Part shown: positions 1 through 64,000 of the stretch, piece by piece
How positions within the stretch are numbered: the stretch's first letter is position 1
How the letters are laid out: every line of letters starts with the position of its first letter
From: a virus
Direction: 5' to 3' (one strand)
Virus genome (UHGV): UHGV-1351772
DNA length: 64,000 nt
Made by a program: the position numbers and the translations under genes
Notes under the pieces: model-generated
Told to the model about the DNA's origin: nothing
Databases searched by the model: none
What the model saw: the letters and a program-made list of their open reading frames with translations, nothing else

Positions 1-1
1 C

Positions 2-568
2 TATTACCTGGACGACATGAAAACCGGTGGACGTCCAATACTTGATGTCCATATGGCCGTCACGCCTGTGGCAGGACAAGCCTATACCTTGCCGCCTGCC
101 GGGTCTTATTTAGATGGTGCAACGTCTGGTGTACTAGCCTCTACCCAATTTGTTGTGGATAGTCAATCTGCAATGCCACGCATTTCTTCACCTGAGGTGA
201 AAAAGCTTGGACCTAACACGATTAAAATCAAAGACCCTGGCATGTTCGTTTATGCGACCAAACTCCAGGTTAAATTCGAGATGTCTGAAGACTTGAACGA
301 AATCAAACCGGCCTTCTATCCGGTTGTTGCAGATATGGCACTCTACGCTACAAAACAATATATCTACAACAAAATGATTTTCGATATGGATTCTGGTCGT
401 CTCGAAAACGGTATGGAGTTCGGTGCGTTTAAAAACGTCATCGAGGGCTATTCCGATGCGGGTGAAATGTTCAACGACAATTTACCACGTCTACAACGCG
501 CAATGGTACACAACGACGACTCGGGCAACCGTTACAACTACATGTCAGGTGGTCGCTTCAAATCGTAA
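2..568 (+). CDS. hypothetical protein, 3' portion; reading frame is open to the window edge so the gene probably starts upstream
   Basis: ORF 17..568 has no in-frame stop back to position 2; TAA at 566-568; followed by hairpin terminator. Confidence 0.5.
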   Translation, partial: YYLDDMKTGGRPILDVHMAVTPVAGQAYTLPPAGSYLDGATSGVLASTQFVVDSQSAMPRISSPEVKKLGPNTIKIKDPGMFVYATKLQVKFEMSEDLNEIKPAFYPVVADMALYATKQYIYNKMIFDMDSGRLENGMEFGAFKNVIEGYSDAGEMFNDNLPRLQRAMVHNDDSGNRYNYMSGGRFKS

Positions 569-584
569 CAAAAAAAAGAAATTC

Positions 585-614
585 TACCCACTACTCGTTT
601 CGGAGTAGTGGGTA
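585..614. terminator. bidirectional intrinsic terminator-like hairpin between convergent genes
   Basis: inverted repeat tacccactactcg / cggagtagtgggta with A-run upstream (569-583) and T-rich tract downstream. Confidence 0.5.
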
Positions 615-622
615 CTATTCTT

Positions 623-1003
623 TCACTGCAACATATTCTTCAAATGACATGCCGTTCCTGTCGTCCACGCCACCCCATTACGGATGTTTTCAGGTTGTGC
701 ATTCACCAATCTGCGTAGGCTAATGATATTCTCCGCAGGTCCCGCAATCGGTAACGTGTAGGGTACCGTCATTTCAGCCATATACTGAACGACATCTTCA
801 AACCCTTCCGGTACAGACCAATCAATCACACTACCTTCTGGAATATCGTTGTATCGCGTGTTTTTATACTCGCCGGGGTGCATCACAAAACCCCATTCCA
901 GAGACGAAAGCAGCTTCTCGTCAAGCTGGCTCCGAATCTTAATTTTACTCAATGCGTCCGGATGCACCAAAATCACGTCCAGTGGACGCAGTGTAGTATT
1001 CAT
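623..1003 (-). CDS. hypothetical protein (126 aa)
   Basis: six-frame ORF, compact spacing to neighbours; no recognisable motif. Confidence 0.5.
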   Translation of the reverse strand: MNTTLRPLDVILVHPDALSKIKIRSQLDEKLLSSLEWGFVMHPGEYKNTRYNDIPEGSVIDWSVPEGFEDVVQYMAEMTVPYTLPIAGPAENIISLRRLVNAQPENIRNGVAWTTGTACHLKNMLQ

Positions 1004-1022
1004 TTTTCTCTCCCACTATAAC

Positions 1023-1427
1023 TCAATGGATATTTGACAGCTTATTGGTTGCCTGGTACTGGAAACTGTATACCGCATCCAATAACACAGAGAAAGCTTC
1101 AACTAACGGTATCTGTTGACGTTTTACCCCGTTGGCTAATTCGCTCATAAACGAATTAACTAGTTTCGGAGTAATCGCATGGACTTCCGTTCGGGTAAGG
1201 TGGTAATTCGTACGTATTACCGGAACCTCATCGTTTAGTAGCAAAGCAGGTTCGTCAATGGATTTCATTTCAGTCAACCATGCTTTAAACTCGGGGTGAT
1301 TTGCCAGTATAGGTAAGAGCGTATACAGAATCAAATCGTCTAAACGACTGCGAACTAAAATCCGTTCTGGAAAGATGTTGTTCTCTAACAAACTATAAAA
1401 ATCGTAATGTGGTTCTTCGATGTTCAC
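1023..1427 (-). CDS. hypothetical protein (134 aa)
   Basis: six-frame ORF, same strand block. Confidence 0.5.
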   Translation of the reverse strand: MNIEEPHYDFYSLLENNIFPERILVRSRLDDLILYTLLPILANHPEFKAWLTEMKSIDEPALLLNDEVPVIRTNYHLTRTEVHAITPKLVNSFMSELANGVKRQQIPLVEAFSVLLDAVYSFQYQATNKLSNIH

Positions 1428-1521
1428 GGTACCACCTCCTATAAATACATACCAGTACCGTAAAAATCAAAAAAAATGGGGACGTATAGTCCCCTAATCA
1501 CCCTCTATAGCTGATTTATAG

Positions 1522-1962
1522 TTATAGTAGCTCTACGGCATGACGCTCGTGGTAAAGCTCCGCCAACTGTTTCGTTTTAATCCGTAATTCGCCTCGGTCG
1601 TAAACTAATACCCGACCTGCGCCGTTTGTTCCTAACTCTGTGTAAAGTGCTAACCCGTACCGTCTTACAAATTCAATAGCTGGAAACGTAAATTCTTCGT
1701 CATCACAACGAAACACCAACATACACCACGGGCTCGGGTTTAAGTGCTTACGTTCTTTCCCATCCGCCCACCGTAAACTAAATTCATTTCGATTACGATT
1801 CAGCACCCGCTCAACAAATCGTTCTACTAACTTACCAGTCGGTCCATCTTTGGGTAGTGCTTGCCACACCGAGAAACGGCGTGACAAAAACGGTCGAATC
1901 ACCGCTGCTTCATCAAACGAATACCCCAAACACATCAAACCCTCAATGGCATCTATTTTCAT
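1522..1962 (-). CDS. hypothetical protein (146 aa)
   Basis: six-frame ORF. Confidence 0.5.
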   Translation of the reverse strand: MKIDAIEGLMCLGYSFDEAAVIRPFLSRRFSVWQALPKDGPTGKLVERFVERVLNRNRNEFSLRWADGKERKHLNPSPWCMLVFRCDDEEFTFPAIEFVRRYGLALYTELGTNGAGRVLVYDRGELRIKTKQLAELYHERHAVELL

Positions 1963-2056
1963 TTTACCTGCTCCTAAAAAGTCGAATTAAAACGCTTAGT
2001 ACCAACGTTCATACAGGTAACATCTATCTCTAAAAATTTGCGATAAAAAAAGAATA

Positions 2057-2082
2057 TACCTACCCCCTTTCGGAGGTAGGTA
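2057..2082 (-). terminator. intrinsic terminator-like hairpin downstream of the 2188..2835 gene
   Basis: tacctacc...ggtaggta stem with A-run on plus strand (T-run on minus strand) at 2044-2050. Confidence 0.45.
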
Positions 2083-2187
2083 CGTTCCCTGTCATCGGCA
2101 ATGAAACTACAGGATTAAAACCCTTCAGGGCATGAGAATGGGCGTTCTCGAAGGGTGGGCTTTTAGCTTTCGGCGGAGCTAAACTGG

Positions 2188-2835
2188 TTATCGGAGAGTA
2201 TCAATGGTTTTACCTTCATTGTTCATGATGTAAACCACATCCCCTGGATAGAAAAATTCGTAAGCATCATCGACGTGTAAAACACCGATCGCCTCGTCAA
2301 CCGAATGCTTACCACTACGGAGCTGATTCTGATAGAAGGTATCGCCATCTTCGTTGATCAACTCACGGATTAATTGGATTTCTTGAGGTGGCATCACATA
2401 CGTCATTTCACGCTGTGTAAAGCCACAAAACCGGCAATAGAAATTATTGCCAGGAATATAAATTTCGTCGACTGGCGAATTCTTTTCTTCGACGGACGGC
2501 ATACGCGGGTTAACGATCACCACACGTGGCACATCCTCTGGAATAGGTCGACCACCGATGACAACGGTCCAATTTGACACATTGTGCAAAAACGGATGCA
2601 GGTTGGCTAAGGTGCTTTTCTGTTCCTCTACGGACATATCAGTTAAAGCTGTATAACCCACCGGTTTCGGTTTTCTCGGCAAATCAATCGCGTTATCAAA
2701 ACACAATTCATTATCTTCGCCATTGGCGACTTTAAGTGCTTCTTTGTAAACACGGGACATTTTGTCACCCAAACGTACACGTTCGTGAACAGTGATGACA
2801 CGGTCGCCGTTAATAACACGTTTTACTGTAAGCAT
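2188..2835 (-). CDS. hypothetical protein (215 aa)
   Basis: six-frame ORF; followed on minus strand by hairpin plus T-run. Confidence 0.55.
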   Translation of the reverse strand: MLTVKRVINGDRVITVHERVRLGDKMSRVYKEALKVANGEDNELCFDNAIDLPRKPKPVGYTALTDMSVEEQKSTLANLHPFLHNVSNWTVVIGGRPIPEDVPRVVIVNPRMPSVEEKNSPVDEIYIPGNNFYCRFCGFTQREMTYVMPPQEIQLIRELINEDGDTFYQNQLRSGKHSVDEAIGVLHVDDAYEFFYPGDVVYIMNNEGKTIDTLR

Positions 2836-3379
2836 TTCTGTTACCTCGTACTGTTACTACTACTCGTTCTGTTGTACGTCGCTATACCCCGACGTGTGGG
2901 TTAATGGGACGCGTTGACGTCTGATGAGGCGCAGCAGGCAGTGGCAGCAATGACAGCAAGGGCAGCAATGGTACAAACGCCAACGCGAATAAAAAACGCT
3001 ACTGATCAAATAAAACGACAAGGAAAGTATGAGAAACAAAGACCAGTACCGTCGAGTTAACGCGTAACTCTCAATTCACATTACAGGGTATTCACGTTGC
3101 ACTTAGGGGAAATACCCAGTAATTAAATTCTTGGTGGGAGTAGGTGGGAGGATACCCTCCCACCGTACCACCGTTTCGGCAGTCGTGCTACCAGGACCCT
3201 ACGGCCCTAAACGTAAGTCCGAACTTAATCGGTAGGTGTTTACACGTTTTTAAGGAGCTTTCTACCCGTGAGCAAGAGCAGAAAATATCAGAGCAGGCGT
3301 AACTCAGTTGAAGGCTGACGGGAAAATCTACCCAACATACGTCTGTTCTAATTAGGTTAGTGGGCCGAAGCCCACTGTT

Positions 3380-3616
3380 TTAGCCGTATAGGTAATCAGT
3401 GTAAAGAACCTCCCCCTCAGGATAGTGCGTTGTACCGAGGAGTGTGGCTTCGAGGGTAACCTCTTCCACATCACCATCCGATAACAACTCGCCAGTCCAA
3501 CCTATTTCGGATGGAAGAATTGCACATGCAGCTTCTTCCGTAGGGGCTGCCACAATCATTGCGGAATATTCATCCCAACCAACGTGGTCGGTTCTTTCTA
3601 CTAGATACAAGTTCAT
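3380..3616 (-). CDS. small acidic hypothetical protein; start uncertain (ORF extends to 3640)
   Basis: ORF 3380..3640; internal ATG at 3616 preceded by GGGAG at 7 nt spacing. Confidence 0.3.
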   Translation of the reverse strand: MNLYLVERTDHVGWDEYSAMIVAAPTEEAACAILPSEIGWTGELLSDGDVEEVTLEATLLGTTHYPEGEVLYTDYLYG

Positions 3617-3680
3617 AATTTTCTCCCACAGATAACACATCTCGTTTTCTGTGTTGAGAATGAACTTACTGGCTAAAATC

Positions 3681-3756
3681 TGGCGGGGGTGGGAAGTTTC
3701 GAACTCCCAACCTTCGGTTTTGGAGACCGCTGCACCACCAATTGTGCTACACCCCC
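3681..3756 (-). tRNA. tRNA-Trp: tRNA-Trp (anticodon CCA), 76 nt with encoded CCA end
   Basis: manual cloverleaf fold of the minus-strand sequence GGGGGTGTAGCAC...CACCCCCGCCA: 7-bp acceptor stem, D-stem GCAC/GTGC with G18G19, anticodon loop CU-CCA-AA, T-arm GGGAG-TTCGAAA-CTTCC, discriminator G. Confidence 0.85.
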
Positions 3757-3763
3757 TAATACA

Positions 3764-4264
3764 TCAAAACAGCTTAAGTGTTTGCGTTTGACCACCGCTG
3801 TACAGGTCGTAACGTTTCGCCACTTCCACCGCAGTGGGGGCGTCAACGCCAGCACCTAATGCACCCAGGGCATAGTGAGCACCTGAGCCTATCGCATACG
3901 GCGGCTCTACAAACACGTAACTGGCGTATTTGTTGTCTTTGCACTTCGAGGCGTCGATAACGCGTCCGTCTGTCAAAACAGCAAGTACGATAAAATCAAT
4001 CTGCTCGGGATACGTCGTTTCGAATCTAACTCCACCCCGTTCGATACCGCCGAAACGTTCAAGCGTGAGTTCTTGGCGCACGGATTGCAATGCGGCGACA
4101 TCACCTGCCAAACCGATCGCTTTCACGTCTTCACCCAAAAGCTTCCACGACGTACCCTCAGGCGGCGTGTGAATCTTACGGTATTGCGTGGCAGCACTAC
4201 GTTCTTCCACGGTGACTTGACCGTCGCAAGCTAACGTCTTTCCGTCGAAAACAATCGTGGTCAT
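3764..4264 (-). CDS. HslV/proteasome beta-subunit-like Ntn-hydrolase (putative threonine protease)
   Basis: N-terminus MTTIVFDGK...DGQ resembles HslV (Thr1 after Met removal) and has the GSG motif AIGSGAHYALGA; AGGAA RBS 7 nt upstream of ATG. Confidence 0.7.
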   Translation of the reverse strand: MTTIVFDGKTLACDGQVTVEERSAATQYRKIHTPPEGTSWKLLGEDVKAIGLAGDVAALQSVRQELTLERFGGIERGGVRFETTYPEQIDFIVLAVLTDGRVIDASKCKDNKYASYVFVEPPYAIGSGAHYALGALGAGVDAPTAVEVAKRYDLYSGGQTQTLKLF

Positions 4265-4626
4265 GACAGATTTCCTAACTCATTGCCGACCTCCTGGTCA
4301 GCAGCTACCATCGAATTCGTGCAACGCGTAACATGTTCACGAATCGCTCGAGCCAAACCTTCACGAACGGCTACCAGGAGACACTCTCGATAGCTCGGAT
4401 AATGCGCAATAGGGCTAGGGATGTGTTCCACGCAATAACCATCGTGAACTTCCACCACTACCGTGATGTAAATCTCGACGGGTTGGTAAATCCGCACGCT
4501 CTTGATCAAATCAAGTAACGCTGGCTCCGTGCATCCCCAGTCCTCCGGGGCTTTTAACAGCACTGCCAACTCATCGAGCCTGTACTGAACATCCAATTCC
4601 ACGTTAGTGGTGTTTTTGGAATCCAT
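4261..4626 (-). CDS. hypothetical protein; probable start at internal ATG 4626 (ORF extends to 4710)
   Basis: AGGAG 8 nt upstream of ATG at 4626; stop overlaps the HslV-like start as ATGA. Confidence 0.45.
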   Translation of the reverse strand: MDSKNTTNVELDVQYRLDELAVLLKAPEDWGCTEPALLDLIKSVRIYQPVEIYITVVVEVHDGYCVEHIPSPIAHYPSYRECLLVAVREGLARAIREHVTRCTNSMVAADQEVGNELGNLS

Positions 4627-5518
4627 ATTAAAATCTCCTGTCGTGGTCTGTGTCACACCAACAGGAAATCCTGTAAAAAAATAATTCAGCTGCGTACCGG
4701 CGTTTCTCAACGGGAGTACGCACCCCTCTCGTCTTTGCGAGCCGTCAAGCTAGAGGACATCACACTGCCAGCGCTACCTGGAGCAGGGTCATTCGACGCA
4801 ACGTCGTAATTCGCATTTTGGCCGCACCTCTGGGAGCGTATCCCACCGTCGGCTGCCCGCAGGTAAGTTCTACGGACCTTTCGCCAACGTCGCTCCCAGA
4901 GGCTGCCACGGTTCACTCGGATTTTCTCATGTGGTCCACGCGTCACTGATAGCGCGGGTTCCCCAACACTCGTAAGTCGGGGAACGGTACCGAGCACCTG
5001 AACTCTGGGGATTCCAAAAATCCCTCGGGGTAAGTACGATTCGCAAATCGATTTTCAAACCCCATAGTAAAACAAACTCCAGTGTTAGGCTGAACGTTTT
5101 GTTTTTCCCAGTACACGGCGAAATAAATTCCATGCACTCGAAAAAACAACCCCCAAACCAACACCCGGTCAGGGGGCTTCGAGCTCTGCTGAATCTTCGC
5201 AGACAGAAATCGTGTTTGAGCTGTGAGCAGTAAACTCCTGAACTCCGAAAAATCTTCGTGGTTGGATTTGTAAATCATCCCACGCAAATCCTCCGAACAT
5301 ACCATAGGGTTTTAACGTTCGAAAAAGGGGAATGGGTTTTACCCCCCTCGGTCAGGTGTTCAGGGTAGACCCCCTACCCGATCCCCCAGGTGGGGATTTT
5401 ACCCTGGTGAATTACCCCGGGTTCGATTTTCGGATTTTCTGGAAAATACCGCTCACCGATCCCTACCCCCTCAGGGGGGTCAGACCGAGATCAGATCTCA
5501 TAATAAGGATCGCGCGCG

Positions 5519-5614
5519 TTTTATATATATTTATATATAATATATATTATATATAATAATTATTATATTAATAAATATATTAATATATTTATTTAAATAA
5601 ATAATTAAATAATA
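5519..5614. repeat. 96-nt pure A/T low-complexity tract (possible DNA unwinding element)
   Basis: no G or C from 5519 to 5614; flanked on the left by cgcgcgcg (5511-5518). Confidence 0.8.
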
Positions 5615-5682
5615 CCTAAAGGTATTATTATTTTGATCCTAAAGGAATAATATATTTATAAATAAATATATTATACTATACG

Positions 5683-5700
5683 CGCGTGCGTACGCACGCG
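5683..5700. repeat. 18-bp perfect palindrome cgcgtgcgtacgcacgcg (alternating purine-pyrimidine)
   Basis: sequence equals its own reverse complement; sits at the right edge of the AT-rich tract. Confidence 0.85.
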
Positions 5701-5758
5701 TATAAGGAAGAGATCTTGAGATCAGATTTTTGAGAGAGTTAAAAATTTAAGATCGATC

Positions 5759-5779
5759 CGAGAGACTTAGTGTCTCTCG
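5759..5779. repeat. inverted repeat/hairpin cgagagac-ttagt-gtctctcg
   Basis: 8-bp perfect arms with 5-nt spacer. Confidence 0.7.
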
Positions 5780-5835
5780 AAGAGTATTAAAAAATTTAAA
5801 AGATCAAAAAACCAAAGCTAGAGAACTACTCAACC

Positions 5836-5862
5836 TGAATCTTCAGTGTGTGAAGATTCAGT
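5836..5862. repeat. inverted repeat/hairpin ctgaatcttca-gtgtg-tgaagattcag
   Basis: 11-bp perfect arms with 5-nt spacer. Confidence 0.75.
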
Positions 5863-6331
5863 AAGTTGATCAATCCAGCTGATCCGCTAGTACGCGAAGC
5901 GTGAATGTTTTTTTGATCGTCGCGGCGGCCGGTCCGCCGACCCGAGGGTGGGGTGGAACTGGTCGAGGGGAATGCCCCTCAGGCGCTCTCAATCGCGCTG
6001 TAACGAGTTAAACGGGGTTCTGGTACCCAAGTGTACCCCTTGAGGAGATTTTTGCGTCAAAATGCGTTCTAGAGCGTTTTACGATGGGGTGGGTTTTCGA
6101 CCCACTCAGGGATAGGGGTTGGCGTGACAGCTCGAACGACAAAATCGTGGTTTCATGGCGTTGAGTGAAAATAAATTCAAAACCCACAACCAAAAACACC
6201 CTCAAATTCTTCGTAGGAAGCTCTCTGACGAGATAAACGTGGGTAAGGGGTACGAACGTACCGCCTGGAAAGAAAAATGCGTTAGAATCGCTCTCAGCGC
6301 GTTTTTGATTTTTGGGCAAAAAAATAAAACG

Positions 6332-6351
6332 GGGGAGACTTCGGTCTCCCC
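6332..6351 (-). terminator. intrinsic terminator-like hairpin downstream of the 6362..7486 gene
   Basis: ggggagac-ttcg-gtctcccc (UUCG tetraloop) with A-run on plus strand upstream, i.e. T-run after the hairpin on the minus strand. Confidence 0.5.
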
Positions 6352-6361
6352 AGAATATTTT

Positions 6362-7486
6362 TTACAGAGTCGTCAGTTCTTTTGACGGATAGTACAGTTT
6401 CACATCGACCAAACTGTAACCGGTGGCGTAGAACACCTGATTTCCGACCGAAGCAATAAACCCTTCAGGGTCGATAACGTCAACCGAGAAATCGGAATCG
6501 AATAGCCAGGTTTCTTGTTCCCCTTCCCGTTCGAAAACGGCAGCGTAACGCCCGTATTCTGGGCCTCGGCGGAAACGAAACAGCGTTAATCCTGTCTCAC
6601 GTTCTAAGCCATAAATCACCCCATTTTCTTCGTAGATTTCAGCGCGATTACAGCGTGTAACCGTCAACAACGCAGGCCGTTGTGTCGGGATTGTTTTAAA
6701 CGGTGAAGGCCCATCGTATGTCGTTGAAACCCAATCACCGAGACTGTCTAACGCCAGTGCTCGATACGCGATAGGTGACTTGTAGTTACACAACCTGTTG
6801 CCCTCGGTGTACATCGTGTATTCGATGCGTAACGTAGTACCGATGATGTCGTTCAAACTCAGTTTGTAGTGCGCTAACTGGGCTTGTATACGACAGGACA
6901 GAATTGTACACAGGAAAGTGTGACCCTCTGTAGAACGGCACACAACTCCGTAATCGGTCACTGCCAGTAACGTGGCATCTGTTTTACGGACGGGTTCCAG
7001 GCGAAACACCTCATTTTCAGTTTCTACGAGGAACTGCGAAACCGCTTGGTTTCTGGATTTAGCTTTAATCGTATCGAACACATCACCCGCTTTTACGATT
7101 AACGGTTCTACCACGTTTACCTGAAACGGCAGCGGTTTAGTTGGGTATTGTCCCAACGTTGTAATCGTTACTGAGTTGAGTTCTGGGTCCGATGCGTCAG
7201 GATCACCAGACAACCAATACGTTAGCCATTTCGACAACGTCTGGGGAATGACGCGCGTGGTGTAAAACAGAATTTCGCCATGTAAACCTGCCTCTGCCAA
7301 TTCGCGTGCAAGAAACGAGTTGACCGCGTCGTAGGTACCGTTGCGCAAGATGTCCATACCCCCGACACGAACCAAATCACAAATTACGCCGTGTGGAAGA
7401 ACCCACATTTTGACGTTTTGATTTCGGTCGATGGTACCTTCGCGCAGCATTCTGTGCCAAACGGGTTTACGTAAGTAATTTCTCAT
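6362..7486 (-). CDS. hypothetical protein (374 aa)
   Basis: six-frame ORF; TAAAGGAG-type RBS context upstream of ATG. Confidence 0.6.
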   Translation of the reverse strand: MRNYLRKPVWHRMLREGTIDRNQNVKMWVLPHGVICDLVRVGGMDILRNGTYDAVNSFLARELAEAGLHGEILFYTTRVIPQTLSKWLTYWLSGDPDASDPELNSVTITTLGQYPTKPLPFQVNVVEPLIVKAGDVFDTIKAKSRNQAVSQFLVETENEVFRLEPVRKTDATLLAVTDYGVVCRSTEGHTFLCTILSCRIQAQLAHYKLSLNDIIGTTLRIEYTMYTEGNRLCNYKSPIAYRALALDSLGDWVSTTYDGPSPFKTIPTQRPALLTVTRCNRAEIYEENGVIYGLERETGLTLFRFRRGPEYGRYAAVFEREGEQETWLFDSDFSVDVIDPEGFIASVGNQVFYATGYSLVDVKLYYPSKELTTL

Positions 7487-7559
7487 TTTAAAACTCCTTT
7501 AGGTAGAATAAGACTCTCACTAGGATAATATCTATCCGTAATTATTTCGAGGTTCACTA

Positions 7560-8936
7560 ATGGCTGAACTGGTTTATGATTTTACATCCGGCTGCTACCA
7601 GAAAGCTGGAACTCGCGTCGCTCAGGAATCGTTCGGCCGTGATCCGTTCTTCGATGACGCGGAAACCTCATCGGGTTTGTACTACGACTACGGTTTTGGT
7701 GGCTACGTACCGATGGGATTCTCTGTTGCACACGAAGCCCGTCGCGACGACCGTTTACGTAAAGCGTTTGACGGCGTGTTTAATAAACTCGTGATTGACC
7801 GCAAATTGGCGTCTAAGCTGCGTCACTACGTAAGCGGAATACTCTCTCGTGAAGGTAACGTGGAGTGGTTAGGGTCGAACCTCCTCGGTGTTCACAGCAT
7901 CCGTTTTTTCGATTCGGACCGTAATCGTCTGTTCGATGAAGTTATCAACGTTGACGAAGATTATCTGTCGGAACTGATTAAAGAGTCCCAGTCGATTAAT
8001 ACCGATTGGCAGGTCGCGGGTGATACGTATAACCTGACCATCGTGTATTTGTTGCACCTGATGATTCCAAAGTTTGGCGACAAAGAAATCCTCGCTGCAG
8101 CCATCGACCTGGTGACGATACTCCAGTTTAAATTCTACTCGAGTATTTACTATCACTTCTTTCCGAAACCGGTTGATCTCCCTGCAGCAGAAGCGGCGTA
8201 TTCGATGCTCTCAATGAAATTCGATATTCGACGTTTGGGTAACTGGGGGCTGCATATGGCAGAACGTGCAACGTATTTCTGTTCGCCCGAATACCCGAAC
8301 TACGACGCCGTAAAACGTTTCGATACCCCCGACTTGGTACTGCGTTATATCACCGATTTAAATACACGTACGAAACAAACCGTGAAAGACTACTACGCGG
8401 TGCTCGATCGTGTACGTCGTGAGAATACTCGCGTGGTTAGTCAATCCGCGCGTATCGAGTTAGATGGCCAGTCTGTAATCCGTGATAAAGTCGGTGCACT
8501 AGAGATTGCAAAACAGAATCTGTTTGATGCGTCTTACGACATTAACAATCTGTACAAGGAAGAGTTGGCTCGTGTGGTGCTAGAAATGGTGCCCAAAGCA
8601 TCTCCCGCCGCGCTGAAAACGCTGCTGACTTATATCGCCAGTTTGCCGATTGGTAAGAAGCGTGATGAAATCAATAGCATTATGGAGGATACACTCTCAC
8701 ATGCTTTTGATGAGATTGTTACCAACCGTATCAACTTCAATGATGCGGTAACGGTGTTGCAGCGTATGCGTGCGTTGTATCAAGCATCGAAATCACCGAA
8801 CCCGTATGTGTTATCCCTACGGTCGAGAATTGAGAAATTGGCGGCGAAGGAAACACACATCCGACACGAATCCGCGTTAGCAGCTTTGCGTAATGCGTTG
8901 TTGTTATATTTCTTAATCCGGTCGTTACAGAAATAA
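7560..8936 (+). CDS. hypothetical protein (458 aa)
   Basis: six-frame ORF, divergent from the 6362..7486 gene; followed by hairpin terminator. Confidence 0.6.
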   Translation: MAELVYDFTSGCYQKAGTRVAQESFGRDPFFDDAETSSGLYYDYGFGGYVPMGFSVAHEARRDDRLRKAFDGVFNKLVIDRKLASKLRHYVSGILSREGNVEWLGSNLLGVHSIRFFDSDRNRLFDEVINVDEDYLSELIKESQSINTDWQVAGDTYNLTIVYLLHLMIPKFGDKEILAAAIDLVTILQFKFYSSIYYHFFPKPVDLPAAEAAYSMLSMKFDIRRLGNWGLHMAERATYFCSPEYPNYDAVKRFDTPDLVLRYITDLNTRTKQTVKDYYAVLDRVRRENTRVVSQSARIELDGQSVIRDKVGALEIAKQNLFDASYDINNLYKEELARVVLEMVPKASPAALKTLLTYIASLPIGKKRDEINSIMEDTLSHAFDEIVTNRINFNDAVTVLQRMRALYQASKSPNPYVLSLRSRIEKLAAKETHIRHESALAALRNALLLYFLIRSLQK

Positions 8937-8945
8937 AAAAAGAGT

Positions 8946-8975
8946 TAGCCAGTAACCCTAACGGGTTACTGGCTA
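8946..8975. terminator. bidirectional intrinsic terminator-like hairpin
   Basis: tagccagtaaccc-taac-gggttactggcta stem, A-run upstream and T-rich downstream. Confidence 0.5.
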
Positions 8976-8992
8976 GTTTATTTTAGCTGGGT

Positions 8993-9232
8993 TCAATGGG
9001 GCCCTGACATTACCACGAGGTGTATAGAGTAGACCATATTTAGCGCATAGGTAGCTGACGAACCTGCTACCATCAGACCAAATACTGCAAATGCCTGTAC
9101 ATACCGTGTTTTTCGTAGTGGGAAACCTTGCGAACGTCCGTATTGTTTTATCGCTTGGTAACTCTCGCGGATCATTTTATACGTCGCTATCCACGAAAAG
9201 AACACAAGTAAATAGTAAATTGGAGCCATCAC
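8993..9232 (-). CDS. small putative membrane protein (79 aa, two hydrophobic helices)
   Basis: ORF overlaps the terminase stop by ATGA; two hydrophobic segments. Confidence 0.45.
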   Translation of the reverse strand: MMAPIYYLLVFFSWIATYKMIRESYQAIKQYGRSQGFPLRKTRYVQAFAVFGLMVAGSSATYALNMVYSIHLVVMSGPH

Positions 9233-11337
9233 TTCATCCTCTGGCGTTGGATAAGCTCTCTTAAGCTTTCCATTGACGCCACGTTTTGTGTATCAGTGTT
9301 AAGTTGAGCAATGAGGGACTGGAGACGGTTACGAGCAGCCATTGCTTGAACCGGGTCTAATAACCCGTTTGTGGTTCGCACAAGACGCTCAATTTCCCCC
9401 ATCAGTTCCTGCTGTCGCGCCTCCTCCTCGAGTTGTAATTCCTCATCCACCCCTTCACGATTTTCGACTAAATTACGATTGCGCATCATCAATCGACTGT
9501 TGTTGATTTCATAATGCCCCAGGTTATTCCCAAGCAGCAATAACCACATCGCAAGTAACCAAGAAATCACGAGGTCGTCATGACCTGAAGCTTTGTGGTC
9601 AATACGACCATTTTTCTCCACGAGGTTAAGTATCTGGTCGATGAGTTCTCCGCAACGGAGTTTATCCGCGGATAAGCGCAACGCTGTGGTGAATACCTCA
9701 CCGTACAGTTTACGACGTTTTTCCTGGTCGGTTGAGAAACCGATATATTTACGGAATTTATTCCAGAACTTCTCAGCGTTACCAATAGGTCCACGGTGAT
9801 ACTCTTTGTAGAGATCGTCCGTACGTGAGTAGTCCTGAGTGATTCTCACAAATAAACGGCGATGTAAGTCCGTGACGCGAGACTGTAACTGCAGGATAAT
9901 TGCATCAGCCACAGACGAGCCAGTAGACCGTCGTTCCAGGATTAGTACCGTGTTAGGATATCGCACCATAAAATCCGCTAAATGAATCGCGAAAGAGATA
10001 ACGTTAGATTCGTTAACGGTTAATTTACCTGCATACTCTGCGGTCACAGAGTTAACAATAGACATGGCGATCGCGTCTCGACCCACCGCCTCAGAGGTAT
10101 CCAACCCGATGACGTGTCGGTCTTTGAGCTTCGTCATCATCTCCTCTTCGGTGTAGTACCAGTCGGTAACGTAGTTTTGTGGTGAAATATCTTTAAACAC
10201 AGCACGCATACGGGAAGCATTCATACGATCTGCATCTTCCGCTGAGAACGGCTTGTTCAGACCACCGGTAGTCCATTCACCCCCGAAGTCACGACGGATC
10301 TGGTCAGGGGTACCTTTGGCGTTCGCAATCATTGCCGCTAACTGCTCATCGCTGGTACCGAGCTGACGGTGGTTGTACTTCACGTAGAACATGATACGTG
10401 GGACTTCTGCCGTGGAGTTAGAACGGATGATATCAATGAGCTGTTTACGGGTTGGAATGTCGATATAGCGCTCATCCCACATAATCCCCGACGTCATCAG
10501 CTCGTACATGTACTTGCCTTCTTCCGTCGCTAAGTCACCAGGGGTTGTTGCGAATACGTTACCGTAAGGAACACCTTCCGCTTCGTTAATACGGCGAGCC
10601 GCTGTACCGGATGCCAGGGCTGCCGGTAGAATGTGGTGTACGTTTTTGGTAAAGGGGCCTTCGTCCGAGAACAGACGACCAGCGGTGAGTCCACGACCGA
10701 TACCGTTAGCAGATTCTGGGTCGTTTTGGCCGATACCCGTAATCAGTTTGTTACCCTGGGCTAAACACGCAAAAGTTTCGCGGTTATCTGGATCATCTGG
10801 ATGTGCTGGCCACAAGTAAGACGGTAGACCGTTACGTAGTTGCTTAAGTTTGTTAATGGTTTCTTCACGCAGTGCCGGTCCTTTTGTGATAAGAATCGTA
10901 CGAGAGTTTTCCAGAAACCGAATTAACCACAATAGTAATCCGCTCATCCCGACGGTTTTACCATGCTGACGGAGGAACTCGACGGCGGCGTCGATGTTGT
11001 TGAAGAAAATCCAATACATCGAAAAGTTACCACGGTCGATACGGAACGGCGACCCGTATTTCATACCGTCCGCAGGTACCCTGACGCACTCTCGAAACCA
11101 GTACCAAGGGTTTTCAGCACACTCGATGGCGATATACGCTTTCTGCTCGTCCGTTAGGTTTTCGTCAAAAGGATCGACCCCTTGCAGTAAAGGGTTATGT
11201 AAGGCGAGATGAATATAGTAGTGCTTTACACCCAGCTTTTTTAGGATATTTGCAAACTTGATAAACGATTTGTTTGTGGTTTTATCGTCAACAATAGCGC
11301 CTGGATAATAACGCCAGTCCGATTCACGTAGTATCAT
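9229..11337 (-). CDS. terL: terminase large subunit (T4 gp17-type ATPase/nuclease)
   Basis: Walker A-like RQHGKT; C-terminal nuclease motif ASGHDDLVISWLL matching the T4 gp17 GYHDDLVMS pattern; GAGGAG RBS. Confidence 0.85.
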   Translation of the reverse strand: MILRESDWRYYPGAIVDDKTTNKSFIKFANILKKLGVKHYYIHLALHNPLLQGVDPFDENLTDEQKAYIAIECAENPWYWFRECVRVPADGMKYGSPFRIDRGNFSMYWIFFNNIDAAVEFLRQHGKTVGMSGLLLWLIRFLENSRTILITKGPALREETINKLKQLRNGLPSYLWPAHPDDPDNRETFACLAQGNKLITGIGQNDPESANGIGRGLTAGRLFSDEGPFTKNVHHILPAALASGTAARRINEAEGVPYGNVFATTPGDLATEEGKYMYELMTSGIMWDERYIDIPTRKQLIDIIRSNSTAEVPRIMFYVKYNHRQLGTSDEQLAAMIANAKGTPDQIRRDFGGEWTTGGLNKPFSAEDADRMNASRMRAVFKDISPQNYVTDWYYTEEEMMTKLKDRHVIGLDTSEAVGRDAIAMSIVNSVTAEYAGKLTVNESNVISFAIHLADFMVRYPNTVLILERRSTGSSVADAIILQLQSRVTDLHRRLFVRITQDYSRTDDLYKEYHRGPIGNAEKFWNKFRKYIGFSTDQEKRRKLYGEVFTTALRLSADKLRCGELIDQILNLVEKNGRIDHKASGHDDLVISWLLAMWLLLLGNNLGHYEINNSRLMMRNRNLVENREGVDEELQLEEEARQQELMGEIERLVRTTNGLLDPVQAMAARNRLQSLIAQLNTDTQNVASMESLRELIQRQRMK

Positions 11338-11349
11338 ACAGACTCCTCA

Positions 11350-11373
11350 CCTCCTACCCTTTCGGGTAGGAGG
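11350..11373 (-). promoter_or_regulatory. stable hairpin in the 46-nt spacer just upstream of the terminase RBS (RNA processing/stability or attenuator candidate)
   Basis: cctcctaccc-tttc-gggtaggagg 10-bp stem; no U-tract follows it on the minus-strand transcript. Confidence 0.35.
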
Positions 11374-11383
11374 CTTGTTATAT

Positions 11384-13024
11384 TTATTCGATGTGGTGCG
11401 CCAACATTGGCGACGCGGCTAAGTTTAACGTATCTGTTGGTGTGCGACGTATCCAACGAATCACTAGCGGAGCGTCCAGTGGTACGCGGTAGTCGATAAC
11501 CTTTTTATCCAACCACTCATCTACGCTATAGGTGTAAACTTTACCCCCGACGTGGATTTCGAAGTGTGTTGGTTCAGGTGGCTCTGATTCATTACGGCGG
11601 TCGTACAACGGATAAATCGGCTCGTACAACAGCTTCAACCATTCCGCCTTAGAGGCCACTTTGTTACTGACGTCGATTTCAGAATAATTGACGTTGGAGT
11701 ATTTAAATTCCGCCCATACGTTTTCCCCATACTTCATACCGTCTGGGAGGTATTCCAGAATGAAGTTCGAGTTCAGTTCGTTACCCGGATTTACAAGCGT
11801 AATAGCGAATGACTGAGACTGAATAAACGCACGGAATTTACTGTCTACTTTACTGATATCGACCTGAACGTTAAGGCGTTGTTTAACACCCATCAGTAAC
11901 GGATCGAAGGTCGTGCCCGTGGTGTAGTTAACGTGTGCTGTTGCATCGTAGACTTTACCGCGTGTCAGGTTATACAGCAAGAAGTCCAGACGATAACCGC
12001 GTGTGGCATCCAACCATCTCGGTACAACGAAAAGTTTCATGCTGTAGGCACCGTCGACCTGCTCTGTTACCGCCGTATAGTTTTTCACAATGGTGTCACC
12101 TACGACATCGGTACCCCCGTAAGTTTCACCTCTGGATAACTTATAGCTTAGTACGCATGGTAGCGTGTTGCCTGAGTTAGAAGCGATGTAGAACGTGTCG
12201 TGTGAACCTGCGTTACGTAGGCCGTTGAATTTCACACGAGCCTGGTCGATAGGTAGACGTTTTGTGCCATCGCTGTAAACAACATCACACCAAAGCGGTA
12301 TAGACTCGATTGGCATGTTGATCGGCAGCGTCAGTGTGGTGCCGTCGTTGTCTACCAAGAACGGTGACACTAACTTAATACCTAACACCGTGCGCGCTGG
12401 CGTTTCTTGCGGCATTACCAGGTTCGTTTTGATAATGTGTGCGTGACCGATTTGCACCACGTTACCGACGTCGGAGTAAACAGCGAACATACATTCTTCG
12501 CCGTTCTCGACCTCAGCTAAGCAAGCACCAGGTAACGTTTGTTTAACGACACGCTCTGCACCTTCGACAGAAATCGTCTGGACCGGTAAGTAAGTGTATT
12601 TCAATTTACCGTCTTTGTAGTAGCCGGAGAGTATTTCCGCACTGTCGTCAACTTTACTGCCTCGGAAAATGCGCACCCCGTCCACATCCGGTCCTTCAAA
12701 GGTGAGTGCGTTATCTAACACCATTGTTGCCGGGAGCTTCGTAGAATCCACGTAGACGCGATATTTATCGCTACGCAGTGGGTAGTGTCCGTTCAGACGA
12801 CCGTCTTGATTAGCCACCCCTACACCGCCCCACGGTTCTGTTTCCCACGACGGTTTGGCGTAGTTAACGCTTATGACGATATCGAAACCGGAGGTGATAT
12901 CGTTAACGATCAGATCTTTCGGGTTCGGTACGTATCCGGTTGGGCGTTCCGGCGCATAGAGTTCTTCAGGACGCCATACACGGAACCCGCGATCCTTATT
13001 AATAATGTCGGTTGTTAAGGCCAT
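11384..13024 (-). CDS. hypothetical protein (546 aa), possibly virion/morphogenesis given position next to the terminase
   Basis: long ORF, tight spacing with flanking genes. Confidence 0.6.
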   Translation of the reverse strand: MALTTDIINKDRGFRVWRPEELYAPERPTGYVPNPKDLIVNDITSGFDIVISVNYAKPSWETEPWGGVGVANQDGRLNGHYPLRSDKYRVYVDSTKLPATMVLDNALTFEGPDVDGVRIFRGSKVDDSAEILSGYYKDGKLKYTYLPVQTISVEGAERVVKQTLPGACLAEVENGEECMFAVYSDVGNVVQIGHAHIIKTNLVMPQETPARTVLGIKLVSPFLVDNDGTTLTLPINMPIESIPLWCDVVYSDGTKRLPIDQARVKFNGLRNAGSHDTFYIASNSGNTLPCVLSYKLSRGETYGGTDVVGDTIVKNYTAVTEQVDGAYSMKLFVVPRWLDATRGYRLDFLLYNLTRGKVYDATAHVNYTTGTTFDPLLMGVKQRLNVQVDISKVDSKFRAFIQSQSFAITLVNPGNELNSNFILEYLPDGMKYGENVWAEFKYSNVNYSEIDVSNKVASKAEWLKLLYEPIYPLYDRRNESEPPEPTHFEIHVGGKVYTYSVDEWLDKKVIDYRVPLDAPLVIRWIRRTPTDTLNLAASPMLAHHIE

Positions 13025-13026
13025 GA

Positions 13027-15543
13027 TTAACCCTTGATTTTCAGATACTGGTTCAGCTGAACTTCACCATTCAGATACCGCTCGTTAACGCGATCCAAAA
13101 ACGCGAACCCGAGTTCGTTAACTTCTACGGTTTGGTATTTCACATGCGGATGGAGCTTGACAAACGCTTTATCGTAACCGATGTACGCGGGGTCGAACGG
13201 AAGCAGGTCTTTATACCGCTCCATAATCTCATCCAACTGTGTTGTTGAAATACGATAATCTGGATCGTCTTCCACGAGGGTGAGAACACCCTGTAAGTAG
13301 TCCCACAGGATTTTATTCAACGTAGGTGAATATAGGTGATACAGGTGCGGTAAAGGCACCGGGTTCTGTGGAGGCGGTGTCGGGAACCAGTTAGTCATGT
13401 AATTTTCTACTCGACTATCCAGATCACGCGCTACGTCTCTGAGCGCATACGTGTTCCCCGTTACCAGTGTACGCAACGGTATTGTAGGGTCGTCGACAGA
13501 GTAGGGATAACCATCATCAACAATTTTGACGCCTACCGTGTTGTCCTCGCGGAACACTACCTCGTCGCGTAATAGCAAGGAACCGCCAGCAACGACACGA
13601 ATAACTTTGTCGTCACGACAATCGAATTGGTTGTTATTTGATAACAGCCCGCTTGAGACGAAACCGTGTTTCGGAATACGAAGTTCACCGGTGACACCAC
13701 GACAACGCACCGCGATGTGGTTTTCATCAGTATCGCTCATCCAAGCTTTACAGACTACAACGATTTCTGGCCAAATGACGTGATAATCGATACCGTGTAC
13801 CAGAGGGTGTCCGTTTAACCACACTTCAACAGTTTCCATCGGAATCCACAGAGTGCGTTGTTTACCTTCTTGGTTTCGGGCCAGAATAGGAATACGAATC
13901 TCCCCTTCCCTGACCGCCACATCGATTTCGAAATACAGATGACGATCGTCGTAAATCACCGTAGGATGACGACGAGTACGGTCCACAGTCCAGGTAATGC
14001 TATTACCTTCACGGGTGTAATCCGTCCCTTCCACTGCCTTCAGATATTCGTCTCGTGGAATGTCATCGATAACCTTACGTAACCACAAGTTAACGTTTTG
14101 GCCTTCCTGAATCTCGAAATCGGCGGCGTTATCAACGATAGTTACTGTCTCGGCTTTATCGCCTTCAATCGCCTCGATAATTCTGGTGTTGGGGTTGCGT
14201 GCTTGGTATACGTCGTAACCACGGTTTTGATGTGCCTCTAACAGCAAACCATCGCCATCATACTCGTACACAGTCGAGTTGGTTGCCAATAACGCAGGTA
14301 AGGTAGCGCGGTACCCTCCTTCCGTTAACGTAAGACGCTGAGGGGTATCGGCGGCATAACGGCTTACGGCGTTGTAACCGTAGGCATCAGTACACAAATC
14401 GCGCGTAATATTCTCAAGCTTAGCTGCTGCCAATCGGTTAAAAGCAGCTTGTTCCAGATTAGCAGCCTGCCACTCTGTTACGTTCGCATTCGCACCGATC
14501 ATCGCGTCGATAATCAGGTCATCTGATAATCGGTATAAATCGTGTATGTGCGATGAGTTAAACAACGGCGTAATATCCAGATAGTCATCGCGGATAATCA
14601 GCCTGATGATCAGATCGTCCAGGTCGGTGATTGAGCCACTAAAAACGTTGCGATATTTTGCAATGCGTTCAGTCGGGATTGATAAATCGTTCCATGTTAG
14701 CTGACGTAGCGCCTGGTGGCGGTGACGATGGTAATAACGCCCCCGGCCTTTCCAATAAAGCTGGATCTCCGCATCGTTGTTAAAAATCCAGATGCCATCT
14801 TTTTTCGGAATATGGAGCAAGTATTTTCGTTTGCTATCCAGTTTGGACATAAACGTTTGTAAGTCGCCGCAGCGAAACTCTACAACACGACGAACGCGAC
14901 CATCGACGCGGATGTCGATATCGTCCCACGTTTTAATATCCGCAGGCTTTGGAGAATCAACCAGTTCTCCGTTTAACCAGAACTCAACGTACCCTTTGTT
15001 TTGTTGTTTCAGGTAATTAAACCGATCGATGACCTTTTGGACCTGTTCACGATTCGGCGGTGAATAAAACTCGACGGTCGTCGGGTTGATGTACGGTGCG
15101 TTTTCACCCCCGTTGTAACCAGGATAAATTCGCAGGTAACAAGGGTCGTTGTCCAACCAGGCATACCGATCGGATTGCGGAATAGCCATGTAAACCATTC
15201 CCGCACTGTTACGGTAGAAATAAACGTATTCGGAAGGAATTGTCGTTCCGTTTTCGTTATAGACCTGAATCCAGGTGCTAAAACCGTTTACGCAAGTGGA
15301 CAGTTTCTTCCAACGGTTTAGGGGGATAGCAAGATTCCCCCAGTTTACGTGAAGTTTATCCACCGCATAGGCGTGCCACCACGAATTCTCTTTCGGTAAA
15401 GCGACCGGAATCCGACCGTGTTTGAAAAAGCCGATCGCCCCGGTCTTGGGTGAAAGACGGAAGGGTGCGATGTTGAGCACCCCGTCAAGATATGGACGCT
15501 GCCACGCTTTTTGGATGGCGTGGGCGACCAGCCAGTTCTCCAT
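13027..15543 (-). CDS. hypothetical large protein (838 aa), possibly virion structural (portal not excluded)
   Basis: long ORF in the terminase-containing block; no diagnostic motif recognised. Confidence 0.6.
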   Translation of the reverse strand: MENWLVAHAIQKAWQRPYLDGVLNIAPFRLSPKTGAIGFFKHGRIPVALPKENSWWHAYAVDKLHVNWGNLAIPLNRWKKLSTCVNGFSTWIQVYNENGTTIPSEYVYFYRNSAGMVYMAIPQSDRYAWLDNDPCYLRIYPGYNGGENAPYINPTTVEFYSPPNREQVQKVIDRFNYLKQQNKGYVEFWLNGELVDSPKPADIKTWDDIDIRVDGRVRRVVEFRCGDLQTFMSKLDSKRKYLLHIPKKDGIWIFNNDAEIQLYWKGRGRYYHRHRHQALRQLTWNDLSIPTERIAKYRNVFSGSITDLDDLIIRLIIRDDYLDITPLFNSSHIHDLYRLSDDLIIDAMIGANANVTEWQAANLEQAAFNRLAAAKLENITRDLCTDAYGYNAVSRYAADTPQRLTLTEGGYRATLPALLATNSTVYEYDGDGLLLEAHQNRGYDVYQARNPNTRIIEAIEGDKAETVTIVDNAADFEIQEGQNVNLWLRKVIDDIPRDEYLKAVEGTDYTREGNSITWTVDRTRRHPTVIYDDRHLYFEIDVAVREGEIRIPILARNQEGKQRTLWIPMETVEVWLNGHPLVHGIDYHVIWPEIVVVCKAWMSDTDENHIAVRCRGVTGELRIPKHGFVSSGLLSNNNQFDCRDDKVIRVVAGGSLLLRDEVVFREDNTVGVKIVDDGYPYSVDDPTIPLRTLVTGNTYALRDVARDLDSRVENYMTNWFPTPPPQNPVPLPHLYHLYSPTLNKILWDYLQGVLTLVEDDPDYRISTTQLDEIMERYKDLLPFDPAYIGYDKAFVKLHPHVKYQTVEVNELGFAFLDRVNERYLNGEVQLNQYLKIKG

Positions 15544-15553
15544 AGTGGACCTC

Positions 15554-16462
15554 TTACTGGTTGTTTATCGGTTTGGTGTTTTGGTTAAGTAATGTGTCGT
15601 ATGCCATGATAAAAGCGTCTTTACGTTTTGCCACGTCACATTTCTTAATTAGCCCACCTAAACGGGAGCGGTTAAATATCACGTTCTCTAAGCATGTGCG
15701 GGTAATAACAAAGAGAGACGGTGGATATTCGATGGCGCTGGTAACAAGTTGACGATCGTAGCTAATAAAGCTACCCAGGCTCGTTGCCAGCATACCTTGC
15801 AAACTTACTACGCTGAGATCTTTTAAGCGTGCGGTAATGTCTGCAGCTTTTACCATCTCGACAAATTCACCGATATTGCGTGGGAACAGGAACTCTGTGT
15901 TTCCGGTAACAGTTTCAAAAATCTGTGGTCCGAGGCGAAGTTCACGTTCTAACTGTTGCTGCATTCTTAACATTTTAACTTCATCTTCGAAGTTGTTGTA
16001 GAACTGCCCTACGGAGAACAGGGCAGCGAGTGCCTTGACTTGACCACTTTGATATGGAGCAAGTGCGTAGGTGTGTTCAATTGCATCGCTAATCCACCTG
16101 CTGAAGATCTCATGGTGATAAGACATACGTGACATTAATGCACCGAGCTTATCATTGTTCCGTTTCCACACTAATTCCCAACGTGCTTCGTCGAGACGTA
16201 ATTGGTGCTCAATGGGGTTACGGATTTTCAGTACGCCGTTTTTATCGAGCGTAGTGAAAGTTCGTGCGTCAACGTACACGTCATCACCGATGACGATCGG
16301 TAACGGGAACGGTTTTACATCGGCGGTTTCGATAACGTAATGTACTTCGTCAGACTGTGCAACGGTCTGATTGACTTTACGCGCCAGTTCCAAATCCGCG
16401 TGTAAGCGGGTAAGGTCTATGGTATTAAACGGAGTACCGTTGTAAGCGTTTTTGAGTGCCAT
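15554..16462 (-). CDS. hypothetical protein (302 aa)
   Basis: six-frame ORF. Confidence 0.55.
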   Translation of the reverse strand: MALKNAYNGTPFNTIDLTRLHADLELARKVNQTVAQSDEVHYVIETADVKPFPLPIVIGDDVYVDARTFTTLDKNGVLKIRNPIEHQLRLDEARWELVWKRNNDKLGALMSRMSYHHEIFSRWISDAIEHTYALAPYQSGQVKALAALFSVGQFYNNFEDEVKMLRMQQQLERELRLGPQIFETVTGNTEFLFPRNIGEFVEMVKAADITARLKDLSVVSLQGMLATSLGSFISYDRQLVTSAIEYPPSLFVITRTCLENVIFNRSRLGGLIKKCDVAKRKDAFIMAYDTLLNQNTKPINNQ

Positions 16463-16524
16463 GAGTATGATACCTTAGTATGACCCTTTTTCAAGGTCTT
16501 AAAGACTGAATATGGAGACGTTCC

Positions 16525-18582
16525 ATGAGTTTTATTCCACGAAACGGCGCGCCATTGAATAACAAGCAAGGGTGGCAGGATAACTCTGTCCCTGAGCTTG
16601 TCCGGACCCCCACGGGTGATCCGATTCATAAGCCGCTGATCTTCACCTTTGCATCACGCGGGGTAGACGACGAGGCGTTCCCGTTATCCGGGGATAATGC
16701 ATTGTCTCTGCTTGGTCGTGATTTGTTCGACCTGCGTGGCGATTACGCGACGTTCAACACACCCTTCCAGGCGATGTTTAATGCCAATGGTAACGAGTGT
16801 ATGTATCAGCGTCTGGTACCGGAAGATGCGAAAGTCGCAGCTGTCCGTCTGGTGGCTGACGTCCTCGAAACCAAAGTTCCTTCATACGAGCGTGTGAACG
16901 GCATTATCCAGTATGAAACTAACGGTAAGCCGAAGAAGAAAGCGGACGTTGATGGCTTGAAAGTGGTTTTCCGTCTGCAAGTTGTCGAAGATGTAAGCAC
17001 CCTGAAAAAAGGTGTGGTTACTGAAGGGACAATGACCGACGAAACTACCCAGGCGAAATCAAAGCTCTATCCGATCTTCGACATTAAAGGCCCGTACGCG
17101 GGTGCTGATGTCAACGGTTTCGGTTTTAAACTGGTTCCGCTGAACGAAAAATCCAGCCCATCTATCGCGTCTGCTTATCAGACCAACGTAGGTGGACGTA
17201 TGTACGCACTGCAATGGTTTGAAACCTTAGCAGGGGTTACATCGCCGGTAATTTGGAAGACCCTTAAAGGTCTTAGCAGCATCAATGTTAGCTTCAAGCC
17301 CGATGCATACTATCAGCCGATGGCTACTCAACTGGACTTCGAAGTCGTTGTTCCAGATGCCTATCGTCAGACGATGCCAGACATCGGTGGTCTGCCGGAC
17401 TACGGTCCTTTCGAAGAGTTCTACATTTACCGTGAAAACCTGGAAACTGTTCTGAAACTGGCACAGTCTAAAATTCAGAATGCGAAACCAGCGATCACCG
17501 ATCCGTATATGGTCGATATCTTCGGCGGCCTGGATTTAACCGGTCAAATGTACGATGGTCTGCAAGTTAGCCCATCTGATGAAGTGGGTAAAGTTGTCTT
17601 TTCTGCTTCTAACATTCACTATCTGCAGGGCGGTAGTGACGGGACGATGGGTAATGATGCTTACGACAAACTCGTGCGTCGTGAGATGAGTCAGTTCCCG
17701 GACGGCGGTAAAGTCCGTTACGATAACGAACTGAAATATTCGTTAGGCTGCTTCTGGGACTCCGGTTTTAGCATGGATACCAAGAAAGTGCTGACCAATT
17801 TCATTGGTCGTTCTCGTAACACGTTCTTGACACTCTGTACTCACGTTTATAACGAAGGTCGTAATGACTTACAAACCGAAGAGAACGTGAAGACAGCGCT
17901 GATCGAAATGATTACGTCCGTGCCTGAGTCGTCCTATTACGGTACCCCGGCGTGCCGTGGGATGATTACTGGCCAGTCTGCTTTCATCCGTAACTCGAGC
18001 TACAAGAAACCGGTTCCGATGTGTTATAGCATTGCGAACTTCTTCTCGAAGTATCTCGGTTCCGGTGAAGGACGTGCAAAACCGGCGTATCGTTTCAGCC
18101 GTGGTGAAGAGACGATCATCGAAGATCTGTACGATTTGAGTATGCCGTGGAAAGGTAACGAGATTTACGCGTCCGACTGGGATGTGTCCCTGGTTACCGC
18201 ACGTTCCCGCGACTACTATCGTTTGTTCATCCCAGCTATCCAGTCCATCTATAGCGAAGAACGTTCAGTGCTGAACAATGCACTGTTTAACTTTATCCTG
18301 ACTTACGTTTATCGTGTCAGCGATCAGGTTTGGGCAGATATGTCCGGTGAAAGCCGTATGACGGACGACGAACGCGCGAAAATGATTGAAAACAAAATCA
18401 CCGAGCGTTTGGAAGGTCGCCTGGATAATATTGCCGACATTACCCCGAGTGCGTATATGACAGCGGACGATAAAGCCAATGGCTACTCTATCACGCTGGA
18501 CATTAAAGCTGAAGGCGGTGTACTGTTGTCGCAGTTCAACACGACGATCAAAGTTTATCGTCGCAACAGTACGGAGGTCTAA
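16525..18582 (+). CDS. abundant virion structural protein candidate (tail sheath-like or capsid; 685 aa)
   Basis: strongly biased, highly-expressed-type codon usage; GGAGA RBS; immediately followed by a 291-aa gene, as in sheath/tube pairs. Confidence 0.6.
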   Translation: MSFIPRNGAPLNNKQGWQDNSVPELVRTPTGDPIHKPLIFTFASRGVDDEAFPLSGDNALSLLGRDLFDLRGDYATFNTPFQAMFNANGNECMYQRLVPEDAKVAAVRLVADVLETKVPSYERVNGIIQYETNGKPKKKADVDGLKVVFRLQVVEDVSTLKKGVVTEGTMTDETTQAKSKLYPIFDIKGPYAGADVNGFGFKLVPLNEKSSPSIASAYQTNVGGRMYALQWFETLAGVTSPVIWKTLKGLSSINVSFKPDAYYQPMATQLDFEVVVPDAYRQTMPDIGGLPDYGPFEEFYIYRENLETVLKLAQSKIQNAKPAITDPYMVDIFGGLDLTGQMYDGLQVSPSDEVGKVVFSASNIHYLQGGSDGTMGNDAYDKLVRREMSQFPDGGKVRYDNELKYSLGCFWDSGFSMDTKKVLTNFIGRSRNTFLTLCTHVYNEGRNDLQTEENVKTALIEMITSVPESSYYGTPACRGMITGQSAFIRNSSYKKPVPMCYSIANFFSKYLGSGEGRAKPAYRFSRGEETIIEDLYDLSMPWKGNEIYASDWDVSLVTARSRDYYRLFIPAIQSIYSEERSVLNNALFNFILTYVYRVSDQVWADMSGESRMTDDERAKMIENKITERLEGRLDNIADITPSAYMTADDKANGYSITLDIKAEGGVLLSQFNTTIKVYRRNSTEV

Positions 18583-18585
18583 TAG

Positions 18586-19461
18586 ATGTCTATCAAAGAA
18601 CGCATGATTTTACCTGACCAGGGCCTCCACGTCGATGGCGGCCAGTACGATATGGTTAACCCCTTTTCGTCTGGTCAAAACGGTCCGGTCGGCCAGGTTG
18701 GTAAGTTCGTTACCAACGCCCACCGTCTGCGTCGTAACGTAATCGCACGTGTGATGGAATTCCCTCGTTGGGTTGATTACATGCCGAACCCACAACTGTG
18801 GCGTCAGGCAATCAAATCGTTCATCGAGGTTCACACCACGATTACCGGTCTGGACAAATCCCTGAGTGCTGAGTACGTACAGACCCAGCAGGGACGTAAC
18901 AACCGCGTTCAGTATGAAGCTGGTCTGGTAACGGAAGCACTGTCTTCGGTTACGCACACGACCCCGGATAAACTGGGTAAAGTGTATCAGAACATGCTCT
19001 GGGCGTGGTTGGTTTACGGTGTTTGTGATCCGCACACAGGCCACCCTGGTCTGGCGGCAATCAACCCGAACGTGCCAGATCACTTGCCGGATATGTACAG
19101 CATGACAGTGCTGTATTTCGAACCGGATGCGTATCAGCGTAAACCGCAGAACGCTTGGTGGCTGACGAACATGGCTCCTGAGTCTAACGGTCAGGATATC
19201 GGTGAACGTGACCCGAACACCGGACCTCAGACCAACGAACTGTCTATCACCTTCACCTCCCAGCAATGGACAGGTTGGGGTCCGATGCAGGCAGCTCAGA
19301 AAGAACTGGAGCGCATGAAGCTTTACGGTCTGCGTCCTTACGAACGCAAACTGTGGCTTACTCCGTCTCAACAGACCAACGGTATCAACCCAGACGTCGA
19401 TGCTACGGCTGGCGGTTATCGTTCTGTGTCCGACGAGCAGATGGCAAATCAGCTTCGTTAA
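18586..19461 (+). CDS. virion structural protein candidate (tail tube-like; 291 aa)
   Basis: 3-nt spacing after the preceding gene, same codon bias, followed by strong terminator. Confidence 0.6.
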   Translation: MSIKERMILPDQGLHVDGGQYDMVNPFSSGQNGPVGQVGKFVTNAHRLRRNVIARVMEFPRWVDYMPNPQLWRQAIKSFIEVHTTITGLDKSLSAEYVQTQQGRNNRVQYEAGLVTEALSSVTHTTPDKLGKVYQNMLWAWLVYGVCDPHTGHPGLAAINPNVPDHLPDMYSMTVLYFEPDAYQRKPQNAWWLTNMAPESNGQDIGERDPNTGPQTNELSITFTSQQWTGWGPMQAAQKELERMKLYGLRPYERKLWLTPSQQTNGINPDVDATAGGYRSVSDEQMANQLR

Positions 19462-19477
19462 GCAAAAAAAATAAGTT

Positions 19478-19504
19478 TACCTACCTCCGTCAAGGAGGTA
19501 GGTA
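19478..19504. terminator. bidirectional intrinsic terminator
   Basis: tacctacctcc-gtcaa-ggaggtaggta 11-bp perfect stem, A8 upstream, TTTTATTTTT downstream. Confidence 0.6.
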
Positions 19505-19508
19505 GCTT

Positions 19509-20087
19509 TTATTTTTCTTCTTGCGCCAGTTGTTTACGGGCAGAAGAACGAATAATTAAGTTTTTCATCTGCATTAACAGCAGGAACGTAGAGAGTAGAT
19601 CGAACGTGGTGGGTGGTGTGTTGGTGGTGTCGCTGGGATAAGCAACACGCCACAGTGTTAGTTCTGTGTCACCGTTTCCTTTTTCGTTACGTATAATTTC
19701 GTTGTTGTGCAAGCTAACCAATTCAGATTCCAACGCTTCTAATACATCTTCACCGAACTCAATCCGTAAGAGCTGTTTGAAACGGATAACGTAACCGGCG
19801 ACGACATTACCGACTGAACTGCTACGTATTTCGGTTAAGAAACGCTGGTAGCCGTTGATAGTGTGTGGGATCGTTTCAGCAGGCCATCCCGCGATGTGTG
19901 GAAACGCATCACCTAAAGTGGCTTGCATAGACAACGTAAAGATTTCACCGATCTGGTTAAGATGGCTAATGACTTCTGTACGGTTCATGACGTTAGGAAG
20001 CGCGACGGCCCGTTCTGTATTCGGCTTTTCTTGAGCCACGGGATAACCATCGAATAAGTTTTGCATTGTTTTATCTCCTGAAATCAA
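19509..20087 (-). CDS. hypothetical protein (192 aa)
   Basis: six-frame ORF. Confidence 0.55.
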   Translation of the reverse strand: MISGDKTMQNLFDGYPVAQEKPNTERAVALPNVMNRTEVISHLNQIGEIFTLSMQATLGDAFPHIAGWPAETIPHTINGYQRFLTEIRSSSVGNVVAGYVIRFKQLLRIEFGEDVLEALESELVSLHNNEIIRNEKGNGDTELTLWRVAYPSDTTNTPPTTFDLLSTFLLLMQMKNLIIRSSARKQLAQEEK

Positions 20088-20095
20088 AAAAATAA

Positions 20096-20113
20096 GGCGG
20101 TCATAAGACCGCC
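20096..20113 (-). terminator. intrinsic terminator-like hairpin
   Basis: ggcggtc-ataa-gaccgcc with A/T runs on both sides. Confidence 0.45.
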
Positions 20114-20274
20114 CTAGATTTTATTTTCTCCGTCGATGGCTCAGGTAAACCAGACCATCAATCGGTCTAGGTGGCCCTGGCTTCCGAGAAAGAGGTTGTT
20201 GCCATTTCGTAGGATTGATTTTCTCTTCAGGAACAAAAGCCCGATATAGTCGGGCTCCTGAAATAATGCCGATC

Positions 20275-20757
20275 TTATTCGTCGTCTTCGTCATCGCCCG
20301 CCATCATCGCGTCGGCAAACACTTTGCGCATTTTCCCTTCCAGCTCTTTTGACTTAGGTACACCGTAACCAAAGCCGATAGAAGCTGCCCATTCAGACGC
20401 CCCTACTGTTTCCCCAGTCGGACGTGAGAACACCGTAGAGAACGACGCGTTACCAATATTCGTGGTAAGGTCCAGTGCGACCAGTTCGTCGTCTGCTTTC
20501 GCTTTCTCAACGATAAGTTCTGACGCAACCTTACCGTAGACTTCCAGGAAGTTCGCATCGTGTTGGCGAACCGCATCCGCATCCTGTAGCGTCAGACGAT
20601 AATCGGTGTCGTTCACTTTGATGACCGGAAGTGATTCTTCGTAGATTTTGATTAACGGGTCTGCGTTAAGTACCGCGCTTTCGTCCAGAGTCATTGCCGG
20701 AGTTTCCAGCGCATCGATCATTGCAGCCAGTTCTTTAGTAGACATTACTTGTGCCAT
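20275..20757 (-). CDS. hypothetical protein with acidic C-terminus (160 aa)
   Basis: six-frame ORF; C-terminal DDEDDE; followed by two hairpins on the minus strand. Confidence 0.55.
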   Translation of the reverse strand: MAQVMSTKELAAMIDALETPAMTLDESAVLNADPLIKIYEESLPVIKVNDTDYRLTLQDADAVRQHDANFLEVYGKVASELIVEKAKADDELVALDLTTNIGNASFSTVFSRPTGETVGASEWAASIGFGYGVPKSKELEGKMRKVFADAMMAGDDEDDE

Positions 20758-20776
20758 TTGATTTATTCCTTAAGGT

Positions 20777-21448
20777 TTACTGTTGTTGAAGACGGCTTTC
20801 TAAGCCAGTGATGATTTCGTCGGTGAAATACGCTAAGTCGAGCATTTCAACGTACTCTTGGCGTTCCAAGATTTCTTTCGCAAACAATGCGTTATACCAA
20901 TCAGGAACACGAGATTTACCATTACGACCGAACTTATTTTGTACGTGACTGATTGCATGGAATTTTGAATCGGTAACGGATTTTCCATGGTCACGTGCGT
21001 ATAAGTAAGAGCGGTGCATGTAATTTTTAACTTCTTCGACGGTAGGGATACCGCGATCGGCGGCAGCGACAATTTCAGAAACAATGGAATTATAACCACC
21101 TTTGTGGGAACTCCGATGTTCTAATACTGCATACGCTACCTCGGTTACATCGTCGGAACTAAGTTTAAAACGACGTCTGAGAATAGGCGCAGAATCAAGC
21201 ACGTAATTGAATGCTTTGATGTGGTGGGAGGCACGGTCGGCAGGTGTGGAGAAAATATCGTGCGCTGCTACAGCAACCAGAACATTCTTTAAGTGTTGAG
21301 TTTCGTTCAACAGGTAAGCGATACGGACAGCGTTCGACTTCACAGAAAGAATGTGGTCTAGTCGATGTGCGCTATCGGTATAGCGATAGAAATCGCGGAA
21401 GTGGCTAAGTACACGTTCCCAGAATTTATTAATTTCGGTAGCTTCCAT
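20777..21448 (-). CDS. HD-domain phosphohydrolase-like protein
   Basis: H...HD pattern (LDHIL ... VAAHDIF) typical of HD metal-dependent phosphohydrolases. Confidence 0.5.
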   Translation of the reverse strand: MEATEINKFWERVLSHFRDFYRYTDSAHRLDHILSVKSNAVRIAYLLNETQHLKNVLVAVAAHDIFSTPADRASHHIKAFNYVLDSAPILRRRFKLSSDDVTEVAYAVLEHRSSHKGGYNSIVSEIVAAADRGIPTVEEVKNYMHRSYLYARDHGKSVTDSKFHAISHVQNKFGRNGKSRVPDWYNALFAKEILERQEYVEMLDLAYFTDEIITGLESRLQQQ

Positions 21449-21469
21449 TGATAATACCTTACAAGTCGA

Positions 21470-21859
21470 TTAAGAGAATGTGAACTGACAGCGTGCCAAC
21501 AGAATACGATGGTTTTTCCAATCGTCAGGTTCTTGGATAATGTTTCGATAAAGGATATGGTCGGTGCTTACTACCCTTGCAAGCTCTTGCACCATATCCG
21601 GGAGCGTAGATGCTTTTAGCCGATGCGCTTCACGCCACTTAGGAGACGCCATACGGCACAGAAACGCATCTTTAGGTACGATGGTATTGCTTTCCTCTTT
21701 TAACGTCTCTAAATGCGCCTCAACGCGTTTTACGTGGAGCTCAAGTGCTTGTGGGTCTGTTACGAAAGTATAGAATCTGTCATCGCGACGTAAGCTACAC
21801 AGAATCCATAAGGTAAAGGGGTCACGACAAATATCAATGAATTGTTCTGACCAGACCAT
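21470..21859 (-). CDS. hypothetical protein; start uncertain (ORF extends to 21895)
   Basis: GGGAG at 9 nt spacing before ATG 21859. Confidence 0.45.
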   Translation of the reverse strand: MVWSEQFIDICRDPFTLWILCSLRRDDRFYTFVTDPQALELHVKRVEAHLETLKEESNTIVPKDAFLCRMASPKWREAHRLKASTLPDMVQELARVVSTDHILYRNIIQEPDDWKNHRILLARCQFTFS

Positions 21860-22259
21860 GAGCTGCATCTCCCTGAGTGTTACCTGCGAGTTCAATTGTT
21901 ACTATATCGATATTCGTCATGGCCGCACGCAAGACAATTGCTAAGACCTCATGGTCAGATTCATCCAGTTTGGTCCAAAGCTTTTTATCCGCTTTCACTT
22001 CTGGAAGTAGTTTTTCAATTGATAAATTAATGTATTCGGATAACGGATGTGCTTTTCTCCATTTTTCGTCTTTAAGTGTCTCAACCAACACTTTCATGTT
22101 GCCCGGGAATTCCAGGATTTCTTTTTCTAAATACGCAGAGCTTTGTTCGCGCAGGTATGCTTCATCGGAGAGGAGACGGTTTAAATCTTCAGCAACACCT
22201 GCTGCTCTGACAGCGACCATCATTACAACAAACGGGTCTTTAAATAATTCGTTTTTCAT
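21834..22259 (-). CDS. hypothetical protein (141 aa)
   Basis: six-frame ORF with TAAAGGAG-type RBS. Confidence 0.5.
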   Translation of the reverse strand: MKNELFKDPFVVMMVAVRAAGVAEDLNRLLSDEAYLREQSSAYLEKEILEFPGNMKVLVETLKDEKWRKAHPLSEYINLSIEKLLPEVKADKKLWTKLDESDHEVLAIVLRAAMTNIDIVTIELAGNTQGDAAHGLVRTIH

Positions 22260-22365
22260 CTTTAATACTCCTTTAGGTTAAACAGTCGAATAGCGTGTAA
22301 TTCTACAACGCTCACCTAAGTAAAATATATCTAAGATAATTTTCAATAGGGTTAAAATAAAGGTG

Positions 22366-22394
22366 GGCTAGTCTATTCGATGAATAGACTAGCC
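22366..22394 (-). terminator. intrinsic terminator downstream of the nucleotidase-like gene
   Basis: 13-bp perfect inverted repeat ggctagtctattc / gaatagactagcc followed on the minus strand by a T-rich tract. Confidence 0.5.
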
Positions 22395-22402
22395 GAATGG
22401 TT

Positions 22403-22954
22403 TTACTGCACGCACAAAATCTGACCTGAGTATTCGAAGGGATTTTCTGCGAATGTTCTGAGTTGTCGACAAATGGCGTCAACGTCAGGCTCATCCGTCC
22501 GCGTATAGATCGCGGTCCCGTTCTTTAACACCCACTCACGGCAATTCCGGCCATAGTCATCCACTAACAATCTCCCCTTATCAGCGTAAGTCGCTTTTTC
22601 TGCAGAGTTTGTGGTTACGATAACTTTGTGACCAGGCACACCAAAGTGTTTCTCGAAGAATAATTTTTTACACTCAACAACACGGTCGTGATCGAAATGG
22701 TCTTCCGAACCCGACGTTAATATCGCCCAGCATTCCCCCAGACTTTCTACCGTTTCGAGGATTTTTGCGGCCTCGGGTATAGGGTCTAGTTTATAGAAAA
22801 GATCCGGGTCCTTTAAATACATTTCCCGGACCAGTGCACGGCGGTGCAATTCCGGCATTCCATGAAATTCTTGTATGGACATTCCTTGAAAGTGGTGGGT
22901 CAGCACGTATTTGCGCCAACTTGCGAATACGCCGTCACTATCTAAATTGAACAT
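22403..22954 (-). CDS. HAD-superfamily 5'(3')-deoxyribonucleotidase-like protein
   Basis: N-terminal HAD motif I LDSDGV (DxDG[VT]) at residues 4-9. Confidence 0.55.
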   Translation of the reverse strand: MFNLDSDGVFASWRKYVLTHHFQGMSIQEFHGMPELHRRALVREMYLKDPDLFYKLDPIPEAAKILETVESLGECWAILTSGSEDHFDHDRVVECKKLFFEKHFGVPGHKVIVTTNSAEKATYADKGRLLVDDYGRNCREWVLKNGTAIYTRTDEPDVDAICRQLRTFAENPFEYSGQILCVQ

Positions 22955-23020
22955 TTTTGATTATCCTTTTTGTAGAAGTTCCTCCGACACAATAACGGTA
23001 GAAATCGTAAAATAAAAAAA

Positions 23021-23320
23021 TTAAGACTGCTTAATCGAAAGAATGAACCGAAACGGTTCAGTTAACAAGAGGTAAGTACGTGTAAAGTCGATTTCGGTAC
23101 CGGCTTGACGCACATCGCAATAAAATTTCGCGATATCTTGTTGTGAAATACCTGCGACAATGTTGTTGACTTTACGTTTGGTGTCAAAACGTTCAGCGAG
23201 TATCGAAGAAAGCACTTCCTTTCCAGCACGCTCTTGAACGGCATAGATTGTTAGTGCTTTCAATTCCTCAGGCGTTAAAGTTTGCAAAGTCGGAGGTATG
23301 GCAATGTTAACCACTTTCAT
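23021..23320 (-). CDS. hypothetical protein (99 aa)
   Basis: six-frame ORF. Confidence 0.45.
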   Translation of the reverse strand: MKVVNIAIPPTLQTLTPEELKALTIYAVQERAGKEVLSSILAERFDTKRKVNNIVAGISQQDIAKFYCDVRQAGTEIDFTRTYLLLTEPFRFILSIKQS

Positions 23321-23369
23321 GCTTCCCTCACAATCGACAAATTCGGGTTGCAGACCATGAACTGGGCGA

Positions 23370-24008
23370 TTATGGAGTTACAGTGTATTCGTTTAACGCA
23401 GCGTCAAAAATACCCCGAGAGATTTCCTTTGCATCAGAAATCGTAATCTGAGGTTCCCGTTCACTACACGCTACAGTAAGCTCGTAGAATGAACCACCCT
23501 TTAATAGCTGGTTAGCATTCAAACGAACGTCTTGGTTAAGCGCTACTGCTAACGTGTGAGTGTATCCGTTGTTTGCCAGTCGAACTAAACGCAGTTCACC
23601 GACCATACTGGGTTTAATTTCCCAGTTTGATAAGCGGTGAGGAACAATCCACACTTCATTAGCGCGGTAAGGCTCAGCCGACAGCTCTATCGAGGGCTGG
23701 ACAACATCACGTTCGTCGAACCCATACAGATAAAAACGTGGCACAGCGGTTGTGGTTTCCGCAGGTGTAAAGTAGCGACGGACACCACGCAGGCAGCGTT
23801 CTAAATCGACAGAGCAGCAAATACGGGGTACCGTTTTGTCTTCGTCTCTGTAAACGCTATAAGGAATCCGAGGTGTGAAAACCGAAATCTTTCGATCGCT
23901 GATATGCAACGGGGCGCTATCTAACTTTTTCAAAGAAACTTTCTTTGCGGTGCGCGGCAGTTGTTGCTCTAACCACTTCACCAACGAAGGTTCAATAGTA
24001 TCAGCCAT
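23370..24008 (-). CDS. hypothetical protein (212 aa)
   Basis: six-frame ORF abutting the next gene. Confidence 0.5.
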   Translation of the reverse strand: MADTIEPSLVKWLEQQLPRTAKKVSLKKLDSAPLHISDRKISVFTPRIPYSVYRDEDKTVPRICCSVDLERCLRGVRRYFTPAETTTAVPRFYLYGFDERDVVQPSIELSAEPYRANEVWIVPHRLSNWEIKPSMVGELRLVRLANNGYTHTLAVALNQDVRLNANQLLKGGSFYELTVACSEREPQITISDAKEISRGIFDAALNEYTVTP

Positions 24009-24812
24009 TTACCACTTCCCGTTACCTAAACCCATAACACGCAGGTTAGTTTTCTTATTAGCGATGGCCAGGTACTCCTGCGCTAACGCACGAACTTCAC
24101 CACGACGAGATTCTGTCGCGATAGTAGACGTAGTGTTAGGATTTCGCAGAATGTCCTCCAGCGCCTGGAGGGAGACGCGACGGTCCAGCAGAACGCGTGT
24201 GGATTCTTGAGCCACTTTACTACCGCGTTGAATCGCAGAGTATTTGTTACAAATCTGCAACCCGTCCTCGATAACCCAGTCAAACGTTACCAGGCGATCC
24301 AGGCGACGCGTTTTCACACCACCTACATAACCTTCACGCACGATTGCACGCAGAGAGAAACACACATTCTGGTGTGGGTTTTCGAGCGCTTCTGCTAAGT
24401 ACGGACCACGTTCACGGTTCGGCTTAATCCAGCCCCAGATTTCCATAACCGGCAACCCGTTACAGGTTTGGTCGGTTGGAATCACTTCAACTTCACGAAT
24501 GTGCATACAGACGTTTTTCGTCTCAATCCATTCGTTGCGATCAATCCATTGCGCTTCGGTCATACCAGGTTCTGGTGCTGGGTGATCTTCTTCCCCGAAC
24601 AGATTCCCTGCCTTCACTTTACGCATAAAGATATTCGAGCGTTCGAATACGTGCTTAGACTCGTTATAGGCGTAAAAAATCCCTTCCGAGTTAAAGATAT
24701 TCAAAGCACCCAATAGTACGCGGTAATAACCATCCGCGTCTTTCTCCAGTGTGGCTGGAGCGTTAACACCGGCTAACGCTACGCAGTTGTAACGCAGTGT
24801 TAAATTGTCCAT
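24009..24812 (-). CDS. hypothetical protein (267 aa)
   Basis: six-frame ORF. Confidence 0.55.
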   Translation of the reverse strand: MDNLTLRYNCVALAGVNAPATLEKDADGYYRVLLGALNIFNSEGIFYAYNESKHVFERSNIFMRKVKAGNLFGEEDHPAPEPGMTEAQWIDRNEWIETKNVCMHIREVEVIPTDQTCNGLPVMEIWGWIKPNRERGPYLAEALENPHQNVCFSLRAIVREGYVGGVKTRRLDRLVTFDWVIEDGLQICNKYSAIQRGSKVAQESTRVLLDRRVSLQALEDILRNPNTTSTIATESRRGEVRALAQEYLAIANKKTNLRVMGLGNGKW

Positions 24813-24843
24813 TGTTTTCCCCGAGTAAAAGTAAAAGGTAAGA

Positions 24844-25578
24844 TTACCTCATAAACAAATCTTCGAGCGGTTCGGCACGCACCGGGTCAACCTGTAGCGC
24901 AGAACGAATACCACGTTTAAGTTCTACGTCTGCAAGTTTCGCCAGTCTCGACGTTTTGTTAAGTGAACCACTGCGCAACGGAATAAACTGCACAGGGTTG
25001 TTAAGATCGCTATCTTTCTTCAGCGTGTAACGGAAGAACGTTCTCGGATCACCTACTTTACGCTGCGTGTGTGCTGCGTAAACGTCAGCGGTAATCTGAT
25101 CGGCAAATACAGTAAAACCGTTCCATTTCTTGACTTTATCAGGTGCCAAGAGTTCAGCATCATCCGCTGCAGTAAACCAGAAAGGACGATTACCAAAGTC
25201 GTAAATATACGACGCAATGTTGTAAATAGGGTGAGACAACACCTGTAAATTGCGGTTGGGGAAAACCACTGTACCGGGATCAAAACGAAATTCGTAATAA
25301 GGAACGCCAAAGACGTCGATCTCTTCAAACGCCGTTGGGGTAATTTCCATAAGCGTTGTCACGCTGGACACCCCATATGTTTTACGGTCGGTAGAAATCG
25401 CAAAGATCCCTACAATTGTTACCGTAGAAGAAATAACCGCCAACTCCTTCGCCACAAACCCAACGGGGATGTAAATGTAACACCCCCCTTTGGTAGTGGT
25501 GACCGTGCCGTTATTTACCAAGTCCGCATGAACCTTAGTAGGGTCACGACGGGCTGTTTCAATCGCACTCACGATCAC
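24844..25578 (-). CDS. hypothetical protein (244 aa)
   Basis: six-frame ORF. Confidence 0.55.
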   Translation of the reverse strand: MIVSAIETARRDPTKVHADLVNNGTVTTTKGGCYIYIPVGFVAKELAVISSTVTIVGIFAISTDRKTYGVSSVTTLMEITPTAFEEIDVFGVPYYEFRFDPGTVVFPNRNLQVLSHPIYNIASYIYDFGNRPFWFTAADDAELLAPDKVKKWNGFTVFADQITADVYAAHTQRKVGDPRTFFRYTLKKDSDLNNPVQFIPLRSGSLNKTSRLAKLADVELKRGIRSALQVDPVRAEPLEDLFMR

Positions 25579-25590
25579 CTCCTAAGCGCG

Positions 25591-27051
25591 TTAAAGTTTA
25601 TCGACAAATACTGAGCCTGCGATCCAGTTCAGTACATAGTCAATCATCCAACTGGTTGCGGCTTCTGCCGGGTCGGTGTTCTCAATCATCGCGGTATGAA
25701 TCGTACGCATCAGCGGATCAATTTCGTAGGCGCAGAATACGGAGTTACATGCAGTCCGGATGATAAACAACGTAATGTCTTCGTCTGCGTTGACAAAGAA
25801 ATCATCACAAATACCCATAACAACCTGCTTGACTTCTTCGCGAGTACGCGTCAGTTCGCCAACAGTCAGGTAGCCCTGGTCGAGTTGGTCGATTGCAATC
25901 GAGAACGCTGTTTTCAGCGCCTGACGGTTACGACTTACCCAGTCGAGTTCATTTCGTTTCTGAACGATAATCGCACGACGATTGTAAGCTTCAACGTAGG
26001 CTTTCTGGTTTTCCAGCAGAGATGCGACACGTGCGGAAACGTTATAGTCACCTTCGTCCATCAGGTAAATGGCACCCAACAGGGCTTCAACGATGCCGCC
26101 TTTTTCCAGGTAGTCGTCCATCGTTTCCTGACAGATATAGACGTTTTTCTCGTTGGTATCGTAAGAGTAAACGATGTTACCTGTGGCGACACGGTTAGCC
26201 ACCGCTTTTTCGAAACCGTATACCCAACCGATAGATGTGTAATACGCACGACCCATTTCCGCTTTCCATTTCAGGGCGTCAACACCTGAGTCAGGCCATG
26301 GACGTTCAATGAAGAACGAAGACAACAGCAGTACCAGAACACGTTCTTTTACCATCTCCGGCGCTTTATCTGCAACAGGTACGGTGTAGTTACCTGCCAG
26401 CAGCAGTTTTGCTGCATCGTACATGCTGAGGTTCAGGTCGTTCAGTAATTTACGTACCAGTTCATCGTACGCTTTTACACCTGTTTCCGGAATCTCGATG
26501 TCGGTCGGTACATCGAACTTGATTGGGTCGTAAGTTGTGCCATTACCCATCGGGTTGGCGATTTCTTGAATCAGCGCCTGGACAACCGGGGAATCTACAC
26601 ACGGATCGATACCTACCGGAATCAGGTTCCAGTCTTCGACCAACGGTTTGACATCTTCAATCGTGTTATTCTGGATAACCAGCTGCACAAACGGTTGAAC
26701 AACGTTACGGGCAAAGTCCAGCATCCCGTTGCAACGCTGAATGGCCATGTTTTTCAGTTCGAATAGCGTGGTTTCATGATCGTCAACACGCAGCGCTTCA
26801 ACTTCAACAGCACCGTCACGAATAATCGAAGCTTCCGCTGTACCGTCTACTGGACGTTTAAGCTGCGTAATCGCGGGCAGTTCCTGGAAGAACTGTTCGT
26901 CGGTGATTGTGGTATCGAAAACGCGGGTAGGGTCGACCGCACGGTTGAGCAAATCAACCGGAGAGTCAACGTCTGTGCCAAGCTGAACATTATGCTGTTT
27001 GCACAGTTTCATGGCGTTAGTAACCGCATTCAGCGAGTATAAACTGATCAT
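25591..27051 (-). CDS. hypothetical protein (486 aa)
   Basis: long ORF, same strand block. Confidence 0.6.
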   Translation of the reverse strand: MISLYSLNAVTNAMKLCKQHNVQLGTDVDSPVDLLNRAVDPTRVFDTTITDEQFFQELPAITQLKRPVDGTAEASIIRDGAVEVEALRVDDHETTLFELKNMAIQRCNGMLDFARNVVQPFVQLVIQNNTIEDVKPLVEDWNLIPVGIDPCVDSPVVQALIQEIANPMGNGTTYDPIKFDVPTDIEIPETGVKAYDELVRKLLNDLNLSMYDAAKLLLAGNYTVPVADKAPEMVKERVLVLLLSSFFIERPWPDSGVDALKWKAEMGRAYYTSIGWVYGFEKAVANRVATGNIVYSYDTNEKNVYICQETMDDYLEKGGIVEALLGAIYLMDEGDYNVSARVASLLENQKAYVEAYNRRAIIVQKRNELDWVSRNRQALKTAFSIAIDQLDQGYLTVGELTRTREEVKQVVMGICDDFFVNADEDITLFIIRTACNSVFCAYEIDPLMRTIHTAMIENTDPAEAATSWMIDYVLNWIAGSVFVDKL

Positions 27052-27341
27052 TGTTTAACCTCTTTATTCGTGCTGATGTTCGCCTGAAGCATCGCGTACA
27101 AACGCGCGCCCACCAGATCTGCGATATCACGTTTCAGCAGTTTCTGATCACCGATACGGTCAGACATTCCTGAGTTACCGCGAATCAGACCATGCACAAT
27201 CTCCGTTGCTAATTCGACAGTATTACCTAAAGACACGTAGTTGGTACGTTGAATGGGACTGTATCCCTCCACGTTTTGCTGGGTAATATTTTTCCCAGTC
27301 GGAATACCGTGTCGCTGTTTGATTTTATCTAGAATAGACAT
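27048..27341 (-). CDS. hypothetical protein (97 aa)
   Basis: ORF start overlaps upstream stop by 4 nt. Confidence 0.45.
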   Translation of the reverse strand: MSILDKIKQRHGIPTGKNITQQNVEGYSPIQRTNYVSLGNTVELATEIVHGLIRGNSGMSDRIGDQKLLKRDIADLVGARLYAMLQANISTNKEVKQ

Positions 27342-27388
27342 TCTCTTCTCCGGAGTTTACAAGGGTGGGAGCGACCCACCCCTCGAGA

Positions 27389-30300
27389 TTATTTAAGTGT
27401 CGCGGGTAAATCAGGCACAGCCTCCCCATCGAGTATACGCCCGATGAGAATCCCGGCTTGTTCACCTACAGCATTCGCGGTACCGATACGTTGGATTGAA
27501 CCTACGATACGCGCATCGACGGAATCACGACCGAACAACACGTCCAGGTCATCACCATCCTCTGTTTTGTTGTCGCCGTACATGACTTCTTGTACGGTGG
27601 TTTTTAGCTGGTTAGCAATAACCATCTTATCCGCAGCGGCCATCTCAACGTCGTGTGTAATAAAGAATCGAACACAAAGTGAGTTAAAGGCCAAGGGTAC
27701 ACCTTCAACACGGTAGTCGCCGTTTACACTGCCTGAAACCGGATCACCGCGTCCGACTGCCAGTGCGGCCTTACGACGAATTCTGTCGTATTTACGCACC
27801 AGTTCAGCAAGACTTGGTGTCATGTCTTCGGTTTCACCGTGATACACCACTTCGATTTTATCCACGATACCACGTACCCCTGCACGAGGTGCGTACGAAC
27901 TTAAACTTTGCAACGTTGCGGCTGCTTCCTGACTAAAGGCACTCATATCGCCTGTCAAGTCGTCAGTAAACGTGCATAGGATTGTGTCGACGTCTACGTG
28001 GTCGCCCTCATTCACGATTTCCAAAAGCATTTGGTTGCTGTTAATCGTTACTTCTTTCAGCTTTGTTACCTGCCCCACCATTTTCTTCGCGAACCGTTCA
28101 GAAATTGCGTTGGAGTCTTCGATAACTTCTTCAGCTTCTAATAAAGCAACGGTAGCCAGCACCCCGTTTTTCCAGGAAACCTGAGTAGGATCGTAAATAT
28201 CAGGTTCAAAGTGTTGCTCGTTATACGTAATCACTGCTCCGGCCGGGAGCTTGTCACCGGCTTTCCAGCGTGTTACCAAGGTGTGCGGATAGAAGGTACC
28301 TTCGTGGGGGCCGAACCAGCGCCCTAGAGGAAAGGCTTCTTTACTTCCATCTTCGTACGTAATTTCAATGTGGTCTTTCGACAGACCAGTAATCTTACCT
28401 GCTTTATCAATAACGCGTGCATGTTTCACCGACGTACGGTGTGCGACGAATTTCTCCTGTTCAGTACGGTACGGGGTTGTGGTTGCCCCATTACAACTGG
28501 TGGCAGAACCTAACTGAATCCCAACGAAGTTTTGACGCTTTGCGTCGTCCATTAACGTATCGGGTACTAACCCGTCAATAAACGAAAGGGTATCGCTTGG
28601 TTTCGGGGTTTTCTCTTCACGTTTAAACGTAGTACCGTCAACGGTGTCAAAACGTGGGTTATTGGTGACGAAAGCAGTAATACCTACGTCGCCGTTATCT
28701 ACGGTGTTACCCGAGACTATCCCGATATCGCTGGGTTGGAACTCACGTGTGTGGTAGACCATCGTTTTACGATTACGACCACCTGTACCCCCCATCGTAA
28801 TAACGTCTTTTTCTTTAATTGACTGGATAGGGTTAGCACCTGGTGCCAAAAGTACCGACGGGTCGGAGTTAATTGCACCCCAAACCATGTCTTGCGTCAG
28901 TTCGAACTTACGGTTACTGCCCGGTGCGTTATTGTAGTTACGCATCGCTCTGACCATCGCGGTATAGATGTGGTAGGCAATCCTCTGATTTCCTAAGAAC
29001 ATCATTTCATCGCCGTTAATCTCTGGTAAAGAGTGGTCAGTTTGTAACAGTTCGTTAGAACGTTCCAGCAAGCCAATAAAGGTTTCCGGCTCACCCATTT
29101 TCCTGAGGATACGTGCGTGCATGTCGTCAACAAACGCGGACCGCATCTGTTTCAGCTCGTTGATGTACCGTGGTGTTAGGCCATCTGCATCACGTAATAA
29201 GTTCAGGTAAATGTCTTCACGGTCTGCTTCTGATTCGGTATAAGCAACCAGGTGTTTGAGATAACGATCCAAACCATGCAGAATCATCTTCTGTTGATCG
29301 TTATCGCAAGTAACTAAAAGTTTACAGTCTTGTAGTCGAATAATGCTGTCGTAGGCATTCTTATCAACACGTTGCCCTGCGGGAACCAACTCGTATTGGA
29401 TACCGAAATGTTTCAACATTCCCTGGAGTCCAAGATAGAACGAGAAGATAAAACCAAGCGACAAAGATTTACCCATCAAAGACAGCTCGGTCATTTCGCG
29501 AGGCACTTTCTGGTTATTAAAGCCCAGTACCTCTGCGATAGTTCCCACCGGTTCAACTTTGTTTCCGTTCACACCGTAAAGCATGGATTTGTCATCCATT
29601 GCCAGGATTGTTTCACTACGCGGACGTTTCGCCACCGGCAAAAGTTTGGCAGCATCGGCGTCTCTGAGTTGCTCGTCGTTAAAGAAGTTAACGGCTTCTT
29701 TGTAGTCGAAGTTCCACATATAGCCGTTCGCATTAAAGCTGGCAATACGACGCGCAATCTCCGTATACTGACGCGGCAGATGTTGCGTAGGATCGAACAC
29801 ATTTGCTAAACGTGCGTCGGTGACTTCGGTGTTTGTCGGGTCAACGGCGCGTGTGATGATCGCATTGGTTAACCAACGACCGTAGTCGTTTGCGACCTTA
29901 TCACTACGACGGACAAAGTTTTTACCGTAAGCGGTAGTCAGTGCGACAGTATCCGGTGCAACCTTACGGATCGGTAAGTCCACACGTTGCCGACGCATGG
30001 TGTATTCGACACCATTAGCGACCCAGGTACCGTCTTCGGTCAAGCCTGGGATGGAGAAGCGAACGGTTGTTGGTTCACCACCGACTGGCTGAACACGTAA
30101 AGTGTGGTGCTCGATAGTCCCTGTAACAGAAACCTCTTTTTCCACCGTGTGGTTGTGAACTGCCAGACCCAAACGTTGTGAGCTGGCGACCGCCGCCAGT
30201 ACGTCCTTCGTCATCATGGTCTGGTTGTACTGTTTCACCATCTGGTCGGTGACGTTCTCTGCCCACCCTTCATCAGTAACAAGTCGCTGAACTTTTTTCG

Positions 30301-31555
30301 GTTCGGCTTTAACGACAATATCTTTCTCGTGAACAGTCAGTGCTTCCCCGTAGGTTTCTTTCGGGTTATACGGGTTAGGTAACTGAACGAAACGTTTAGA
30401 CGATTCTGACAGGAACTGATATGCTTTAGAACTTAAGCGGCCCGCTTCAGCTAAGCGTTGTGCTTCCTGTTTAATAATCTCGTCATGCGGAATGACTTTC
30501 TCGACGACGATAGTCGTCGGTTTGACGTCTTCCTTCGGTTCTTCAATAACAACGTCTTCTTTTTCATCGAAGGTGTTATCGGATTCGACCACAGCGTCAT
30601 TAACAACGTCGTCATCATCGACAACATCAACGGTTTCTTCTTCGACGTCTTTAAGGAAAACACGCTCGTCGCCTTCAGGCGTTAGGAATTCCGCTTCGTA
30701 CGCGTTAGACGGTGCTTGTGTCATTACACGCACCAGCGTACGGTAGAACATCCTGGCCATTTGGTCGTCACTTAAACGACCGCCGGATGACTTACGCATT
30801 TTCTCTACAACACCCATGTTCATGGACGTAAAGCCCGTGTTGTGGGTGAAGATAAAGTTCATTCGTGACAGCTGAGTTAAATCCATTCCCGCGAATAAGG
30901 AATCGGATTGTTTTCCATAAGCCCAAGCAAACAACTCCAATAACCACAGCAAGTTGAAGTCCTGGAACTTCTCAATCTTACTCTTAACGCGATCGTTATA
31001 GGTTGTTTGAAACTTCTGGAACGAAGGTAGAGTCGAACCTAGTTCAATAACGAAATAGTTCTGACGCATGTATTCTTGCGTGTCGTATTTGAACTGGTTA
31101 ATCATCAACAGTTGGATGTTACGCAGTCTATCGTACCAGGCTAACTGGGTATCAGGATAGTAATAGTGCGATAGCATCGGTGTGTAGTTCTCGACCAGGA
31201 GAACTTTTAAGTCTTTGCGAACCAGATCGTCTGAGGTAAGACGACGCATCGGTCGGTTTGCACGGTGGTAAGCAAAGATAGCACGTTCTTGCCCCTGAAC
31301 AGGTTTGTTGCGCGGATGACCGCTAATACCGTCTTCCGGTAATTTAAAGTGGTGACGAACCTGTGCAGGTTTTTCTAACGGTTGAATAATCTCGAGTGTT
31401 GCAGGTGGCGCTAACACCACCTGGTCGAGATCAATGACATGGAGTACAGAACCACGTGGTATCTGTAGCTTCTCGAGCGGGATAATCCTCGGATTACCAA
31501 ACTCGTCAGTTTTACGCACCGAGAAGCGTTGGTTAAACTGTTTAATGAGCAGCAT
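27389..31555 (-). CDS. large protein (1388 aa), tentative partner subunit of a phage multisubunit RNA polymerase (beta- or beta-prime-C-like), contains an acidic low-complexity insert
   Basis: located 9 nt downstream of the beta-prime-N-like gene; weak GDK-containing stretch reminiscent of the beta subunit; otherwise unassigned. Confidence 0.55.
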   Translation of the reverse strand: MLLIKQFNQRFSVRKTDEFGNPRIIPLEKLQIPRGSVLHVIDLDQVVLAPPATLEIIQPLEKPAQVRHHFKLPEDGISGHPRNKPVQGQERAIFAYHRANRPMRRLTSDDLVRKDLKVLLVENYTPMLSHYYYPDTQLAWYDRLRNIQLLMINQFKYDTQEYMRQNYFVIELGSTLPSFQKFQTTYNDRVKSKIEKFQDFNLLWLLELFAWAYGKQSDSLFAGMDLTQLSRMNFIFTHNTGFTSMNMGVVEKMRKSSGGRLSDDQMARMFYRTLVRVMTQAPSNAYEAEFLTPEGDERVFLKDVEEETVDVVDDDDVVNDAVVESDNTFDEKEDVVIEEPKEDVKPTTIVVEKVIPHDEIIKQEAQRLAEAGRLSSKAYQFLSESSKRFVQLPNPYNPKETYGEALTVHEKDIVVKAEPKKVQRLVTDEGWAENVTDQMVKQYNQTMMTKDVLAAVASSQRLGLAVHNHTVEKEVSVTGTIEHHTLRVQPVGGEPTTVRFSIPGLTEDGTWVANGVEYTMRRQRVDLPIRKVAPDTVALTTAYGKNFVRRSDKVANDYGRWLTNAIITRAVDPTNTEVTDARLANVFDPTQHLPRQYTEIARRIASFNANGYMWNFDYKEAVNFFNDEQLRDADAAKLLPVAKRPRSETILAMDDKSMLYGVNGNKVEPVGTIAEVLGFNNQKVPREMTELSLMGKSLSLGFIFSFYLGLQGMLKHFGIQYELVPAGQRVDKNAYDSIIRLQDCKLLVTCDNDQQKMILHGLDRYLKHLVAYTESEADREDIYLNLLRDADGLTPRYINELKQMRSAFVDDMHARILRKMGEPETFIGLLERSNELLQTDHSLPEINGDEMMFLGNQRIAYHIYTAMVRAMRNYNNAPGSNRKFELTQDMVWGAINSDPSVLLAPGANPIQSIKEKDVITMGGTGGRNRKTMVYHTREFQPSDIGIVSGNTVDNGDVGITAFVTNNPRFDTVDGTTFKREEKTPKPSDTLSFIDGLVPDTLMDDAKRQNFVGIQLGSATSCNGATTTPYRTEQEKFVAHRTSVKHARVIDKAGKITGLSKDHIEITYEDGSKEAFPLGRWFGPHEGTFYPHTLVTRWKAGDKLPAGAVITYNEQHFEPDIYDPTQVSWKNGVLATVALLEAEEVIEDSNAISERFAKKMVGQVTKLKEVTINSNQMLLEIVNEGDHVDVDTILCTFTDDLTGDMSAFSQEAAATLQSLSSYAPRAGVRGIVDKIEVVYHGETEDMTPSLAELVRKYDRIRRKAALAVGRGDPVSGSVNGDYRVEGVPLAFNSLCVRFFITHDVEMAAADKMVIANQLKTTVQEVMYGDNKTEDGDDLDVLFGRDSVDARIVGSIQRIGTANAVGEQAGILIGRILDGEAVPDLPATLK

Positions 31556-31564
31556 TGCTTAGCC

Positions 31565-33184
31565 TTATGGGTTCTTTAATAACGCTTGCGTTGCACGTTT
31601 AATCACGTTGTTGATAGGATTGATTTTAAAGTTCCCATCAGAATCGAACCAGTAGTTTTTCGAGTGTATCCAGTTCCGGTTTTCCTCGAGCGCTTCCTGG
31701 GACATAGGCGCGTTAAACGACCCGGTATCGCCATCGTAGTCACCCCCTAAGCCACCTAGACGTGAAGGGTGTGGTGCCATCGACTCAACGAAGGTAGGAA
31801 CCGACCGGTCAGGGTAGCTGATAGCCCCTCGGGGTTTTTCAGTTTCCCAGTCATCTTCCAGTTCTTTTAAATATAAAGATGACGTGGTGGTCTCCAATCT
31901 TATGGTCGATGAATACGTCGAGCCTCGGCCTGTAACGGGATAACGTGTAACGAAACCGAAATAATCGTTCCAAAGTTCGTAGCCCGACAAATAAAGCAAT
32001 TCGACGAGTGTCATACCGTGGACGAATTTTCGGTCAAACGTTTTAGGAAGTTCTTCAATATCGTAGAACACCTTAAAATGTTTGGTGTCTTGGTAAACCA
32101 ACGCAACGTAGTGGGTGTCGTCCAACATAATCGGCTGATGGCGAAGCCCGCGAGCTTCCATTCGGTTGATTAAGGATTCAATCCCATCGTCGGTGGTGAA
32201 GGTGTCGTATACACGACCACCTACTTCCAAGAATTCACGTTTAAGGGTTTTGGTGTTTACGCCGTAAAGGTTGCCATCACCGGCACGGATGTTACCGAGG
32301 TAACGTTCACGTATCTGGTATTGGGCGACAGGGAGTAATGCTTTTAAACCCTGGTATAAACCAATTTTGGTGTCGGTAGGACGAATAGCGTCTTCACGAC
32401 CCATGCACTTAGACCCCGTCGAGAACGAGGACAGTACGTTACGTGTCCCGTTCATTAATTTACGAGACGTCACTTTACGACGTTGGAAACCCCCTTTACC
32501 GTCTTGGATGTTAAAGAAATACATCCAGATATCGTTGAAGGTTTGTTGCAGCTTCCAGCGTACGGGGTTAGTTAATTCAACACGGGTTGCCCGGTCAGGG
32601 ATCGCCCTGGCGAGAGATACCAACCGACGATACATCCCGCCGATTTCTTCTTCCTGTTCTCTACCATCTTGTCGAATTACTAAATCGCGTAAACCCGCGG
32701 GTAACACGAGAACGTATCGACTAAGACTAACGGGACGGAATTTCAAAAAGAAATCCACGGTTTCGTCACGTTGTAGGGACTCGTTACGCTTAGGTTTTAA
32801 ATCGTTATAGTGATTGAGGAAGAAGTTAAAACCGGTATCTGCGCCTGGGTCTCCCGGCAAGGCCGGTTCGAAATCTTTTTCTTTTTCGCTCCACGTTGCG
32901 TAGCGTTTTCCAGAACAAATTTCTTCGTAGAGTTGTTTGAGTTGGAATAACGCCAAACACACTGTCGGCGAAATGATATCGAGTTTAATATCGATATAAG
33001 AGAAAGTAGAGTCTCGCGCTTCACTCCCCGTGAGTCCAAATATCTCTGTAGAGTAAAGACCTTCGGGGTGAAAGTTTTTTGTTAACCCCTGGAAAGTATC
33101 CGTGGTCGTGACGGGTCGTAATCGCGACACAAGAGACTTGTTTACATTGAGCAGATAAAAGTCAACCCAATTAAGTTTATTCAC
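31565..33184 (-). CDS. multisubunit RNA polymerase beta-prime N-terminal fragment-like protein
   Basis: EGLYSTEIFG and IDIKLDIISPT resemble the beta-prime N-terminus (DGLFCARIFG / HIELASPTAHIWF); MYRRLV resembles DLYRRVI; C-terminal GGDYDGD matches the catalytic NADFDGD aspartate triad; GTG start with AGGAG RBS. Confidence 0.65.
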   Translation of the reverse strand: MNKLNWVDFYLLNVNKSLVSRLRPVTTTDTFQGLTKNFHPEGLYSTEIFGLTGSEARDSTFSYIDIKLDIISPTVCLALFQLKQLYEEICSGKRYATWSEKEKDFEPALPGDPGADTGFNFFLNHYNDLKPKRNESLQRDETVDFFLKFRPVSLSRYVLVLPAGLRDLVIRQDGREQEEEIGGMYRRLVSLARAIPDRATRVELTNPVRWKLQQTFNDIWMYFFNIQDGKGGFQRRKVTSRKLMNGTRNVLSSFSTGSKCMGREDAIRPTDTKIGLYQGLKALLPVAQYQIRERYLGNIRAGDGNLYGVNTKTLKREFLEVGGRVYDTFTTDDGIESLINRMEARGLRHQPIMLDDTHYVALVYQDTKHFKVFYDIEELPKTFDRKFVHGMTLVELLYLSGYELWNDYFGFVTRYPVTGRGSTYSSTIRLETTTSSLYLKELEDDWETEKPRGAISYPDRSVPTFVESMAPHPSRLGGLGGDYDGDTGSFNAPMSQEALEENRNWIHSKNYWFDSDGNFKINPINNVIKRATQALLKNP

Positions 33185-33260
33185 GCTAAATCTCCTGATA
33201 CGGATTAAACGTTATGGCTAAAAAGGTAAAGATGATTTCGATGAAATCGATCTTGATAAC

Positions 33261-36200
33261 ATGGACGACTGGGACGATTTTGATGAGCCCCCTCGTCAAC
33301 AAGACCAATCGCGTAACCCGGTCATGGACACATTTCGTGCTGCCCGTAAGTCGGCGTTGTCGACTATCTGGCCCGAAAACAAACGTGATCAGGTTATTTT
33401 AAAAGGGATGCCTAAACCTGCGGCAGAAGCCTACGAAGGCTATCAAAACGTTAAAGCTGCAGGTCAAGACATTCTGGCCCATACGAAAGACGAGATTGAA
33501 AAGACGTCTCGCGTCGTCAAGATGCAAGCGAGACAGTTAGGTCCAACACTGAAACGGTATTTACCGGAATCCGTAACACGGAAAATCGACAAGTGGGCAC
33601 GTAACGATCAAATCGACTATGGGAATTACGATCCTAAACAAGCGATGATGGATCGTGAGCTGGACAGCGTGTTCTCAGGCGCACCGCAAACAGCGGACCA
33701 GCAACGTGAGGCGCAAGAGGGGATGGTTGAAGACCGCTTGCGCGACACGATTAAGGACATGAAGTCCGACGCACTGTTCCAGACCGTAATCGGTATTGCA
33801 AAAGACGTCAACTTAACGACTAGCCTAAGTCGTGGCGTGTTGTTGAATGTTCAGCGTAAGCAGTTAGAGCTGCAATATCGGACGCTGTTTGCTTTGCAGG
33901 ATATTGCGAAACTCAAACAAGACGAGTTTGCACGCAACACCCCGGCATTAGAAGCCATCGTTAAGAACACGGCACTACCCGACTACGCGAAGGAAGAGTT
34001 TTCTGAAATTCGTTGGGCTAATGTAAAACGTAAAGCTGCGGAGTGGATGAACCCCTTACACTACGCAGATAATTTCATTGGCCAGATTCGCGAAAACGCG
34101 AAGAAGAAAATCTCGAACATCTTTAGTGATGGTCGTGGGATTCTAGAACAAGTTCTAGGGATGGCTCAGGAAGATGACTTTGACATGTCGGACAGCTCAT
34201 CGTTGTCTCCTGACCGTCGTAACACAAACTCGCGTAATAAAGCGGCAGGTTTTGCAGGTGGTTGGTTAGCAAAACGTCTCTTACAACCCCAGATCGAACG
34301 ACTTCAGAACTGGACGCGTGGCGAGCTAGAGAAAAACCCAGAAGTCATGAAACGCCTACAGTTGGCGAAGTATGGCTTTGGAAATTTGTCGTCTATTTCT
34401 AACTCGGCAATAGCGGGAGAAACAAGCGGTCCGTTAGCTGATCTGTTTCGACTAATGCACGATTTGGGACTAGTTAACCCGCTACGTCGCGAAACCTTAG
34501 CATTAGACGATCGTTCTGCGGAATCTCTTTCTGCGGCGGCGAAGTTCGATCGTAAAGCTTACCTTAGTATCACAGAAGTTATTCCGACGTTACTGTCCGA
34601 GATTAACAAATCTATTCGTCGTGGGTATGGCGAACACCACGATCAGGTTTATGACCTGACCACGCGCGGTATGGTGGATCGCAAAGTTATTGGTAATCGT
34701 GTACGTAAGGCCGTTGCTAATGACGATCAGCGCAAACGTTTACAGACGTACATCAACGACACTGTCGACTTTATCGATAAAGATAAAACGCTCGATAGGA
34801 AAACACGTCAAGCGTTAGCGGACTACATCGAGTCTCGTGCCTCGGAAGGGAAAGCGTTCGATGTAGGGTCTTTATTGAAAGACCCGATGCACATGTATCG
34901 ATACATGAACGCAAACGCTGTGGAAGCGATTCAGGGTGTTTTAGAAGCCCGTTCTGCGGAACTGGTTGGCGGACACCATGAACTGAGTAATGCGATTTCA
35001 AACAAAATCGCCGCTATCCAGTCAACGATTCGTGCACGTCAAGACACGGTTGATGCTGCGTCTGTGATTTACGGCGAGAACGCACTTCGTGATTCCGGTA
35101 TTTTTAAATACGATGCGAAGAAAGACATTTTCGAGGTCGATAAGGACATTAACGATCCCTATACGTTATTTAATGACCTGTCGATGGGTAAGACCCGCTC
35201 TGGACGTTCGTTAACCCGTGAGCAAGAGATTCAGCGTAAATTGCAAAACGGTTCTGCGCTGGGTGATTACTTGCGACGGATGGGTGCAGGCGCAGAGCCG
35301 AGCTTTGAAGACAAAGAACTGTCCAATGTACGTGGCGGTGGAAAAGGAGGTCGTGGTCGCGGTTTAAGCGCACGCCAACTCGCTGCGGTACTTTATGGAG
35401 AGAAATCCACTAACTTTGTTGAACTGTTAAGCAGTCGTCCAGACACGAACGCCGGGTTGGAACAGCAATTCGACCGTTTGATTGATGCTGTACGTAAACA
35501 GCCCGAATCTAGCACAGTGCAAGATATCCTCAAACACGTTAAGAACATGGATGAGGAAGGTATTCTCCTAGCCAGTTTAGGCGGTAGTCGTGATGACGGT
35601 GACGAATCTGAAAGTTCGAGTGACTCGGGTCGTAAACGTCGTCGTAAACGCAAACGTATTGTGCTAGGCGAGACAGGCTTGTTACGCCGTTGGGCTGGGG
35701 TGCTTTGGGATACCGGTTCAGGTGTAGGGCGGTTTGGTAAGAATCTGTTCCTACGTGGGAAAGATCGTCTGCAGGCTTTAGGTGGTTTTATCCGTGGGAA
35801 ATTCTCAGGCGGCTCCTCCGAAGGACCCGGTGTATTTAGCCGACTGAAAGGGTTAGTAACAGGTACTCTATCGACAGGTTGGAATTCTGCTGTAGCTTTC
35901 GGTAAAGGCGTTTTAGGTGTTCGTGATATTTACGATGAACGTGGCAACGTCGTATTACAAGGAAGTCGTTTAGAAGCTGGGGAATATTACCAGGCTGACC
36001 CGAAAACTGAGAAGCTGATTCAACTTAAAACCCTCGACGATATTAAACTGGGACGTGATATTGTCGATGAAGCGGGTAATTTAATCTTAGCTGCTGCTGA
36101 TTTGGCTGCCGCAGGTAAACTGCGTTTCTACAAAGGTGGTAAAGTTCAAGCGCTTTTCCAGTACATTTCTGGGAAAGCAGGAACGGCGGTAAACAAAGCT

Positions 36201-39200
36201 GTGACTTTACCGAAGAAACTTTTAGGCTTCATTTCACCTAAAGCGGCTTCGTTGTTCGAGAAAGCACGTGAGTGGCTAAATGAGGTTCCAGAGGGCGCAG
36301 AGAAAACCCGTTTACAAAGCATGATTTCCCGTGTAACGGGAATGCCAGCGCGTTTGTGGAACAATGCAAAACGCGGGTTTGAGAAGCTCAAAGAGTTGGC
36401 TTCTGATAACCCTCTGACACGTTGGTGGCAGAACCGTAAGGAAGGGGGTTCTGGTGGTGGGTTTAGTGTGTTCTCATGGTCGAACGGCCGTAAAACTAAC
36501 CACATCTTAATCCGTATCTACAAACTCCTTAACCGGAGATTGCCAGGTGAACCAGAAGATGATACCTGGACAGAACAGATGGAGCGGAATACGGGAGCCA
36601 GTTCAGTTAAAGGATTATTCCAACGTGCTAAAGACATACGCGATGGGTTCCGTGAACATTTTCAGGGGTTCCGGGATTGGCGCGGTCGGATGCGTGACAG
36701 AATGTCCCGTTATCGCGGTGCGGTAGGCGATCGTCTTTCTCGTTGGGGCGGTACCGCACGTGGTTGGTTTGATCGTTTCCGTGGCCGTGCAAGCGATATG
36801 GTCGATACTTTCCGCGATCCGCGTTACGATATCGGCACACGTTATCGAATGGAGAGTCGTTTAGCAGGACGCGATGACGATGTTGCTGAGTTTTATCGTC
36901 AACACATCTACGCAAGAGGTAAGGTGTCTAAAACACGTATCATCGATGCGGCAAAAGAAGACTTAGACACCGTAACGGATAGCGCTGGACGTGTGATTAA
37001 TAAAGGGAAACAGAAAGCCCGTAGCGTTGGGTCAGCTTTACTGGAACGCCTGAACCGAATGGTTAATCTTCAGGAAATGTCATGGTTTAACACCATGCGT
37101 GATTCTGCGGAAAAAGCAGGTGCTTCGGATGGTTTGTTAAGAACTATGTTCAGTAAGTTCGGCCAACGCAATAAACCGCCTGCCAGTGATGAAAAACGTG
37201 ATTACTTCCAGTTCTTCCGACGCCGTCGTCGTTCTAAGGAAGAGGAAAAGGCTAAGAAAGAAGCCGAGAAGAAAGGTGGTAAGCGCGGGGTGATGGATTT
37301 CCTTAAAGGACTGCCGTTGGTAGGACCGATTGTGAGTATTTTAGGCACAGTAGGTTCAATCTTAGGTAAAGTCGCGAAATGGGGAATCTTTAAGCCGGTT
37401 GGGTTTGCAGGCAAAGCGTTGTGGAACGTTGGTAAGTTTGCTGTGACTCGTTTGGCTGTCCCTGCGGTGAGTGCTGTCGCGACGGCAGCATCTGCAGTGG
37501 TAACTGCGGTTGGCTGGCCGATTATCGGTTTGGTCGCTGCAGGCGCTGCGCTATCTTGGTTTGCATATAAAACTGCAACCCGTGTGAATGCTCAGTATTT
37601 GGATAACATGCGATTGGCACAGTACGGATTTAGAGATCACGATGAGTGGTCTTCCGACGATGGCGCAAAAGCACGTTATTTAGAAGACAACTTGAAACCG
37701 TACATCTCTTATACAGAGAATGGCCAAGCACAGTTGCGTGGTTTGTCCGGTGACGACGTGAAGAAACTGGCCGAAGGGTTTGGTACTAACGTAGAAGACA
37801 AAGGCGAAATGCTGGCGTTTAGTGCGTTTATGCTACAACGTTTTGTGCCGATCTATTTACGTTGGATTACGGCACTGAAATCCATGGATAATGATATCGC
37901 GTTAGCAGATGTCGGTAATCCTGCGAAAGTGTCGAAGGCAGACATGTTGAATATCTTCAACAAAATGAAGATGTCGAAAGATGCGCCTGCATTCCGTGCA
38001 TTAGAAGATCCCCGCAAGGTTAACCAAGGTTGGTTCTCTAAAGCGTGGGATTTCGTAACGTTTACCCCGGCCGAGTTTTTGTCAGGCGAAGAAGTCGTTG
38101 AAGCGCAAGAACGCGTGCTTCGTTCGATTAACATGCGTCGTGATGAAAAACGTAAGGATGTAAATGCTACAGGCGGTGTGGCCGAAGGACACAAAGTTGC
38201 TTCTGTGGCAGAATCGACCCAAGCGTTGGCTCAAGCGGATGCGGAACGCAACAAAGAAGTTGCGAAAGTCGAAGGTTGGGAAGACGGCACCGAACAAGTT
38301 CAGGTTCAAGTCGACTGGAGAAGCTTACCTAAAGAAACCGATCTCCGTGATTTGGAGTCCGTAAGGTTGAAAGCTTATGGTGCGGTGAGTATTACTCAAA
38401 CAACCCGTAACCTCTATACGCTCTTGGAACGTCAAGTGTTGCAAGACACCGATGTGAAAAGCTGTACGTATAAAGGCGACTGGAAACGTGCGATTGCGGT
38501 GATTGCGCCTGACGCCATTGGTGGGCCAAAAGAAGATCGGTACAAGAACTGGTTCTATAACCGCTTCTTACCTGTCTTCATGACGTACGTGGTTGGGGTG
38601 AAACGTTATGTCCCTGCTGCCGATCCGATGGACCTACGCGTTACGGGTGGGTTCTTGTATGAAATCGCACTGATGATGCGTGGTGCATACAACCTGAAAG
38701 GGGGTATTCGTCAGTCAGTGTGGGAGGTACCGTTTAACCCGTTAGGGGGAGACGCTAACACCGACGCCGGTTCAGTTGCAACGGAGTTAGAGAACCTGAA
38801 AGAACTGTCTAAGGAAGCTGATTTGGCAGTACGTAAAACGCTGCGTGCTACGCCTTCTGCGGGTTTCCGTGTGAACTGGCAGCGAAAAGATCGCGCGACT
38901 CAGATGTTCTTGACCGACGATGAGAAGGAGCAACCGTCTCGACCACAGATGAACACCTCCTCCTCTTATCGTGACCTATTGCAACCAGCGGCAAACGACG
39001 GTGGGAATTACGGCACACCAAACGATTTGGCCGGTGCTTACGGTCAGATGGGAGCTAAGAATTACGCTGCATTTACTACCGGTAACTTCGGCGTGAAACT
39101 TGGCGATATGCAAGACGGTGACTATAAAACGTTAGCGGCTAAGTATCCAATTTCAACGTTGGGTGACGGATTGAAGCCTAACTTGAATGCGGTTGCAGCA

Positions 39201-40337
39201 CTGATTACAGACGTAGCGAAGATGATGGGTGTTCCTCCAGCGTTAGCACTGGGAATGGCACAAGCAGAATCTGGGCTTAGATACGGTATCAAAGCTAAAG
39301 GAAGTTCTGCGGCTGGCTTGTTCCAGTTCATCAACGATACCTGGGGTGCGCAGATGAAAGCTTATGCGAGACGTTATGGTATCCCGCAAACCAACCAGTA
39401 TGACCCGTGGGCGAATGCTCTGCTTGGCGTCCGTCATATTCGTGATAATATCGAGAAAGCCAGAAAGGATTTAGGTGGTATCGATCCTCCAGGTGCAGCT
39501 GTTTACCTCTACCACTTCTTAGGACAAGGTGGCGGTAAGAAATTCCTGCAAGAATGGAAGCGTGATCCGAACGGGCCATCGTCGCGTGGTGCGTCGGCCG
39601 ATCAAATCGCGGCAAACAGCACAATTTTCTACAAGAATGGAAAATTGCGTAGTTTGGATGAAGTGCTCAACATCATGGGTGGTAAGATTGGTGCTGTAGG
39701 AACAAACGCGATCGCGGCTAACCAGGCATCGCTGAAAGACTTGACGACAGGCGTAACACCAATGCCGTCTTCCCCGGCTATCGCTGCAGGCGCTGCTAAC
39801 GATCCGTCTATCACAGGCCCGGCAGATAACCTGCCAGCCGCGAACGAGGCGAATCGCGACTCCGCTTTAGCAGACAAAGGCGCGATGGGTGCTGAAGATA
39901 TTAAAGCTGCAACTGGTGGTGGTCCGGCTGTGCCGAGTCCTGGCGGCGATGTCACGCCGAGCGATGCGTCAGTTGTTGTAGAGACGGTGGGTCAAAATGC
40001 ACGTGCTGATGGCCTGGCCGAAGAAGAGGTTGCTAAAGTAAAAGAAGGTGCTAGACAGCAGATGGAGAAATCGGCCCGTCCTGCACCAACGGTAACTTCC
40101 GATGCTCAGAGCGGTTCTACAGTGAACAGTGGTGATCCGATCAGTGTACAACAGCTGGCGGTTGCAAAAGAGTCTGCAGGCTATCTGAAAGAGATTGTAA
40201 CAATTCTTCGCCAGCGGCCACAGGCTATGCAAAACGGTCCGGCTAACCCGGCGTCAACCGCTCCGGGTTCGGCGTCACGTAACGTGTCAATAACTCAACC
40301 CGCGCCGCAACTCGACGTTAGTCGTAAATCAGCGTAA
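33261..40337 (+). CDS. giant virion-associated protein (2358 aa) with C-terminal soluble lytic transglycosylase domain; tape-measure/ejection-protein-like
   Basis: SLT motif GMAQAESGLRYGIKAKGSSAAGLFQFINDTWG near residue 2000; long hydrophobic block near residues 1340-1430; poly-basic tracts (RKRRRKRKR). Confidence 0.8.
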   Translation: MDDWDDFDEPPRQQDQSRNPVMDTFRAARKSALSTIWPENKRDQVILKGMPKPAAEAYEGYQNVKAAGQDILAHTKDEIEKTSRVVKMQARQLGPTLKRYLPESVTRKIDKWARNDQIDYGNYDPKQAMMDRELDSVFSGAPQTADQQREAQEGMVEDRLRDTIKDMKSDALFQTVIGIAKDVNLTTSLSRGVLLNVQRKQLELQYRTLFALQDIAKLKQDEFARNTPALEAIVKNTALPDYAKEEFSEIRWANVKRKAAEWMNPLHYADNFIGQIRENAKKKISNIFSDGRGILEQVLGMAQEDDFDMSDSSSLSPDRRNTNSRNKAAGFAGGWLAKRLLQPQIERLQNWTRGELEKNPEVMKRLQLAKYGFGNLSSISNSAIAGETSGPLADLFRLMHDLGLVNPLRRETLALDDRSAESLSAAAKFDRKAYLSITEVIPTLLSEINKSIRRGYGEHHDQVYDLTTRGMVDRKVIGNRVRKAVANDDQRKRLQTYINDTVDFIDKDKTLDRKTRQALADYIESRASEGKAFDVGSLLKDPMHMYRYMNANAVEAIQGVLEARSAELVGGHHELSNAISNKIAAIQSTIRARQDTVDAASVIYGENALRDSGIFKYDAKKDIFEVDKDINDPYTLFNDLSMGKTRSGRSLTREQEIQRKLQNGSALGDYLRRMGAGAEPSFEDKELSNVRGGGKGGRGRGLSARQLAAVLYGEKSTNFVELLSSRPDTNAGLEQQFDRLIDAVRKQPESSTVQDILKHVKNMDEEGILLASLGGSRDDGDESESSSDSGRKRRRKRKRIVLGETGLLRRWAGVLWDTGSGVGRFGKNLFLRGKDRLQALGGFIRGKFSGGSSEGPGVFSRLKGLVTGTLSTGWNSAVAFGKGVLGVRDIYDERGNVVLQGSRLEAGEYYQADPKTEKLIQLKTLDDIKLGRDIVDEAGNLILAAADLAAAGKLRFYKGGKVQALFQYISGKAGTAVNKAVTLPKKLLGFISPKAASLFEKAREWLNEVPEGAEKTRLQSMISRVTGMPARLWNNAKRGFEKLKELASDNPLTRWWQNRKEGGSGGGFSVFSWSNGRKTNHILIRIYKLLNRRLPGEPEDDTWTEQMERNTGASSVKGLFQRAKDIRDGFREHFQGFRDWRGRMRDRMSRYRGAVGDRLSRWGGTARGWFDRFRGRASDMVDTFRDPRYDIGTRYRMESRLAGRDDDVAEFYRQHIYARGKVSKTRIIDAAKEDLDTVTDSAGRVINKGKQKARSVGSALLERLNRMVNLQEMSWFNTMRDSAEKAGASDGLLRTMFSKFGQRNKPPASDEKRDYFQFFRRRRRSKEEEKAKKEAEKKGGKRGVMDFLKGLPLVGPIVSILGTVGSILGKVAKWGIFKPVGFAGKALWNVGKFAVTRLAVPAVSAVATAASAVVTAVGWPIIGLVAAGAALSWFAYKTATRVNAQYLDNMRLAQYGFRDHDEWSSDDGAKARYLEDNLKPYISYTENGQAQLRGLSGDDVKKLAEGFGTNVEDKGEMLAFSAFMLQRFVPIYLRWITALKSMDNDIALADVGNPAKVSKADMLNIFNKMKMSKDAPAFRALEDPRKVNQGWFSKAWDFVTFTPAEFLSGEEVVEAQERVLRSINMRRDEKRKDVNATGGVAEGHKVASVAESTQALAQADAERNKEVAKVEGWEDGTEQVQVQVDWRSLPKETDLRDLESVRLKAYGAVSITQTTRNLYTLLERQVLQDTDVKSCTYKGDWKRAIAVIAPDAIGGPKEDRYKNWFYNRFLPVFMTYVVGVKRYVPAADPMDLRVTGGFLYEIALMMRGAYNLKGGIRQSVWEVPFNPLGGDANTDAGSVATELENLKELSKEADLAVRKTLRATPSAGFRVNWQRKDRATQMFLTDDEKEQPSRPQMNTSSSYRDLLQPAANDGGNYGTPNDLAGAYGQMGAKNYAAFTTGNFGVKLGDMQDGDYKTLAAKYPISTLGDGLKPNLNAVAALITDVAKMMGVPPALALGMAQAESGLRYGIKAKGSSAAGLFQFINDTWGAQMKAYARRYGIPQTNQYDPWANALLGVRHIRDNIEKARKDLGGIDPPGAAVYLYHFLGQGGGKKFLQEWKRDPNGPSSRGASADQIAANSTIFYKNGKLRSLDEVLNIMGGKIGAVGTNAIAANQASLKDLTTGVTPMPSSPAIAAGAANDPSITGPADNLPAANEANRDSALADKGAMGAEDIKAATGGGPAVPSPGGDVTPSDASVVVETVGQNARADGLAEEEVAKVKEGARQQMEKSARPAPTVTSDAQSGSTVNSGDPISVQQLAVAKESAGYLKEIVTILRQRPQAMQNGPANPASTAPGSASRNVSITQPAPQLDVSRKSA

Positions 40338-40384
40338 TAACAACAGGGGGGTAGGAAACTACCCCCGTTTTTTAGAGGTATAAC

Positions 40385-42556
40385 GTGGACGCTAGATCAG
40401 CTAACGACTCAAGCTGGGTCAGAAATCTATTTAAGGGAGAGTTGGAAGGCCGAGATGAACGTTTTCTGGCCTTGCGACGCTACTCTAACGGTATGATGTC
40501 TTTTGAAGATACGACCATGGGCGGTAGCAAAGCGATTAATAGCCCTCCACAGTTTACGTGGTTTGCAGACCCCCCATCAACAGGGGCATTTGCACGACCC
40601 GGTAATCGTGAAGCGGAGAAAAAGGCGTTGGCTAACGGTATGCCAACCTCTTCTTATCGCTTAGGGACGTATTATTACGAAAGCATTAACCAAAATTCGT
40701 TTTACGTACATTGTCGCTTCGGCAAGCCGAAATATCTGGGAATGGCCGCATTCTTTGCGAATATGTACGATTCCAACTTAGCGTATTTAGCGCGTACGGG
40801 CGATTATCCGGGAATGATCCGCACGATAGCAAGTTATATCGGTGCGGCAGCGATATGGGCCACTGTAGGCACTGTCGCTTTTGCGGTAATTTTAATTACT
40901 CCTCGCATTCTCGCAGCAGCGTTGAATAAACAAACGTCGCGTTACTATTACGTTAAACCGACGATGCATCTGTATTTGCGTGCTGTACAGAACATCTTGA
41001 ATACGCAGCTTGTTTATCGTCGTTTGGTTCCCACGGGTATCTTAGGTACCTTCCAGGTTAGTCAAGACGGCGATGGAAAAGGGAACAAAAAAGCACGTGA
41101 TGATGCTTTTGAAGCGTTGCCGGAGGTTTGGAAAAAAGACGGTGAATTCGATGTCTTTAAGATGATCAACCGTTATCAAACCCTGGCGAACTATCAGAAT
41201 CAACGTTTAAAAGAACTTCGTAAGCAGTCCTCAAGTGACGATGATTTCGCCGAGCGGATACGAAATTTCTATTTGGACAGCACATATGGTGCGGCTTCGT
41301 ATTCTGACGATGTGAGAAATTACGAAGTTTCTTTGCAAGACATGGAGCGGTTAGCTGCATCCGAGCGCGGTGGCTATGCGGCGAAAGACGCGTCGGGCAA
41401 AGATATTAATAGTGTTGATGAACTGGAAAAAGGGGTTCTCGATGCGTTTAGTTCCGGGCTACAAACTGGGGGAACGGCAAGCGACCTAGAGGCGCAGGCG
41501 GCAGAAATCCAAAACAAAATGAACGAGGATTTGGAAAATGCCGATGCGAGTAACCTCACCGAGGGACAACAGATTACGATACAGTCCTGGGCGGATAAAG
41601 GTAAAGAATCGACTATGGAGACGTTCTTCGGCGACTTTGTTAAAGTGGTTGGCGAACAGATTGAAGGGATTAAAGCACAGGCGCTGTCCGAAATCTACAA
41701 CGGTTCTCAGTGGGTAACCTGGAGAATCGATGGGAAGGACACCGTCTCTCGTTCGTTCTCTAACTCTACAAAAGAGCCGGAGATCTCTAGCACAGTTAAC
41801 TCAATGACAGCGAAAGCTCGTCAACTTGAAGTAAACTTGTCCGGCGGGCAAACCGGCTTCAACGCGGTCGATTCATTAATTACGGGCTTTAAGTCCGTAA
41901 TGCGTGGGTTAGCAGATACGTTGCATCTAACGGGGATTATGTCGTTATATAATTCATCCGTCATTGACTTCCCAGAGGTGTGGGACAGTTCAGATGCCTC
42001 GGGCGATGATATTAACTTGACAATACCTTTACGTGCATGGTCTGGAAGTGACCTGGATATCTTCCAGGAAATTCTAGTGCCACTATCCTTTTGGATCGCC
42101 GCAGTATGTCCAATTGCGACAGGTAAACAATCGTTCACTCATCCGTTTTATCTGGAGTGTTACTCGCAAGGTCGATTCTCGTTCCGTAATGCTATCGTAA
42201 CATCTTTGTCTTTACAATTCGGTGTGGGTGGTTTAGGTTGGCGACCAGGTGATTCTGTTCCACTGTCTTGTGATATCAATGTTACCATCCGTGATTTGTC
42301 GCGTGTGATGTATATGCCCATCGTTACAGACACAGGTGTTTGGGACGACGATAATAAATTCAGTGAGTTTATGGCGTGTTTGGGTGCAGCGACGTTGTAC
42401 GAACGTACGAACGGTATAGAGCGTGCCAAGATCCAAGGAAGCATTTGGGCGCAGAACTGGGCATCTGCGTGGTCACAGGGCAGTTTTATTAACTCTGCGT
42501 TTGATGTGCTTCCAGCACGCCAGATCGCGAACATCTTCTTGCCGCAAGCACGTTAA
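40385..42556 (+). CDS. hypothetical protein (723 aa) with one transmembrane-like segment, probably virion/ejection-associated
   Basis: follows the giant SLT protein on the same strand; hydrophobic segment IGAAAIWATVGTVAFAVILI. Confidence 0.6.
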   Translation: MDARSANDSSWVRNLFKGELEGRDERFLALRRYSNGMMSFEDTTMGGSKAINSPPQFTWFADPPSTGAFARPGNREAEKKALANGMPTSSYRLGTYYYESINQNSFYVHCRFGKPKYLGMAAFFANMYDSNLAYLARTGDYPGMIRTIASYIGAAAIWATVGTVAFAVILITPRILAAALNKQTSRYYYVKPTMHLYLRAVQNILNTQLVYRRLVPTGILGTFQVSQDGDGKGNKKARDDAFEALPEVWKKDGEFDVFKMINRYQTLANYQNQRLKELRKQSSSDDDFAERIRNFYLDSTYGAASYSDDVRNYEVSLQDMERLAASERGGYAAKDASGKDINSVDELEKGVLDAFSSGLQTGGTASDLEAQAAEIQNKMNEDLENADASNLTEGQQITIQSWADKGKESTMETFFGDFVKVVGEQIEGIKAQALSEIYNGSQWVTWRIDGKDTVSRSFSNSTKEPEISSTVNSMTAKARQLEVNLSGGQTGFNAVDSLITGFKSVMRGLADTLHLTGIMSLYNSSVIDFPEVWDSSDASGDDINLTIPLRAWSGSDLDIFQEILVPLSFWIAAVCPIATGKQSFTHPFYLECYSQGRFSFRNAIVTSLSLQFGVGGLGWRPGDSVPLSCDINVTIRDLSRVMYMPIVTDTGVWDDDNKFSEFMACLGAATLYERTNGIERAKIQGSIWAQNWASAWSQGSFINSAFDVLPARQIANIFLPQAR

Positions 42557-42572
42557 TGTTTGAGAGGAAATA

Positions 42573-43136
42573 ATGGCTAATACGCTATTAGGTAAATCAG
42601 GAAAACAACTGGTTTATGAGTTATTAGTAAAAAAGAATCCTGGTTTGGTAGAGAAAGGTATTACAATCGATAAGTTGAATTTTGGTACACCGTCACATAT
42701 TCCTGCGGTAGAAACACCAGAAACCCAATTTACACGATTAAATACCCAACTTAGCGTCCAGGGAATTATTGAACAGAAAACGTTTGGTAAAATCGACGTT
42801 ATTTATCGTCGATTGGATTTAGAGCACCTCTTAGGTGACTTTGTAGTTTCTGTTGCGGGTGTTAATGCGGCTACGGTATCTGAGGTACTACAGCTTTTCC
42901 GCAATAAGTACAATTTACAGATTACCGACGATGAAGTTGAGAACCCAACAGCTGCACCAGACAGCAAAGATAAAACCATCATTATCATGAATGGGACATC
43001 TTTGGCATGGACAGGGCGGCTGGAAGTGTACTTAACAGAGCTGCCGTCCGACGGTAAGGATATTTCGAAGTTGATTAAAGTCACTGAACTTGACGGTTTG
43101 ACGTATATCTCTTCTGGGATTGTTCCAGGCGCTTAA
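42573..43136 (+). CDS. hypothetical protein (187 aa)
   Basis: six-frame ORF with GAGG RBS; followed by terminator. Confidence 0.55.
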   Translation: MANTLLGKSGKQLVYELLVKKNPGLVEKGITIDKLNFGTPSHIPAVETPETQFTRLNTQLSVQGIIEQKTFGKIDVIYRRLDLEHLLGDFVVSVAGVNAATVSEVLQLFRNKYNLQITDDEVENPTAAPDSKDKTIIIMNGTSLAWTGRLEVYLTELPSDGKDISKLIKVTELDGLTYISSGIVPGA

Positions 43137-43159
43137 AAAAGAAAAAAAATAAGAAAGTC

Positions 43160-43185
43160 TACCTACCTCCGAAAGGAGGTAGGTA
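43160..43185. terminator. bidirectional intrinsic terminator
   Basis: tacctacctcc-gaaa-ggaggtaggta; the 11-bp stem is identical to the one at 19478; A-run upstream, T-rich downstream. Confidence 0.6.
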
Positions 43186-43192
43186 CTTTTAT

Positions 43193-44023
43193 TTATTTCG
43201 CCAGATCTGCTTCTTTTACAAAGATACCGTCGGCGTTCAGATAACCTTTACGGTCTTTGATTTCGTGCCAGGCCAAAGAGAAACAATGGCGAATGTTAAG
43301 ACGATAATAGAGAGCGAGTCGCGCAAGACGATGTAAAGCCCAACCTAACGTAACAGTACCCAGTTCAGTACGTAAGAACGCAGTAGCGAAGATTTCGGTA
43401 GCCTCTAAATACAACTGGTGTGGATATTTGGTATCGTTTAAACGTTCTTCAACGTCAGCGACATCATCTACCTGCAATTGTAAACCGCGTTCGATGACTT
43501 CAGCGGTTGTCATTCCGCCAGTCACTCTGTCCTTATCCAGTTCCAGGATGTTTACCAGAACCACCAACGCATCGCCGATGCCGTCCATGATCAGTTCAGG
43601 TTTGTTTTTGCTGATACCTGTTGCAATCTCACCAAATTCTTCATAGAACTTTGTGATTTGAGTTTCCAGTTTACCGTTGTCGAGAATACCACGTTCTTTA
43701 GACCAACCTTTAACACGTTCTACACAGTTTTCAATAGAGTAGACCGGAACAGATTCTGTATGCATTACCGTGCCGTTGTAAACAGCATCGGTAAGCTTAA
43801 TAGGCGCTACAATTGTTTCGATGTCCAGTTCTTGATTACCGGTGTGACGTTTACCTTCTACACGAATACGGTTGGTACCAGGGTTTACACCAATTGTGTA
43901 AATAGCATCGAACTGTACTGCATTCTCATTCAGAGCGCGCAGTTGTGCGTTAACTTCTTCCAGGTGCTGACCAGGATTAACCACGATGTTGTAAATAGTG
44001 TTGATGTCAAAACGTTCGCCCAT
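43193..44023 (-). CDS. MazG-like nucleoside triphosphate pyrophosphohydrolase domain protein with about 100-aa N-terminal extension
   Basis: FYEEFGEIATG ... DGIGDALVVLVNILELD ... LAWHEIKDRKG pattern typical of the all-alpha MazG family. Confidence 0.6.
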   Translation of the reverse strand: MGERFDINTIYNIVVNPGQHLEEVNAQLRALNENAVQFDAIYTIGVNPGTNRIRVEGKRHTGNQELDIETIVAPIKLTDAVYNGTVMHTESVPVYSIENCVERVKGWSKERGILDNGKLETQITKFYEEFGEIATGISKNKPELIMDGIGDALVVLVNILELDKDRVTGGMTTAEVIERGLQLQVDDVADVEERLNDTKYPHQLYLEATEIFATAFLRTELGTVTLGWALHRLARLALYYRLNIRHCFSLAWHEIKDRKGYLNADGIFVKEADLAK

Positions 44024-44063
44024 CTTAAAACTCCATTAGTTTAAACAAAAAGAATAAGGATTA

Positions 44064-44084
44064 GGGGTGCTACATAAGCACCCC
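44064..44084 (-). terminator. terminator-like hairpin
   Basis: ggggtgct-acata-agcacccc with T-rich tract after it on the minus strand. Confidence 0.4.
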
Positions 44085-44092
44085 ATGAACTG

Positions 44093-44455
44093 TTAAATTT
44101 TGCAAGCCCCGCCTGAGCAGTTATCGTCTTCCGTGGTTGGATCAGCACCCTTCTCTACGGTAGCTTCCGGGTCTAACCCAGGGATTGCAAATTCGTCAGT
44201 TTCTTTAACGTTTTCTACTTTAACTTCTTCAGACATTTTAGTTCCCAAATTTCTTACAAAGGGGTTAACAGTTTTGATTTTAAGATTGGCAAATGGTGAT
44301 AGTAGCATTGCCAACCGTGGTAGACTTGGCGGTGCCTCTTTATATTGTACAACGCGCACCTTCGACCTACCAGGACCCTTACGTACACGGTTGTAGCCAA
44401 TAAAATATACAGTACCTGTAAAGTATCTAAGGCTGTGAAAGCGTGGTTTCTTCAT
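44093..44455 (-). CDS. hypothetical protein (start uncertain)
   Basis: ORF with AGGAA RBS; basic N-terminal part and acidic C-terminal part. Confidence 0.35.
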   Translation of the reverse strand: MKKPRFHSLRYFTGTVYFIGYNRVRKGPGRSKVRVVQYKEAPPSLPRLAMLLSPFANLKIKTVNPFVRNLGTKMSEEVKVENVKETDEFAIPGLDPEATVEKGADPTTEDDNCSGGACKI

Positions 44456-44575
44456 CGCACTTCCTTTTCGACAACTAACCCATTAAATGTATTACGACGT
44501 CTTTAGTTACTGAGTTTGCCAGTAAGCGGAAGAACTTCATGTAACGGAAAATGCTAAAGAAAACCCCAGCGTTAT

Positions 44576-44920
44576 CTACAATAACAAGACTGTATTTTTC
44601 TTTTCTGTACCCATTTGGTAACCGATGATTTGAGTGATACTCTTCGGTAAGTCTTCGAGACCCAAACGGAATAGCACATCGTCCTCTAAGAACCCTTTTG
44701 GATTAACGAACAATACTTTCCCTTTATGGTTCTTAGCTAACTCGACAGCAAAGTCTGTAAGTCCTGTCTGTCTACCTGTACCGTAGCGGATAGTACGGAA
44801 CTCAGATAAAGCTTTGGCTCCATAACGATCGGTAAACGGATTATCTTTAGAATCCAGATCAGTTAAACCTTTTGATAATTCTTCTACTACGATGTTATAG
44901 TTAACATGAGTTTTAGACAT
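44576..44920 (-). CDS. hypothetical protein (114 aa), possible degenerate P-loop
   Basis: GTGRQTG segment; otherwise unassigned. Confidence 0.45.
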   Translation of the reverse strand: MSKTHVNYNIVVEELSKGLTDLDSKDNPFTDRYGAKALSEFRTIRYGTGRQTGLTDFAVELAKNHKGKVLFVNPKGFLEDDVLFRLGLEDLPKSITQIIGYQMGTEKKNTVLLL

Positions 44921-44954
44921 TTCATTGTTCCTTTTAATTACAAGCGAAATAACT

Positions 44955-45251
44955 TTATTGAAAATCTCGTTTGGCCTTGCTGATGATTTGAGATATTCGG
45001 CTTGGCGTCACTCCGTGTATTTCGGCCAATTTCTTGTTACTTAGGCCACCCAATTTACCAACAAGAATATTCAATACACGTAAGTCTTTTAACGTTGCCG
45101 AAATCTTTTCTAAGATTTCGATATCAGCTTGATCAAACTTACCTTTGGTCTGCAATGCTATCCCAGCACGCTCGGTAATAGTTTTTAGCTCAGCTAATCG
45201 ACTAATGCCGAAAGAAGTTAACTCCGCGTACGATTTCTCATTAATCATCAT
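44955..45251 (-). CDS. small helix-turn-helix protein resembling sigma-70 region 4
   Basis: LSNKKLAEIHGVTPSRISQIISKA matches the region-4 HTH pattern (..L.EIG.T.ERIRQI..). Confidence 0.5.
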   Translation of the reverse strand: MMINEKSYAELTSFGISRLAELKTITERAGIALQTKGKFDQADIEILEKISATLKDLRVLNILVGKLGGLSNKKLAEIHGVTPSRISQIISKAKRDFQ

Positions 45252-45258
45252 GTACCCC

Positions 45259-46293
45259 TTAGACAGCTATGGGAGCTTTAATTGTGTCGTGCGATTGATA
45301 TCCAACCAATTCGAAGTCTTCGAATTTGTAATCGAAGATGGAATCAGGTTTACGTTTGATAACCAGTTTAGGTAGCGGGTAAGGTTCGCGAGTAAGTTGA
45401 AGTTTTGCCTGCTCCAGATGGTTAGAGTAAAGATGAACATCTACGCCACTATAAACCAACTCGTCTGGAACCATATTGAGTTGTTGAGCAATCATGTGAG
45501 TTAACAACGCGTAAGAAGCGACGTTAAACGGTGCGCCAAGTAGGTAATCGTTGCTCCGCATCATGTAAAAACACGAAAGTTTACGACGAGGGATACCTTC
45601 ACGATCTAAGGTTTCATGAAGTCGTTCTTCGTTATCGATATCTTCGTGGTTAATAAGCGGTGCGTTCGCAAACTTTTCCGGTTCGTTTACTTCGTACCAA
45701 TCCAGTCGTTCAAGCAACGTCATTTCTGTTGTGTAAAATTGGAAATAGTTGTGACATGGATTGAGTGCCATATCGTCCAGGTCACCTACATTCCAGGCAC
45801 TAACGATAATACGGCGGGAGTCAGGGTCTTCACGAAGTTGTTGGATAACTTTACTGATCTGGTCATGTGCTTTTTCATAAACCAAATACGTCGTACTATC
45901 TTCCTTCATATTCCCGATATACTTGTAACCCCGCTGCATTAGTTGTTGTGTACGTCTTACGTCATGACACTCCACAACTTTACAGTCGCGCCATTCCCGC
46001 CACTGGTGTCCGTAGACAGGACCTAAATTCCCTTCTTCATTCGCCCAAGCATCCCAGATTTTTACCCCGTTCTCTTGCAGGTACTTCACGTTAGTGTCAC
46101 CGTTTAAGAACCACAATAGTTCATGAATGATACTTTTCAGGTGAACCTTTTTCGTAGTAACTAATGGGAAACCTTCTTTCAGGTCAAAACGTAGTTGACG
46201 ACCAAATACAGAAAGTGTCCCTACACCTGTGCGGTCTTTCTTGACAACACCGTTATCCAGAATGTCTTGCATTAACGCTAAATACTGTTTCAT
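45259..46293 (-). CDS. thyA: thymidylate synthase family protein (ThyA-like, with two in-frame insertions)
   Basis: N- and C-termini align closely with E. coli ThyA from memory (MKQYL..DRTG.GTLS.FG ... PCH ... RSxD..LG.PFN.ASYALL ... IKRKP.SIFDY.FEDFE..GY); catalytic Cys in NPCH retained. Confidence 0.9.
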
Positions 46294-46610
46294 TTGTTAT
46301 TATTCCCCATTCGTTTCGTTAAAATGTCTAAATTACGTTGCGCTTGCTCAGGACTAAAAATAATGTTTTCCTGGCTATACGTTACATGGAAATGTTTTTT
46401 GTTAACAATCTCAACCTTAAGGCCACGAACTTCGAATTGCCGTTTAGCCTCTTCAACCTTTTTTGGTGAGATTCTAAGAAGACCCGGAAATAGTTCGTCT
46501 GCAGGAACGTAGTATTTGATTTCCTTAGTTTCGGGAATTAATTCGATTCTATCTAAACTGACGCTTATAATCTCGTCAATCTTTTTCTTTATATTGTCGT
46601 TCACAGTCAT
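46290..46610 (-). CDS. hypothetical protein (106 aa)
   Basis: ORF with start/stop overlap coupling to neighbours. Confidence 0.5.
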
Positions 46611-46918
46611 TAGATTTTGTCCTTTTCGAGTTCAGTTAAAATTTCAAATAGGTCTGCGTTGGACTGCAGTACGATTTCACTGCCTTCTGCTACAACGGTA
46701 ATTGAAGGCTTCTTACCACGTAGCAAGAACTCCCAACGCATTGTTCTTACGTGGCTGTCGAGTAACTGCTTTAATTTGTGGTTAACTTCGACTTCCAATT
46801 TGCCCAGTAACTGAGGTGTAATAGCTTCGCCTGAGTTTTTGTTATAAAGTGTACGCACTAAAGAACGTAAAGAATAACCAATGCACTGCGAAATTGCCCA
46901 ACCCGAATAGTTTTCCAT
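46610..46918 (-). CDS. hypothetical protein (102 aa)
   Basis: six-frame ORF. Confidence 0.5.
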   Translation of the reverse strand: MENYSGWAISQCIGYSLRSLVRTLYNKNSGEAITPQLLGKLEVEVNHKLKQLLDSHVRTMRWEFLLRGKKPSITVVAEGSEIVLQSNADLFEILTELEKDKI

Positions 46919-46919
46919 G

Positions 46920-47465
46920 TTAATCCTTCAAAATGTCTTTAAGCTTTAGTTTTGTATAGAACGGAGAACTGCTTAGTTCTTCTGTCCAACTTATACGTCC
47001 GTTCTGTAGAACCCGGTCGAAGATTAGGCCGTTCATCTTTACAATTCTAGCCAACTGATAAAAGAGCGTCGTGAGGTGTAGTCGACGCTCCATTTGTGCG
47101 CGTGCGGTACAACTACGTACCGCTTTGATAGCAAGTACCGCTTCCGGCATCAACGTCACCGCGATTGTCTCAGGATGTTCGTTTTTCCATTTCTTAATGG
47201 CTAGTAGTCTGTGTAACGATTTTTCAAGGGGACGTAAATCCCCGTTATTCATCACGTAAACCAAAGCAGCAAGATCCCACAAGGCAATACCTACTGCTTT
47301 AGCAACAAACAGCCCGTCGTGTGTTGTCGTGGATTCACAGACTTTGCCAATACTTCCGTAAACACGTGCAGTCCATGCGTCTGTCTGTTCGCCAGGTTTT
47401 ATACCCGCGTTATCCAGAAAGTGTTTAAACGCATTAACGTGTTCAGTTAACTGTATTTGTTTCAT
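46920..47465 (-). CDS. hypothetical protein (181 aa)
   Basis: six-frame ORF. Confidence 0.5.
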   Translation of the reverse strand: MKQIQLTEHVNAFKHFLDNAGIKPGEQTDAWTARVYGSIGKVCESTTTHDGLFVAKAVGIALWDLAALVYVMNNGDLRPLEKSLHRLLAIKKWKNEHPETIAVTLMPEAVLAIKAVRSCTARAQMERRLHLTTLFYQLARIVKMNGLIFDRVLQNGRISWTEELSSSPFYTKLKLKDILKD

Positions 47466-47479
47466 TTCCGATACCCGAT

Positions 47480-47944
47480 TTAGTCACGAGACTTTATTTT
47501 AAGGTACGCAACCGCAGCTCCCATGATTGCAATACCGGCACCCCAACCTATCTTTTCTATTACACTCATATCGTCCCATCTTTTCTCTACGTTACGTCGT
47601 TTGGCCTCTTCTGCCCGTTCTCTCCACATCGCTTCGCGTTCCAGACAGCTGGGATTTATTTCCTCTTCACAACGACGTTTCCGTTCTTCTTCCCCAATCA
47701 GTTCTTCTAAATAGAGTCTCGTTTCTTCCACAGCTTGTTCATAGACGTCTATGTGATCAGGAAGAACTCTCCTGTGAGCGGCTTTGTTGCGAACGGAAGC
47801 AATCATGTGGAGTTTCCGTTCGTATTTTGGTTCGAGAAGATGAGCTATGCTTTTGGTCTTCCCATGAAGCCCATGACCGGTACCGCCGAGTTTTTCCACA
47901 AGTTCTTCTACAGAAATTGCAAGATCGAGAATATATCCACGCAT
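47480..47944 (-). CDS. hypothetical protein with C-terminal membrane anchor; start uncertain (ORF extends to 47995)
   Basis: C-terminal hydrophobic helix IGWGAGIAIMGAAVAYL; internal ATG at 47944. Confidence 0.45.
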   Translation of the reverse strand: MRGYILDLAISVEELVEKLGGTGHGLHGKTKSIAHLLEPKYERKLHMIASVRNKAAHRRVLPDHIDVYEQAVEETRLYLEELIGEEERKRRCEEEINPSCLEREAMWRERAEEAKRRNVEKRWDDMSVIEKIGWGAGIAIMGAAVAYLKIKSRD

Positions 47945-48004
47945 AATTGTTTCTCCGCTTAAACGTAGTCTTGGGAGACATAAGTTTGTTCCCAACTGTA
48001 AAAA

Positions 48005-48373
48005 TCATTTCAACAAAACAAGATGAATTTGGTATTCGTCATCCGCAGGAGAAGAATAATCGCCAGTTACAGGTAACGTTATATCTTCCAGTAGAGCGTG
48101 GAAGGGTAATCCACGAGCAGCCTCAACAATTCGTACAAGCGGAAAACCCGTTCTTTTAATCCAATTGTAATCGACAAACATAACACCGCCAGGATTTTCC
48201 GAACCTTCCCACACACGAATTTCCACAGTCTTTCCCGAAAAGTTGGCCAGAACGGTGCGCAGTCCTAATTGCACATAACGGGGGAAGGGTACTTCAATAA
48301 CTTGTTTTGGTAAAACAAATTCAGGGAATTTAAAACCGAAACCTTTGGGTGTACTAAAAAACTGAGCTTGCAT
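48005..48373 (-). CDS. hypothetical protein (122 aa)
   Basis: six-frame ORF with TAAAGGAG RBS. Confidence 0.5.
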   Translation of the reverse strand: MQAQFFSTPKGFGFKFPEFVLPKQVIEVPFPRYVQLGLRTVLANFSGKTVEIRVWEGSENPGGVMFVDYNWIKRTGFPLVRIVEAARGLPFHALLEDITLPVTGDYSSPADDEYQIHLVLLK

Positions 48374-48436
48374 GATAATTCTCCTTTAGGGTAAAAAATG
48401 AAAATACCCTACTCCTAGTCAGGAGTAGGGTAGATG

Positions 48437-49096
48437 TTACATACGGGTAACTGAATCCCAGTAATCACGAAGATATTCTTGGTCTTCTGGGTCTTTCGGT
48501 GTAGCAGGGATATGACCGTCAAACTCAAACGGAATCACAGACAGAACATCGGCAATCTCGTAACGTTCGACTTCCAGTTCAACTTTCACCCAGTCACCGA
48601 CGCTGGTACTGCTACGCATTTCGGTGAGGAGATCGTTAAAGTCACCCGAAACCTCAATTGCTGGGTGTCCGGTGGTGACAGTGAAAATATCAATATCCCA
48701 ATGCTTAGCACCCTTATCGGCTAATTCACCCGGTTCTAAGTGAATACGTTTCACCAGGTGCGCCAAATAACCGTCCTTGTAAAAAGAGAGTGCAGAACTA
48801 ATCCCGATATCCGAATTCTCTTCAACCTTTCCGTCCAGGAATTTACGCTTAAGCGTTAGCTGTGCTGTACCGTCTTCTTTAATACGGATACGGCGACGCC
48901 CACCTTCTATCGGCATGAGAATGTCCATGAACATCTTAGTGGACTGTGCGTGTAGCCAATCCCATCCCGCTTGCGTAGGTTTAACCCAGACGCAATATTC
49001 CTTTTCCACTTCGCGTTTAATGGATTCGCCCGCAACGCGAATAACCTCTTCTTCCTGCGCTTTTTCCAATTGCGCAAGGGTATCGAATAATCCCAT
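48437..49096 (-). CDS. hypothetical protein (219 aa)
   Basis: six-frame ORF. Confidence 0.55.
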   Translation of the reverse strand: MGLFDTLAQLEKAQEEEVIRVAGESIKREVEKEYCVWVKPTQAGWDWLHAQSTKMFMDILMPIEGGRRRIRIKEDGTAQLTLKRKFLDGKVEENSDIGISSALSFYKDGYLAHLVKRIHLEPGELADKGAKHWDIDIFTVTTGHPAIEVSGDFNDLLTEMRSSTSVGDWVKVELEVERYEIADVLSVIPFEFDGHIPATPKDPEDQEYLRDYWDSVTRM

Positions 49097-49938
49097 TAGA
49101 TTAATCCCATACTTTCACTGACGCTCGTAATGTCGAACGTTGTGTCGTTAAAGTCGATGTTTTCTACAATAGAAACCACCAGATTAGGAAGCCATTCCGA
49201 ATGGGGTGGTGTAATAACCCGGCCGTTCATAACGTAGTAATGCAAGAACGGTAATCCCATCGAATGGCAGTACGATAACACATTACCTAAGCAGCTTCCG
49301 TCAAACTTCAAGAGTCGGAGCTTACGCAATAATGCGTTTTGAAATGCACCGTTCGCGTAATCGCTAAACTCGCCAGGCCGATAATCCGTGCCCCCGTAGA
49401 TACTCGCCTTTAATCGTCGTCCGTGTTGTATACATTCAGCCCCAGTCAGGGTGCGTAATAAACGGATGTCAGGATATTCAGTTTCCAAACGACCCAAAGC
49501 GTTTATTCCGTAGCCTTTGTAGAACAGATAGTCTACGATCCTTAAATAATGATAGTAGCCTTCTAACGTTAAAAACTGACCGTGAATTGTGTCGAATTTC
49601 GCACCGTTAGGTTGCGCGTAGAAGTTACTGATCATTTTCCCTACGGTAGTACGACCGTTAGAGTAAAGGTTAAGATGGTTGATACCATCGGTAAAAGGGA
49701 GTTTTTCGGGTAACGCACAAACGTAGCCTAAACGACGAAGGTATAGGACATAAACAAAGCGCTCATCAGGAGTAAGCACGATGTTTGACGCGTTAACGTA
49801 TCCATTAGGATTATTTCGCCCAGGTTGATAACCCAGCGTTAATGCCAAAGCTTGATTGTCTTCGCCCTGGCTTTTGATCTTCTTTAATACGGAACGCAGT
49901 AATTGTGGTTCGGACATAACCGGCCTCTTAAATTGCAA
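49096..49938 (-). CDS. hypothetical protein (280 aa)
   Basis: six-frame ORF. Confidence 0.55.
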   Translation of the reverse strand: MQFKRPVMSEPQLLRSVLKKIKSQGEDNQALALTLGYQPGRNNPNGYVNASNIVLTPDERFVYVLYLRRLGYVCALPEKLPFTDGINHLNLYSNGRTTVGKMISNFYAQPNGAKFDTIHGQFLTLEGYYHYLRIVDYLFYKGYGINALGRLETEYPDIRLLRTLTGAECIQHGRRLKASIYGGTDYRPGEFSDYANGAFQNALLRKLRLLKFDGSCLGNVLSYCHSMGLPFLHYYVMNGRVITPPHSEWLPNLVVSIVENIDFNDTTFDITSVSESMGLI

Positions 49939-51202
49939 AATAGTCTTCCACGATTTTATCGGTAGACTGGTAACTTACACTGCCTGCAGCAATCACGTAA
50001 TTACGTTTCTCGGTGGTTAGTAGCGCCTGAATCGCATTTACGCCCGCATAGGTGTAAAGTTTAAGTTCAGTCATTTCTGGCGTGATGTTTTTCGCTTTGT
50101 CCCATTTTGCATCTAATCCTTTAAATAGCGTTAATAGACGAGTGCCATACGTTTTGAAACTGACACCGGGTTCAACCCGAAGGTTAGCCATAAGGTTCTG
50201 GATAACGGTGGTTGCGATCTGAGTCCCTTGCCCCGGTTGGAGTTTATCCAGATAGTATTCCGTTGAATCCAGATTACCTGTCGCTGCTGCCTGAATCATC
50301 AGCTCGCCGTACAGTACCTCTTTCGCTTGTGCATCAGTAATCGCTTGAAGCATCGGTTCGATTTTAGCCGGTAAACCATAACTGTTCAGTTTAGTAGACA
50401 GGCCATAAATCAGCGCTGAAGAGGTATTAATGTCTAACGTGGAGAAACTGTTGCTGCCTTTAAAGCTGTTAATCAGGTTATCGATGGCTAGGAAGTCGTC
50501 TAAGTCTTTGTAGCTGTCGAAAGTATGCTGTACGTCATCAACGATCGAGGTGATTTGATAACGCATACTGTTGACTTCGGACATAAAGCCGTTGACTTCT
50601 TGACTAACTTCCGAGGGGAGTTTAGCCAGTTGCCCAGCAATGTTCATCGTCCCTTCGAGACGTTTTTTCACTGAGTTAAAGTCGGTGCCGATACCTGATA
50701 AAACAGAGTCGGTTAAGCTGCCGATGCTGTCCCACCCTTTATTTAACAGTTTCCCCATCCCACCCGGACTTAGGTAGTCTAGCGCTTTTAGACCATCTTC
50801 ATCCTTTTTCTTAAAAGGTTCAGAAACGTCACGCTTTTGTGGATCGAGGACAGGAAGTGTTTCTTTGGTATTAGATGCAAACCCGGGAACTTTTTGTCCC
50901 GGAGATACACCGGAAGCCGAACTCCCAGCAGTCTTACTTCCGCCAACACTGGCGGTATCACTACCGCCAAAAAGGTTACCAATTTTGCTGGTCAGTTCGT
51001 TACCACCGCCAATCAGTTTGTTGAATGTTTCACCCGCACGTTCTGACAATCGGTTGACGCTATCGACCGTGCTTTTAATACCACGCTCCGCATTCTCCAC
51101 CGTCGATTGTACGCGGTTTGCGGCGTTCTTTGCCGTATTAACGGAATTATCGATTGCTGACTGACCTTTATTTATCTGACTGGTTATTTGGTCGATTTTC
51201 AT
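49928..51202 (-). CDS. hypothetical protein with coiled-coil-like N-terminus; start probably ATG 51202 (ORF extends to 51229)
   Basis: GGAG 7 nt upstream of ATG 51202; Ser/Gly-rich linker. Confidence 0.55.
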   Translation of the reverse strand: MKIDQITSQINKGQSAIDNSVNTAKNAANRVQSTVENAERGIKSTVDSVNRLSERAGETFNKLIGGGNELTSKIGNLFGGSDTASVGGSKTAGSSASGVSPGQKVPGFASNTKETLPVLDPQKRDVSEPFKKKDEDGLKALDYLSPGGMGKLLNKGWDSIGSLTDSVLSGIGTDFNSVKKRLEGTMNIAGQLAKLPSEVSQEVNGFMSEVNSMRYQITSIVDDVQHTFDSYKDLDDFLAIDNLINSFKGSNSFSTLDINTSSALIYGLSTKLNSYGLPAKIEPMLQAITDAQAKEVLYGELMIQAAATGNLDSTEYYLDKLQPGQGTQIATTVIQNLMANLRVEPGVSFKTYGTRLLTLFKGLDAKWDKAKNITPEMTELKLYTYAGVNAIQALLTTEKRNYVIAAGSVSYQSTDKIVEDYFAI

Positions 51203-52013
51203 TCTGGTCTCCAATTTGGTATTCGTCAAGGTTTACCGTGACCTGAACTTCGTAGATTTTATTGTCTTTCTGACGCCTTAAGGTCAGAAGGATTTCGAAA
51301 CTACGAACATCAATTGCCTTGAGTACCCTCATAAACCATTTCCAGGAAAACTTCTTTTTTAACCTTAGATTGTGCTGCATGTTGTGCCGCAAATCATTTC
51401 GTTTCGACGGTGTCTGCTCACAGTTAGCAGGATCGTTAACGAAGTTTGTGGAAAGACGGTACCACCAATCCGCATTCATTTTCATGTTTGCGAAGATAGT
51501 CCAAGTTAGCCGAGATAACGGATGCACCATCATCTTTGCGGTCTCACCACAGTTCTGGAAATAACGGTTCAATTGCGCAGTTGCAGACTCTTTAGGTCGT
51601 TCGTCGTTATCTTCGAACAAATCCCGAGCGAGATCTTCACGCACGCGTGTGGTAATTTCAGATACGGTTTTTGTTTTGAAGTGTCCTCGGTAAGTGGTTA
51701 CACAAATCCGCAGTGTCTCCACTCCGGTAATCACCAACCCTTCTGTAAAACCTCGCCAGGTAAGATCGACAGGTAGTGCAGGAATGTTACCTGAACTCAG
51801 CTTCGTGGAGATACGTTGTATTCGATCGTCCATCGTTGCTTTTGAACGTGTTTTAAATTCCGGAGACAGAATATGTTTGGCGACGGCGAGTTTATAATCC
51901 GAAGGCTTCCATCCGATCAATTCTTTATAATTCCAATATAGTGTTTGAAGTGGTCCGCCTGCACGTTCGTCTTCAGCGTCCACGACCACACTTACTTTTT
52001 TGCTATCCATCAC
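51168..52013 (-). CDS. hypothetical protein (281 aa)
   Basis: six-frame ORF. Confidence 0.55.
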   Translation of the reverse strand: MMDSKKVSVVVDAEDERAGGPLQTLYWNYKELIGWKPSDYKLAVAKHILSPEFKTRSKATMDDRIQRISTKLSSGNIPALPVDLTWRGFTEGLVITGVETLRICVTTYRGHFKTKTVSEITTRVREDLARDLFEDNDERPKESATAQLNRYFQNCGETAKMMVHPLSRLTWTIFANMKMNADWWYRLSTNFVNDPANCEQTPSKRNDLRHNMQHNLRLKKKFSWKWFMRVLKAIDVRSFEILLTLRRQKDNKIYEVQVTVNLDEYQIGDQNENRPNNQSDK

Positions 52014-52043
52014 ATCACCTTGTTACAAGGGGTTACTGGTTTA

Positions 52044-52592
52044 TTAAATAGGACGTTCTAAAAGGTAGTGTTCAATCAACGTTTCCAACTCCCGGAATAA
52101 ATGCGCAGTTTGATTTACCAGCGCTTTGTCTTCGTCGGACTCCGGTTTAAGGAACGCCGATTCATAGGGTTGAATTAGCGCGAGTAATTTACCCAGCTTA
52201 TAAGCGGCAACCTCAGGACTGGACGTCCCAAAATAAGTGTCTAGCCATCGGTATTCCGCCAAGTCGTTTCGTTTATTTAAAGCGTCAGGTAATGGCAGCC
52301 ATTCGATTGAACTCCTGTTAATTGCTCGTTGGTATTCATTAATGAGAAATGCCAAACGTTGATAAACGAGGTCAATGTTATTGATACGCAATTCGAGGAA
52401 ACCGCGAAGGCTGGGACGAAAGGGTTCTTCATTTATGTTTAAAGGCAACGTAAGCAATTGTAAGCCGGTAAAGACTCTGACATAGGGGTTGTGGGTGTTC
52501 TTATGGAACTCCTGCTTCAGAGACTCTCTGAGGGCTTTTAAACGATTATTCTCTAACCGTTGTTTAAAACGAGTTATTATTCCTGTTAACAT
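52044..52592 (-). CDS. hypothetical protein (182 aa)
   Basis: six-frame ORF. Confidence 0.5.
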   Translation of the reverse strand: MLTGIITRFKQRLENNRLKALRESLKQEFHKNTHNPYVRVFTGLQLLTLPLNINEEPFRPSLRGFLELRINNIDLVYQRLAFLINEYQRAINRSSIEWLPLPDALNKRNDLAEYRWLDTYFGTSSPEVAAYKLGKLLALIQPYESAFLKPESDEDKALVNQTAHLFRELETLIEHYLLERPI

Positions 52593-52663
52593 AATTCACT
52601 CCTAAAGAATGTCTCACGTAGATAATATCTGTCTGACTTCTTTTTGAAATTGAGGTAGTAAGA

Positions 52664-53128
52664 ATGGCTGACGAAGAAGTGAAATATCAGGCGTTTGATG
52701 GAGATGTGGACGACGAAGAATCGCTTCTCCGCCAAACGCAACAAGCCCGTGTACGGATTGTGAATCTCATCTTAGACGATCCACAAGCACACAAAGACTT
52801 GAAAACGGTAGACCGATTAGGGTCTTTGCTTAACGACGTTGACAAACAAATCATTTCCAAACGTCGCGTCGCTGCTGCACAGAAAAACAGCGAAGCTAAC
52901 CAAGATTTGGCGAATGCACTTAATAGCATCCTCATGCAACGTGGTAATATCAAAATACGTCGTCACGATGAGGAAGTCGAAGAAACCCAGGGCTACCAGC
53001 CCCCCGTTCCTGTTATTCCGGATGTTGAAGTAACAGAAGGGGAGCTGGCACCAGTAGGCGAACAAATCGATGTTAGGTCCATTATGACGGCGGCGTTTGC
53101 ACGTCCTGAGCAGGGCGAGCAAGACTAA
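52664..53128 (+). CDS. hypothetical acidic protein (154 aa) on the opposite strand to its neighbours
   Basis: ORF with GAGGT RBS; 3' end overlaps convergently with the 53082..53804 gene. Confidence 0.4.
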   Translation: MADEEVKYQAFDGDVDDEESLLRQTQQARVRIVNLILDDPQAHKDLKTVDRLGSLLNDVDKQIISKRRVAAAQKNSEANQDLANALNSILMQRGNIKIRRHDEEVEETQGYQPPVPVIPDVEVTEGELAPVGEQIDVRSIMTAAFARPEQGEQD

Positions 53129-53804
53129 ATAAAGCGGCATCTCGTGGGTCGACACCGACCCACTCTGCCATAAACCGGATATGTTCCTTAAACGGGTTAA
53201 CCCCGTCTTGTTTGATTTGTTCAACCAATTCCCCGGTCAGTTCTGGTGTGAGCATGGCAGGGTGTGTGATGGTAAAGCTCGGAATCGGTTTTTTCAAGTG
53301 CGTAGCATTAAGCTTAATCCACTCGAACCAATCGTACATTATCCAGCAATCCCACGCCAACGACAATCTCCCCGGTGTGAGATCTTCTAACGACCAAGAC
53401 ACTAATTCAACTTGTACGTTATTGTAGTACATCCGAAACAGATTCAAAAAGGCTTGAAGTTCTTCGCCCGTTAAATCCGTATAAGGCCACGTATTGATGG
53501 TCAGAGTGGGTTTTTCAATTGGCGAATGCATTTCGATTTCAAGCAACATACACTCGAATTCGTTTTTCATTGTTGCCAATAATTCAGTAGGCTGCGCATT
53601 AATCAACGCGCGCTTATCCCGCTTCCGCCACACTTCATCCCATTTTTCAAATCCAAGTACGCCAGCCCAAGCTTCTGTATAGCGACGACGATAAACGTCG
53701 TAGTCTAGCAATGTTAAGCTTTCAGGCTTAACGGCTTTTACCCAACCTAAACGCGTATCAAATAACGTATCAATATCGATTAAGAAACGCCGAGATAATC
53801 TCAT
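53082..53804 (-). CDS. hypothetical protein (240 aa)
   Basis: six-frame ORF. Confidence 0.5.
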   Translation of the reverse strand: MRLSRRFLIDIDTLFDTRLGWVKAVKPESLTLLDYDVYRRRYTEAWAGVLGFEKWDEVWRKRDKRALINAQPTELLATMKNEFECMLLEIEMHSPIEKPTLTINTWPYTDLTGEELQAFLNLFRMYYNNVQVELVSWSLEDLTPGRLSLAWDCWIMYDWFEWIKLNATHLKKPIPSFTITHPAMLTPELTGELVEQIKQDGVNPFKEHIRFMAEWVGVDPRDAALFSLARPAQDVQTPPS

Positions 53805-54469
53805 GACGGATGGCCTATGTTGTTACCGATATGCATCGCTTTTAGGTACGCCGACCACGTACGCGTTGCTTTAGAACTCGTTCGCTCCGCCCCAGGCAAA
53901 TCAATACGCCCTTTACCGGTTTGGCGTAGCGACTGATAGAAAGCACGTTGTAATGCGTCGTTACCACCACGCGCCCACAAGAACTCTTTCAGCGTCCAGT
54001 CGTGACCATCGGAATACATGATGTATGCTTCTGGGAAGGACACCCCAGATGCTTTGGAAGGACCAACGACTTGACCGGAGAGCTTATCGCGGACTTTGTC
54101 GTTTTTCGCAACCGCCATTTTCTTTTCTTGCATCTGTGTCTGACGACGGACAGGCAAGCGTAAGACTAAGTGAGGGTAACGAGTACGGTGATAGACACCC
54201 GTTTTTGGTTCTGTTAACCAGAGTCGTTGCTCCAGGTTTACCCCGAGAATTTTGCACACCTCGATATTGCGCAGGTGGTCAATTTCGACTTTACTTCCCA
54301 CCGGGTTGTAAATAGGTAAACCGTTACGAAGTCGATTAAACTGTTCGTCGGTCATTCGTGCGAAGGCTTTCTTCGCGGCTTCAGCATTAATGCCAGAAGG
54401 GTCTACCAACTTTAAGATTTGTAAGGCGTAGGCTTCCGCCTTTTTACGCCGTGCTGGTTCGAGTTTCAT
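53801..54469 (-). CDS. hypothetical protein (222 aa)
   Basis: six-frame ORF overlapping upstream gene by 4 nt. Confidence 0.5.
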   Translation of the reverse strand: MKLEPARRKKAEAYALQILKLVDPSGINAEAAKKAFARMTDEQFNRLRNGLPIYNPVGSKVEIDHLRNIEVCKILGVNLEQRLWLTEPKTGVYHRTRYPHLVLRLPVRRQTQMQEKKMAVAKNDKVRDKLSGQVVGPSKASGVSFPEAYIMYSDGHDWTLKEFLWARGGNDALQRAFYQSLRQTGKGRIDLPGAERTSSKATRTWSAYLKAMHIGNNIGHPS

Positions 54470-54743
54470 TGTCTACCGCCTTACGTAAATTGGATAACGT
54501 TTCTGCTTCAAGCAGGTCAATCCAGTAGCTGATAGCTTCCGTGTTTTCAGGAAGTTCGGAACGTACTGGCGCATACCCGTAACGTACTAATAGATTCGAG
54601 TAATACTCAGCGACCTTTAAACAAAAAGATTCCAGATCGGGAAACGGAAGAGTGAAGGCTTCACGAAATTCGGCCGCTGTTTCTAAATTAACACTTGCCA
54701 ATCCTTCACTTAAGCGTTCCACAATCTCCGTTTGATAACGCAT
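54444..54743 (-). CDS. hypothetical protein (99 aa)
   Basis: ORF fills the gap between flanking genes. Confidence 0.4.
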   Translation of the reverse strand: MRYQTEIVERLSEGLASVNLETAAEFREAFTLPFPDLESFCLKVAEYYSNLLVRYGYAPVRSELPENTEAISYWIDLLEAETLSNLRKAVDNETRTSTA

Positions 54744-54787
54744 GATGACTCCTTAGGTCGGGTAGGGTTTACCCTACCCGAGCCTAT

Positions 54788-56284
54788 TTATTTCTTTTTC
54801 GTCAGGAACTTCGGTTCTAGTCCATCGACAGCCATACCCAGAATGGTACGTGCAGTCAGTGTACGTTTACCACCTTTGGTTTCCTGGTCTTTAAACATCC
54901 AGTATTCTACCGTGTTGTCCAGAATTTCATTCCAGTCCCACTTCTCGTCAATCATTTTGTAAATCTCACCCATGCTGAGATGATACTTCATTTCAAGACG
55001 ATGGTAGTTGTTTTGCATATAAGCAATTGCCGCCGTGATCTCTAAAGCGCGACGTAAGCGTGCGTTATCAGAAATCATATCACGGATTGTCGTGCGTTGG
55101 AATTTCACACCAGGTAGAATGTCCAGTTCTTTGATGGAGCCGCCACTACCGCTTGACGTAAAACCAAAGTCTGACTTCTTCAGCGTGTCACTTAAATAGT
55201 GCCACAGGCTCAGGTGATATAACAGACCCATTTCCTGAGAGAAGATCATCTGGAATTTCACACCAGTGTGACCACCCTTCGCACGATACTGAGTAAAGGT
55301 GATAATCTTCAAGTCGTTTACCGAAGCATTCATCGCTTTAGAACGTGACGTCGGATAAAGTTCTTCGTTAACACCGGTCTGCGCGTTATAGCTCTGGTCT
55401 TTTTTCAGCTCCCCTGATTTCGTCGCGACGATAAAAGAGTTTGTTAAAAAGCTAAGCTGACGGCGAGGAATACCTGCGAATTTTAAATCGTCGTTGGCAT
55501 CGTCAAGAATTTTCGCATTTGCTTTTTGTGCCTGACGGCCACCTGCCATCGCTTTCCCAGAGTCATCGGCCATCTGTGCCACGAAGCCCATGTAAAAACC
55601 ACCACGTGCAAACGCAGACGGCCAGCGGCTCATCATATTCGATTTTTGCAGCGCATCGTGGGCGTTCAGGATGTTCTGATCAGAATCCCCAATATCCGTT
55701 TTTGCGTGCTTGTCTTCCAGCGAACTGGAATGCCACTCTGACAGGGAGTCGATAGAATAAAGCCAGGGGTCCAGGATTTCTTTTAACTTACGACGAACCG
55801 GATCGGGGAACGGTGTTACGCGGGTTTTACCAGACATATACTGTTTGAAGCGTTTTTCAACTTCATCACGAATATAATCACTGTAATACTGTTCCCCAGG
55901 CATTACGTCAGAACCGACCAGGTTATAACGACCTTCGTGGATAAGTTCCAGTACGGATGTTCCGTCGTCGATACCGTTGGCGTTCATGGCAGAGATGTAC
56001 CCAGTTTCTAAACGATCGAGGGCAGCTGACACTTCTGTATCGTACTTAGAACCCCACTCTGCTTTATAACGTTGCAGGATTTGGAAAATACAGAAATCTA
56101 ACAAGGTGGATTTAAAAGTGTTACCGCGCCCTGCGAAACCCATGATGTGGGCAAAACCACCGTTAAGGTAGTACAAACCATCTTCACCTTTTTCGTAGTT
56201 ACCTAAGGCATGATCCATGATGGTGTAAACGTTAAAACGTGGACGAATTACTTCACCGATAACTTGCTTAGTTGGGCCTGCCAT
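54788..56284 (-). CDS. hypothetical protein (498 aa) with degenerate P-loop-like segment; possible ATPase
   Basis: GFAGRGNTFKST near the N-terminus; no canonical GK[ST]. Confidence 0.55.
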   Translation of the reverse strand: MAGPTKQVIGEVIRPRFNVYTIMDHALGNYEKGEDGLYYLNGGFAHIMGFAGRGNTFKSTLLDFCIFQILQRYKAEWGSKYDTEVSAALDRLETGYISAMNANGIDDGTSVLELIHEGRYNLVGSDVMPGEQYYSDYIRDEVEKRFKQYMSGKTRVTPFPDPVRRKLKEILDPWLYSIDSLSEWHSSSLEDKHAKTDIGDSDQNILNAHDALQKSNMMSRWPSAFARGGFYMGFVAQMADDSGKAMAGGRQAQKANAKILDDANDDLKFAGIPRRQLSFLTNSFIVATKSGELKKDQSYNAQTGVNEELYPTSRSKAMNASVNDLKIITFTQYRAKGGHTGVKFQMIFSQEMGLLYHLSLWHYLSDTLKKSDFGFTSSGSGGSIKELDILPGVKFQRTTIRDMISDNARLRRALEITAAIAYMQNNYHRLEMKYHLSMGEIYKMIDEKWDWNEILDNTVEYWMFKDQETKGGKRTLTARTILGMAVDGLEPKFLTKKK

Positions 56285-56299
56285 TTAGCGCTCCGATAA

Positions 56300-56599
56300 T
56301 TAACGATTCTTGGTCGGAAGAAGAAGACGGCGGTTGTGCCAGAATTCAAAGTAGGTCTCTACCCACTCAGTAACTTCTTCCGCATTTTCAGGATAAGGGT
56401 TTTCAATAGACTCGAAACGGCGTTTATTACGCTCGTCAATTTCCAGTTCCATAACACGTTTACCGCTCGGGCACGACGTTACGCTCAAGACTTTTCCAAC
56501 TTGAATAGGTTTACCGTTCTGACCTTTTTTAACAGGGGTCAGATAAATTTCCGGTTCTAAACGCGGTGTGGTGTTTCGAGTCAGTAATTTGATTTTCAT
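56300..56599 (-). CDS. hypothetical protein (99 aa)
   Basis: six-frame ORF. Confidence 0.5.
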   Translation of the reverse strand: MKIKLLTRNTTPRLEPEIYLTPVKKGQNGKPIQVGKVLSVTSCPSGKRVMELEIDERNKRRFESIENPYPENAEEVTEWVETYFEFWHNRRLLLPTKNR

Positions 56600-56697
56600 C
56601 GAGCTTTACCTTTATGGAAGAGTCTCGGTCATAAGGTTTGGGTGAACTGTAAAAAGACTTTACTATGTAACCCTGACTTATAATCCGAGGTTTTAGA

Positions 56698-57486
56698 ATG
56701 AATGTAAATCCACTTGCAGCGTTATCTAGCTTCGCCGCTAAAGCGTCTGCAATCTTACCGAAAGGGTTTAGTGGCCCTCAACAAGAGATTGCATTAACCA
56801 CTTATGACGAGATGTCGGACGTTTCCAAGTGGATGCAACAAGAAAAATTCCTACACTTTGCGGGAATGTTGGTTATCGTTCCACCTGGGTTTAATACCTA
56901 CGTGATGGATCACTTGAACCGCTTAGAATCTGTATGGAGTTCACTACAAAACATCTATACGGGTATTCTGCTACCGGTCGATAAACAACTTTCGGCCCTT
57001 ACACATGATGTGGGGGTACTGTCATTACCGATTGGTTTCCGTTACAAAAACGTTAATTTACCGTTACGTAATGTTAACCCGAAAGACCTGGTTAACTTAT
57101 TAGCGAAATCGTACACTAATAACGTTATTGACCAGCGACCAATTGAGAAGACGTACCACAGCGCGTCTGAGATTGACGTTGCGTTCAATCGTGCTAAAGC
57201 CCTGAACGTTGAAATTACGAAACGTTTACGGACGAATATCGACAAGTCAATCGAGTCCATTCGCACTACGTCAGAAATCTTGTCCGAACAAAACATTCAT
57301 CCGAATGTAGCAAAAGAACTGACGATGATGTTAGATTTTGCATCCGATTGGGTGGAGCTGTTTGGTCTGTTCATGAAACAGGTTAACGAGTTAATCGAAT
57401 GCCTGAACGTTACTGCCGAACGCTTAAAAGCGCTTAAGGCAAACAAAAATAAAAAAGTAAAGTTACCCCTAGACCGTGTGGTCTAG
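56698..57486 (+). CDS. hypothetical protein (262 aa) on plus strand
   Basis: ORF with GAGG RBS; stop lies inside a 13-bp hairpin terminator. Confidence 0.5.
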   Translation: MNVNPLAALSSFAAKASAILPKGFSGPQQEIALTTYDEMSDVSKWMQQEKFLHFAGMLVIVPPGFNTYVMDHLNRLESVWSSLQNIYTGILLPVDKQLSALTHDVGVLSLPIGFRYKNVNLPLRNVNPKDLVNLLAKSYTNNVIDQRPIEKTYHSASEIDVAFNRAKALNVEITKRLRTNIDKSIESIRTTSEILSEQNIHPNVAKELTMMLDFASDWVELFGLFMKQVNELIECLNVTAERLKALKANKNKKVKLPLDRVV

Positions 57487-57492
57487 GGGTAA
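57463..57492. terminator. bidirectional intrinsic terminator
   Basis: 13-bp perfect stem ttacccctagacc-gtgt-ggtctaggggtaa followed by T-rich tract. Confidence 0.5.
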
Positions 57493-57497
57493 ACTAT

Positions 57498-58397
57498 TTA
57501 TTTCCCACGATAAAATCCAGAAATGTAACTCGGCGCTATCCATCGCCATTCGCGCCAGCGCATTTCTGACATCTTACCACACCATACACGCTTCCAATGC
57601 GCACGACGGATATGTGCGGCGCAATAAATCGCCAAACAAACCTCGTGTCCTTCCTTGCGTTGCTGTTCTATATCTTCCCATTGTACCGGACTTACATCTA
57701 AAACGACTGCTTCACTACGTGGGCGAATCTCTGTATCGGGAACATAACGAATGGTCCTTCCGCGAAATTCTTTCTTCTCACGTTCAGTACGTTTAATTCG
57801 TGACGAAAGGTATAGTCCGATATAGACAGCGTCGAGTAGTCGTTGATTCTCCTTAACCGAAATAAGGAGCGGCTTTAGCTCGACGAAATCATCTTTACTT
57901 TTATCGATTTTGTAAATCTCAAACTCCATGTATACCGATTCTTCACGTTCTTCGCATGACATCACAAAGAGAACTTCTTCGCCTTCGTAAAGACGTCTTC
58001 CGATAAATAACGTGATTGGACTTTCGTCGAGATTTACAGTAACCGAGAAAGTAAATGAAGGGATGGTTTCTATCCAGAAGTACGGGATGTTTTTTAGTCT
58101 CTCAGTTTTTGCTAAGAGTGCCATCAGTTCTTCATCCGAGATGATTTCAACAGCAGCGTATTGCCATCCTAGTCCCAGGGACTGCTTAATCAGTCTGGGA
58201 ATCTGTTCGGTAACGCCATACTCTCGATAGGTCGGATCTTTAACTGGCATAAACGTTACGGGTATTTGACGTTTATGCTCGTTAATGAACCGAATAAAGC
58301 GGCACTGATCTAATCCGTGAATTGTTTGGTGTGCCTTTTCTATTTGTTCGCTCATGCGTCTTAGCGCTTTCCCGTAAAGTCTATTATTCGTTGTCAT
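57498..58397 (-). CDS. hypothetical protein sharing a C-terminal AAHIRRAHW module with the upstream gene; possible tyrosine-recombinase-like fold
   Basis: C-terminal CAAHIRRAHWKRVW...W...Y; start ATG 58397 with AGGAG RBS (ORF extends to 58553). Confidence 0.55.
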   Translation of the reverse strand: MTTNNRLYGKALRRMSEQIEKAHQTIHGLDQCRFIRFINEHKRQIPVTFMPVKDPTYREYGVTEQIPRLIKQSLGLGWQYAAVEIISDEELMALLAKTERLKNIPYFWIETIPSFTFSVTVNLDESPITLFIGRRLYEGEEVLFVMSCEEREESVYMEFEIYKIDKSKDDFVELKPLLISVKENQRLLDAVYIGLYLSSRIKRTEREKKEFRGRTIRYVPDTEIRPRSEAVVLDVSPVQWEDIEQQRKEGHEVCLAIYCAAHIRRAHWKRVWCGKMSEMRWREWRWIAPSYISGFYRGK

Positions 58398-58422
58398 TTT
58401 AATACTCCTAAACACTTTTAGC

Positions 58423-59349
58423 TTAATTGTGGGGTACGTAGCCACGGACAAATGTAGGTGGAATCCAACAAAGTTTTCTCTTTCTTTCACCATTTCTAGG
58501 GCCGACCCAATATCTGCGCCAGTGAGCGCGACGGATGTGGGCAGCCTTAGCATGTTTGATACCCTGCATGGTTTTCAAGTCAGTGTTAAACCCTTTTAGA
58601 TAATTCACTTGTCCTGGCGTGATATCTATCTTAACATCGCGTTCACGAGGTTTAACGTCGTAGCTAATACTACCGTTCTTTTTGATTTCTTTGAACTTAA
58701 TATCATTAAAAGACTCCCTGTAATTGGGCGGGATTAGCGTACACAGAAATATCATCGAAGTAGCGGCTTTGGCCAGAGATAACCATAGCATCTTTTCTTG
58801 TTCGTTCTCCACACCGTCGGCATAGTCGATTTCCACAAGCCCGTTTCCTGCGCTACGAAGCTCTAACGAACAAGTGGCAATTGTGGTAACGCCTTCTGTT
58901 AACCCGTAATCAGTATTTGTAGCAATTATAATAAACCTTCTCTTCCCGTTTTTTCGATAGCCGAGAAAGAAAGTCTCATCCTCTTTACCTACGTCGATTG
59001 CTACAGTCCAAGTAGGTATAAAGTCCAACCATTCTTCAGGGAATTTACTGGGCATCTCAGTCTCGAAAACAAGTTCTCTAAGTGCTTGGTTGGATATTAA
59101 GGAAGCACCACCGTATAGCCATCCAATTGCCAATGTTTGAGCGTGAAGGGAACGGGGATCTTTGAGACCTAACTCAGCGTCGTAAGGTATAAAGGCATTG
59201 GTTAAATGGTTACGATTCTTTTTTATCCATTTCGAGACAGGATTTTCCTTTATTCGGTTTTCTTCCATGACATTTTCAAGATGCTGAGACCCCATTTGTC
59301 TAAGGCAGTCTTTAATACCTTTTACTTTTTTACTTTTGTACAAATACAT
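58423..59349 (-). CDS. hypothetical protein with C-terminal AAHIRRAHW module; possible tyrosine-recombinase-like fold
   Basis: C-terminal KAAHIRRAHWRRYWVG...LCW...VRGY; AGGAG RBS 8 nt upstream of ATG. Confidence 0.6.
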   Translation of the reverse strand: MYLYKSKKVKGIKDCLRQMGSQHLENVMEENRIKENPVSKWIKKNRNHLTNAFIPYDAELGLKDPRSLHAQTLAIGWLYGGASLISNQALRELVFETEMPSKFPEEWLDFIPTWTVAIDVGKEDETFFLGYRKNGKRRFIIIATNTDYGLTEGVTTIATCSLELRSAGNGLVEIDYADGVENEQEKMLWLSLAKAATSMIFLCTLIPPNYRESFNDIKFKEIKKNGSISYDVKPRERDVKIDITPGQVNYLKGFNTDLKTMQGIKHAKAAHIRRAHWRRYWVGPRNGERKRKLCWIPPTFVRGYVPHN

Positions 59350-59408
59350 GGTTTATTCTCCTAAAATGGTTAAAAATAAAGTAACCCTAGCCGAAGCTAG
59401 GGTGTCTA

Positions 59409-59894
59409 TTAATCGATTTGGACGTAGTTCGGATAATTGGCTTTTAACCACTCCCACAACTGATATGCAAGTTGACTTTGATCGGCACTGATAAGAGCTA
59501 CTATTTCAAGATAAACGCTTTCATTACTCCAAATCTGGCTATAAAAGCGTCGCCATTCAGGAGCAGTGTAGGGTACTATTACGTCAGGCATGTACCCGTT
59601 GTGCCAGCCATTAACTATCGAACGTAGGGTTTCGATACGGATGTCGTAAAACCGACGTCTGATAGAAGTCCATGTAATAGGCCCTGGCTGATCGAAGAAA
59701 TTGTCCAGATTCATTAGTAATGTCGCACGATATCTCGCAACGATAACGCCAGCTGCCTGTGAAGCTATCCAAACAGCGTCCACTGTTTTTGGAGCTAACA
59801 AGTTACGTATCGACTGTTCCATGCGATCGCAGTGGTTCAGAAACTCATGGACAATGTCGCTATTAGAGAGATTGATAATTGCATTTACGTTCAT
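59409..59894 (-). CDS. hypothetical protein (161 aa)
   Basis: six-frame ORF. Confidence 0.5.
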   Translation of the reverse strand: MNVNAIINLSNSDIVHEFLNHCDRMEQSIRNLLAPKTVDAVWIASQAAGVIVARYRATLLMNLDNFFDQPGPITWTSIRRRFYDIRIETLRSIVNGWHNGYMPDVIVPYTAPEWRRFYSQIWSNESVYLEIVALISADQSQLAYQLWEWLKANYPNYVQID

Positions 59895-59895
59895 T

Positions 59896-60420
59896 TTATT
59901 GTCCTAAAATTGGGGAGAGTTTGTCTGCGGTGTTTAACAACGCTTTTGTAATTTCGTGGTTGGTCTCTTTTAGGATGGCGCAACAGAGAGTGGTATAAAC
60001 CTCGATTGCTAACGCGATTTCTTGTTCAGTCAGGCACGGTTCGGTACCGTCAATCCCGTAACGTTGCGCCGCATATTCAATTTCAAGTTTCAAACGTTTT
60101 CGTAGTGCCTCATCGTTAGTTAAACGCGTACACGCCCGATCGAAACGTCTATTGTAAGCCTCGATCTTGTGGACAATTTCGCGTCGCAGTTGGTCGACAT
60201 TTACGTTATCATCAAGAGTGATGGTGACGTTGTCAACTAAACAGTAATGTACTGTGTGTCGTAAGTTGTGTAATGTGGCGACAGTAACGACCCGCTCCTG
60301 ATGGTCGCTAAAGCCATGAGCACCACAGAGCTTGCGTGCAACCGCGCCAGAGATTTTCTCCTCTAACGCTATCGGCGTGGCAATGGTTGTTTTCTTACGA
60401 AGCTGAATTAAAATATCCAC
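59896..60420 (-). CDS. hypothetical protein (174 aa)
   Basis: six-frame ORF. Confidence 0.5.
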   Translation of the reverse strand: MDILIQLRKKTTIATPIALEEKISGAVARKLCGAHGFSDHQERVVTVATLHNLRHTVHYCLVDNVTITLDDNVNVDQLRREIVHKIEAYNRRFDRACTRLTNDEALRKRLKLEIEYAAQRYGIDGTEPCLTEQEIALAIEVYTTLCCAILKETNHEITKALLNTADKLSPILGQ

Positions 60421-60422
60421 GA

Positions 60423-60965
60423 TTATACTCCTTTAGGTTGACCGTATTTTGATGACAGGTAGATGAGCTCGGCATGGCAGATTTTCTCAACTAACCCGAG
60501 TGTTTCAAGGAAAATATCCCGGATACGGGACATTGTTTCGTTGGTAAGAATATCGCTCCAACACGTTGTGTCTATTATATCCGTCGTTGAAGATTGCCGC
60601 TGCAATATGGCGACATACACTTCGTCGAGGGTATCTGGAGCATTATTCTGTAAGTAATGCGCGGCATGTAGAAAGGCTTTCTCAAGAATCAGGTGAATAT
60701 CCGTATCGGGATCAGTTACCCGCACCAAATGTGGGTATGTCATGGCCGAATGGATTTTTCGCTCTAACTGTTCAATGAGATTATTCACCATCGCTTCTGA
60801 ATCCAGGATAGTAATTTCGACCCCACTGTGTTCTTCAGAAATCTTGTTCTCATGTACTGCTATCGCGTCGTGCAGTTCAAACGCAACGCGGCTACGCATC
60901 CCACTTAACAGTTTGTTTAATTTACCCCGTGACTCGCTGAGTGAGAAATCGATAAGTATTTTCAT
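60423..60965 (-). CDS. hypothetical protein (180 aa)
   Basis: six-frame ORF with TAAAGGAG RBS. Confidence 0.5.
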   Translation of the reverse strand: MKILIDFSLSESRGKLNKLLSGMRSRVAFELHDAIAVHENKISEEHSGVEITILDSEAMVNNLIEQLERKIHSAMTYPHLVRVTDPDTDIHLILEKAFLHAAHYLQNNAPDTLDEVYVAILQRQSSTTDIIDTTCWSDILTNETMSRIRDIFLETLGLVEKICHAELIYLSSKYGQPKGV

Positions 60966-61708
60966 TATGCATATTCCTGATAAATTGCCCGACCCCGATC
61001 TTCTCGAATCTGGCAGTAAGTTACAACAGCACCATTAGGGATTTGTGCTCCGCTGTCTTCAAGGTAAATAACGCCCGTAGCTTCACAGAGATAAAACGAC
61101 CACAATCGTGAGATACCAAGCCGTGCGTTCTCGTAGTCACTGAATGGCCAGAAACCACAGTGAAGCTCAACATAGTCTCCACGTTCTATCCCGTAAGCAA
61201 TCAATTCTTTTTCCCACAACGTACATTCGGCGTCGTAAATCGAAAACCAGAAACCAACGAGGTTCTTTGTTTGTTTAACGTTGAGCAAGTCGTTATAAAT
61301 GGGGAAGAGTGCTTTATTGAAACTTTCTAACATCTCTGGAGAGAATAGAAAATTCATGTAGTATTCTAGCCATTGATAAACGGCCTCCCAGACATCTTCA
61401 GAAGAGAAATGTTCGAATACAGCGTCATCGCAATCGTAGTTATCGAAGATCCCTGAGAGATCTATTTCGACTACGCCGCGAAGGTCAAAGTTTCGGTTGG
61501 TATTGACAGCCTCGATAACTTCGGAGATGAGACGAGTAAAGACGATTGTGCAAGCCGTCTGTGCGGTATAAAAGAATTCTCCTTGTACGGTTGACCACTT
61601 CGGGTCCTTCAAGTGTTCATTGAAGTATTGTGGCCAAATTTTATAAAAGATTCCCTCGAACAACGAGGGATTGATACGTTGTAATTGAGGGACATAAACT
61701 TTTAGCAT
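60965..61708 (-). CDS. hypothetical protein (247 aa)
   Basis: six-frame ORF. Confidence 0.55.
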   Translation of the reverse strand: MLKVYVPQLQRINPSLFEGIFYKIWPQYFNEHLKDPKWSTVQGEFFYTAQTACTIVFTRLISEVIEAVNTNRNFDLRGVVEIDLSGIFDNYDCDDAVFEHFSSEDVWEAVYQWLEYYMNFLFSPEMLESFNKALFPIYNDLLNVKQTKNLVGFWFSIYDAECTLWEKELIAYGIERGDYVELHCGFWPFSDYENARLGISRLWSFYLCEATGVIYLEDSGAQIPNGAVVTYCQIREDRGRAIYQEYA

Positions 61709-61744
61709 TTTAATAACTCCAATGGTGTTACACCTGGATAATAT

Positions 61745-62413
61745 CTATCTAAGAATATTTTTAGCGAAAAAAGGATCGACTGTAAACTCCCTCACCTGTG
61801 AGTCATAACCCGAATGTATCTGATCGCTACTGAGCAAATACCCGTCTAAATCGTGTGGAAGAATCCAAGAATCGCCTTGTTTAAAAATACCATAATCTGT
61901 TGTTCCAGAGGAAAAAACGATTTCCTCTGGAGACGAATAGATGTGGCGTAAGGCAAGATCTGACGGCTTTAACACGATTAATCGAACGGGATGTTGACTG
62001 ACTGCCTCTTTAATAAACTGTTCACGATTAAACCAAATTATTTTTTCGGGGTAAGTTTCGAATTCAGCCCATGTCCGCGTGATAACTAATTTGGAAATCT
62101 TTCTCAATTCTTCAGAATGCTCTGCGTAGCCGATACACTCCTTGCGCACTTCATGATTTTCTACCGATGCTGTGAATTTTTGGAATAGGTGTTGTTGGAA
62201 AAAGCCGTTCTCCGGGATATCACAACCCGCGTTGTATAGTGCAATGATCTCCCACAACAACGAAAGAGAAAACACAAATGCTAACTTTTCCACAACTTCC
62301 CAATCTTCGGAGTAAGGGGCTTTAAAGCCCCAATACTGCCGTGCGTTATACATAAAGTGAGTTTGTAAAAACCGAGGGGCTTTTGACAAGACCTCACTAT
62401 AAACGATCAGCAT
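61745..62413 (-). CDS. hypothetical protein (222 aa)
   Basis: six-frame ORF. Confidence 0.5.
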   Translation of the reverse strand: MLIVYSEVLSKAPRFLQTHFMYNARQYWGFKAPYSEDWEVVEKLAFVFSLSLLWEIIALYNAGCDIPENGFFQQHLFQKFTASVENHEVRKECIGYAEHSEELRKISKLVITRTWAEFETYPEKIIWFNREQFIKEAVSQHPVRLIVLKPSDLALRHIYSSPEEIVFSSGTTDYGIFKQGDSWILPHDLDGYLLSSDQIHSGYDSQVREFTVDPFFAKNILR

Positions 62414-63927
62414 TCAAGCTCCTTATCCGTCAATATTCGTTTGTTTGAATAATAGCCGCACCACAACCCATGATATTTTTCCCCAATATAAACCAACGCG
62501 TACTCGATATACTGCCGTTCTGGACGCCGTACCGCCACGTAGAATCGTCCTTCTGGTTCTTTCATACGGTTGATTTCCGTACGCGTCGGTATGTCGATAC
62601 CACGAGTAAGGATAGTTTTAACCTTGTTTTTACTACCAGGGATATGGATGGTTACGTCAAAACCTTTATCTACGTTACGATAAAAATCTTTCTTCGGCTT
62701 ACCTTTCTCATCGTAAAGCAGGTCAGTAATGTCGTTCATCACGACTGAGTTTTTCCCTTCCATGGCATCGCGTAACCAACCTGCAAGCTCATCACGAATC
62801 GTAATGCAGCGATAAGACAATAACGCGGGACGAAGAATTCGTGTAATCGAAAGATCTTCAAACATCCATAGGTTTTTGTCTTCGCTAAAATGCATCCGAT
62901 CGACAGGAATACCGTTACCTGCGGCTTCTGCGAACTTCTTACGTTTTACGAATAAGTTAAAAACAACGGCGATGGGATCAAACTGACGTAAACGGGGCAC
63001 CCCTTCCCACGCTTTCGCAGAGTGGGTATTTACCAACTCGTATACGTTGTTCCATGGTTCTTTGGTAAACATTACGCAGAATTGCGCGTCTGGAATGTAC
63101 TTACCAACGAAGACGATATCGTCCTTCTGTTTTGCATGGTTCCCACCGAACATGTAATAAAGTTTATTACCGTTAACTGTAACAGTGGGATGCGGTTCGT
63201 TCACCATCGGGTAACAGAACTTCGTAACACAGATATCGGGAAAAGCAGACAAATTGACGCCTTCACCAACAACTTCTGGTTGCTGATCTTCCTCAGGCAT
63301 CTCGTCTTTTGACCAATACGGTGTATAGTCTAGCCCATCGCCTCGTGCCGAGATACTTGAACCCTTCCGTGCTAACTCGTCGGCACGCTCGTTTCCATAA
63401 CGTCCTGAATGCCCTTTAATTTTAAGGACACGAACACCTTTCCCTTCTTTCTTTAACCGCTGTTTAACCTCCCACATCCGTTGGATTAATTCCAAGTTCG
63501 CAATGGGCGTACCGTCTGCGCGACGCCAACCGCGTGCAGCCCAACCATCAATCCAATCGTTATACGTGTTGACAACGTAAGATGCGTCGATATAGATAAC
63601 ATAGTTTTTAGCAACGAAAGGTGCATGTTCGAAAACGGTCAGGAAAGCCACGAGTTCTGCAACGTCGGAGTGTGACATTTTTGGTACAGGCACAACACCG
63701 TCAATAAACTCCACAGCTTCTGGTAAAGATGGAAGTTTTTCATCCTTGTTTATCTGGCGGTATCCTGACGTCGTAATCCCCTCGGGAATAGAGGGATGGC
63801 GGTAAACCCGACCATCCTCAATCGTTTCACGATTAAATAAGTATCCATGAATCCCCGCTCCTGTACCGAGCGGGGAGGTCAAATGGCTACCATCCGTGTA
63901 AATTACTGCAACATCAACGTTCTTCAT
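62407..63927 (-). CDS. RNase HI-like domain protein fused to an about 300-aa C-terminal domain of unknown function
   Basis: N-terminal half carries RNase H-type acidic residues in order (YTDGS ... AELVA ... YIDASY ... GHSG..NERADELA). Confidence 0.65.
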   Translation of the reverse strand: MKNVDVAVIYTDGSHLTSPLGTGAGIHGYLFNRETIEDGRVYRHPSIPEGITTSGYRQINKDEKLPSLPEAVEFIDGVVPVPKMSHSDVAELVAFLTVFEHAPFVAKNYVIYIDASYVVNTYNDWIDGWAARGWRRADGTPIANLELIQRMWEVKQRLKKEGKGVRVLKIKGHSGRYGNERADELARKGSSISARGDGLDYTPYWSKDEMPEEDQQPEVVGEGVNLSAFPDICVTKFCYPMVNEPHPTVTVNGNKLYYMFGGNHAKQKDDIVFVGKYIPDAQFCVMFTKEPWNNVYELVNTHSAKAWEGVPRLRQFDPIAVVFNLFVKRKKFAEAAGNGIPVDRMHFSEDKNLWMFEDLSITRILRPALLSYRCITIRDELAGWLRDAMEGKNSVVMNDITDLLYDEKGKPKKDFYRNVDKGFDVTIHIPGSKNKVKTILTRGIDIPTRTEINRMKEPEGRFYVAVRRPERQYIEYALVYIGEKYHGLWCGYYSNKRILTDKELEC

Positions 63928-63929
63928 TC

Positions 63930-64000
63930 TTAATCCCTGGTTAATTGATCACGAATCTGCGGCGCAACATACTCGCCCGTTTTCAGTTCTTCGTGACAGG
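63930..64000 (-). CDS. partial CDS (3' end only; gene starts beyond the window end)
   Basis: open minus-strand frame from the window edge to TAA at 63932..63930, 2 nt before the RNase H-like start. Confidence 0.35.
   Translation of the reverse strand, partial: CHEELKTGEYVAPQIRDQLTRD

Follow-up and report, generated by a model that had tools for sequence, protein, structure and literature searches.

The locus studied here raises the question of what, if anything, is encoded by a gene-free stretch of a jumbo phage genome that is rich in complementary segments. We analyzed it within the window, a stretch of 64,000 nucleotides of the virus genome UHGV-1351772, whose terminase region is ~76% identical to those of Salmonella phage SPN3US and Erwinia phages phiEaH2 and Stratton and which, by this likeness, is an SPN3US/Erwinia-type jumbo phage. 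An earlier reading of the letters alone (the sequence-only reading) had described positions 4627-5330 as a 700-bp ORF-free stretch that might hold a structured RNA or leader element. The stretch is indeed gene-free, but its extent was underestimated, as the gap really runs from 4627 to 6331 (1.7 kb). What lies in it, judged from comparison with related phages, is a previously undescribed, highly folded non-coding RNA of 0.5-0.8 kb, encoded on the minus strand and conserved across SPN3US-like giant phages.

With respect to its surroundings, the gap starts directly after the ATG (4626) of a 121-aa minus-strand gene with an AGGAG ribosome-binding site, and it stops just before the strong terminator hairpin (6332-6351) of the upstream minus-strand gene 6362..7486; both flanking genes thus lie on the minus strand, in the same direction as the RNA. 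A tRNA-Trp gene was located by ARAGORN at 3681-3756, 0.9 kb downstream, and the same program found no tRNA or tmRNA in the gap. The neighboring genes gave no matches in a Pfam search, and their sole match against PHROGs was an HslV-family peptidase. The same gap is present in every relative, at a length of 0.9-2.1 kb and either unannotated or filled with doubtful small ORFs. After it come an HslV-like gene and tRNA genes, whose number ranges from one to five or more, with up to 5 tRNAs lying within 3 kb.

Homologous gaps were found in 47 phage records and 16 IMG/VR contigs, the latter recovered by a pattern from an island at 4676-4752 that, together with an AT-rich block near 5566-5717, is all that plain blastn shows to be conserved. 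The homologues make up about six clades and ~14 lineages with 46-65% mutual nucleotide identity across the gap, and their members are Seoulvirus, Erskinevirus, Machinavirus, Wellingtonvirus, Caitlin/ChrisDB-like phages, and the window's own clade. The sequences were compared by means of E-INS-i, motif anchors, and one covariance model. In every lineage the E-INS-i alignment reveals invariant 7-27-nt motifs that follow one another in a fixed order, and between these motifs lie segments and hairpins that vary in sequence and length with their pairing kept. In SPN3US (JN641803.1), the corresponding RNA locus covers about nt 300-1145 on the + strand of that record and immediately precedes gene 1. 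The covariance model (R1), built from the 3′ 70 nt of the RNA, has a single match in the window (4683-4752, minus strand, 86.4 bits) and also matches a further lineage, pEa_SNUABM_29. No R1 match was obtained on the Derbicusvirus phages CR5, Phobos, and Derbicus, from which the AT/GATC block discussed below is also absent; these phages keep the syntenic upstream gene (of unknown function, and called 'putative DNA ligase' in some records), and their gap is just ~550 nt. A metagenome scan using a pattern with 16 specified bases yielded, among the matches listed, chance matches only, none of them with a second motif. A scan of genome contigs returned 11 matches, 10 of which are chance occurrences in high-GC MAGs; the remaining one, the 'Bacillota MAG' contig JAEWFE010000254.1, is identical to the 3′ block of the window and is probably a mis-binned phage contig. 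The predicted RNA family is confined to SPN3US-like jumbo phages, whose genomes measure roughly 220-250 kb.

The stems that had suggested an RNA in the first place are largely as described. The perfect 12-nt complement between cctctgggagcg (4827-4838) and cgctcccagagg (4891-4902) sits exactly where the sequence-only reading placed it, enclosing 52 nt (about 50 had been given), and its pairing extends to 13 bp (4826-4838/4891-4903). A tgcgtac/gtacgca stem is likewise present at 4691-4697/4716-4722, and a third stem (ggggatt/aatccc) exists, but at 5007-5013/5019-5024 rather than at 4998-5014, some ~10 nt off. The two ORFs noted in the same region, 4707..4997 and 4943..5305, are also there, both on the minus strand. 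Nonetheless, such complementarity must be set against chance. When the 704-nt region was dinucleotide-shuffled 2000 times, only 10 of the shuffles contained a perfect 12-nt inverted repeat with ≤100 nt between its arms; a shuffled 64-kb window, however, holds a mean of 0.78 such repeats, and the real window contains several others, in terminator-type hairpins and the AT block. Because ~0.8 are expected per shuffled window and several others are present, the 12-nt repeat is suggestive but not decisive, and the case therefore rests on comparative data.

These data are richest for the 3′ domain (window 4673-4914, RNA sense being the minus strand), for which 19 distinct sequences were aligned and 52 pairs in 8 helices were taken from RNAalifold folds, with two hairpins added by eye. 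RNAalifold recovers the stem of the sequence-only reading, the 3′ hairpin, and long-range junction pairs. The features of this domain are as follows.

4688 to 4725, minus strand: P1, the 3′-terminal hairpin, which holds the tgcgtac/gtacgca stem (R1 match, covariation)
4723 to 4749, minus strand: invariant 27-nt block CUUGrCGGCUCGsAAAGACGAGAGGGG (RNA sense)
4742 to 4745, minus strand: 3′ strand ACGG of Ja, which pairs with CCGU at 4908-4911 and closes a multi-helix junction
4765 to 4786, minus strand: P3, in the window's version CUGCU CCAG GUAGCG CUGG CAG
4794 to 4806, minus strand: P4, hairpin CGACG-UUG-CGUCG
4856 to 4876, minus strand: P5a, a hairpin inside P5 with the near-invariant loop GAACUUACC (4862-4870)
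4891 to 4903 (5′ arm, RNA sense) and 4826 to 4838 (3′ arm), minus strand: P5, the 12-nt complement of the sequence-only reading
4903 to 4912, minus strand: conserved ACCGUGGCAG segment, with the 5′ strands of Ja (4908-4911) and Jb (4905-4907)

Overall, 93.5% of the cells in these helices are paired, versus 35-47% when the 3′ partners are slid by 1-3 columns and 83.9% after shuffling, and 24 pairs show changes on both sides, versus 6-8 slid and 15.8 shuffled; the covariation score of 0.357 compares with 0.06-0.09 on sliding and 0.179 on shuffling, and 0 of 500 shuffles attained it, all of these counts ignoring phylogeny among sequences that share descent. Specifically, P1 has compensatory changes in 8 of its 14 pairs, with 98.9% of cells paired, and its tetraloop (4705-4708) is of the GNRA type, reading GAGA in the window (RNA sense) and GAGA, GUGA, GCGA, or GGGA across 16 distinct sequences. 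In P5, compensatory changes affect 6 of 8 conserved pairs and 97.4% of cells are paired, with pair types such as U-A 9 / C-G 8 at one pair and A-U 11 / U-A 5 / G-C 3 at another. Compensatory changes in homologous loci were the test that the sequence-only reading had itself named, and the outcome is positive, in divergent phages, for both the 12-nt stem and the 4691-4722 hairpin.

The remaining helices of the domain display the same pattern. P5a has compensatory changes in 5 of 7 pairs, and its loop motif is kept in all clades but Wellingtonvirus. All cells of P4 (100%) are paired, with G-U/A-U/G-C and G-C/U-G variation, and P3 covaries among the other clades (GUCUGCG/CGCAGAC, CCCAGCG/CGCUGGG, and UACACGG/CCGUGUA). 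A further hairpin, P2, is found in most clades and is lacking in the window. P5, P4, and P3 are enclosed by the junction that Ja and Jb form. In Ja (CCGU/RCGG) one position varies, as U-G in 9 sequences, U-A in 6, and C-G in 3, and the other 3 pairs are invariant; Jb joins GGC at 4905-4907 to GCC at 4820-4822 and occurs as C-G in 14 cases, U-A in 4, and U-G in 1. The block at 4723-4749, which contains the small invariant hairpin Pe (4728-4731/4738-4741), is near-identical in all lineages, whereas its flanks are only about 50% identical.

In terms of strand, the 943 paired cells include 131 G·U and only 8 A·C combinations, and because G·U outnumbers A·C in this way, the fold is assigned to the minus strand. 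The same alignment folds to -50.8 kcal/mol in the minus sense and -25.4 kcal/mol in the plus sense with RNAalifold, and for the window sequence the minimum free energy is -340.8 kcal/mol (z = -6.3) on the minus versus -281.9 kcal/mol (z = -3.3) on the plus strand. Hallmarks of RNA are also evident in the P1 loop, which is always GNRA, and in several invariant G·U pairs. The earlier description is to be corrected on these points: the RNA is on the minus strand, and it is much larger than the local set of stems.

A coding role for the gap finds no support in tblastn searches against the loci of other clades, in which none of its ORFs (4707..4997, 4943..5305, 6008..6319, and all others) shows conservation at the protein level; their best E value is 0.002, for short pieces, compared with 3e-27 for the HslV-like neighbor in the same search. 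Throughout the gap alignments there are also indels whose lengths are not divisible by three. A small-peptide reading of the invariant block was likewise considered and was rejected on inspection of the alignments, since single-nucleotide indels put the SPN3US clade and L013 out of frame.

Beyond the 3′ domain, the conserved core of the RNA reaches to 5180, and further structure is predicted 5′ of it, as listed here.

4671 to 4682, minus strand: A/U-rich UUUUUUUACAG tail directly after P1
4683 to 5180, minus strand: conserved RNA core (motif chain, covariation, folding z = -5.29)
4995 to 5003, minus strand: UUCAGGU, an invariant single-stranded motif
5081 to 5092, minus strand: conserved 12-nt hairpin loop CAGCCUAACACU
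5102 to 5146, minus strand: Pa/P8, a long hairpin in which the invariant CUUUUUCGAG strand pairs with ..GACAAAG
5148 to 5178, minus strand: P7, a G+C-rich hairpin directly 5′ of a U-run, with an intrinsic-terminator-like shape
5181 to ~5450, minus strand: clade-specific 5′ extension, predicted to be structured (folding z = -4.31)

Read in the RNA sense, from 5180 to 4683, the core begins with P7, Pa/P8, the CAGCCUAACACU hairpin, a clade-specific insert, UUCAGGU, and variable hairpins, and continues with the Ja/Jb junction holding P5, P4, and P3, the invariant block, P1, GCUGA, and the A/U-rich tail. It measures ~500 nt in the window and shrinks to ~370-400 nt in Machinavirus. The arms of Pa/P8 were aligned independently of structure, via the invariant CUUUUUCGAG and GACAAAG motifs, and 87.2% of their cells pair, compared with 33-54% for slid partners; covariation scores 0.33 here, against about 0.1, and none of 500 shuffles scored as high. 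The P7 position carries a 6-10 bp hairpin in every lineage, with a different sequence each time. The 5′ extension varies between clades in both length and sequence, and comparison with the window's 88%-identical relative offers too few substitutions for covariation; the RNA probably extends from the core to about 5450.

At the other end, a WUUUUUUACRG motif follows P1 and recurs near the 5′ side in most lineages. The A/U-rich tail may be the 3′ end or terminator tail of the RNA, a processing site, or the promoter of the next operon. Against UUUUUUACRG as a promoter stands its lack of enrichment elsewhere in the window (5 matches versus 4.7 expected), and sigma-70 promoter scans gave background level only.

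Natural variants provide a further view of the architecture. In pEa_SNUABM_6, a 138-nt deletion between TAGCC repeats has removed P5 and P4, and at least that part of the RNA is therefore dispensable for propagation. In Kwan/Wellington, a 613-nt cassette takes the place of P2; it carries a co-oriented HNH endonuclease gene and is missing from a 98%-identical contig and from most members. The candidate RNA is thus modular: its core is conserved, and its peripheral segments lengthen, shorten, or are exchanged from one clade to the next.

Does it belong to a family already known? An Rfam scan of the whole window at gathering thresholds detected only the tRNA-Trp, and Rfam 15 scans returned nothing but tRNAs for 4400-6400 (E≤10) and for five homologous loci (E≤1). 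Because there is no Rfam 15 match, membership is excluded for GOLLD, ROOL, group I/II introns, HEARO, RNase P, 6S, and tmRNA, as well as for Y-RNA-like families and known leaders. A description of such an RNA was not found in the literature either. Known bacterial or phage RNAs that exceed 500 nt and fold elaborately are a handful, namely rRNAs, RNase P, group I/II introns, OLE, GOLLD, ROOL, and raiA, and the functions of GOLLD and ROOL are unknown.

The closest resemblance is to GOLLD (RF01998), which is also large (>500 nt), multi-domain, supported by covariation, phage- or prophage-encoded, and usually located beside tRNA genes. Its layout of a conserved 3′ and a variable 5′ part in a tRNA neighborhood is present here too, although these shared features (tRNA neighbors, size, and 3′/5′ layout) are contextual and do not define homology. 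The new RNA differs in that it lacks a covariance-model match even at E≤10, in that its phages are nucleus-forming jumbo phages of Enterobacterales, and in that it adjoins an AT-rich, GATC-dense DNA element. ROOL (RF03087) is likewise an ornate phage- or prophage-encoded RNA of ~600 nt near tRNA islands, and a point of comparison is that a natural isolate with the new RNA, pEa_SNUABM_6, carries a domain deletion; however, there is no covariance-model match, and the motifs are unrelated. A homo-oligomeric cage made of RNA alone is a further mark of GOLLD and ROOL. Group I introns with homing-endonuclease ORFs share a modular build with a conserved core and variable peripheral hairpins, and the HNH ORF of Kwan/Wellington lies inside a peripheral hairpin on the same strand. 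Unlike group I/II introns (RF00028, RF00029, and relatives), however, the new RNA has no Rfam match, splits no ORF, and lacks flanking exons, being bordered instead by the terminator/AT block and an intergenic A/U-rich spacer.

We consider it likely that the locus encodes a stand-alone, modular, large structured non-coding RNA, a discrete molecule acting in trans, the details of this picture being less certain. Such an RNA would either have a promoter of its own or be released from a longer precursor by cleavage at the flanking A/U-rich sites, and it would act during infection as a compact folded RNA or RNA-protein particle, with the invariant loops and strands serving as contact surfaces for a partner that could be a protein, an RNA, or copies of itself. 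This proposed mode is modeled by analogy on thinking about GOLLD and ROOL, which would be the nearest functional analogues.

The main competing explanation is that the sequence forms a long 5′ leader or attenuator of the downstream operon of small genes, HslV-like peptidase, and tRNAs, with P7 and its U-run as a regulated terminator and the 3′ domain controlling read-through, processing, or stability of the operon transcript. It has points in its favor, since the RNA lies directly upstream on the operon's strand, P1 ends 40-60 nt before the first downstream start codon in all of the phages, P7 is shaped like a canonical terminator, and the U-run has an alternative downstream partner in Pa (AAAG). 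The terminator-like P7 and U-run lie in the middle of the RNA, so that the locus could yield two RNAs or be an attenuator. We nonetheless regard a leader as unlikely. The first downstream gene differs in almost every clade: its product is 121 aa long in the window and 191 aa long in Proteus phage 7, SPN3US has an HslV-like gene, Kwan has gp292, and pEa_SNUABM_6 has a 60-aa ORF. For this reason the RNA is not a leader specific to the next gene, and we do not take it to regulate any single gene downstream. The structured RNA of the sequence-only reading is supported, with this correction. With its 500-900 nt, multi-helix junction, and invariant loops, the RNA moreover goes far beyond known attenuators, an A/U-rich motif that recurs at the 5′ side stands between P1 and the operon, and no cis-regulatory family of Rfam is matched.

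A second competitor arises from the DNA next to the RNA. Immediately 5′ of it, positions 5519-5690 are the only stretch of >80% AT in the 64 kb. Invariant GATC-containing motifs flank it on both sides, as do runs of alternating CG/CA, among them a 20-bp palindrome at 5682-5701. Nowhere else in the window are GATC sites as dense as around this block, with 14 in 535 bp where about 1.6 would be expected, and 5700-6331 again holds a chain of conserved motifs and covarying hairpins. The element looks like a replication-origin or pac-type region, and many relatives' GenBank records begin or end in the gap. On this basis the folds might belong to an origin or packaging region, either as minus-strand ssDNA of the sso/G4 type or as an origin-associated primer or R-loop RNA. 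Folded DNA tolerates G·T pairs, so the asymmetry of 131 to 8 fits RNA or same-strand ssDNA alike.

Several observations make this improbable. The AT block is upstream in the RNA sense, and the RNA is therefore transcribed away from it, the opposite of ColE1 RNA II; the latter is also a structured RNA of several hundred nucleotides beside a putative origin-like AT-rich region, but the origin status of the present block is only inferred, and neither an RNA I-type antisense partner nor an RNase H-type hybrid site is evident here. GNRA tetraloops and invariant G·U pairs are hallmarks of RNA, and size favors RNA as well, as a single-strand origin of 0.5-0.8 kb would to our knowledge be unprecedented. 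GC skew, in itself uninformative on an origin, shows no switch at the gap, and the absence of both RNA and AT/GATC block from Derbicusvirus shows joint loss and not a role. Finally, chance complementarity without function in decaying, non-coding, or pseudogenized DNA is a reading that we dismiss, for although a 12-nt inverted repeat is not rare at 64 kb and the ORFs of the gap are unconvincing, it is refuted by the 3′ domain covariation, the G·U strand asymmetry, and the Pa/P8 pairing, and has against it the invariant 9-27-nt motifs and compensatory changes across ~50%-identical lineages, the wide failure of slid and shuffled controls, and folding z-scores of -4.3 to -6.3.

Returning to the discrete, trans-acting RNA, we can tentatively go further and imagine a new class of ornate RNA in enterobacterial nucleus-forming jumbo phages, although we hold this bolder version with considerably more doubt. 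The RNA would be a self-folding particle made during infection, possibly self-assembling or catalytic, whose loops would engage the translation/tRNA machinery or a phage protein; the loops in question would be GAACUUACC, CAGCCUAACACU, the 27-nt 3′ strand, and the anti-16S-like GGAGGUGAUC, which is present in most lineages. A functional link between the RNA and the neighboring AT-rich, GATC-dense element, with its likeness to an origin or pac site, is also conceivable.

For the biology of these phages, the analysis flags the whole 1.7-kb gap, which current GenBank records leave unannotated or fill with spurious small ORFs. The gap seems instead to be densely packed with nucleic-acid elements acting in cis and in trans, and the replication origin of SPN3US-like phages may be one of them. 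SPN3US is a model for giant-phage head assembly and Asesino is a nucleus-forming phage; since the group is well studied and genetically tractable, expression, essentiality, partners, and three-dimensional structure of the RNA are directly testable, and the deletion in pEa_SNUABM_6 and the insertion in Kwan/Wellington are ready entry points for experiments. Each of the few known RNAs of this size and complexity has opened new biology or new structural principles, and the RNA described here is a new candidate among the rare large "ornate" RNAs of phages.

Downstream of the predicted structured RNA, the window encodes an HslV-family (proteasome-like) peptidase on the minus strand (3764-4264; PHROG 1040, E = 1.5e-35), directly followed by tRNA-Trp. 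Between the RNA and this peptidase gene sits a 121-aa gene (4261-4626) that is absent from SPN3US, and for which no family match was found. Further features of the window are as follows.

Other gene-poor gaps (0.5-0.9 kb) and noncoding elements of the window
2836-3379: gene-poor gap
32636-33260: gene-poor gap
58554-59408: gene-poor gap
59895-60422: gene-poor gap
5494-5705: AT-rich block with bracketing motifs
5682-5701: 20-bp palindrome
5894-5902: mini-hairpin CGCGAAGCG

The gap at 2836-3379 corresponds to the position of extra tRNA genes in relatives; ARAGORN found no tRNA genes there in the window. With respect to the AT-rich block, its core (5519-5690) is the sole stretch of the 64-kb window exceeding 80% AT. 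It is flanked on one side by GATCTCnTAATAAGGATCrCGCGCG and on the opposite side by AAAAGATCCTnnAGGAA...GCGTGCGTACGCACGCGTATAAGGAA, both of which are invariant across clades, and the small GC palindromes within the AT run vary in sequence by lineage (ACCTAAAGGT, CCCTACGGG, ATCTAAAGAT). GATC occurs 14 times in 5380-5915 versus ~1.6 expected. The block is a candidate for an origin or a pac-type element.

Conserved motifs and covarying hairpins also follow one another through the right half of the gene-free gap (5700-6331). For example, the hairpin at 5829-5856 reads CTGAATCTTCA-GTGTG-TGAAGATTCAG in the window and GTAACCGACA-GTGTG-TGTCGGTTAC in SPN3US, and GAACCCAAGTGTACyGGGT is another conserved element of this region, as is the mini-hairpin at 5894-5902. 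The ORF at 6008..6319 lacks conservation. These elements could represent a second RNA or DNA elements.

In terms of database records, 'hypothetical protein' CDSs overlie the conserved RNA in GenBank entries for Huxley (gp278), Asesino (gp288/gp289), Kwan (gp289/gp290) and several SPFM phages, and these are probably spurious gene calls. The 3′ RNA block of a contig deposited as 'MAG: Bacillota bacterium' (JAEWFE010000254.1, L163) is identical to that of the window (86.4 bits with R1, the covariance model of the 3′ 70 nt), and this contig is almost certainly a jumbo-phage sequence mis-binned into a Bacillota MAG.

Within the RNA itself, the P2 hairpin is present in most relatives (e.g. L008 113-135, L018 and L154) and absent from the window. 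In relatives, its 3′ strand and linker read GGAGGUGAUC, a perfect 10-nt complement of the 16S rRNA 3′ end (the anti-SD sequence). This sequence has no conserved ORF after it; it may mark a point of contact with the ribosome, or the match may be coincidental. The window RNA also carries three ACUUAC-containing loops, at 4862-4870 (loop GAACUUACC), 4965-4972 and 5031-5038. The invariant loop of this type reads ACUUACCUG, the same as the 5′-splice-site-binding end of U1 snRNA; this match is probably coincidental.

Natural variants of the RNA carry an insertion or a deletion. In Erwinia phages Kwan (L003) and Wellington (L025), a 613-nt HNH endonuclease gene cassette lies within the RNA gene and takes the place of P2.

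L003 1205-1714, same strand as the RNA: HNH cassette locus

A 98%-identical contig (L026) lacks the cassette. Apparently, a mobile endonuclease has inserted itself into one of the peripheral hairpins of a structured RNA. Relative to L004, Erwinia phage pEa_SNUABM_6 (L006) has lost 138 nt between direct repeats of TAGCC, a deletion that takes out P4, half of P3 and the P5 domain, the latter containing the 12-nt stem noted in the sequence-only reading. Because this deletion removes it, the P5 domain, at least, is dispensable for propagation of the pEa_SNUABM_6 isolate.

Follow-up and report, generated by a model that had tools for sequence, protein, structure and literature searches.

Two perfect inverted repeats as putative members of a hairpin array in a non-coding locus of SPN3US-like jumbo phages

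Two perfect inverted repeats, IR1 and IR2, lie to the right of a long AT tract in a part of a phage genome that holds no credible genes, and the question they raise is what kind of signal they represent: duplex sites for a DNA-binding protein, hairpins or cruciforms, or terminators of transcription. The window, by which we mean the whole 64-kb stretch of DNA that was analysed, belongs to a jumbo phage whose DNA is approximately 75% identical to that of Salmonella phage SPN3US (Seoulvirus) and of Erwinia phage Asesino (Erskinevirus). We report an analysis of the two repeats, of the locus around them and of the homologous loci of related phages. From this IR1 and IR2 appear to belong to an array of about six stem-loops on which selection has acted through structure rather than sequence, and which occupies the right flank of a unique cis-acting locus in the SPN3US-like jumbo phages.

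The repeats and the surrounding locus

IR1 (hairpin h3) occupies positions 5759-5779 and reads CGAGAGAC-ttagt-GTCTCTCG, its perfect 8-bp arms enclosing a 5-nt loop (8+5+8), precisely where a preliminary description of this DNA had placed it. IR2 (hairpin h5) reads CTGAATCTTCA-gtgtg-TGAAGATTCAG (11+5+11); its 11-bp arms are indeed perfect, though its true position is 5835-5861 and not 5836-5862, an error of one base, and its stem is lengthened by an outer CAAC/GTTG tier to span 5831-5868. To describe the repeats as immediately right of the AT tract, as had been done, is somewhat loose: the tract ends at about 5679, with IR1 80 nt and IR2 156 nt beyond it, and an alternating-CG palindrome fills 5680-5701 between the tract end and IR1.

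The window holds 33 perfect hairpins whose stems reach 8 bp or more, against 7.0 +/- 3.0 in Markov simulations, and 11 whose stems reach 11 bp or more, against 0.1 simulated; because of this latter excess IR2 is clearly non-random and far beyond chance. Folded as single-stranded DNA, IR2 reaches -11.3 kcal/mol (z = -5.2), a value that 0 of 200 shuffles equalled, and IR1 -8.2 kcal/mol (z = -2.6). IR1 by itself is within chance, 8-bp hairpins being expected several times per window, and what significance it has derives only from its conservation among relatives. A search for additional copies, suggested in the preliminary description, tolerated up to 3 mismatches and returned none of either repeat in the 64-kb window. 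IR1 stands between the two copies of a 16-nt direct repeat (AGAGAGTTAAAAATTT / AGAGTATTAAAAAATT), at 5733-5748 and 5781-5796. Long-range pairing of the right arm of IR2 with a loop at 5189-5198 (ctgaatcttc) was considered and rejected, the loop reading ctgaatcatc in L007 and L012 with no matching change in IR2.

The stretch without credible genes that contains both repeats is 1.73 kb long (4629-6361). To its left lies a minus-strand gene for which the ATG at 4628 is the probable start, with a ribosome-binding site (aggaga) ahead of it; the open reading frame called mechanically (4261-4710, minus strand), which begins from TTG at 4710, extends too far. Further left, a tRNA gene is found at 3684-3756 (minus strand). 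The right neighbour is a conserved minus-strand gene of 374 amino acids (6362-7486), which ends in a bidirectional, terminator-like hairpin, GGGGAGAC-ttcg-GTCTCCCC, at 6332-6351, the right end of the locus.

Between these limits the order of elements is a GATC-rich box, an alternating-CG clamp, the AT tract, a second alternating-CG palindrome, the hairpin array and a TGATCG box. The left boundary box, TAATAAGGATC followed by CGCGCGCG (5501-5518, plus strand), is conserved in all clades, and its ATAAGGA is repeated in direct orientation at 5702-5710. The AT tract (5519-5679) contains perfect palindromes made of A and T only; it varies from 110 to 180 bp in length, the variation lying in its middle, while its ends are invariant. 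A central palindrome, AATAATACC-taaa-GGTATTATT (5608-5629), is conserved across clades as AT[A/C][C/T]C-N4-G[G/A][G/T]AT, and a second palindrome within the tract, GATCCT-aa-AGGAAT (5635-5648), is likewise conserved in sequence; the forms seen in relatives include ATCCC-tacg-GGGAT, ATATC-taaa-GATAT and GATCCTG[G/T]AGGA. Both are likely candidates for protein-binding sites. Alternating CG/CA tracts, which are prone to form Z-DNA, stand at both ends of the AT tract (5511-5518 and 5680-5701) in every clade. The right-hand one is a clamp of 22 nt in perfect purine-pyrimidine alternation, palindromic at 5683-5700 (CGCGTGC-gtac-GCACGCG), and its stem covaries, being CGTGTGC/GCACACG in L003 and L012.

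At the far side of the array stands hairpin h6, ACGC-gaa-GCGT (5892-5902, plus strand), which contains the mini-hairpin heptamer GCGAAGC and is followed, in this clade, by a run of seven T. Its stem covaries (ACGC/GCGT, GCAC/GTGC and CCGC/GCGG; alifold pair counts GC:7 AU:3 CG:2) and its triloop is GAA or GTA on the plus strand in most clades. The conserved box TGATCGTCGCGGCGG (5914-5928, plus strand), which supplies the TGATCG anchor, served as our positional reference. To the right of it lie some 400 nt of further conserved non-coding sequence, which align poorly between clades; cross-clade RNAalifold gave support there only for h6 and for an ACCC...GGGT hairpin.

The locus is singular in several respects. 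Its AT tract is the sole AT island of such size in the 64-kb window. No intergenic region in the complete 240-kb genome of SPN3US is larger than this locus (approximately 1.7 kb), and its AT island of 114 nt is the longest there, the others reaching 41 nt at most. GATC sites are also concentrated here, 14 of them falling within 5380-5915 (536 bp), in a cluster that spans 5380-5918, where approximately 1.6 would be expected, on both flanks of the AT tract and in the linkers between hairpins. In SPN3US no other stretch is as dense in GATC as the locus (10 per 600 bp, the next best having 6), and the genome as a whole has 2.0 GATC per kb, only about half the number expected. That phage encodes a D12-class, Dam-family adenine methyltransferase (gp161), and nearly all of its genes are co-oriented, leaving the locus. 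An SbcD-like nuclease subunit (gp239) is also annotated.

Pairing and sequence among relatives

Homologous loci were gathered from 14 or more genomes and contigs of about six lineages: the clade of the window itself (L003, L012, L029 and L128), Seoulvirus (L001, L039, L038 and SPN3US itself), Erskinevirus (L002, L005 and L008), the Caitlin/ChrisDB/Huxley group (L004, L010, L022 and L030) and Wellingtonvirus (L035, L042, L044 and L046), while a metagenome scan contributed only two close relatives (L125 and L128). The overall architecture of the locus is the same in all of the relatives collected. Derbicusvirus (Phobos, CR5) possesses the neighbouring gene and lacks the architecture at that place.

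Hairpin positions were measured without alignment, taking the conserved TGATCG(G/T)C box as the anchor. At the position of IR2, 13 of 14 loci have a perfect hairpin whose centre lies 62-66 nt left of this box, and the fourteenth has an imperfect one. The stem of this hairpin takes eight different forms (CTGAATCTTCA, TTGAATCTTCA, GTAACCGACA, GTATCCGACA, GTAATTCGCA, GACAAAC, AACAAAC and GAGAGAC), its spacer ranges from 4 to 12 nt across clades and, within the clade of the window, L012 and L029 carry a compensatory change of C-G to T-A. Equivalents of IR1 occur in 12 of 14 homologues, again with eight different stems, at 115-121 nt from the box in other clades, 127 nt in L012 and L029 and 145 nt in the window and L003; the 18 nt by which the window and L003 exceed L012 are due to an 18-nt indel. 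The closing pair at this position is always C-G and the loop has the form T-N-(N)-R-G. Neither repeat is followed by a T-run in its equivalents in other clades.

In 11 of 14 loci the 235-nt segment has a higher hairpin content than any of 200 dinucleotide-preserving shuffles, and in the other three it beats all but 1-3 of the 200. Identity between the arms of different lineages is 0.35-0.38, close to random, and the flanking boxes are well conserved. The conserved trait is thus pairing at a fixed place, with full covariation of the stem, and not sequence, which weighs against sequence-specific operators in duplex DNA and favours a stem-loop signal. Two coincidences of sequence may be recorded beside this. 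The Wellingtonvirus stem at the IR2 position, GAGAGAC/GTCTCTC (L035, L042, L044 and L046), is the same as the IR1 stem of the window, and the right arm of IR2 in the window (5851-5861) contains GAAGATTC, the 12-nt motif (TCACGAAGATTC) that is conserved in the loop of the equivalent of IR2 in L004, L010 and L022.

Further evidence comes from near-identical genomes, in which the loops of these hairpins are found inverted. In IR1 the window has the loop ttagt where L003 and L128 have its reverse complement, actaa; in the hairpin at 6332-6351 the loop ttcg of the window is replaced in L003 by cgaa; and in the CG palindrome (5683-5700) L003 has gtgc and L012 gcac. As the change in IR1 would otherwise demand five simultaneous changes in near-identical sequence, these are inversions, and they occur alongside concerted, two-sided changes of the stems. 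This combination is the signature of intrastrand template switching at hairpins, and it shows the arms to pair within one strand, in DNA, during replication. Such switching would explain why all of the local hairpins are perfect, including the terminator-like ones at gene ends; since the latter are equally perfect, however, perfection of the stem cannot decide between a function in DNA and one in RNA. What we find fits that part of the preliminary description which saw in the repeats hairpin- or cruciform-forming sites: position and pairing are kept, stems are replaced wholesale and loops are inverted.

As to the strand on which the hairpins act, the array loops are purine-rich and C-poor on the plus strand (G 74 : C 27), with A-rich linkers, and this bias points to one functional strand, though the inverted IR1 loop of L003 and L128 indicates that loop orientation is not strictly required. 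A comparison of the two strands of the hairpin segment, by minimum free energy and by end mismatches, leans at most slightly to the minus strand. Watson-Crick pairing accounts for all 298 pairs of the array stems, and the first mismatch outside the stem is G-T(+) in 4 cases against A-C(+) in 11. GATC sites are conserved in the inter-hairpin linkers of every clade, which argues that the hairpin segment is read as DNA.

Readings of the hairpin array

Intrinsic terminators resemble IR1 and IR2 in being perfect stem-loops with short loops; the two repeats differ from them in having no U-tract, in being AT-richer and in not standing at a gene end. The sequence downstream of IR1 is aagagtatta on the plus strand and gatcgatctt on the minus strand, and that downstream of IR2 is taagttgatc and gttgagtagt, respectively, none of which holds a T-run. 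The nearest gene end, at 6362, has its own terminator (6332-6351), the repeats lying a further 470-590 nt away in the middle of the locus. The preliminary description was right to set termination aside for want of U-tracts: no T-run follows the repeats on either strand in any clade, and a terminator scan omits both. The terminator-like gene-end hairpins of this genome are GC-rich with T-rich tails. Long, perfect, GC-rich examples with stems of the TACCYACYYCC type stand at 19478-19504 and 43160-43185, and also at 585-614, 48405-48432 and 57463-57492; two gene-end hairpins share an identical 11-bp stem, TACCTACCTCC, around different loops, and these GC-rich hairpins are probably a family of terminators. 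Hairpin promoters of the N4 type, with a 5-7-bp stem and a 3-nt purine loop, were likewise considered and rejected for IR1 and IR2, which have stems of 8 and 11 bp and 5-nt loops. Only h6 has that geometry, and this phage group uses multisubunit RNA polymerases, as opposed to the single-subunit virion RNA polymerase of N4.

Our best explanation, to which we would give somewhat less than an even chance, is that IR1 and IR2 are hairpins selected for shape and formed on the unwound plus strand of an origin-type DNA element. The AT tract would serve as the DNA-unwinding element of a phage replication origin and would melt, possibly with the help of transcription from the tract. The exposed plus strand could then fold into hairpins, IR1 and IR2 included, which would keep the bubble open and mark the loading place for a helicase or priming machinery, acting in the manner of the single-strand initiation signals of RSF1010 oriV and of the G4 complementary-strand origin. 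The GATC cluster may couple the activity of the site to Dam-type methylation. Origin function, folding of the single strand in vivo and a priming or loading role are what we infer from this arrangement; like every functional reading considered here, they rest on anatomy, conservation and analogy.

In favour of this reading, the locus is single-copy and has an AT-rich element of the unwinding type that is unique at its size. We also count for it that the position and pairing of the hairpins are kept while the sequence of the arms is not, that U-tracts are lacking, that GATC sites are clustered at the locus of a phage with a Dam-family methyltransferase and recur in the linkers of the array, that a GCGAAGC mini-hairpin stands in the array, that the loops are biased in strand and can be inverted, and that the genes are co-oriented, leaving the locus. 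Mini-hairpins of the GCGAAGC type are unusually stable as DNA. According to a review they are frequent at phage replication-initiation sites, among them the G4 origin and ssiA of RSF1010 (PMC13037366). In the ssiA and ssiB signals of RSF1010 oriV and in the G4 origin, as in our locus, hairpins stand beside an AT-rich unwinding region, putative in our case, and include a GCGNAGC or CCGAAGG-type mini-hairpin (PMC13037366); they act by shape, on one strand, as the hairpins of our array would. The locus differs from them in having six or more hairpins in place of one to three, in lacking iterons and in having loops that can flip. Kept structure with varying sequence, one of the traits by which ssi hairpins are judged, was found in the array.

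Comparison may also be made with enterobacterial oriC and with the pac site of phage P1, in both of which a dense, conserved GATC cluster surrounds an AT-rich segment as it does here. The present cluster is set in a GATC-depleted genome, and a Dam-family methyltransferase is encoded by the phage. The locus lacks the DnaA boxes and 13-mers of oriC, and its hairpin array and alternating-CG clamps have no known counterpart in either oriC or P1 pac.

Several observations weigh against an origin or bear on it from the other side. For hairpins that would have to extrude as cruciforms from the duplex, stems of 8-11 bp are short. No iterons or direct repeats resembling DnaA boxes were found, the only direct-repeat families being two-copy 10-16-mers; the sequence-conserved palindromes of the AT tract could replace iterons as initiator sites. 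There is no initiator gene next to the locus, and the annotation of SPN3US lists a DnaB-like helicase and DNA polymerases and no primase. Cumulative GC skew, in the window as in SPN3US, tracks gene orientation and has no switch; we discarded it as an indicator, the genome being transcribed almost entirely one way so that skew is uninformative. Prediction of origins fails for related giant phages (PMC12390700), and we found in the papers searched neither a mapped replication origin for SPN3US or its phage group nor anything on non-coding RNA in that group or on this region. Furthermore, the left arm of the locus behaves as RNA, so the hairpins could equally be RNA stem-loops.

It is this last point that sustains the foremost rival, which is a real possibility though we consider it doubtful. 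According to it, the AT tract would carry divergent promoters and IR1 and IR2 would be 5'-proximal stem-loops of a rightward, plus-strand RNA (approximately 5683 to 6351), with a leftward RNA running from approximately 5500 to 4650; the stem-loops would provide stability, processing sites or protein-binding sites. The conserved left arm (4653-5500, minus strand; 438 to 850 nt in length across clades) is a candidate large structured RNA of approximately 800 nt and behaves as one on the minus strand. It folds to -60 kcal/mol by alifold on that strand against -43 kcal/mol, single sequences from 9 of 10 loci have a lower minimum free energy as minus strand than as plus strand, compensatory changes are seen in 20 of the 41 consensus pairs of 4678-4937, and several pairs are predominantly G-U, which is possible only on the minus strand. 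The open reading frames within it gave no PHROG hits, and Rfam 15, searched over 4600-6400 at E values up to 10, gave no match at family gathering score. The arm adjoins tRNA genes and lies upstream of a gene for an HslV-like peptidase.

Other features are in keeping with divergent RNAs. The two flanks of the AT tract are alike in design, each with ATAAGGA, a CG run and paired GATC sites; the loops of the plus strand are purine-rich and include tetraloops of the GNRA type (gaaa, gtaa and gaga), between A-rich linkers; in 7 of 12 loci the plus strand gives the better fold for the 200 nt that lie beyond the TGATCG box on the right; and the locus closes with a hairpin and T-run on that strand. 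Phages related to phiKZ have early promoters that consist of AT-rich motifs (PMC5312081; PMC7598289). A search of the window for an AT-rich early-promoter motif found none, and no promoter was found in the locus. The one recurrent motif of promoter-like type found in this group, AGATAGATATTATCT-NN-GTGA, precedes genes both in SPN3US and in the window and is absent from the locus. In the form AGATAGATATTATCY-NN-GTGA it precedes start codons by 40-70 nt and in every case shares the strand of the gene, with 7 matches in the window against 1.5 expected; sites in the window include 7523-7537(-), 52620-52634(-) and 61736-61750(-), and those in SPN3US are at 4427, 7395, 15619, 15712, 23810, 25226 and 28969, among others. 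Against the RNA interpretation stand also the GATC cluster in the linkers, which has no rationale at the level of RNA, the strand tests on the hairpin segment, which favour the minus strand slightly if at all, the failure to match any Rfam family, and the AT tract itself, which at 110-180 bp and with conserved palindromes exceeds by far what a promoter needs.

Structured RNAs are nevertheless compatible with an origin activated by transcription. The locus has a candidate structured RNA gene beside an AT-rich element, as is also the case for ColE1 RNA II, the T7 primary origin and T4 oriF/oriG, and the setting, a lytic phage with its own RNA polymerases, can be likened to that of transcription-primed origins. 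It departs from these in that the RNA for which there is support runs away from the AT tract and not into it.

It is unlikely, in our estimation, that the locus is instead a packaging-initiation (pac) site like that of P1, the hairpins being recognition or architectural elements for a terminase with no known small subunit. GATC clusters on either side of an AT-rich centre, a phage-encoded Dam-family methyltransferase and a single-copy site 3-4 kb from the large terminase gene would all suit such a site, as would the several database records that start or end within the locus. We set aside these record ends as physical termini, since the first base of such records is fixed by alignment and convention (PMC6256631). 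For this group the literature describes headful packaging with no mapped termini (PMC6256631, PMC12390700), and PhageTerm finds no obvious termini in related giant phages (PMC12390700). Neither is there a repeated hexamer like the TGATCA/G of P1, the bases that flank the GATC sites being variable.

The operators proposed in the preliminary description fare worse. Perfect two-fold symmetry and a regulatory-looking intergenic setting are what one might expect of duplex sites for dimeric phage proteins, each lineage co-evolving its protein with its site, but the half-sites are essentially unrelated between lineages beside boxes that are conserved, each repeat has one copy in the window with nothing resembling a regulon, the spacer at the IR2 position varies from 4 to 12 nt, and strand asymmetry of the loops is not expected of a symmetric duplex site. 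We therefore regard this interpretation as very improbable, and the AT-tract palindromes (5608-5629 and 5635-5648) appear to be better candidates for operators than IR1 or IR2. That the repeats are functionless, made and kept perfect by template-switch errors of replication, seems to us scarcely credible: loop flips and concerted arm changes do show such a process to be active, in a genome rich in perfect palindromes, but in every clade a hairpin is kept there, despite complete turnover of its sequence, within approximately 4 nt of the same distance from the anchor, in lineages whose other non-coding DNA is hard to align.

Implications for the phage group

The reading that we prefer, of shape-selected hairpins on the unwound strand of an origin-type element, can be extended to the locus as a whole, though more speculatively and with a good deal less confidence. 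The entire 1.7-kb locus might then be a replication origin of a composite design not described before, in which an AT-rich unwinding element, clamped by CG palindromes prone to form Z-DNA, is flanked on one side by a hairpin array studded with Dam sites, to which IR1, IR2 and the GCGAAGC mini-hairpin belong, and on the other by a structured and as yet unclassified RNA of some 800 nt that primes or regulates initiation.

Among the papers searched, none establishes at what site DNA replication starts in the phiKZ-related giant phages, and the locus provides a concrete and testable candidate: it is single-copy, its architecture is conserved across several genera, and its AT content and GATC density are extreme. 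Within it, IR1 and IR2 are handles that are easily mutated. Should the locus instead encode divergent structured RNAs, large and unclassified non-coding RNAs would be added to the biology of the jumbo phages.

What the first reader, a model, noticed from the sequence alone, without database searches (positions are those of the whole stretch)
19478..19504. Family of related GC-rich hairpins reused at convergent gene ends
The stem TACCTACCTCC/GGAGGTAGGTA is identical at 19478-19504 and 43160-43185. Close variants (TACCTACC, CCTCCTACCC, CCCACTACTC) occur at 2057, 11350 and 585. Reuse of one stem sequence suggests a phage-specific terminator or RNA-processing signal, or a mobile mini-element.
Basis: seen in the sequence. 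Interest (0 to 1): 0.5.

Follow-up and report, generated by a model that had tools for sequence, protein, structure and literature searches.

The report
Reused terminator hairpins in jumbo phage
The repeated GC-rich hairpins are real and are almost certainly the ordinary transcription stop signals of a giant SPN3US-like phage, built to the same plan already mapped in phiKZ-type phages; the one unusual point is that one stem sequence has been copied onto several separate terminators in this lineage.

Summary
A perfect 11-bp stem, TACCTACCTCC/GGAGGTAGGTA, lies at 19478-19504 and 43160-43185. A third copy at 2057-2082 has one mismatch. The window comes from a jumbo phage of the SPN3US/phiEaH2 group (Chimalliviridae), 99.9% identical to metagenome contig CYGL01000001.1.

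- **What they are:** the hairpins lie just after stop codons and are flanked by an A-tract and a TTTTATTT tract. They look like intrinsic terminators: two-way at convergent gene ends, one-way at 2057.
- **Conservation:** relatives keep a hairpin at the same gene junctions, with the stems changed by compensatory substitutions.
- **Known plan:** C-rich 5' arm, short loop, G-rich 3' arm and a TTAT tail match the terminator motif mapped by ONT-cappable-seq in phiKZ and 201phi2-1. The literal phiKZ sequence motif does not match.
- **Stem reuse:** sharing exceeds chance even within this restricted stem vocabulary. In this clade four junctions carry the same stem, while SPN3US has four different stems at those junctions. 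A second lineage shares a different stem between two of the junctions. This points to copying between terminators.
- **Not supported:** I found no sign of a mobile mini-element.
- **Missing:** there are no transcript data for this phage.

Verdict: a new member of a known kind, of modest interest.

The parts
19478..19504 (.). Terminator hairpin A: TACCTACCTCC gtcaa GGAGGTAGGTA. It starts 16 nt after the tail-tube gene stop (19459-19461) and ends 4 nt before the stop of the convergent gene 19509-20087(-).
   Evidence: Folding gives -25.4 kcal/mol (+) and -25.8 kcal/mol (-), z = -7.8 and -6.0. The upstream gene matches the Pfam tail tube family PF23806. A hairpin is present at this junction in every relative with enough sequence (21 of 23 loci), giving 17 distinct sequences; the inner 8 pairs are always paired, and seven of them show 2-4 pair types.
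19464..19475 (.). A-tract AAAAAAAATAAG upstream of hairpin A. Read on the minus strand it is the U-tract (CTTATTTTTTTT).
   Evidence: Sequence. The flanks pair with each other in the predicted fold.
19507..19516 (.). T-tract TTTTATTTTT downstream of hairpin A. It is the U-tract for plus-strand transcripts and contains TTAT.
   Evidence: TTAT is enriched in these tails (27 of 42 against 15.9 in shuffles).
43160..43185 (.). Terminator hairpin B: TACCTACCTCC gaaa GGAGGTAGGTA. It lies between the convergent genes 42573-43136(+) and 43193-44023(-).
   Evidence: Folding gives -24.0 and -23.1 kcal/mol. A hairpin is present at this junction in all 21 relatives, with varied stems. The loop is flipped (GAAA versus TTTC) in close relatives.
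43137..43159 (.). A-rich tract upstream of hairpin B (AAAAGAAAAAAAATAAGAAAGTC).
43186..43198 (.). T-tract CTTTTATTTATTT downstream of hairpin B. It overlaps the stop codon of the convergent gene.
2057..2082 (-). Terminator hairpin C, one-way. On the minus strand it reads TACCTACCTCC gaaa GGGGGTAGGTA with one G.U pair. It lies between co-directional minus-strand genes 2188-2835 and 1522-1962.
   Evidence: Folding gives -30.5 kcal/mol on the minus strand and -20.5 kcal/mol on the plus strand. The same site is perfectly paired in relative contig 078609.
2044..2056 (-). U-tract of terminator C (minus strand TATTCTTTTTTTA). There is no T-tract on the plus strand.
585..614 (.). Related two-way terminator TACCCACTACTC gtttcg GAGTAGTGGGTA at a convergent junction (17-568 + and 623-1003 -).
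   Evidence: Relatives keep a hairpin here, and the loop is flipped (CGAAAC) in L077.
48405..48432 (-). Related terminator TACCCTACTCCT agtc AGGAGTAGGGTA, with a T-tract on the minus strand only.
57463..57492 (.). Related two-way terminator TTACCCCTAGACC gtgt GGTCTAGGGGTAA at the convergent junction of 56698-57486(+) and 57498-58553(-).
   Evidence: SPN3US has TACCCACTCCC gtaag at the matching junction.
59384..59403 (-). Related terminator ACCCTAGC cgaa GCTAGGGT, with a T-tract on the minus strand.
8946..8975 (.). Two-way terminator TAGCCAGTAACCC taac GGGTTACTGGCTA at a convergent junction. It has the same architecture but a less similar stem.
11350..11373 (.). CCTCCTACCC tttc GGGTAGGAGG, the same stem vocabulary. 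It sits 12 nt upstream of the terminase large-subunit start on the minus strand and has no sense-strand T-tract, so it is probably not a sense terminator.
   Evidence: SPN3US has CCTCCACCCC ttcg GGGGTGGAGG at the same place.

Best explanation
The hairpins are intrinsic (factor-independent) transcription terminators of a Chimalliviridae jumbo phage of the SPN3US/phiEaH2 group.

**How it works (inferred).** The RNA folds into an 11-bp GC-rich stem just before a U-rich TTTTATTT tract, and this releases the polymerase. In this phage family the polymerases are presumably the phage's own multisubunit enzymes. At convergent gene ends the unit is symmetric: an A-tract, the palindromic stem, then a T-tract. 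One element therefore stops transcription from both directions. At 2057 only the minus strand has the U-tract, so that copy works one way. The hairpin probably also protects the mRNA 3' end from exonucleases.

**The shared plan.** All of these terminators follow a family-wide design: a C/T/A-only, G-free 5' arm, a 4-5 nt loop, a G-rich 3' arm and a TTAT-containing tail. This is the design already mapped in phiKZ and 201phi2-1.

**Why the stems are identical (inferred).** The identity at several sites comes from sequence copying between pre-existing terminators in the ancestor of this clade. The likely mechanism is gene conversion across the roughly 50-bp A-tract/stem/T-tract unit. The likely donor is the terminator next to the DUF4376 gene, called locus D here, which lies outside the window. 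Purifying selection on pairing then kept the copies alike.

**Shown versus inferred.** Shown: the structure, position, conservation, covariation, enrichment and lineage-specific sharing. Inferred: actual termination, the polymerase involved and the conversion mechanism.
For: **1. Anatomy.** The stems are perfect and predicted to fold at -23 to -30 kcal/mol, z = -4.4 to -7.8 on the strands expected to be read. T-tracts follow on the strands that should be read. The hairpins lie 16-24 nt after stop codons at sites A and B.

**2. The phage.** The window is collinear with SPN3US, including the tail sheath, tail tube, terminase and RNA polymerase beta-subunit genes. Seoulvirus belongs to Chimalliviridae.

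**3. Positional conservation with covariation.**
- Every relative with enough sequence downstream of the tail-tube gene has a hairpin with an A-tract and a T-tract (21 of 23 loci). Across 17 distinct sequences the inner 8 pairs are 100% paired, and seven of them show 2-4 pair types.
- All 21 relatives have a hairpin at junction B.
- Nearly every strong hairpin in the window has a counterpart at the same SPN3US junction.

**4. RNA-level signature.** In all 4 one-way terminators with a single transition mismatch, the mismatch is G.U on the strand with the T-tract; none is A.C. The 2057 variant is one of these.

**5. Known design.**
- The 61 intrinsic phiKZ terminators share BCCYCCCCHWWDGGGRRGGBYTTATKYYGT (PMC10914365).
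- 201phi2-1 has 132 mapped termination sites, 15 of them bidirectional, and eight terminators were validated in vivo (PMC11512511).
- Here, among intergenic hairpins in the window plus SPN3US, 37 have a C-rich 5' arm and 14 a G-rich one. TTAT occurs in 27 of 42 tails, against 15.9 in shuffles.

**6. Copying.**
- In the window clade the stems at loci A, B, C and D are all TACCTACCTCC.
- In SPN3US the same four junctions carry TACCTCTCTCC, GCGAGTACCCC, GTCCTCACTC and CCTACCTCCC.
- Contig 3300011741_000001 has a different stem, ACCCAACTCC, with identical flanks at both A and B.
- SPN3US has its own reused stems: CCCTCTTACC three times, ACCCACTCC three times and ACCCTACTCC twice.
- Stem sharing exceeds a Markov null model: P about 0.001 in the window, and 0 of 5000 simulations in SPN3US.
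Against: - No transcript 3' ends are available for this phage or, in the literature I could search, for any SPN3US-group phage. Termination is therefore inferred.
- The literal phiKZ motif gives 0 matches in the window with up to 3 mismatches. The resemblance is in design, not in sequence.
- The 11350 hairpin uses the same vocabulary but has no sense-strand T-tract, so not every member is a terminator.
- Locus A in SPN3US differs from the window stem by only two paired positions. That site could have converged stepwise rather than by copying.
- The identical stem also occurs in distant Vibrio jumbo phages at yet another junction. This fits a preferred stem vocabulary as well as copying.
- The number of independent lineages that show within-genome sharing is small: two clear cases and one near case.
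Confidence: 0.75

Rival explanations
1. The identical stems are binding sites for a lineage-specific factor. This could be a phage termination or antitermination protein, an RNA-stability protein, or an mRNA-export protein of the phage nucleus. On this view the sequence matters, not only the pairing, and it co-evolves with the factor.
For: - The stems are conserved far better than the loops or the coding flanks across the window clade, where flanks are 77-97% identical.
- Different lineages share different stems between loci A and B.
- The exact hairpin is nearly confined to Chimalliviridae.
- The 201phi2-1 authors suspect antitermination in that phage.
Against: - Only 3-4 of about 10 C-first hairpins in the window, and 4 sites in the whole 228-kb genome, carry the stem. 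The rest differ.
- Orthologous stems drift freely by compensatory change, which is the pattern expected when pairing alone is selected.
- No candidate protein was identified.
Confidence: 0.08
2. The hairpins act mainly after transcription. They are 3' stabilisers or RNA-processing sites rather than places where the polymerase stops.
For: - Stable GNRA or UUCG-type tetraloop hairpins are common here.
- Hairpins of the same vocabulary occur without U-tracts just upstream of genes, at 11350 and 40347.
- Long-read 3'-end mapping in relatives does not by itself separate termination from processing.
Against: - The copies in question have TTAT-containing U-tracts exactly on the transcribed strands, and the tails are enriched for TTAT.
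- At convergent junctions a terminator is needed to stop transcription running into the opposing gene.
- Eight 201phi2-1 terminators stopped transcription in reporter assays.
- This role is not exclusive of termination.
Confidence: 0.1
3. No copying took place. The stems coincide by chance because all terminators in these phages are drawn from a narrow, selected vocabulary: G-free 5' arms rich in TACC, ACCC and CTCC.
For: - The vocabulary is real: C-first arms outnumber G-first arms 37 to 14.
- ACCCACTCC recurs at different junctions in many genomes.
- Vibrio phages VP4B and pTD1 and Photobacterium phage PDCC-1 carry the very same 11-bp stem at an unrelated junction.
Against: - A Markov model trained on the stems themselves, which is conservative, still gives P about 0.001 for the window and 0 of 5000 simulations for SPN3US for shared 10-mers.
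- The flanks are shared as well as the stems. In contig 3300011741, 14 + 11 nt of flank are identical at loci A and B.
- Four loci are identical in one clade and all four differ in SPN3US.
Confidence: 0.1
4. The hairpin is a small mobile element (MITE/REP-like) or a PeSL-like cassette that inserts at new places or mediates gene shuffling.
For: - A unit of about 50 bp with inverted-repeat structure is present at several loci.
- PeSL terminator/promoter cassettes in T4-like phages set a precedent (PMC2839356, PMC4122927).
Against: - Every relative examined already has a hairpin at junctions A and B. No empty site was seen.
- Synteny is conserved on both sides of the hairpins.
- Boundaries of mosaic divergence between close relatives fall at gene ends or inside genes, not at the hairpins.
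- There are only four copies per genome.
- No promoter can be attached to the unit at convergent junctions.
- Target-site duplications were not looked for.
Confidence: 0.03

Closest known systems
Conserved intrinsic terminator motif of phiKZ and 201phi2-1 (Chimalliviridae), mapped by ONT-cappable-seq (PMC10914365; PMC11512511)
   Same: - Same virus family.
- Same design: a C/Y-rich 5' arm, a loop of about 4 nt, a G/R-rich 3' arm and a TTAT-containing T-rich tail.
- Many copies in intergenic regions, with bidirectional versions at convergent genes.
- Some elements lie just upstream of genes.
   Different: - The sequence differs: the stems here are (T)ACCYACYTCC-type with A and T interspersed, not CCYCCCC.
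- The literal phiKZ motif has no match in the window.
- Exact identity of long stems between a few loci, and its lineage-specific pattern, was not mentioned in the passages I retrieved from those papers.
- No experimental mapping exists for this phage group.
Canonical bacterial Rho-independent and bidirectional terminators
   Same: A GC-rich hairpin followed by a U-tract. A symmetric A-tract/hairpin/T-tract arrangement between convergent genes serves both strands.
   Different: Here the terminators are presumably read by phage-encoded multisubunit RNA polymerases (inference from the family). The stems have a strongly biased composition, with a G-free 5' arm, and a TTAT interruption in the tail.
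PeSL (promoter-early stem-loop) cassettes of T4-like phages (PMC2839356; PMC4122927)
   Same: Near-identical terminator stem-loops are repeated at several intergenic sites of a large lytic phage genome, and short repeats can recombine with one another.
   Different: - PeSLs couple the stem-loop to an early promoter and flank variable genes, where they mediate indels and gene swaps.
- Here there is no attached promoter, the junctions are conserved, and mosaic boundaries do not coincide with the hairpins.
DNA uptake sequences (DUS/USS) as inverted pairs forming terminators in Neisseria and Haemophilus (from my own knowledge, not checked here)
   Same: One specific sequence is reused as the stem of many terminators.
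   Different: - In those bacteria the reuse is driven by a DNA-level function, uptake for transformation, and there are hundreds of copies.
- No DNA-level function is indicated here, and there are only four copies.
Stable tetraloop (UUCG/GNRA) intercistronic hairpins of phage T4 (from my own knowledge)
   Same: Frequent TTCG, CGAA and GAAA loops closing GC-rich stems between genes of a large lytic phage.
   Different: The T4 hairpins are not known to share long identical stems or the C-first/G-second arm rule.

Membership tests
Intrinsic (Rho-independent) terminator | Stable GC-rich RNA hairpin | tested here: met
   11-bp perfect stems. Folding gives -23 to -30 kcal/mol with flanks, and z = -4.4 to -7.8 on the strands expected to be read.
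Intrinsic (Rho-independent) terminator | U-rich tract immediately 3' of the hairpin on the transcribed strand | tested here: met
   Sites A and B have T-tracts on both strands. Site C has one on the minus (sense) strand only.
Intrinsic (Rho-independent) terminator | Position downstream of a stop codon, at the end of a transcription unit | tested here: met
   Site A is 16 nt after the tail-tube stop. Site B is 24 nt after its stop. Both are at convergent junctions.
Intrinsic (Rho-independent) terminator | Pairing maintained in evolution (covariation) | tested here: met
   At locus A the 8 inner pairs are 100% paired in 17 distinct sequences, and seven of them show 2-4 pair types. In one-way terminators the wobble pair is on the sense strand in 4 of 4 cases.
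Intrinsic (Rho-independent) terminator | Transcript 3' ends and polymerase release at the site | not testable with these tools
   I found no transcriptome data for this phage group.
phiKZ / 201phi2-1 conserved terminator motif | C/Y-rich 5' arm, short loop, G/R-rich 3' arm | tested here: met
   Among intergenic hairpins in the window plus SPN3US, 37 are C-first and 14 are G-first. Loops are mostly 4 nt. The motif is described.
phiKZ / 201phi2-1 conserved terminator motif | TTAT in the tail after the stem | tested here: met
   27 of 42 tails contain TTAT, against 15.9 in shuffles. All five functional tails of sites A, B and C contain it.
phiKZ / 201phi2-1 conserved terminator motif | Match to the published sequence consensus BCCYCCCCHWWDGGGRRGGBYTTAT | tested here: not met
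   0 matches in the window with up to 3 mismatches. I therefore file this as the same kind of element, not the same sequence family.
phiKZ / 201phi2-1 conserved terminator motif | Host phage is a Chimalliviridae member with its own multisubunit RNA polymerases | tested here: met
   The window is collinear with SPN3US, including several RNA polymerase beta-subunit genes. Seoulvirus lies in Chimalliviridae.
PeSL-type mobile regulatory cassette | Stem-loop coupled to an early promoter | tested here: not met
   At convergent junctions A and B genes end on both sides, which leaves no room or role for an outward promoter. The promoter scan found none adjacent.
PeSL-type mobile regulatory cassette | Copies bound insertions, deletions or replacements between close relatives | tested here: not met
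   Synteny is conserved at the hairpins. Divergence boundaries lie at 42.5 kb (a gene end) and 43.3-43.6 kb (inside a gene), not at the hairpins.
MITE/REP-like mini-element | Presence/absence polymorphism at otherwise conserved sites; many dispersed copies | tested here: not met
   A hairpin is present at junctions A and B in all relatives with enough sequence. There are four copies in the 228-kb source-like genome. Target-site duplications were not looked for.

The most novel reading that the evidence does not exclude
The exact stem sequence, and not only its pairing, is functionally read in this lineage. For example, a phage-encoded termination/antitermination, RNA-stability or nuclear mRNA-export factor might recognise it and mark a chosen subset of transcripts (tail sheath/tube, tail-fibre module and others). 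A weaker version is that ongoing gene conversion keeps dispersed terminators identical, so that they act as recombination sites in jumbo-phage genomes.
Probability: 0.1. Interest if true: 0.6.

Novelty: new member of a known kind. Interest (0 to 1): 0.3.

Why it matters
- **Annotation.** The result gives the SPN3US/phiEaH2 group a working terminator model: a C-first hairpin plus a TTTTATTT tail, two-way at convergent junctions. This helps define transcription units in phages that have no transcriptome data.
- **Reach of the known design.** It extends the phiKZ-type terminator design to the enterobacterial and Vibrio branches of Chimalliviridae.
- **A testable side-point.** The lineage-specific sharing of whole terminator units suggests that short regulatory elements in jumbo phages are homogenised by copying. 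This bears on how their genomes recombine.
- **Practical use.** These compact, strong, two-way terminators could serve as parts for synthetic biology in Enterobacteria.
- **Limits.** None of this changes current understanding of termination.

Tried and rejected
- **MAFFT plus RNAalifold on the locus-A orthologues.** This gave no consensus structure because stems of different length were misaligned. I replaced it with a loop-anchored pair count.
- **Rfam at gathering threshold.** It found only the tRNA-Trp, so the hairpins belong to no described RNA family.
- **Literal phiKZ terminator consensus.** No match.
- **Literature on SPN3US-group terminators or transcriptomes.** Nothing relevant was found. 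One SPN3US 'terminator' hit referred to stop codons, and the 'terminator' hits in an AR9 paper referred to an exonuclease and to AR9's own terminators.
- **PeSL-like recombination role.** Sliding identity against four close relatives shows mosaic boundaries that do not coincide with the hairpins.
- **Inversion between the palindromic copies A and B.** Contig coordinates show the same order and orientation in all relatives.
- **Locus D via the DUF4376 protein.** Only 2 loci came back. I repeated the search with the radical-SAM neighbour.
- **SD/anti-SD reading of GGAGG/CCTCC.** At convergent junctions there is no downstream gene. Where a gene follows (11350), its own SD lies after the hairpin. 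I did not pursue this.
- **Two calls failed on input limits.**

Full report

Yes. The 11-mer TACCTACCTCC and its reverse complement form perfect inverted repeats at 19478-19504 (loop GTCAA) and 43160-43185 (loop GAAA).

A third copy at 2057-2082 has one mismatch, TACCTACCCCC/GGAGGTAGGTA. The hairpins at 11350-11373 (CCTCCTACCC/GGGTAGGAGG) and 585-614 (TACCCACTACTC/GAGTAGTGGGTA) are also present as described.

The pattern is more than chance:
- The 11-mer with up to 1 mismatch gives 6 hits against 0.66 expected, and none of 100 shuffles reaches 6.
- CCTACC/GGTAGG has 11 of its 24 occurrences in the 6.3% of the window that is intergenic, against 1.5 expected.

First, only 19478, 43160 and 585 are at convergent gene ends; 2057 and 11350 lie between co-directional minus-strand genes. 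Second, more hairpins of the same style exist at 48405, 57463, 59384 and 8946.

**2. What genome is this?**

The window is a jumbo phage of the SPN3US/phiEaH2/Asesino group.
- It is 75-79% identical in nucleotide sequence to those phages.
- It is fully collinear with SPN3US, including the tail sheath, tail tube (PF23806), terminase and several RNA polymerase beta-subunit genes.
- Seoulvirus belongs to Chimalliviridae, the phiKZ-like nucleus-forming phages.
- A 228,572-bp metagenome contig, CYGL01000001.1, is 99.9% identical to the window. It carries three exact copies of the hairpin, and the near-copy at 2057 would make four.

**3. Anatomy**

Site A (19478) starts 16 nt after the stop codon of the tail-tube gene and ends 4 nt before the stop of the convergent gene. 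Site B (43160) lies between the convergent genes 42573-43136(+) and 43193-44023(-).

Both sites have the same layout: A-tract (AAAAAAAATAAG) / stem / loop / stem / T-tract (CTTTTATTT). Each strand therefore encodes a hairpin followed by a U-tract.

Predicted folds are -23 to -26 kcal/mol on both strands. No shuffle of 200 folds as well.

Site C (2057) has a T-tract only on the minus strand, which is the sense strand there. Its single imperfect pair is G.U on that strand and C.A on the other, giving -30.5 against -20.5 kcal/mol.

The same holds more widely. In the window plus SPN3US, all 4 one-way terminators with one transition mismatch have G.U on the T-tract strand. The sample is small, but it is the pattern expected if the RNA, and not the DNA, is what folds.

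**4. Conservation**

Downstream of the tail-tube gene, every relative with enough sequence (21 of the 23 loci fetched) has a hairpin flanked by an A-tract and a T-tract. The stems differ:
- TACCTACCTCC in the window clade
- TACCTCTCTCC in SPN3US
- GCCTCACTCCT in phiEaH2/Asesino
- ACCCAACTCC, (N)ACCCACTCC, ACCCCACTC, AGACCTACCACCC, CCGACCCC and CAGGGGCC in others

In a loop-anchored comparison of 17 distinct sequences, the inner eight pairs are paired in every sequence, and seven of them show 2-4 pair types. Junction B likewise has a hairpin in all 21 relatives.

Almost every strong window hairpin has a counterpart at the same SPN3US junction. These are old, position-conserved structural elements, not recent insertions.

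Among close relatives the loops change freely and sometimes flip to their reverse complement while the flanks stay the same. Examples are GAAA/TTTC at site B and GTTTCG/CGAAAC at 585. Such small inversions are expected between perfect inverted arms.

**5. The shared design and what is already known**

Among intergenic hairpins in the window plus SPN3US, 37 have a C-rich, nearly G-free 5' arm and 14 the reverse. Loops are mostly 4 nt, with TTCG, CGAA and GAAA common. The tails contain TTAT in 27 of 42 cases, against 15.9 after shuffling.

This is the plan reported from experimental 3'-end mapping in related phages:
- In phiKZ, 61 intrinsic terminators share 5'-BCCYCCCCHWWDGGGRRGGBYTTATKYYGT-3' (PMC10914365).
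- In 201phi2-1, 132 termination sites were mapped, 15 of them bidirectional. The main motif resembles that of phiKZ, and eight terminators were validated in vivo (PMC11512511).

The literal phiKZ consensus does not match the window. I therefore treat this as the same kind of element with a different sequence, not as the same sequence family.

I found no description of terminators for the SPN3US group.

**6. Why are the stems identical?**

The restricted stem vocabulary raises the chance of coincidence but does not explain the sharing. Under a Markov model trained on the stems themselves, three pairs sharing a 10-mer in the window has P about 0.001. In SPN3US the observed sharing was never reached in 5000 simulations. 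SPN3US has its own reused stems: CCCTCTTACC three times, ACCCACTCC three times and ACCCTACTCC twice.

The comparison across genomes is the more telling evidence.

| Junction | Window clade | SPN3US |
|---|---|---|
| A (after tail tube) | TACCTACCTCC | TACCTCTCTCC |
| B (after DUF7941 gene) | TACCTACCTCC | GCGAGTACCCC |
| C (2057) | TACCTACCTCC (one mismatch in the window) | GTCCTCACTC |
| D (next to the DUF4376/radical-SAM genes, outside the window) | TACCTACCTCC | CCTACCTCCC |

Locus D keeps a CCTAC-type stem in SPN3US and in phiEaH2 (GACCTACTACC). It is therefore the likely original carrier of the stem.

An independent lineage, contig 3300011741_000001, shares a different stem, ACCCAACTCC, between junctions A and B. 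Its flanks are also identical, 14 nt on one side and 11 nt on the other. A third lineage has near-identical stems at A and B.

Divergence alone cannot produce lineage-specific identity between non-orthologous sites. The simplest reading is occasional copying of the whole unit of about 50 bp between existing terminators (gene conversion), followed by purifying selection on pairing.

A sequence-specific factor is a possible alternative. It is disfavoured because only a minority of terminators in a genome share a stem, and because orthologous stems drift by compensatory change.

**7. Rejected readings**

- **Mobile mini-element or PeSL-like cassette.** There are no empty sites among the relatives examined at junctions A and B, and synteny is conserved on both sides. 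No promoter can be attached at a convergent junction. Mosaic boundaries between close relatives do not fall at the hairpins. Target-site duplications were not looked for.
- **Known RNA family.** Rfam finds nothing here.

**8. Specificity**

- The exact hairpin is found in 13 stretches from 8 viral contigs, all of them jumbo phages. They include the Vibrio phages VP4B and pTD1 and Photobacterium phage PDCC-1, where it sits downstream of the DNA polymerase gene.
- It is found in 23 metagenome stretches, mostly from contigs of 200-229 kb of the same phage group.
- It is found only once in 596 Gb of cellular genomes.

**9. Verdict**

It still lacks direct transcript evidence. The element is a new member of a known kind, the Chimalliviridae-type intrinsic terminator. 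The modest extra point is lineage-specific homogenisation of terminator units. Interest is about 0.3.

Noticed in passing
window 5330-6000: A non-coding stretch of about 650 bp. Its core (5518-5680) is essentially pure A+T and full of TATATA-type palindromes. CGCGCG motifs bracket the core (5511-5518; CGCGTGC gtac GCACGCG at 5683-5700), and about a dozen GATC sites lie around it. G- or C-rich blocks sit on both sides. The stretch corresponds to the start/end of the SPN3US record, and relatives L075/L076 have CGCGCGC/GCGCGCG hairpins at the matching place. It looks like an origin-type or terminus-type region.
   Followed up: partly
window 40347-40366: A G-first hairpin, GGGGGTAG gaaa CTACCCCC, lies between the 2358-aa tail-fibre gene and the 723-aa gene. 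All 21 relatives keep it, down to 38% protein identity, with compensatory changes and a GNRA loop. It sits about 40-60 nt upstream of the downstream start codon and often has no T-tract. It is probably not a plain terminator and may be a processing, stability or translation element.
   Followed up: partly
window 11350-11373: The hairpin CCTCCTACCC/GGGTAGGAGG ends 12 nt before the terminase large-subunit start on the minus strand. It has no sense-strand T-tract. SPN3US has CCTCCACCCC ttcg GGGGTGGAGG at the same place. It may be a conserved 5'-UTR hairpin.
   Followed up: partly
window 43160-43185 and 585-614, compared with L023/L024/L119 and L077: Between close relatives the hairpin loops are exact reverse complements (GAAA versus TTTC; GTTTCG versus CGAAAC) while the flanks are unchanged. 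These are small hairpin-mediated inversions.
   Followed up: yes
window 21830-22217: A patch of about 390 bp fails to align with any relative, although those relatives are 80-97% identical on both sides. It is a hypervariable or replaced segment near the 22366 hairpin.
   Followed up: no
window 37885-42556 compared with L048/L050: The tail-fibre gene and the 723-aa gene are mosaic. They are about 95% identical at the nucleotide level (99% at the protein level for the 723-aa gene) to contig 113438 but only about 40-90% identical to contig 3300029126, which is 97-100% identical elsewhere. The boundary falls at the end of the 723-aa gene, around 42.5 kb. This is the pattern expected for exchange of a host-range module.
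   Followed up: partly
window 3681-3756 (-): A tRNA-Trp (CCA anticodon) next to the HslV-like peptidase gene, as in SPN3US.
   Followed up: no
SPN3US (L016-L020) 67345, 94154, 180981; 92501, 137590, 186744: SPN3US reuses its own terminator stems at unrelated junctions: CCCTCTTACC three times and ACCCACTCC three times. Stem reuse is therefore a general trait of this phage group.
   Followed up: partly

Follow-up and report, generated by a model that had tools for sequence, protein, structure and literature searches.

Two genes for subunits of a probable virion-packaged RNA polymerase in a phiKZ-related jumbo phage

The locus and its neighbours

The DNA considered here (referred to below as the window) is a 64-kb stretch of the virus genome UHGV-1351772, whose full length is roughly 220-240 kb. 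Its minus strand carries two adjacent genes, for proteins of 539 and 1388 aa, both of which are present exactly as claimed by an earlier reading made from the sequence alone (Table 1). The gene for the 539-aa protein opens with a GTG preceded by AGGAG, and the ATG of the 1388-aa frame follows the TAA of this upstream gene after 9 nt. Pfam gives no match for either protein; in PHROG they match phrog_2986 (E 6e-233) and phrog_3148 (E 0) respectively, and dozens of phage records in GenBank label these genes as subunits of RNA polymerase (RNAP). The assignments in Table 1 to the beta and beta-prime subunits of a virion-packaged RNAP (vRNAP) are argued in the sections that follow.

Table 1 Features placed in the window, with positions counted from its first letter.
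Feature	Position	Strand	Basis
vRNAP beta-prime N-terminal subunit, 539 aa	31565..33184	(-)	ORF list, phrog_2986, profile, fold
Catalytic Mg-binding motif DYDGD (D482, D484, D486; residues 482-486)	31727..31741	(-)	translation
vRNAP beta N-terminal (large) subunit, 1388 aa	27389..31555	(-)	ORF list, phrog_3148, profile, fold
Phage-specific N-terminal extension of beta N, residues 1 to ~440	30236..31555	(-)	no cellular beta match
Beta "ED" acidic pair E1146, D1147 within EDSNAISERF	28115..28120	(-)	translation
Double-psi beta-barrel B motif DKMVIANQLK (D1309, K1310 ... K1318)	27602..27631	(-)	translation
vRNAP beta C-terminal subunit, 222 aa	53801..54469	(-)	phrog_3233 "RNA polymerase beta subunit", E 6e-93
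244-aa virion protein, candidate beta-prime-C	24844..25578	(-)	phrog_2926; ortholog of SPN3US gp244, phiKZ gp176
Prohead maturation protease (phiKZ gp175 type, Peptidase_S80)	24009..24812	(-)	Pfam PF20034 E 1e-82; phrog_3014; phiKZ synteny
2358-aa virion protein, divergently transcribed, C-terminal SLT lytic transglycosylase domain	33261..40337	(+)	phrog_3201; synteny

Two of the neighbouring genes are those for the prohead protease and for the 2358-aa protein (of the phiKZ gp181 / SPN3US gp239 type, with its Pfam SLT domain at residues 1983-2069). Further from the pair lies the gene for the 222-aa protein, which confirms that a separate small gene for the beta C-terminus is present in the window. 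In tblastn this protein matches phiKZ PHIKZ149 (36.5%, E 6e-34), of whose product gp149 it is the ortholog, as well as a virion structural protein of SPFM4 (83%); its length equals that of SPN3US gp218, and its SGVSFPEAYIMYSDGHDWTLKEFL appears to recall beta region I. A single-sequence search with it gave no PDB match.

The 244-aa protein, which may in fact start at the GTG of codon 3, is 86% identical to SPN3US gp244 and 31% identical to phiKZ gp176. These are the candidates named in the literature for the beta-prime C-terminal piece of the vRNAP (PMC5105663, PMC7598289), a claim made originally for gp244 from an HHpred match at E 0.05 together with co-loss from gp241-minus heads (PMC5105663). 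When an 18-sequence family profile of the 244-aa protein was searched against the PDB, no RNAP chain was found at E<=10; the top-scoring match, to a helicase loader (8v9t_V, E 0.005), we regard as chance.

A PHROG scan of the other large open reading frames of the window found the 222-aa beta C protein as the sole further RNAP piece. The middle piece of beta-prime (SPN3US gp42 type) is absent from these 64 kb, and alpha, omega and sigma gave no PHROG match among the scanned frames; homologs of these three are reported to be absent from such phages (PMC7598289). The analysis thereby assigns to the window four of the five known vRNAP polypeptides, namely beta-prime N, beta N, beta C and the candidate beta-prime C.

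Identification of the beta-prime and beta pieces

Searches of the PDB with single sequences yielded little. For the 539-aa protein phmmer gave only marginal matches, at the DxDGD segment (E 0.35), and for the 1388-aa protein nothing significant, the matches returned being spurious ones to laccases (E ~0.2-0.9); family profiles were therefore needed in both cases.

The profile of the 539-aa family matches RNAP beta-prime exclusively, over a range of E-values from 1e-13 to 1e-5. The best match is the beta-prime N chain of the AR9 non-virion RNAP (nvRNAP; 7s00_d, E 1e-13), many beta-prime chains fall at ~1e-6 to 1e-9, and plastid beta-prime, cyanobacterial gamma and residues 447-507 of E. coli beta-prime are matched as well. 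In HMMER alignments against plastid, cyanobacterial and bacterial beta-prime the landmarks of that subunit occur collinearly along the phage protein, much as the sequence-only reading had described: FHPEGLYSTEIFG aligns with DGLFCERIFGP and VLPAGLRDL...EIGGMYRRL with VLPPELRP...DINELYRRV, while GKGGFQRRKV..R...GTRNV and GGDYDGD...P.S.EA..E.R are further matches in order. Such an ordered series lies far beyond chance. The motif DYDGD is likewise as had been noted, and the protein stops just 53 residues past it. Across 30 homologs D482, D484, G485 and D486 never vary, with position 483 being F in 20 of these, Y in 8 and H in 2, and DYDGD can also be read, from the profile alignment, in the solved AR9 nvRNAP beta-prime chain. 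Full-length matches of the protein are to homologs of 537-545 aa. As regards structure, the AlphaFold model has a mean pLDDT of 81, and Foldseek finds 569 PDB matches to it at E<=0.001. The 50 that were listed are without exception RNAP entries, labelled beta-prime or gamma wherever the chain is named. The 539-aa protein is thus the N-terminal piece of beta-prime, carrying double-psi beta-barrel A and cut just after the Asp triad and barrel.

The sequence-only reading had gone on to suggest that the 1388-aa protein, tightly coupled to its neighbour, might be the complementary subunit. Taken as the C-terminal half of beta-prime, it would carry the trigger loop, bridge helix and jaw, and the adjacent genes would together represent one split subunit. 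The coupling itself holds, with only 9 nt separating the genes, and cyanobacterial rpoC1 and rpoC2 are likewise adjacent, which counts in favour of this arrangement. The assignment of the partner does not hold, as profile and fold both identify it as beta. The profile of the 1388-aa family has 44 matches at E<=1, all to beta chains and none to beta-prime; the strongest, to Thermus thermophilus beta (1IW7 chain C, 1iw7_C), has E 3.6e-11 and consists of four collinear segments (117-139, 396-461, 530-653 and 822-916 of Thermus beta). The AlphaFold model of the protein has a mean pLDDT of 73, and Foldseek with the model of residues 441-1388 gives a best E of 1.6e-16, with all 50 of the listed matches being RNAP entries that carry a beta chain label (C or I); the TM-scores of the vRNAP models are low (~0.3), as is to be expected for isolated, extended subunits.

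The motifs point in the same direction. The pair E1146-D1147 is invariant in 18 homologs and is one that we take, from a reading of the motif, to be the equivalent of E813/D814 in E. coli beta (GYNFEDSILVSERV). The segment DKMVIANQLK is the counterpart of bacterial GDKxxxRHGNKG, being aligned in the profile search with Thermus beta 822-916 (GDKLANRHGNKGV), and both of its lysines, K1310 and K1318, are invariant in the same number of homologs of the protein. Taken alone this barrel B segment is weak in the profile search (domain i-Evalue 24), and its identification is supported mainly by collinearity, by the invariant lysines and by the fold search. The earlier statement that the core motifs of this protein are only weakly recognisable is therefore true of single-sequence searching, but the family profile and the structure model do resolve beta. 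Since, in addition, the ortholog gp241 has been assigned as beta N (PMC5105663), the idea of a beta-prime complement retains next to no probability, and the 1388-aa protein as beta-prime C was rejected on the family profile and fold search. It is a beta homolog in which a phage-specific extension is followed by the conserved N-terminal region through to the second double-psi beta-barrel. When checked against RNAP double-psi beta-barrel regions in this way, both proteins match RNAP by profile and by fold.

The case for a virion-packaged polymerase

The 539-aa and 1388-aa proteins are orthologs of SPN3US gp240 and gp241 and of phiKZ gp180 and gp178, respectively, and much is known about these. 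Virion proteomics exist for the SPN3US pair: mass spectrometry detects gp240 (beta-prime N) and gp241 (beta N), together with gp42, gp218 and gp244, in virions and in tailless heads, and gene 241 is essential, its amber mutant being lethal and the resulting head losing all of these vRNAP subunits (PMC5105663). In phiKZ, gp180 co-precipitates gp178, gp80 and gp149; western blotting and an mCherry fusion provide evidence that it is packaged, at ~10 copies per virion, and that it enters the cell upon infection (PMC10612078). Early genes are transcribed by the vRNAP, and early transcription in phiKZ is independent both of host RNAP and of new protein synthesis (PMC7598289, PMC13282480). A review of 2020 records that no vRNAP had been purified and no vRNAP activity shown in vitro (PMC7598289), and we found no vRNAP structure, nvRNAPs being the only jumbo-phage RNAPs to turn up as solved structures.

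That lack of in vitro activity is one of three points in favour of proteins that derive from RNAP but keep only its fold, catalytically dead and with a structural or ejection role, the others being the strong divergence from cellular RNAP (~12-14% identity in structural alignments) and the missing zinc-finger cysteines of beta-prime (the 539-aa protein has Cys only at 76, 90 and 260). Against this, the catalytic residues, that is the Asp triad, the ED pair and both barrel lysines, stay unchanged across homologs down to ~20-40% identity, and both the essentiality of gene 241 and the independence of phiKZ early transcription argue for a working enzyme. Dead proteins are therefore extremely unlikely.

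A different question is whether the pair might belong instead to the second, non-virion RNAP, which is made early, serves middle and late genes within the phage nucleus and is not packaged. Both enzymes consist of split beta and beta-prime homologs with a DxDGD-containing beta-prime N piece, and the solved chains that the 539-aa profile matches best are indeed those of an nvRNAP, that of AR9, yet no other jumbo-phage RNAPs turned up as solved structures. On the other side, the pair is orthologous and syntenic to the virion-found phiKZ gp180/gp178 and SPN3US gp240/gp241, its genes lie among structural genes for the head and tail, and the long N-terminal extension of beta N has been described for the vRNAP subunit gp241 (PMC5105663). 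Furthermore, tblastn with the 539-aa protein finds one place per phiKZ-like genome, implying that the paralog in the nvRNAP has diverged too far to account for it. Membership of the nvRNAP is thus very unlikely, and the nvRNAP set (phiKZ gp55/gp74/gp71-73/gp123/gp68) was rejected, orthology and synteny pointing to gp180/gp178.

We conclude, with a probability of about 95%, that both genes specify subunits of the packaged, multisubunit vRNAP of a phiKZ-related jumbo phage resembling SPN3US and phiEaH2; nothing contradicts the assignment. Profile, fold, orthology and synteny likewise bear out the earlier view that this is a phage-encoded, split multisubunit RNAP of a phiKZ-like jumbo phage. By analogy, the core would comprise beta-prime N, beta N, the 222-aa beta C and a middle piece of beta-prime whose gene lies beyond the window, probably joined by the 244-aa gp244-like protein, and would function without alpha, omega or sigma. 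It would assemble late in infection, be packaged into the capsid and be ejected along with the DNA, after which it would transcribe early genes from AT-rich promoters independently of host RNAP; packaging, ejection and early-gene transcription are here attributed to it by orthology only.

The N-terminal extension of beta N (~440-500 aa, with an acidic low-complexity linker at ~residues 300-345) deserves separate mention. It has no equivalent in cellular RNAPs and shows no similarity to cellular beta, the first alignment to which begins, with the family profile, at residue 504, and it is kept as far as phiKZ gp178. A search of residues 1-300 against 1.84 billion representatives, made to look for other protein contexts, matched 429 representative proteins; among the 150 listed, the domain was N-terminal in all 148 single-stretch matches, and no other context was found among these listed matches, so that it occurs there solely as the N-terminus of this family. 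Shorter length classes with the extension, of ~550 and ~1050 aa, end at conserved beta motifs and, going by their sequences, would most simply be genes broken by introns or extra splits. For the extension, Thomas et al. have put forward a role in capsid targeting (PMC5105663), and the idea of a module was raised earlier by the SPN3US authors. One might tentatively regard the ~440-aa extension as a dedicated module, whether for recruiting the pre-assembled polymerase to the procapsid, for guiding ejection and refolding, or as a stand-in for the missing alpha platform, although we consider this rather less than an even chance. For testing the idea, the window provides a beta N gene that is full-length and free of introns, from a near relative of a genetically tractable phage.

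The locus, then, is real and was correctly read, and the enzyme was already known and well described; what it contributes beyond the known vRNAPs is one more close ortholog, and nothing new. Its use lies mainly in annotation, in that it shows the window to come from an SPN3US/phiEaH2-like jumbo phage with its own RNA polymerase. The enzyme class itself is of biological interest, being an RNAP reduced to a minimum of two barrels, lacking alpha, omega and sigma, and having to pass through the phage tail.

Comparison with known systems

The nearest well-characterised relative is SPN3US, to whose gp240 (537 aa) the 539-aa protein is 86% identical over its full length, with the same DYDGD variant, and to whose gp241 (1401 aa) the 1388-aa protein is 77% identical, also full length. 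The gene order gp239 lysin, gp240, gp241, gp242, gp243, gp244, gp245 protease is common to SPN3US and the window, and that of phiEaH2 is identical to the window's. The window nevertheless represents a different phage from SPN3US, with no functional difference apparent. Even the most similar records of the phage collection share only ~75% DNA identity with the locus, and the proteins closest to both subunits (94-97% identical) come from Salmonella enterica assemblies.

In phiKZ the corresponding identities are 32% (gp180) and 30% (gp178), end to end and including the beta N extension, and the neighbourhood from gp175 to gp181 (head protease, gp176, gp177, gp178, gp180, gp181 lysin) is mirrored in the window. 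The phiKZ beta-prime N gene, however, is broken inside the catalytic motif, whereas that of the window is continuous: the annotated phiKZ frame ends ...LGAD, and FDGDTVSFN... resumes past gp179, a 357-aa endonuclease-like frame, giving the motif DFDGD rather than the DYDGD of the window.

Among solved structures the best match to the 539-aa protein is AR9 nvRNAP beta-prime N (PDB 7S00/7S01 chain d; fold E 3e-15), which is likewise a fragment stopping after DYDGD. It differs in belonging to the paralogous nvRNAP, in having only ~14% identity and in the smaller size of its deposited chains (426-448 aa). Cyanobacterial gamma (RpoC1) and plastid RpoC1, which are among the top profile and fold matches, show beta-prime split shortly past the NADFDGD barrel, where the 539-aa protein also stops, and a split site common to the vRNAP beta-prime and cyanobacteria has been described (PMC7598289; PMC13282480). 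Unlike the phage protein, which is without the corresponding cysteines, these cellular enzymes have zinc-binding cysteines, and they work with alpha2, omega and sigma. Compared with bacterial beta, finally, the phage beta N has ~500 aa extra at its N-terminus and is without roughly the last 200 residues, which are found on the separate 222-aa protein, and where bacterial beta has GDKxxxRHGNKG it reads AADKMVIANQLK.

The gene pair and its beta-prime N subunit

The two co-directional, minus-strand ORFs proposed by the sequence-only reading are both present, matching exactly in position (see table). That reading took the 539-aa product for the N-terminal part of a split beta-prime subunit of RNA polymerase (RNAP), the 1388-aa product for its possible other half, and the pair for phiKZ-like. 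The feature is real, and the interpretation is supported with one refinement: the partner is the N-terminal part of beta (beta N).

Features of the gene pair and of its surroundings in the window
Feature	Position	Strand	Remarks
539-aa ORF (beta-prime N)	31565..33184	-	GTG start, preceded by an AGGAG box
DYDGD motif of the 539-aa protein	31727..31741	-	residues 482-486
1388-aa ORF (beta N)	27389..31555	-	ATG start 9 nt past the TAA of the upstream 539-aa ORF
Extension of the 1388-aa protein, residues 1-300	30656..31555	-
Candidate beta-prime C, 244 aa	24844..25578	-	SPN3US gp244 ortholog, 86%; phiKZ gp176, 31%
Beta C, 222 aa	53801..54469	-	phrog_3233 'RNA polymerase beta subunit', E 6e-93; phiKZ gp149, 36.5%, E 6e-34
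gp181-type protein, 2358 aa	33261..40337	+	C-terminal SLT lytic transglycosylase domain, residues 1983-2069
tRNA-Trp, anticodon CCA	3681..3756	-	sole tRNA of the window
phrog_6160 ORF, 351 aa	57498..58553	-	unknown function
phrog_6160 ORF, 308 aa	58423..59349	-	unknown function

Four landmark blocks of beta-prime (GLYSTEIFG; VLPAGLRDL...YRRL; GKGGFQRRK...GTRNV; DYDGD...S.EA..E) do occur in the 539-aa protein in the cellular order, as had been claimed, and HMMER aligns them to plastid, cyanobacterial and bacterial beta-prime; the protein does indeed stop soon after the aspartate triad, 53 residues remaining past DYDGD. A Pfam search with it gave no match; among the PHROGs it belongs to phrog_2986 ('RNA polymerase beta subunit', E 6e-233). 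Searched against PDB sequences, a profile of 30 family members (identity down to 38%) matched RNAP beta-prime: the beta-prime N subunit of the AR9 non-virion RNAP (nvRNAP; 7s00/7s01 chain d, E about 1e-13), cyanobacterial gamma and plastid beta-prime (E about 1e-9) and many bacterial beta-prime chains (about 1e-6), its C-terminal segment aligning to E. coli beta-prime 447-507, which is the NADFDGD region. D482, D484, G485 and D486 are invariant in these 30 sequences, and position 483 varies (F in 20, Y in 8, H in 2); since the solved AR9 chain likewise has DYDGD, the change from F to Y is a normal variant. With an AlphaFold model (mean pLDDT 80.8), Foldseek returned 569 PDB matches at E<=0.001, the best 50 of which are all RNAP entries, and the chains named among them are beta-prime or gamma throughout. 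Unlike cellular beta-prime, the protein lacks the zinc-finger cysteines, having Cys only at 76, 90 and 260.

The 1388-aa protein as beta N

The core motifs of the 1388-aa protein had been called weakly recognisable, and rightly so, because single-sequence searches (Pfam included) were uninformative. Its membership of phrog_3148 ('RNA polymerase beta subunit', E 0) is clear, and a profile of 18 family sequences, searched against the PDB, matched RNAP beta chains only (best 1iw7_C, E 3.6e-11). Four collinear segments, residues 504-526, 906-966, 981-1102 and 1295-1386, correspond to Thermus beta 117-139, 396-457, 530-653 and 822-916; the last of these is the second double-psi beta-barrel, where AADKMVIANQLK stands opposite GDKLANRHGNKG in the alignment. 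Throughout the family K1310 and K1318 do not vary, and neither does the EDS motif (E1146, D1147). A structure model of residues 441-1388 (mean pLDDT 73) gave RNAP entries with beta chain labels in 50/50 of the Foldseek matches listed (best E 1.6e-16). With the profile matches and the listed fold matches confined to beta, the protein is therefore beta-like, which rules out the proposal that it is the C-terminal half of beta-prime. Roughly the last 200 residues of cellular beta are absent from it.

Cellular beta also has no counterpart of the N-terminal extension (from residue 1 up to about 440, the first beta match being at residue 504), which includes an acidic linker at about 300-345. Residues 1-300 of this extension are present in 429 representative proteins, and lie at the N-terminus in 148/148 single-stretch matches (among the 150 matches listed). 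Proteins bearing it fall, among the matches listed, into three length classes of about 550, 1050 and 1400 aa. One member of each shorter class was compared: P0188 (551 aa) ends exactly at the conserved beta motif RQRVD, equivalent to residue 526 here, and P0194 (1055 aa) at a conserved beta motif near residue 1003 (DD|AKR). Because these shorter members stop at conserved motifs, comparison of the sequences suggests that the beta N genes of relatives may carry introns or additional splits. Thomas et al. (2016, PMC5105663) proposed that the extension of SPN3US gp241 directs the enzyme to the head.

A separate observation concerns the beta N proteins deposited for Salmonella phages SPFM12, SPFM1 and SPFM6 (P0152, P0153, P0154 and P0193), which are of the expected length but align with the query only in some 13 short stretches of high identity, or over just 2-5% of it; the deposited sequences seem to be of poor quality or scrambled, and the mismatch does not look biological.

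Other subunits and neighbouring genes

The beta C gene of the same virion-packaged RNAP (vRNAP) lies about 20 kb from the pair, and no beta-prime middle piece was found in the 64-kb window. The 244-aa protein remains a candidate for beta-prime C, since its family profile matched no RNAP chain in the PDB; the best match (helicase loader 8v9t_V, E 0.005) is probably due to chance. As its homologs begin at the equivalent of codon 3, translation may in fact begin at the second GTG. The locus bears on one question, the roles of the beta N extension and of the gp244-like protein.

The 2358-aa gene, divergent from the RNAP genes and called 'tail fiber' in other annotations, encodes a cell-puncturing or lysin protein of the phiKZ gp181 type. 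Elsewhere, the two adjoining phrog_6160 ORFs appear to be tandem paralogs; their 131-nt overlap suggests that the start of the downstream one (351 aa) has been called too far upstream.

Orthologs and comparison with known phages

By megablast and tblastn the window groups with the SPN3US/phiEaH2-like jumbo phages (Seoulvirus and Erskinevirus, with Salmonella and Erwinia as hosts), bearing out the phiKZ-like origin that had been proposed; remoter homologs occur throughout phiKZ-like phages and in AR9. The closest proteins to the pair are in Salmonella enterica assemblies (94-97% identity). The 539-aa protein is 86% identical to SPN3US gp240 and 32% to phiKZ gp180, and the 1388-aa protein 77% to gp241 and 30% to gp178. 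Orthology, a lone tblastn place per related genome and the structural-gene neighbourhood rule out subunits of the nvRNAP. The locus is already known: its genes carry RNAP-subunit annotations in numerous GenBank records and fall into curated phage protein families, and its orthologs at 77-86% identity have been studied experimentally.

In SPN3US, Thomas et al. (2016, PMC5105663) assigned gp240, gp241, gp42 and gp218 as beta-prime N, beta N, beta-prime M and beta C, with gp244 as candidate beta-prime C, and mass spectrometry detected all five both in virions and in tailless heads. The same study found gene 241 to be essential and every vRNAP subunit to be missing from the heads of a 241 amber mutant; its authors proposed that assembly precedes packaging (PMC5105663). 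This essentiality, together with the invariance of catalytic residues across homologs, makes it unlikely that the two proteins are catalytically dead RNAP derivatives. With phiKZ gp180, gp178, gp80 and gp149 co-precipitate; about 10 copies of gp180 are present per virion, and it enters the cell at infection (PMC10612078). According to reviews (PMC7598289, PMC13282480), transcription of the early genes starts at AT-rich promoters and is carried out by vRNAP independently of host RNAP; the enzyme has no alpha, omega or sigma, and its beta-prime is split at the site also used in cyanobacteria. At the time of the 2020 review it had yet to be purified (PMC7598289). By orthology with these enzymes, the vRNAP encoded here would be packaged in the virion, ejected into the host and responsible for early transcription.

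Gene order is the same in phiEaH2, is matched in SPN3US by gp245 back to gp239, and is that of phiKZ (gp175 protease, gp176, gp177, gp177.1, gp178, gp180, gp181 lysin). The annotated phiKZ gp180 ORF (NC_004629, 16159..19259, minus strand) ends '...LGAD', within the catalytic motif, and a continuation, 'FDGDTVSFNAVYSEEAIAE...', is found downstream of gp179, a 357-aa endonuclease-like ORF, which implies that an intron falls within the codons for DFDGD; the beta-prime N gene is thus interrupted in phiKZ, whereas its ortholog in the window is uninterrupted.
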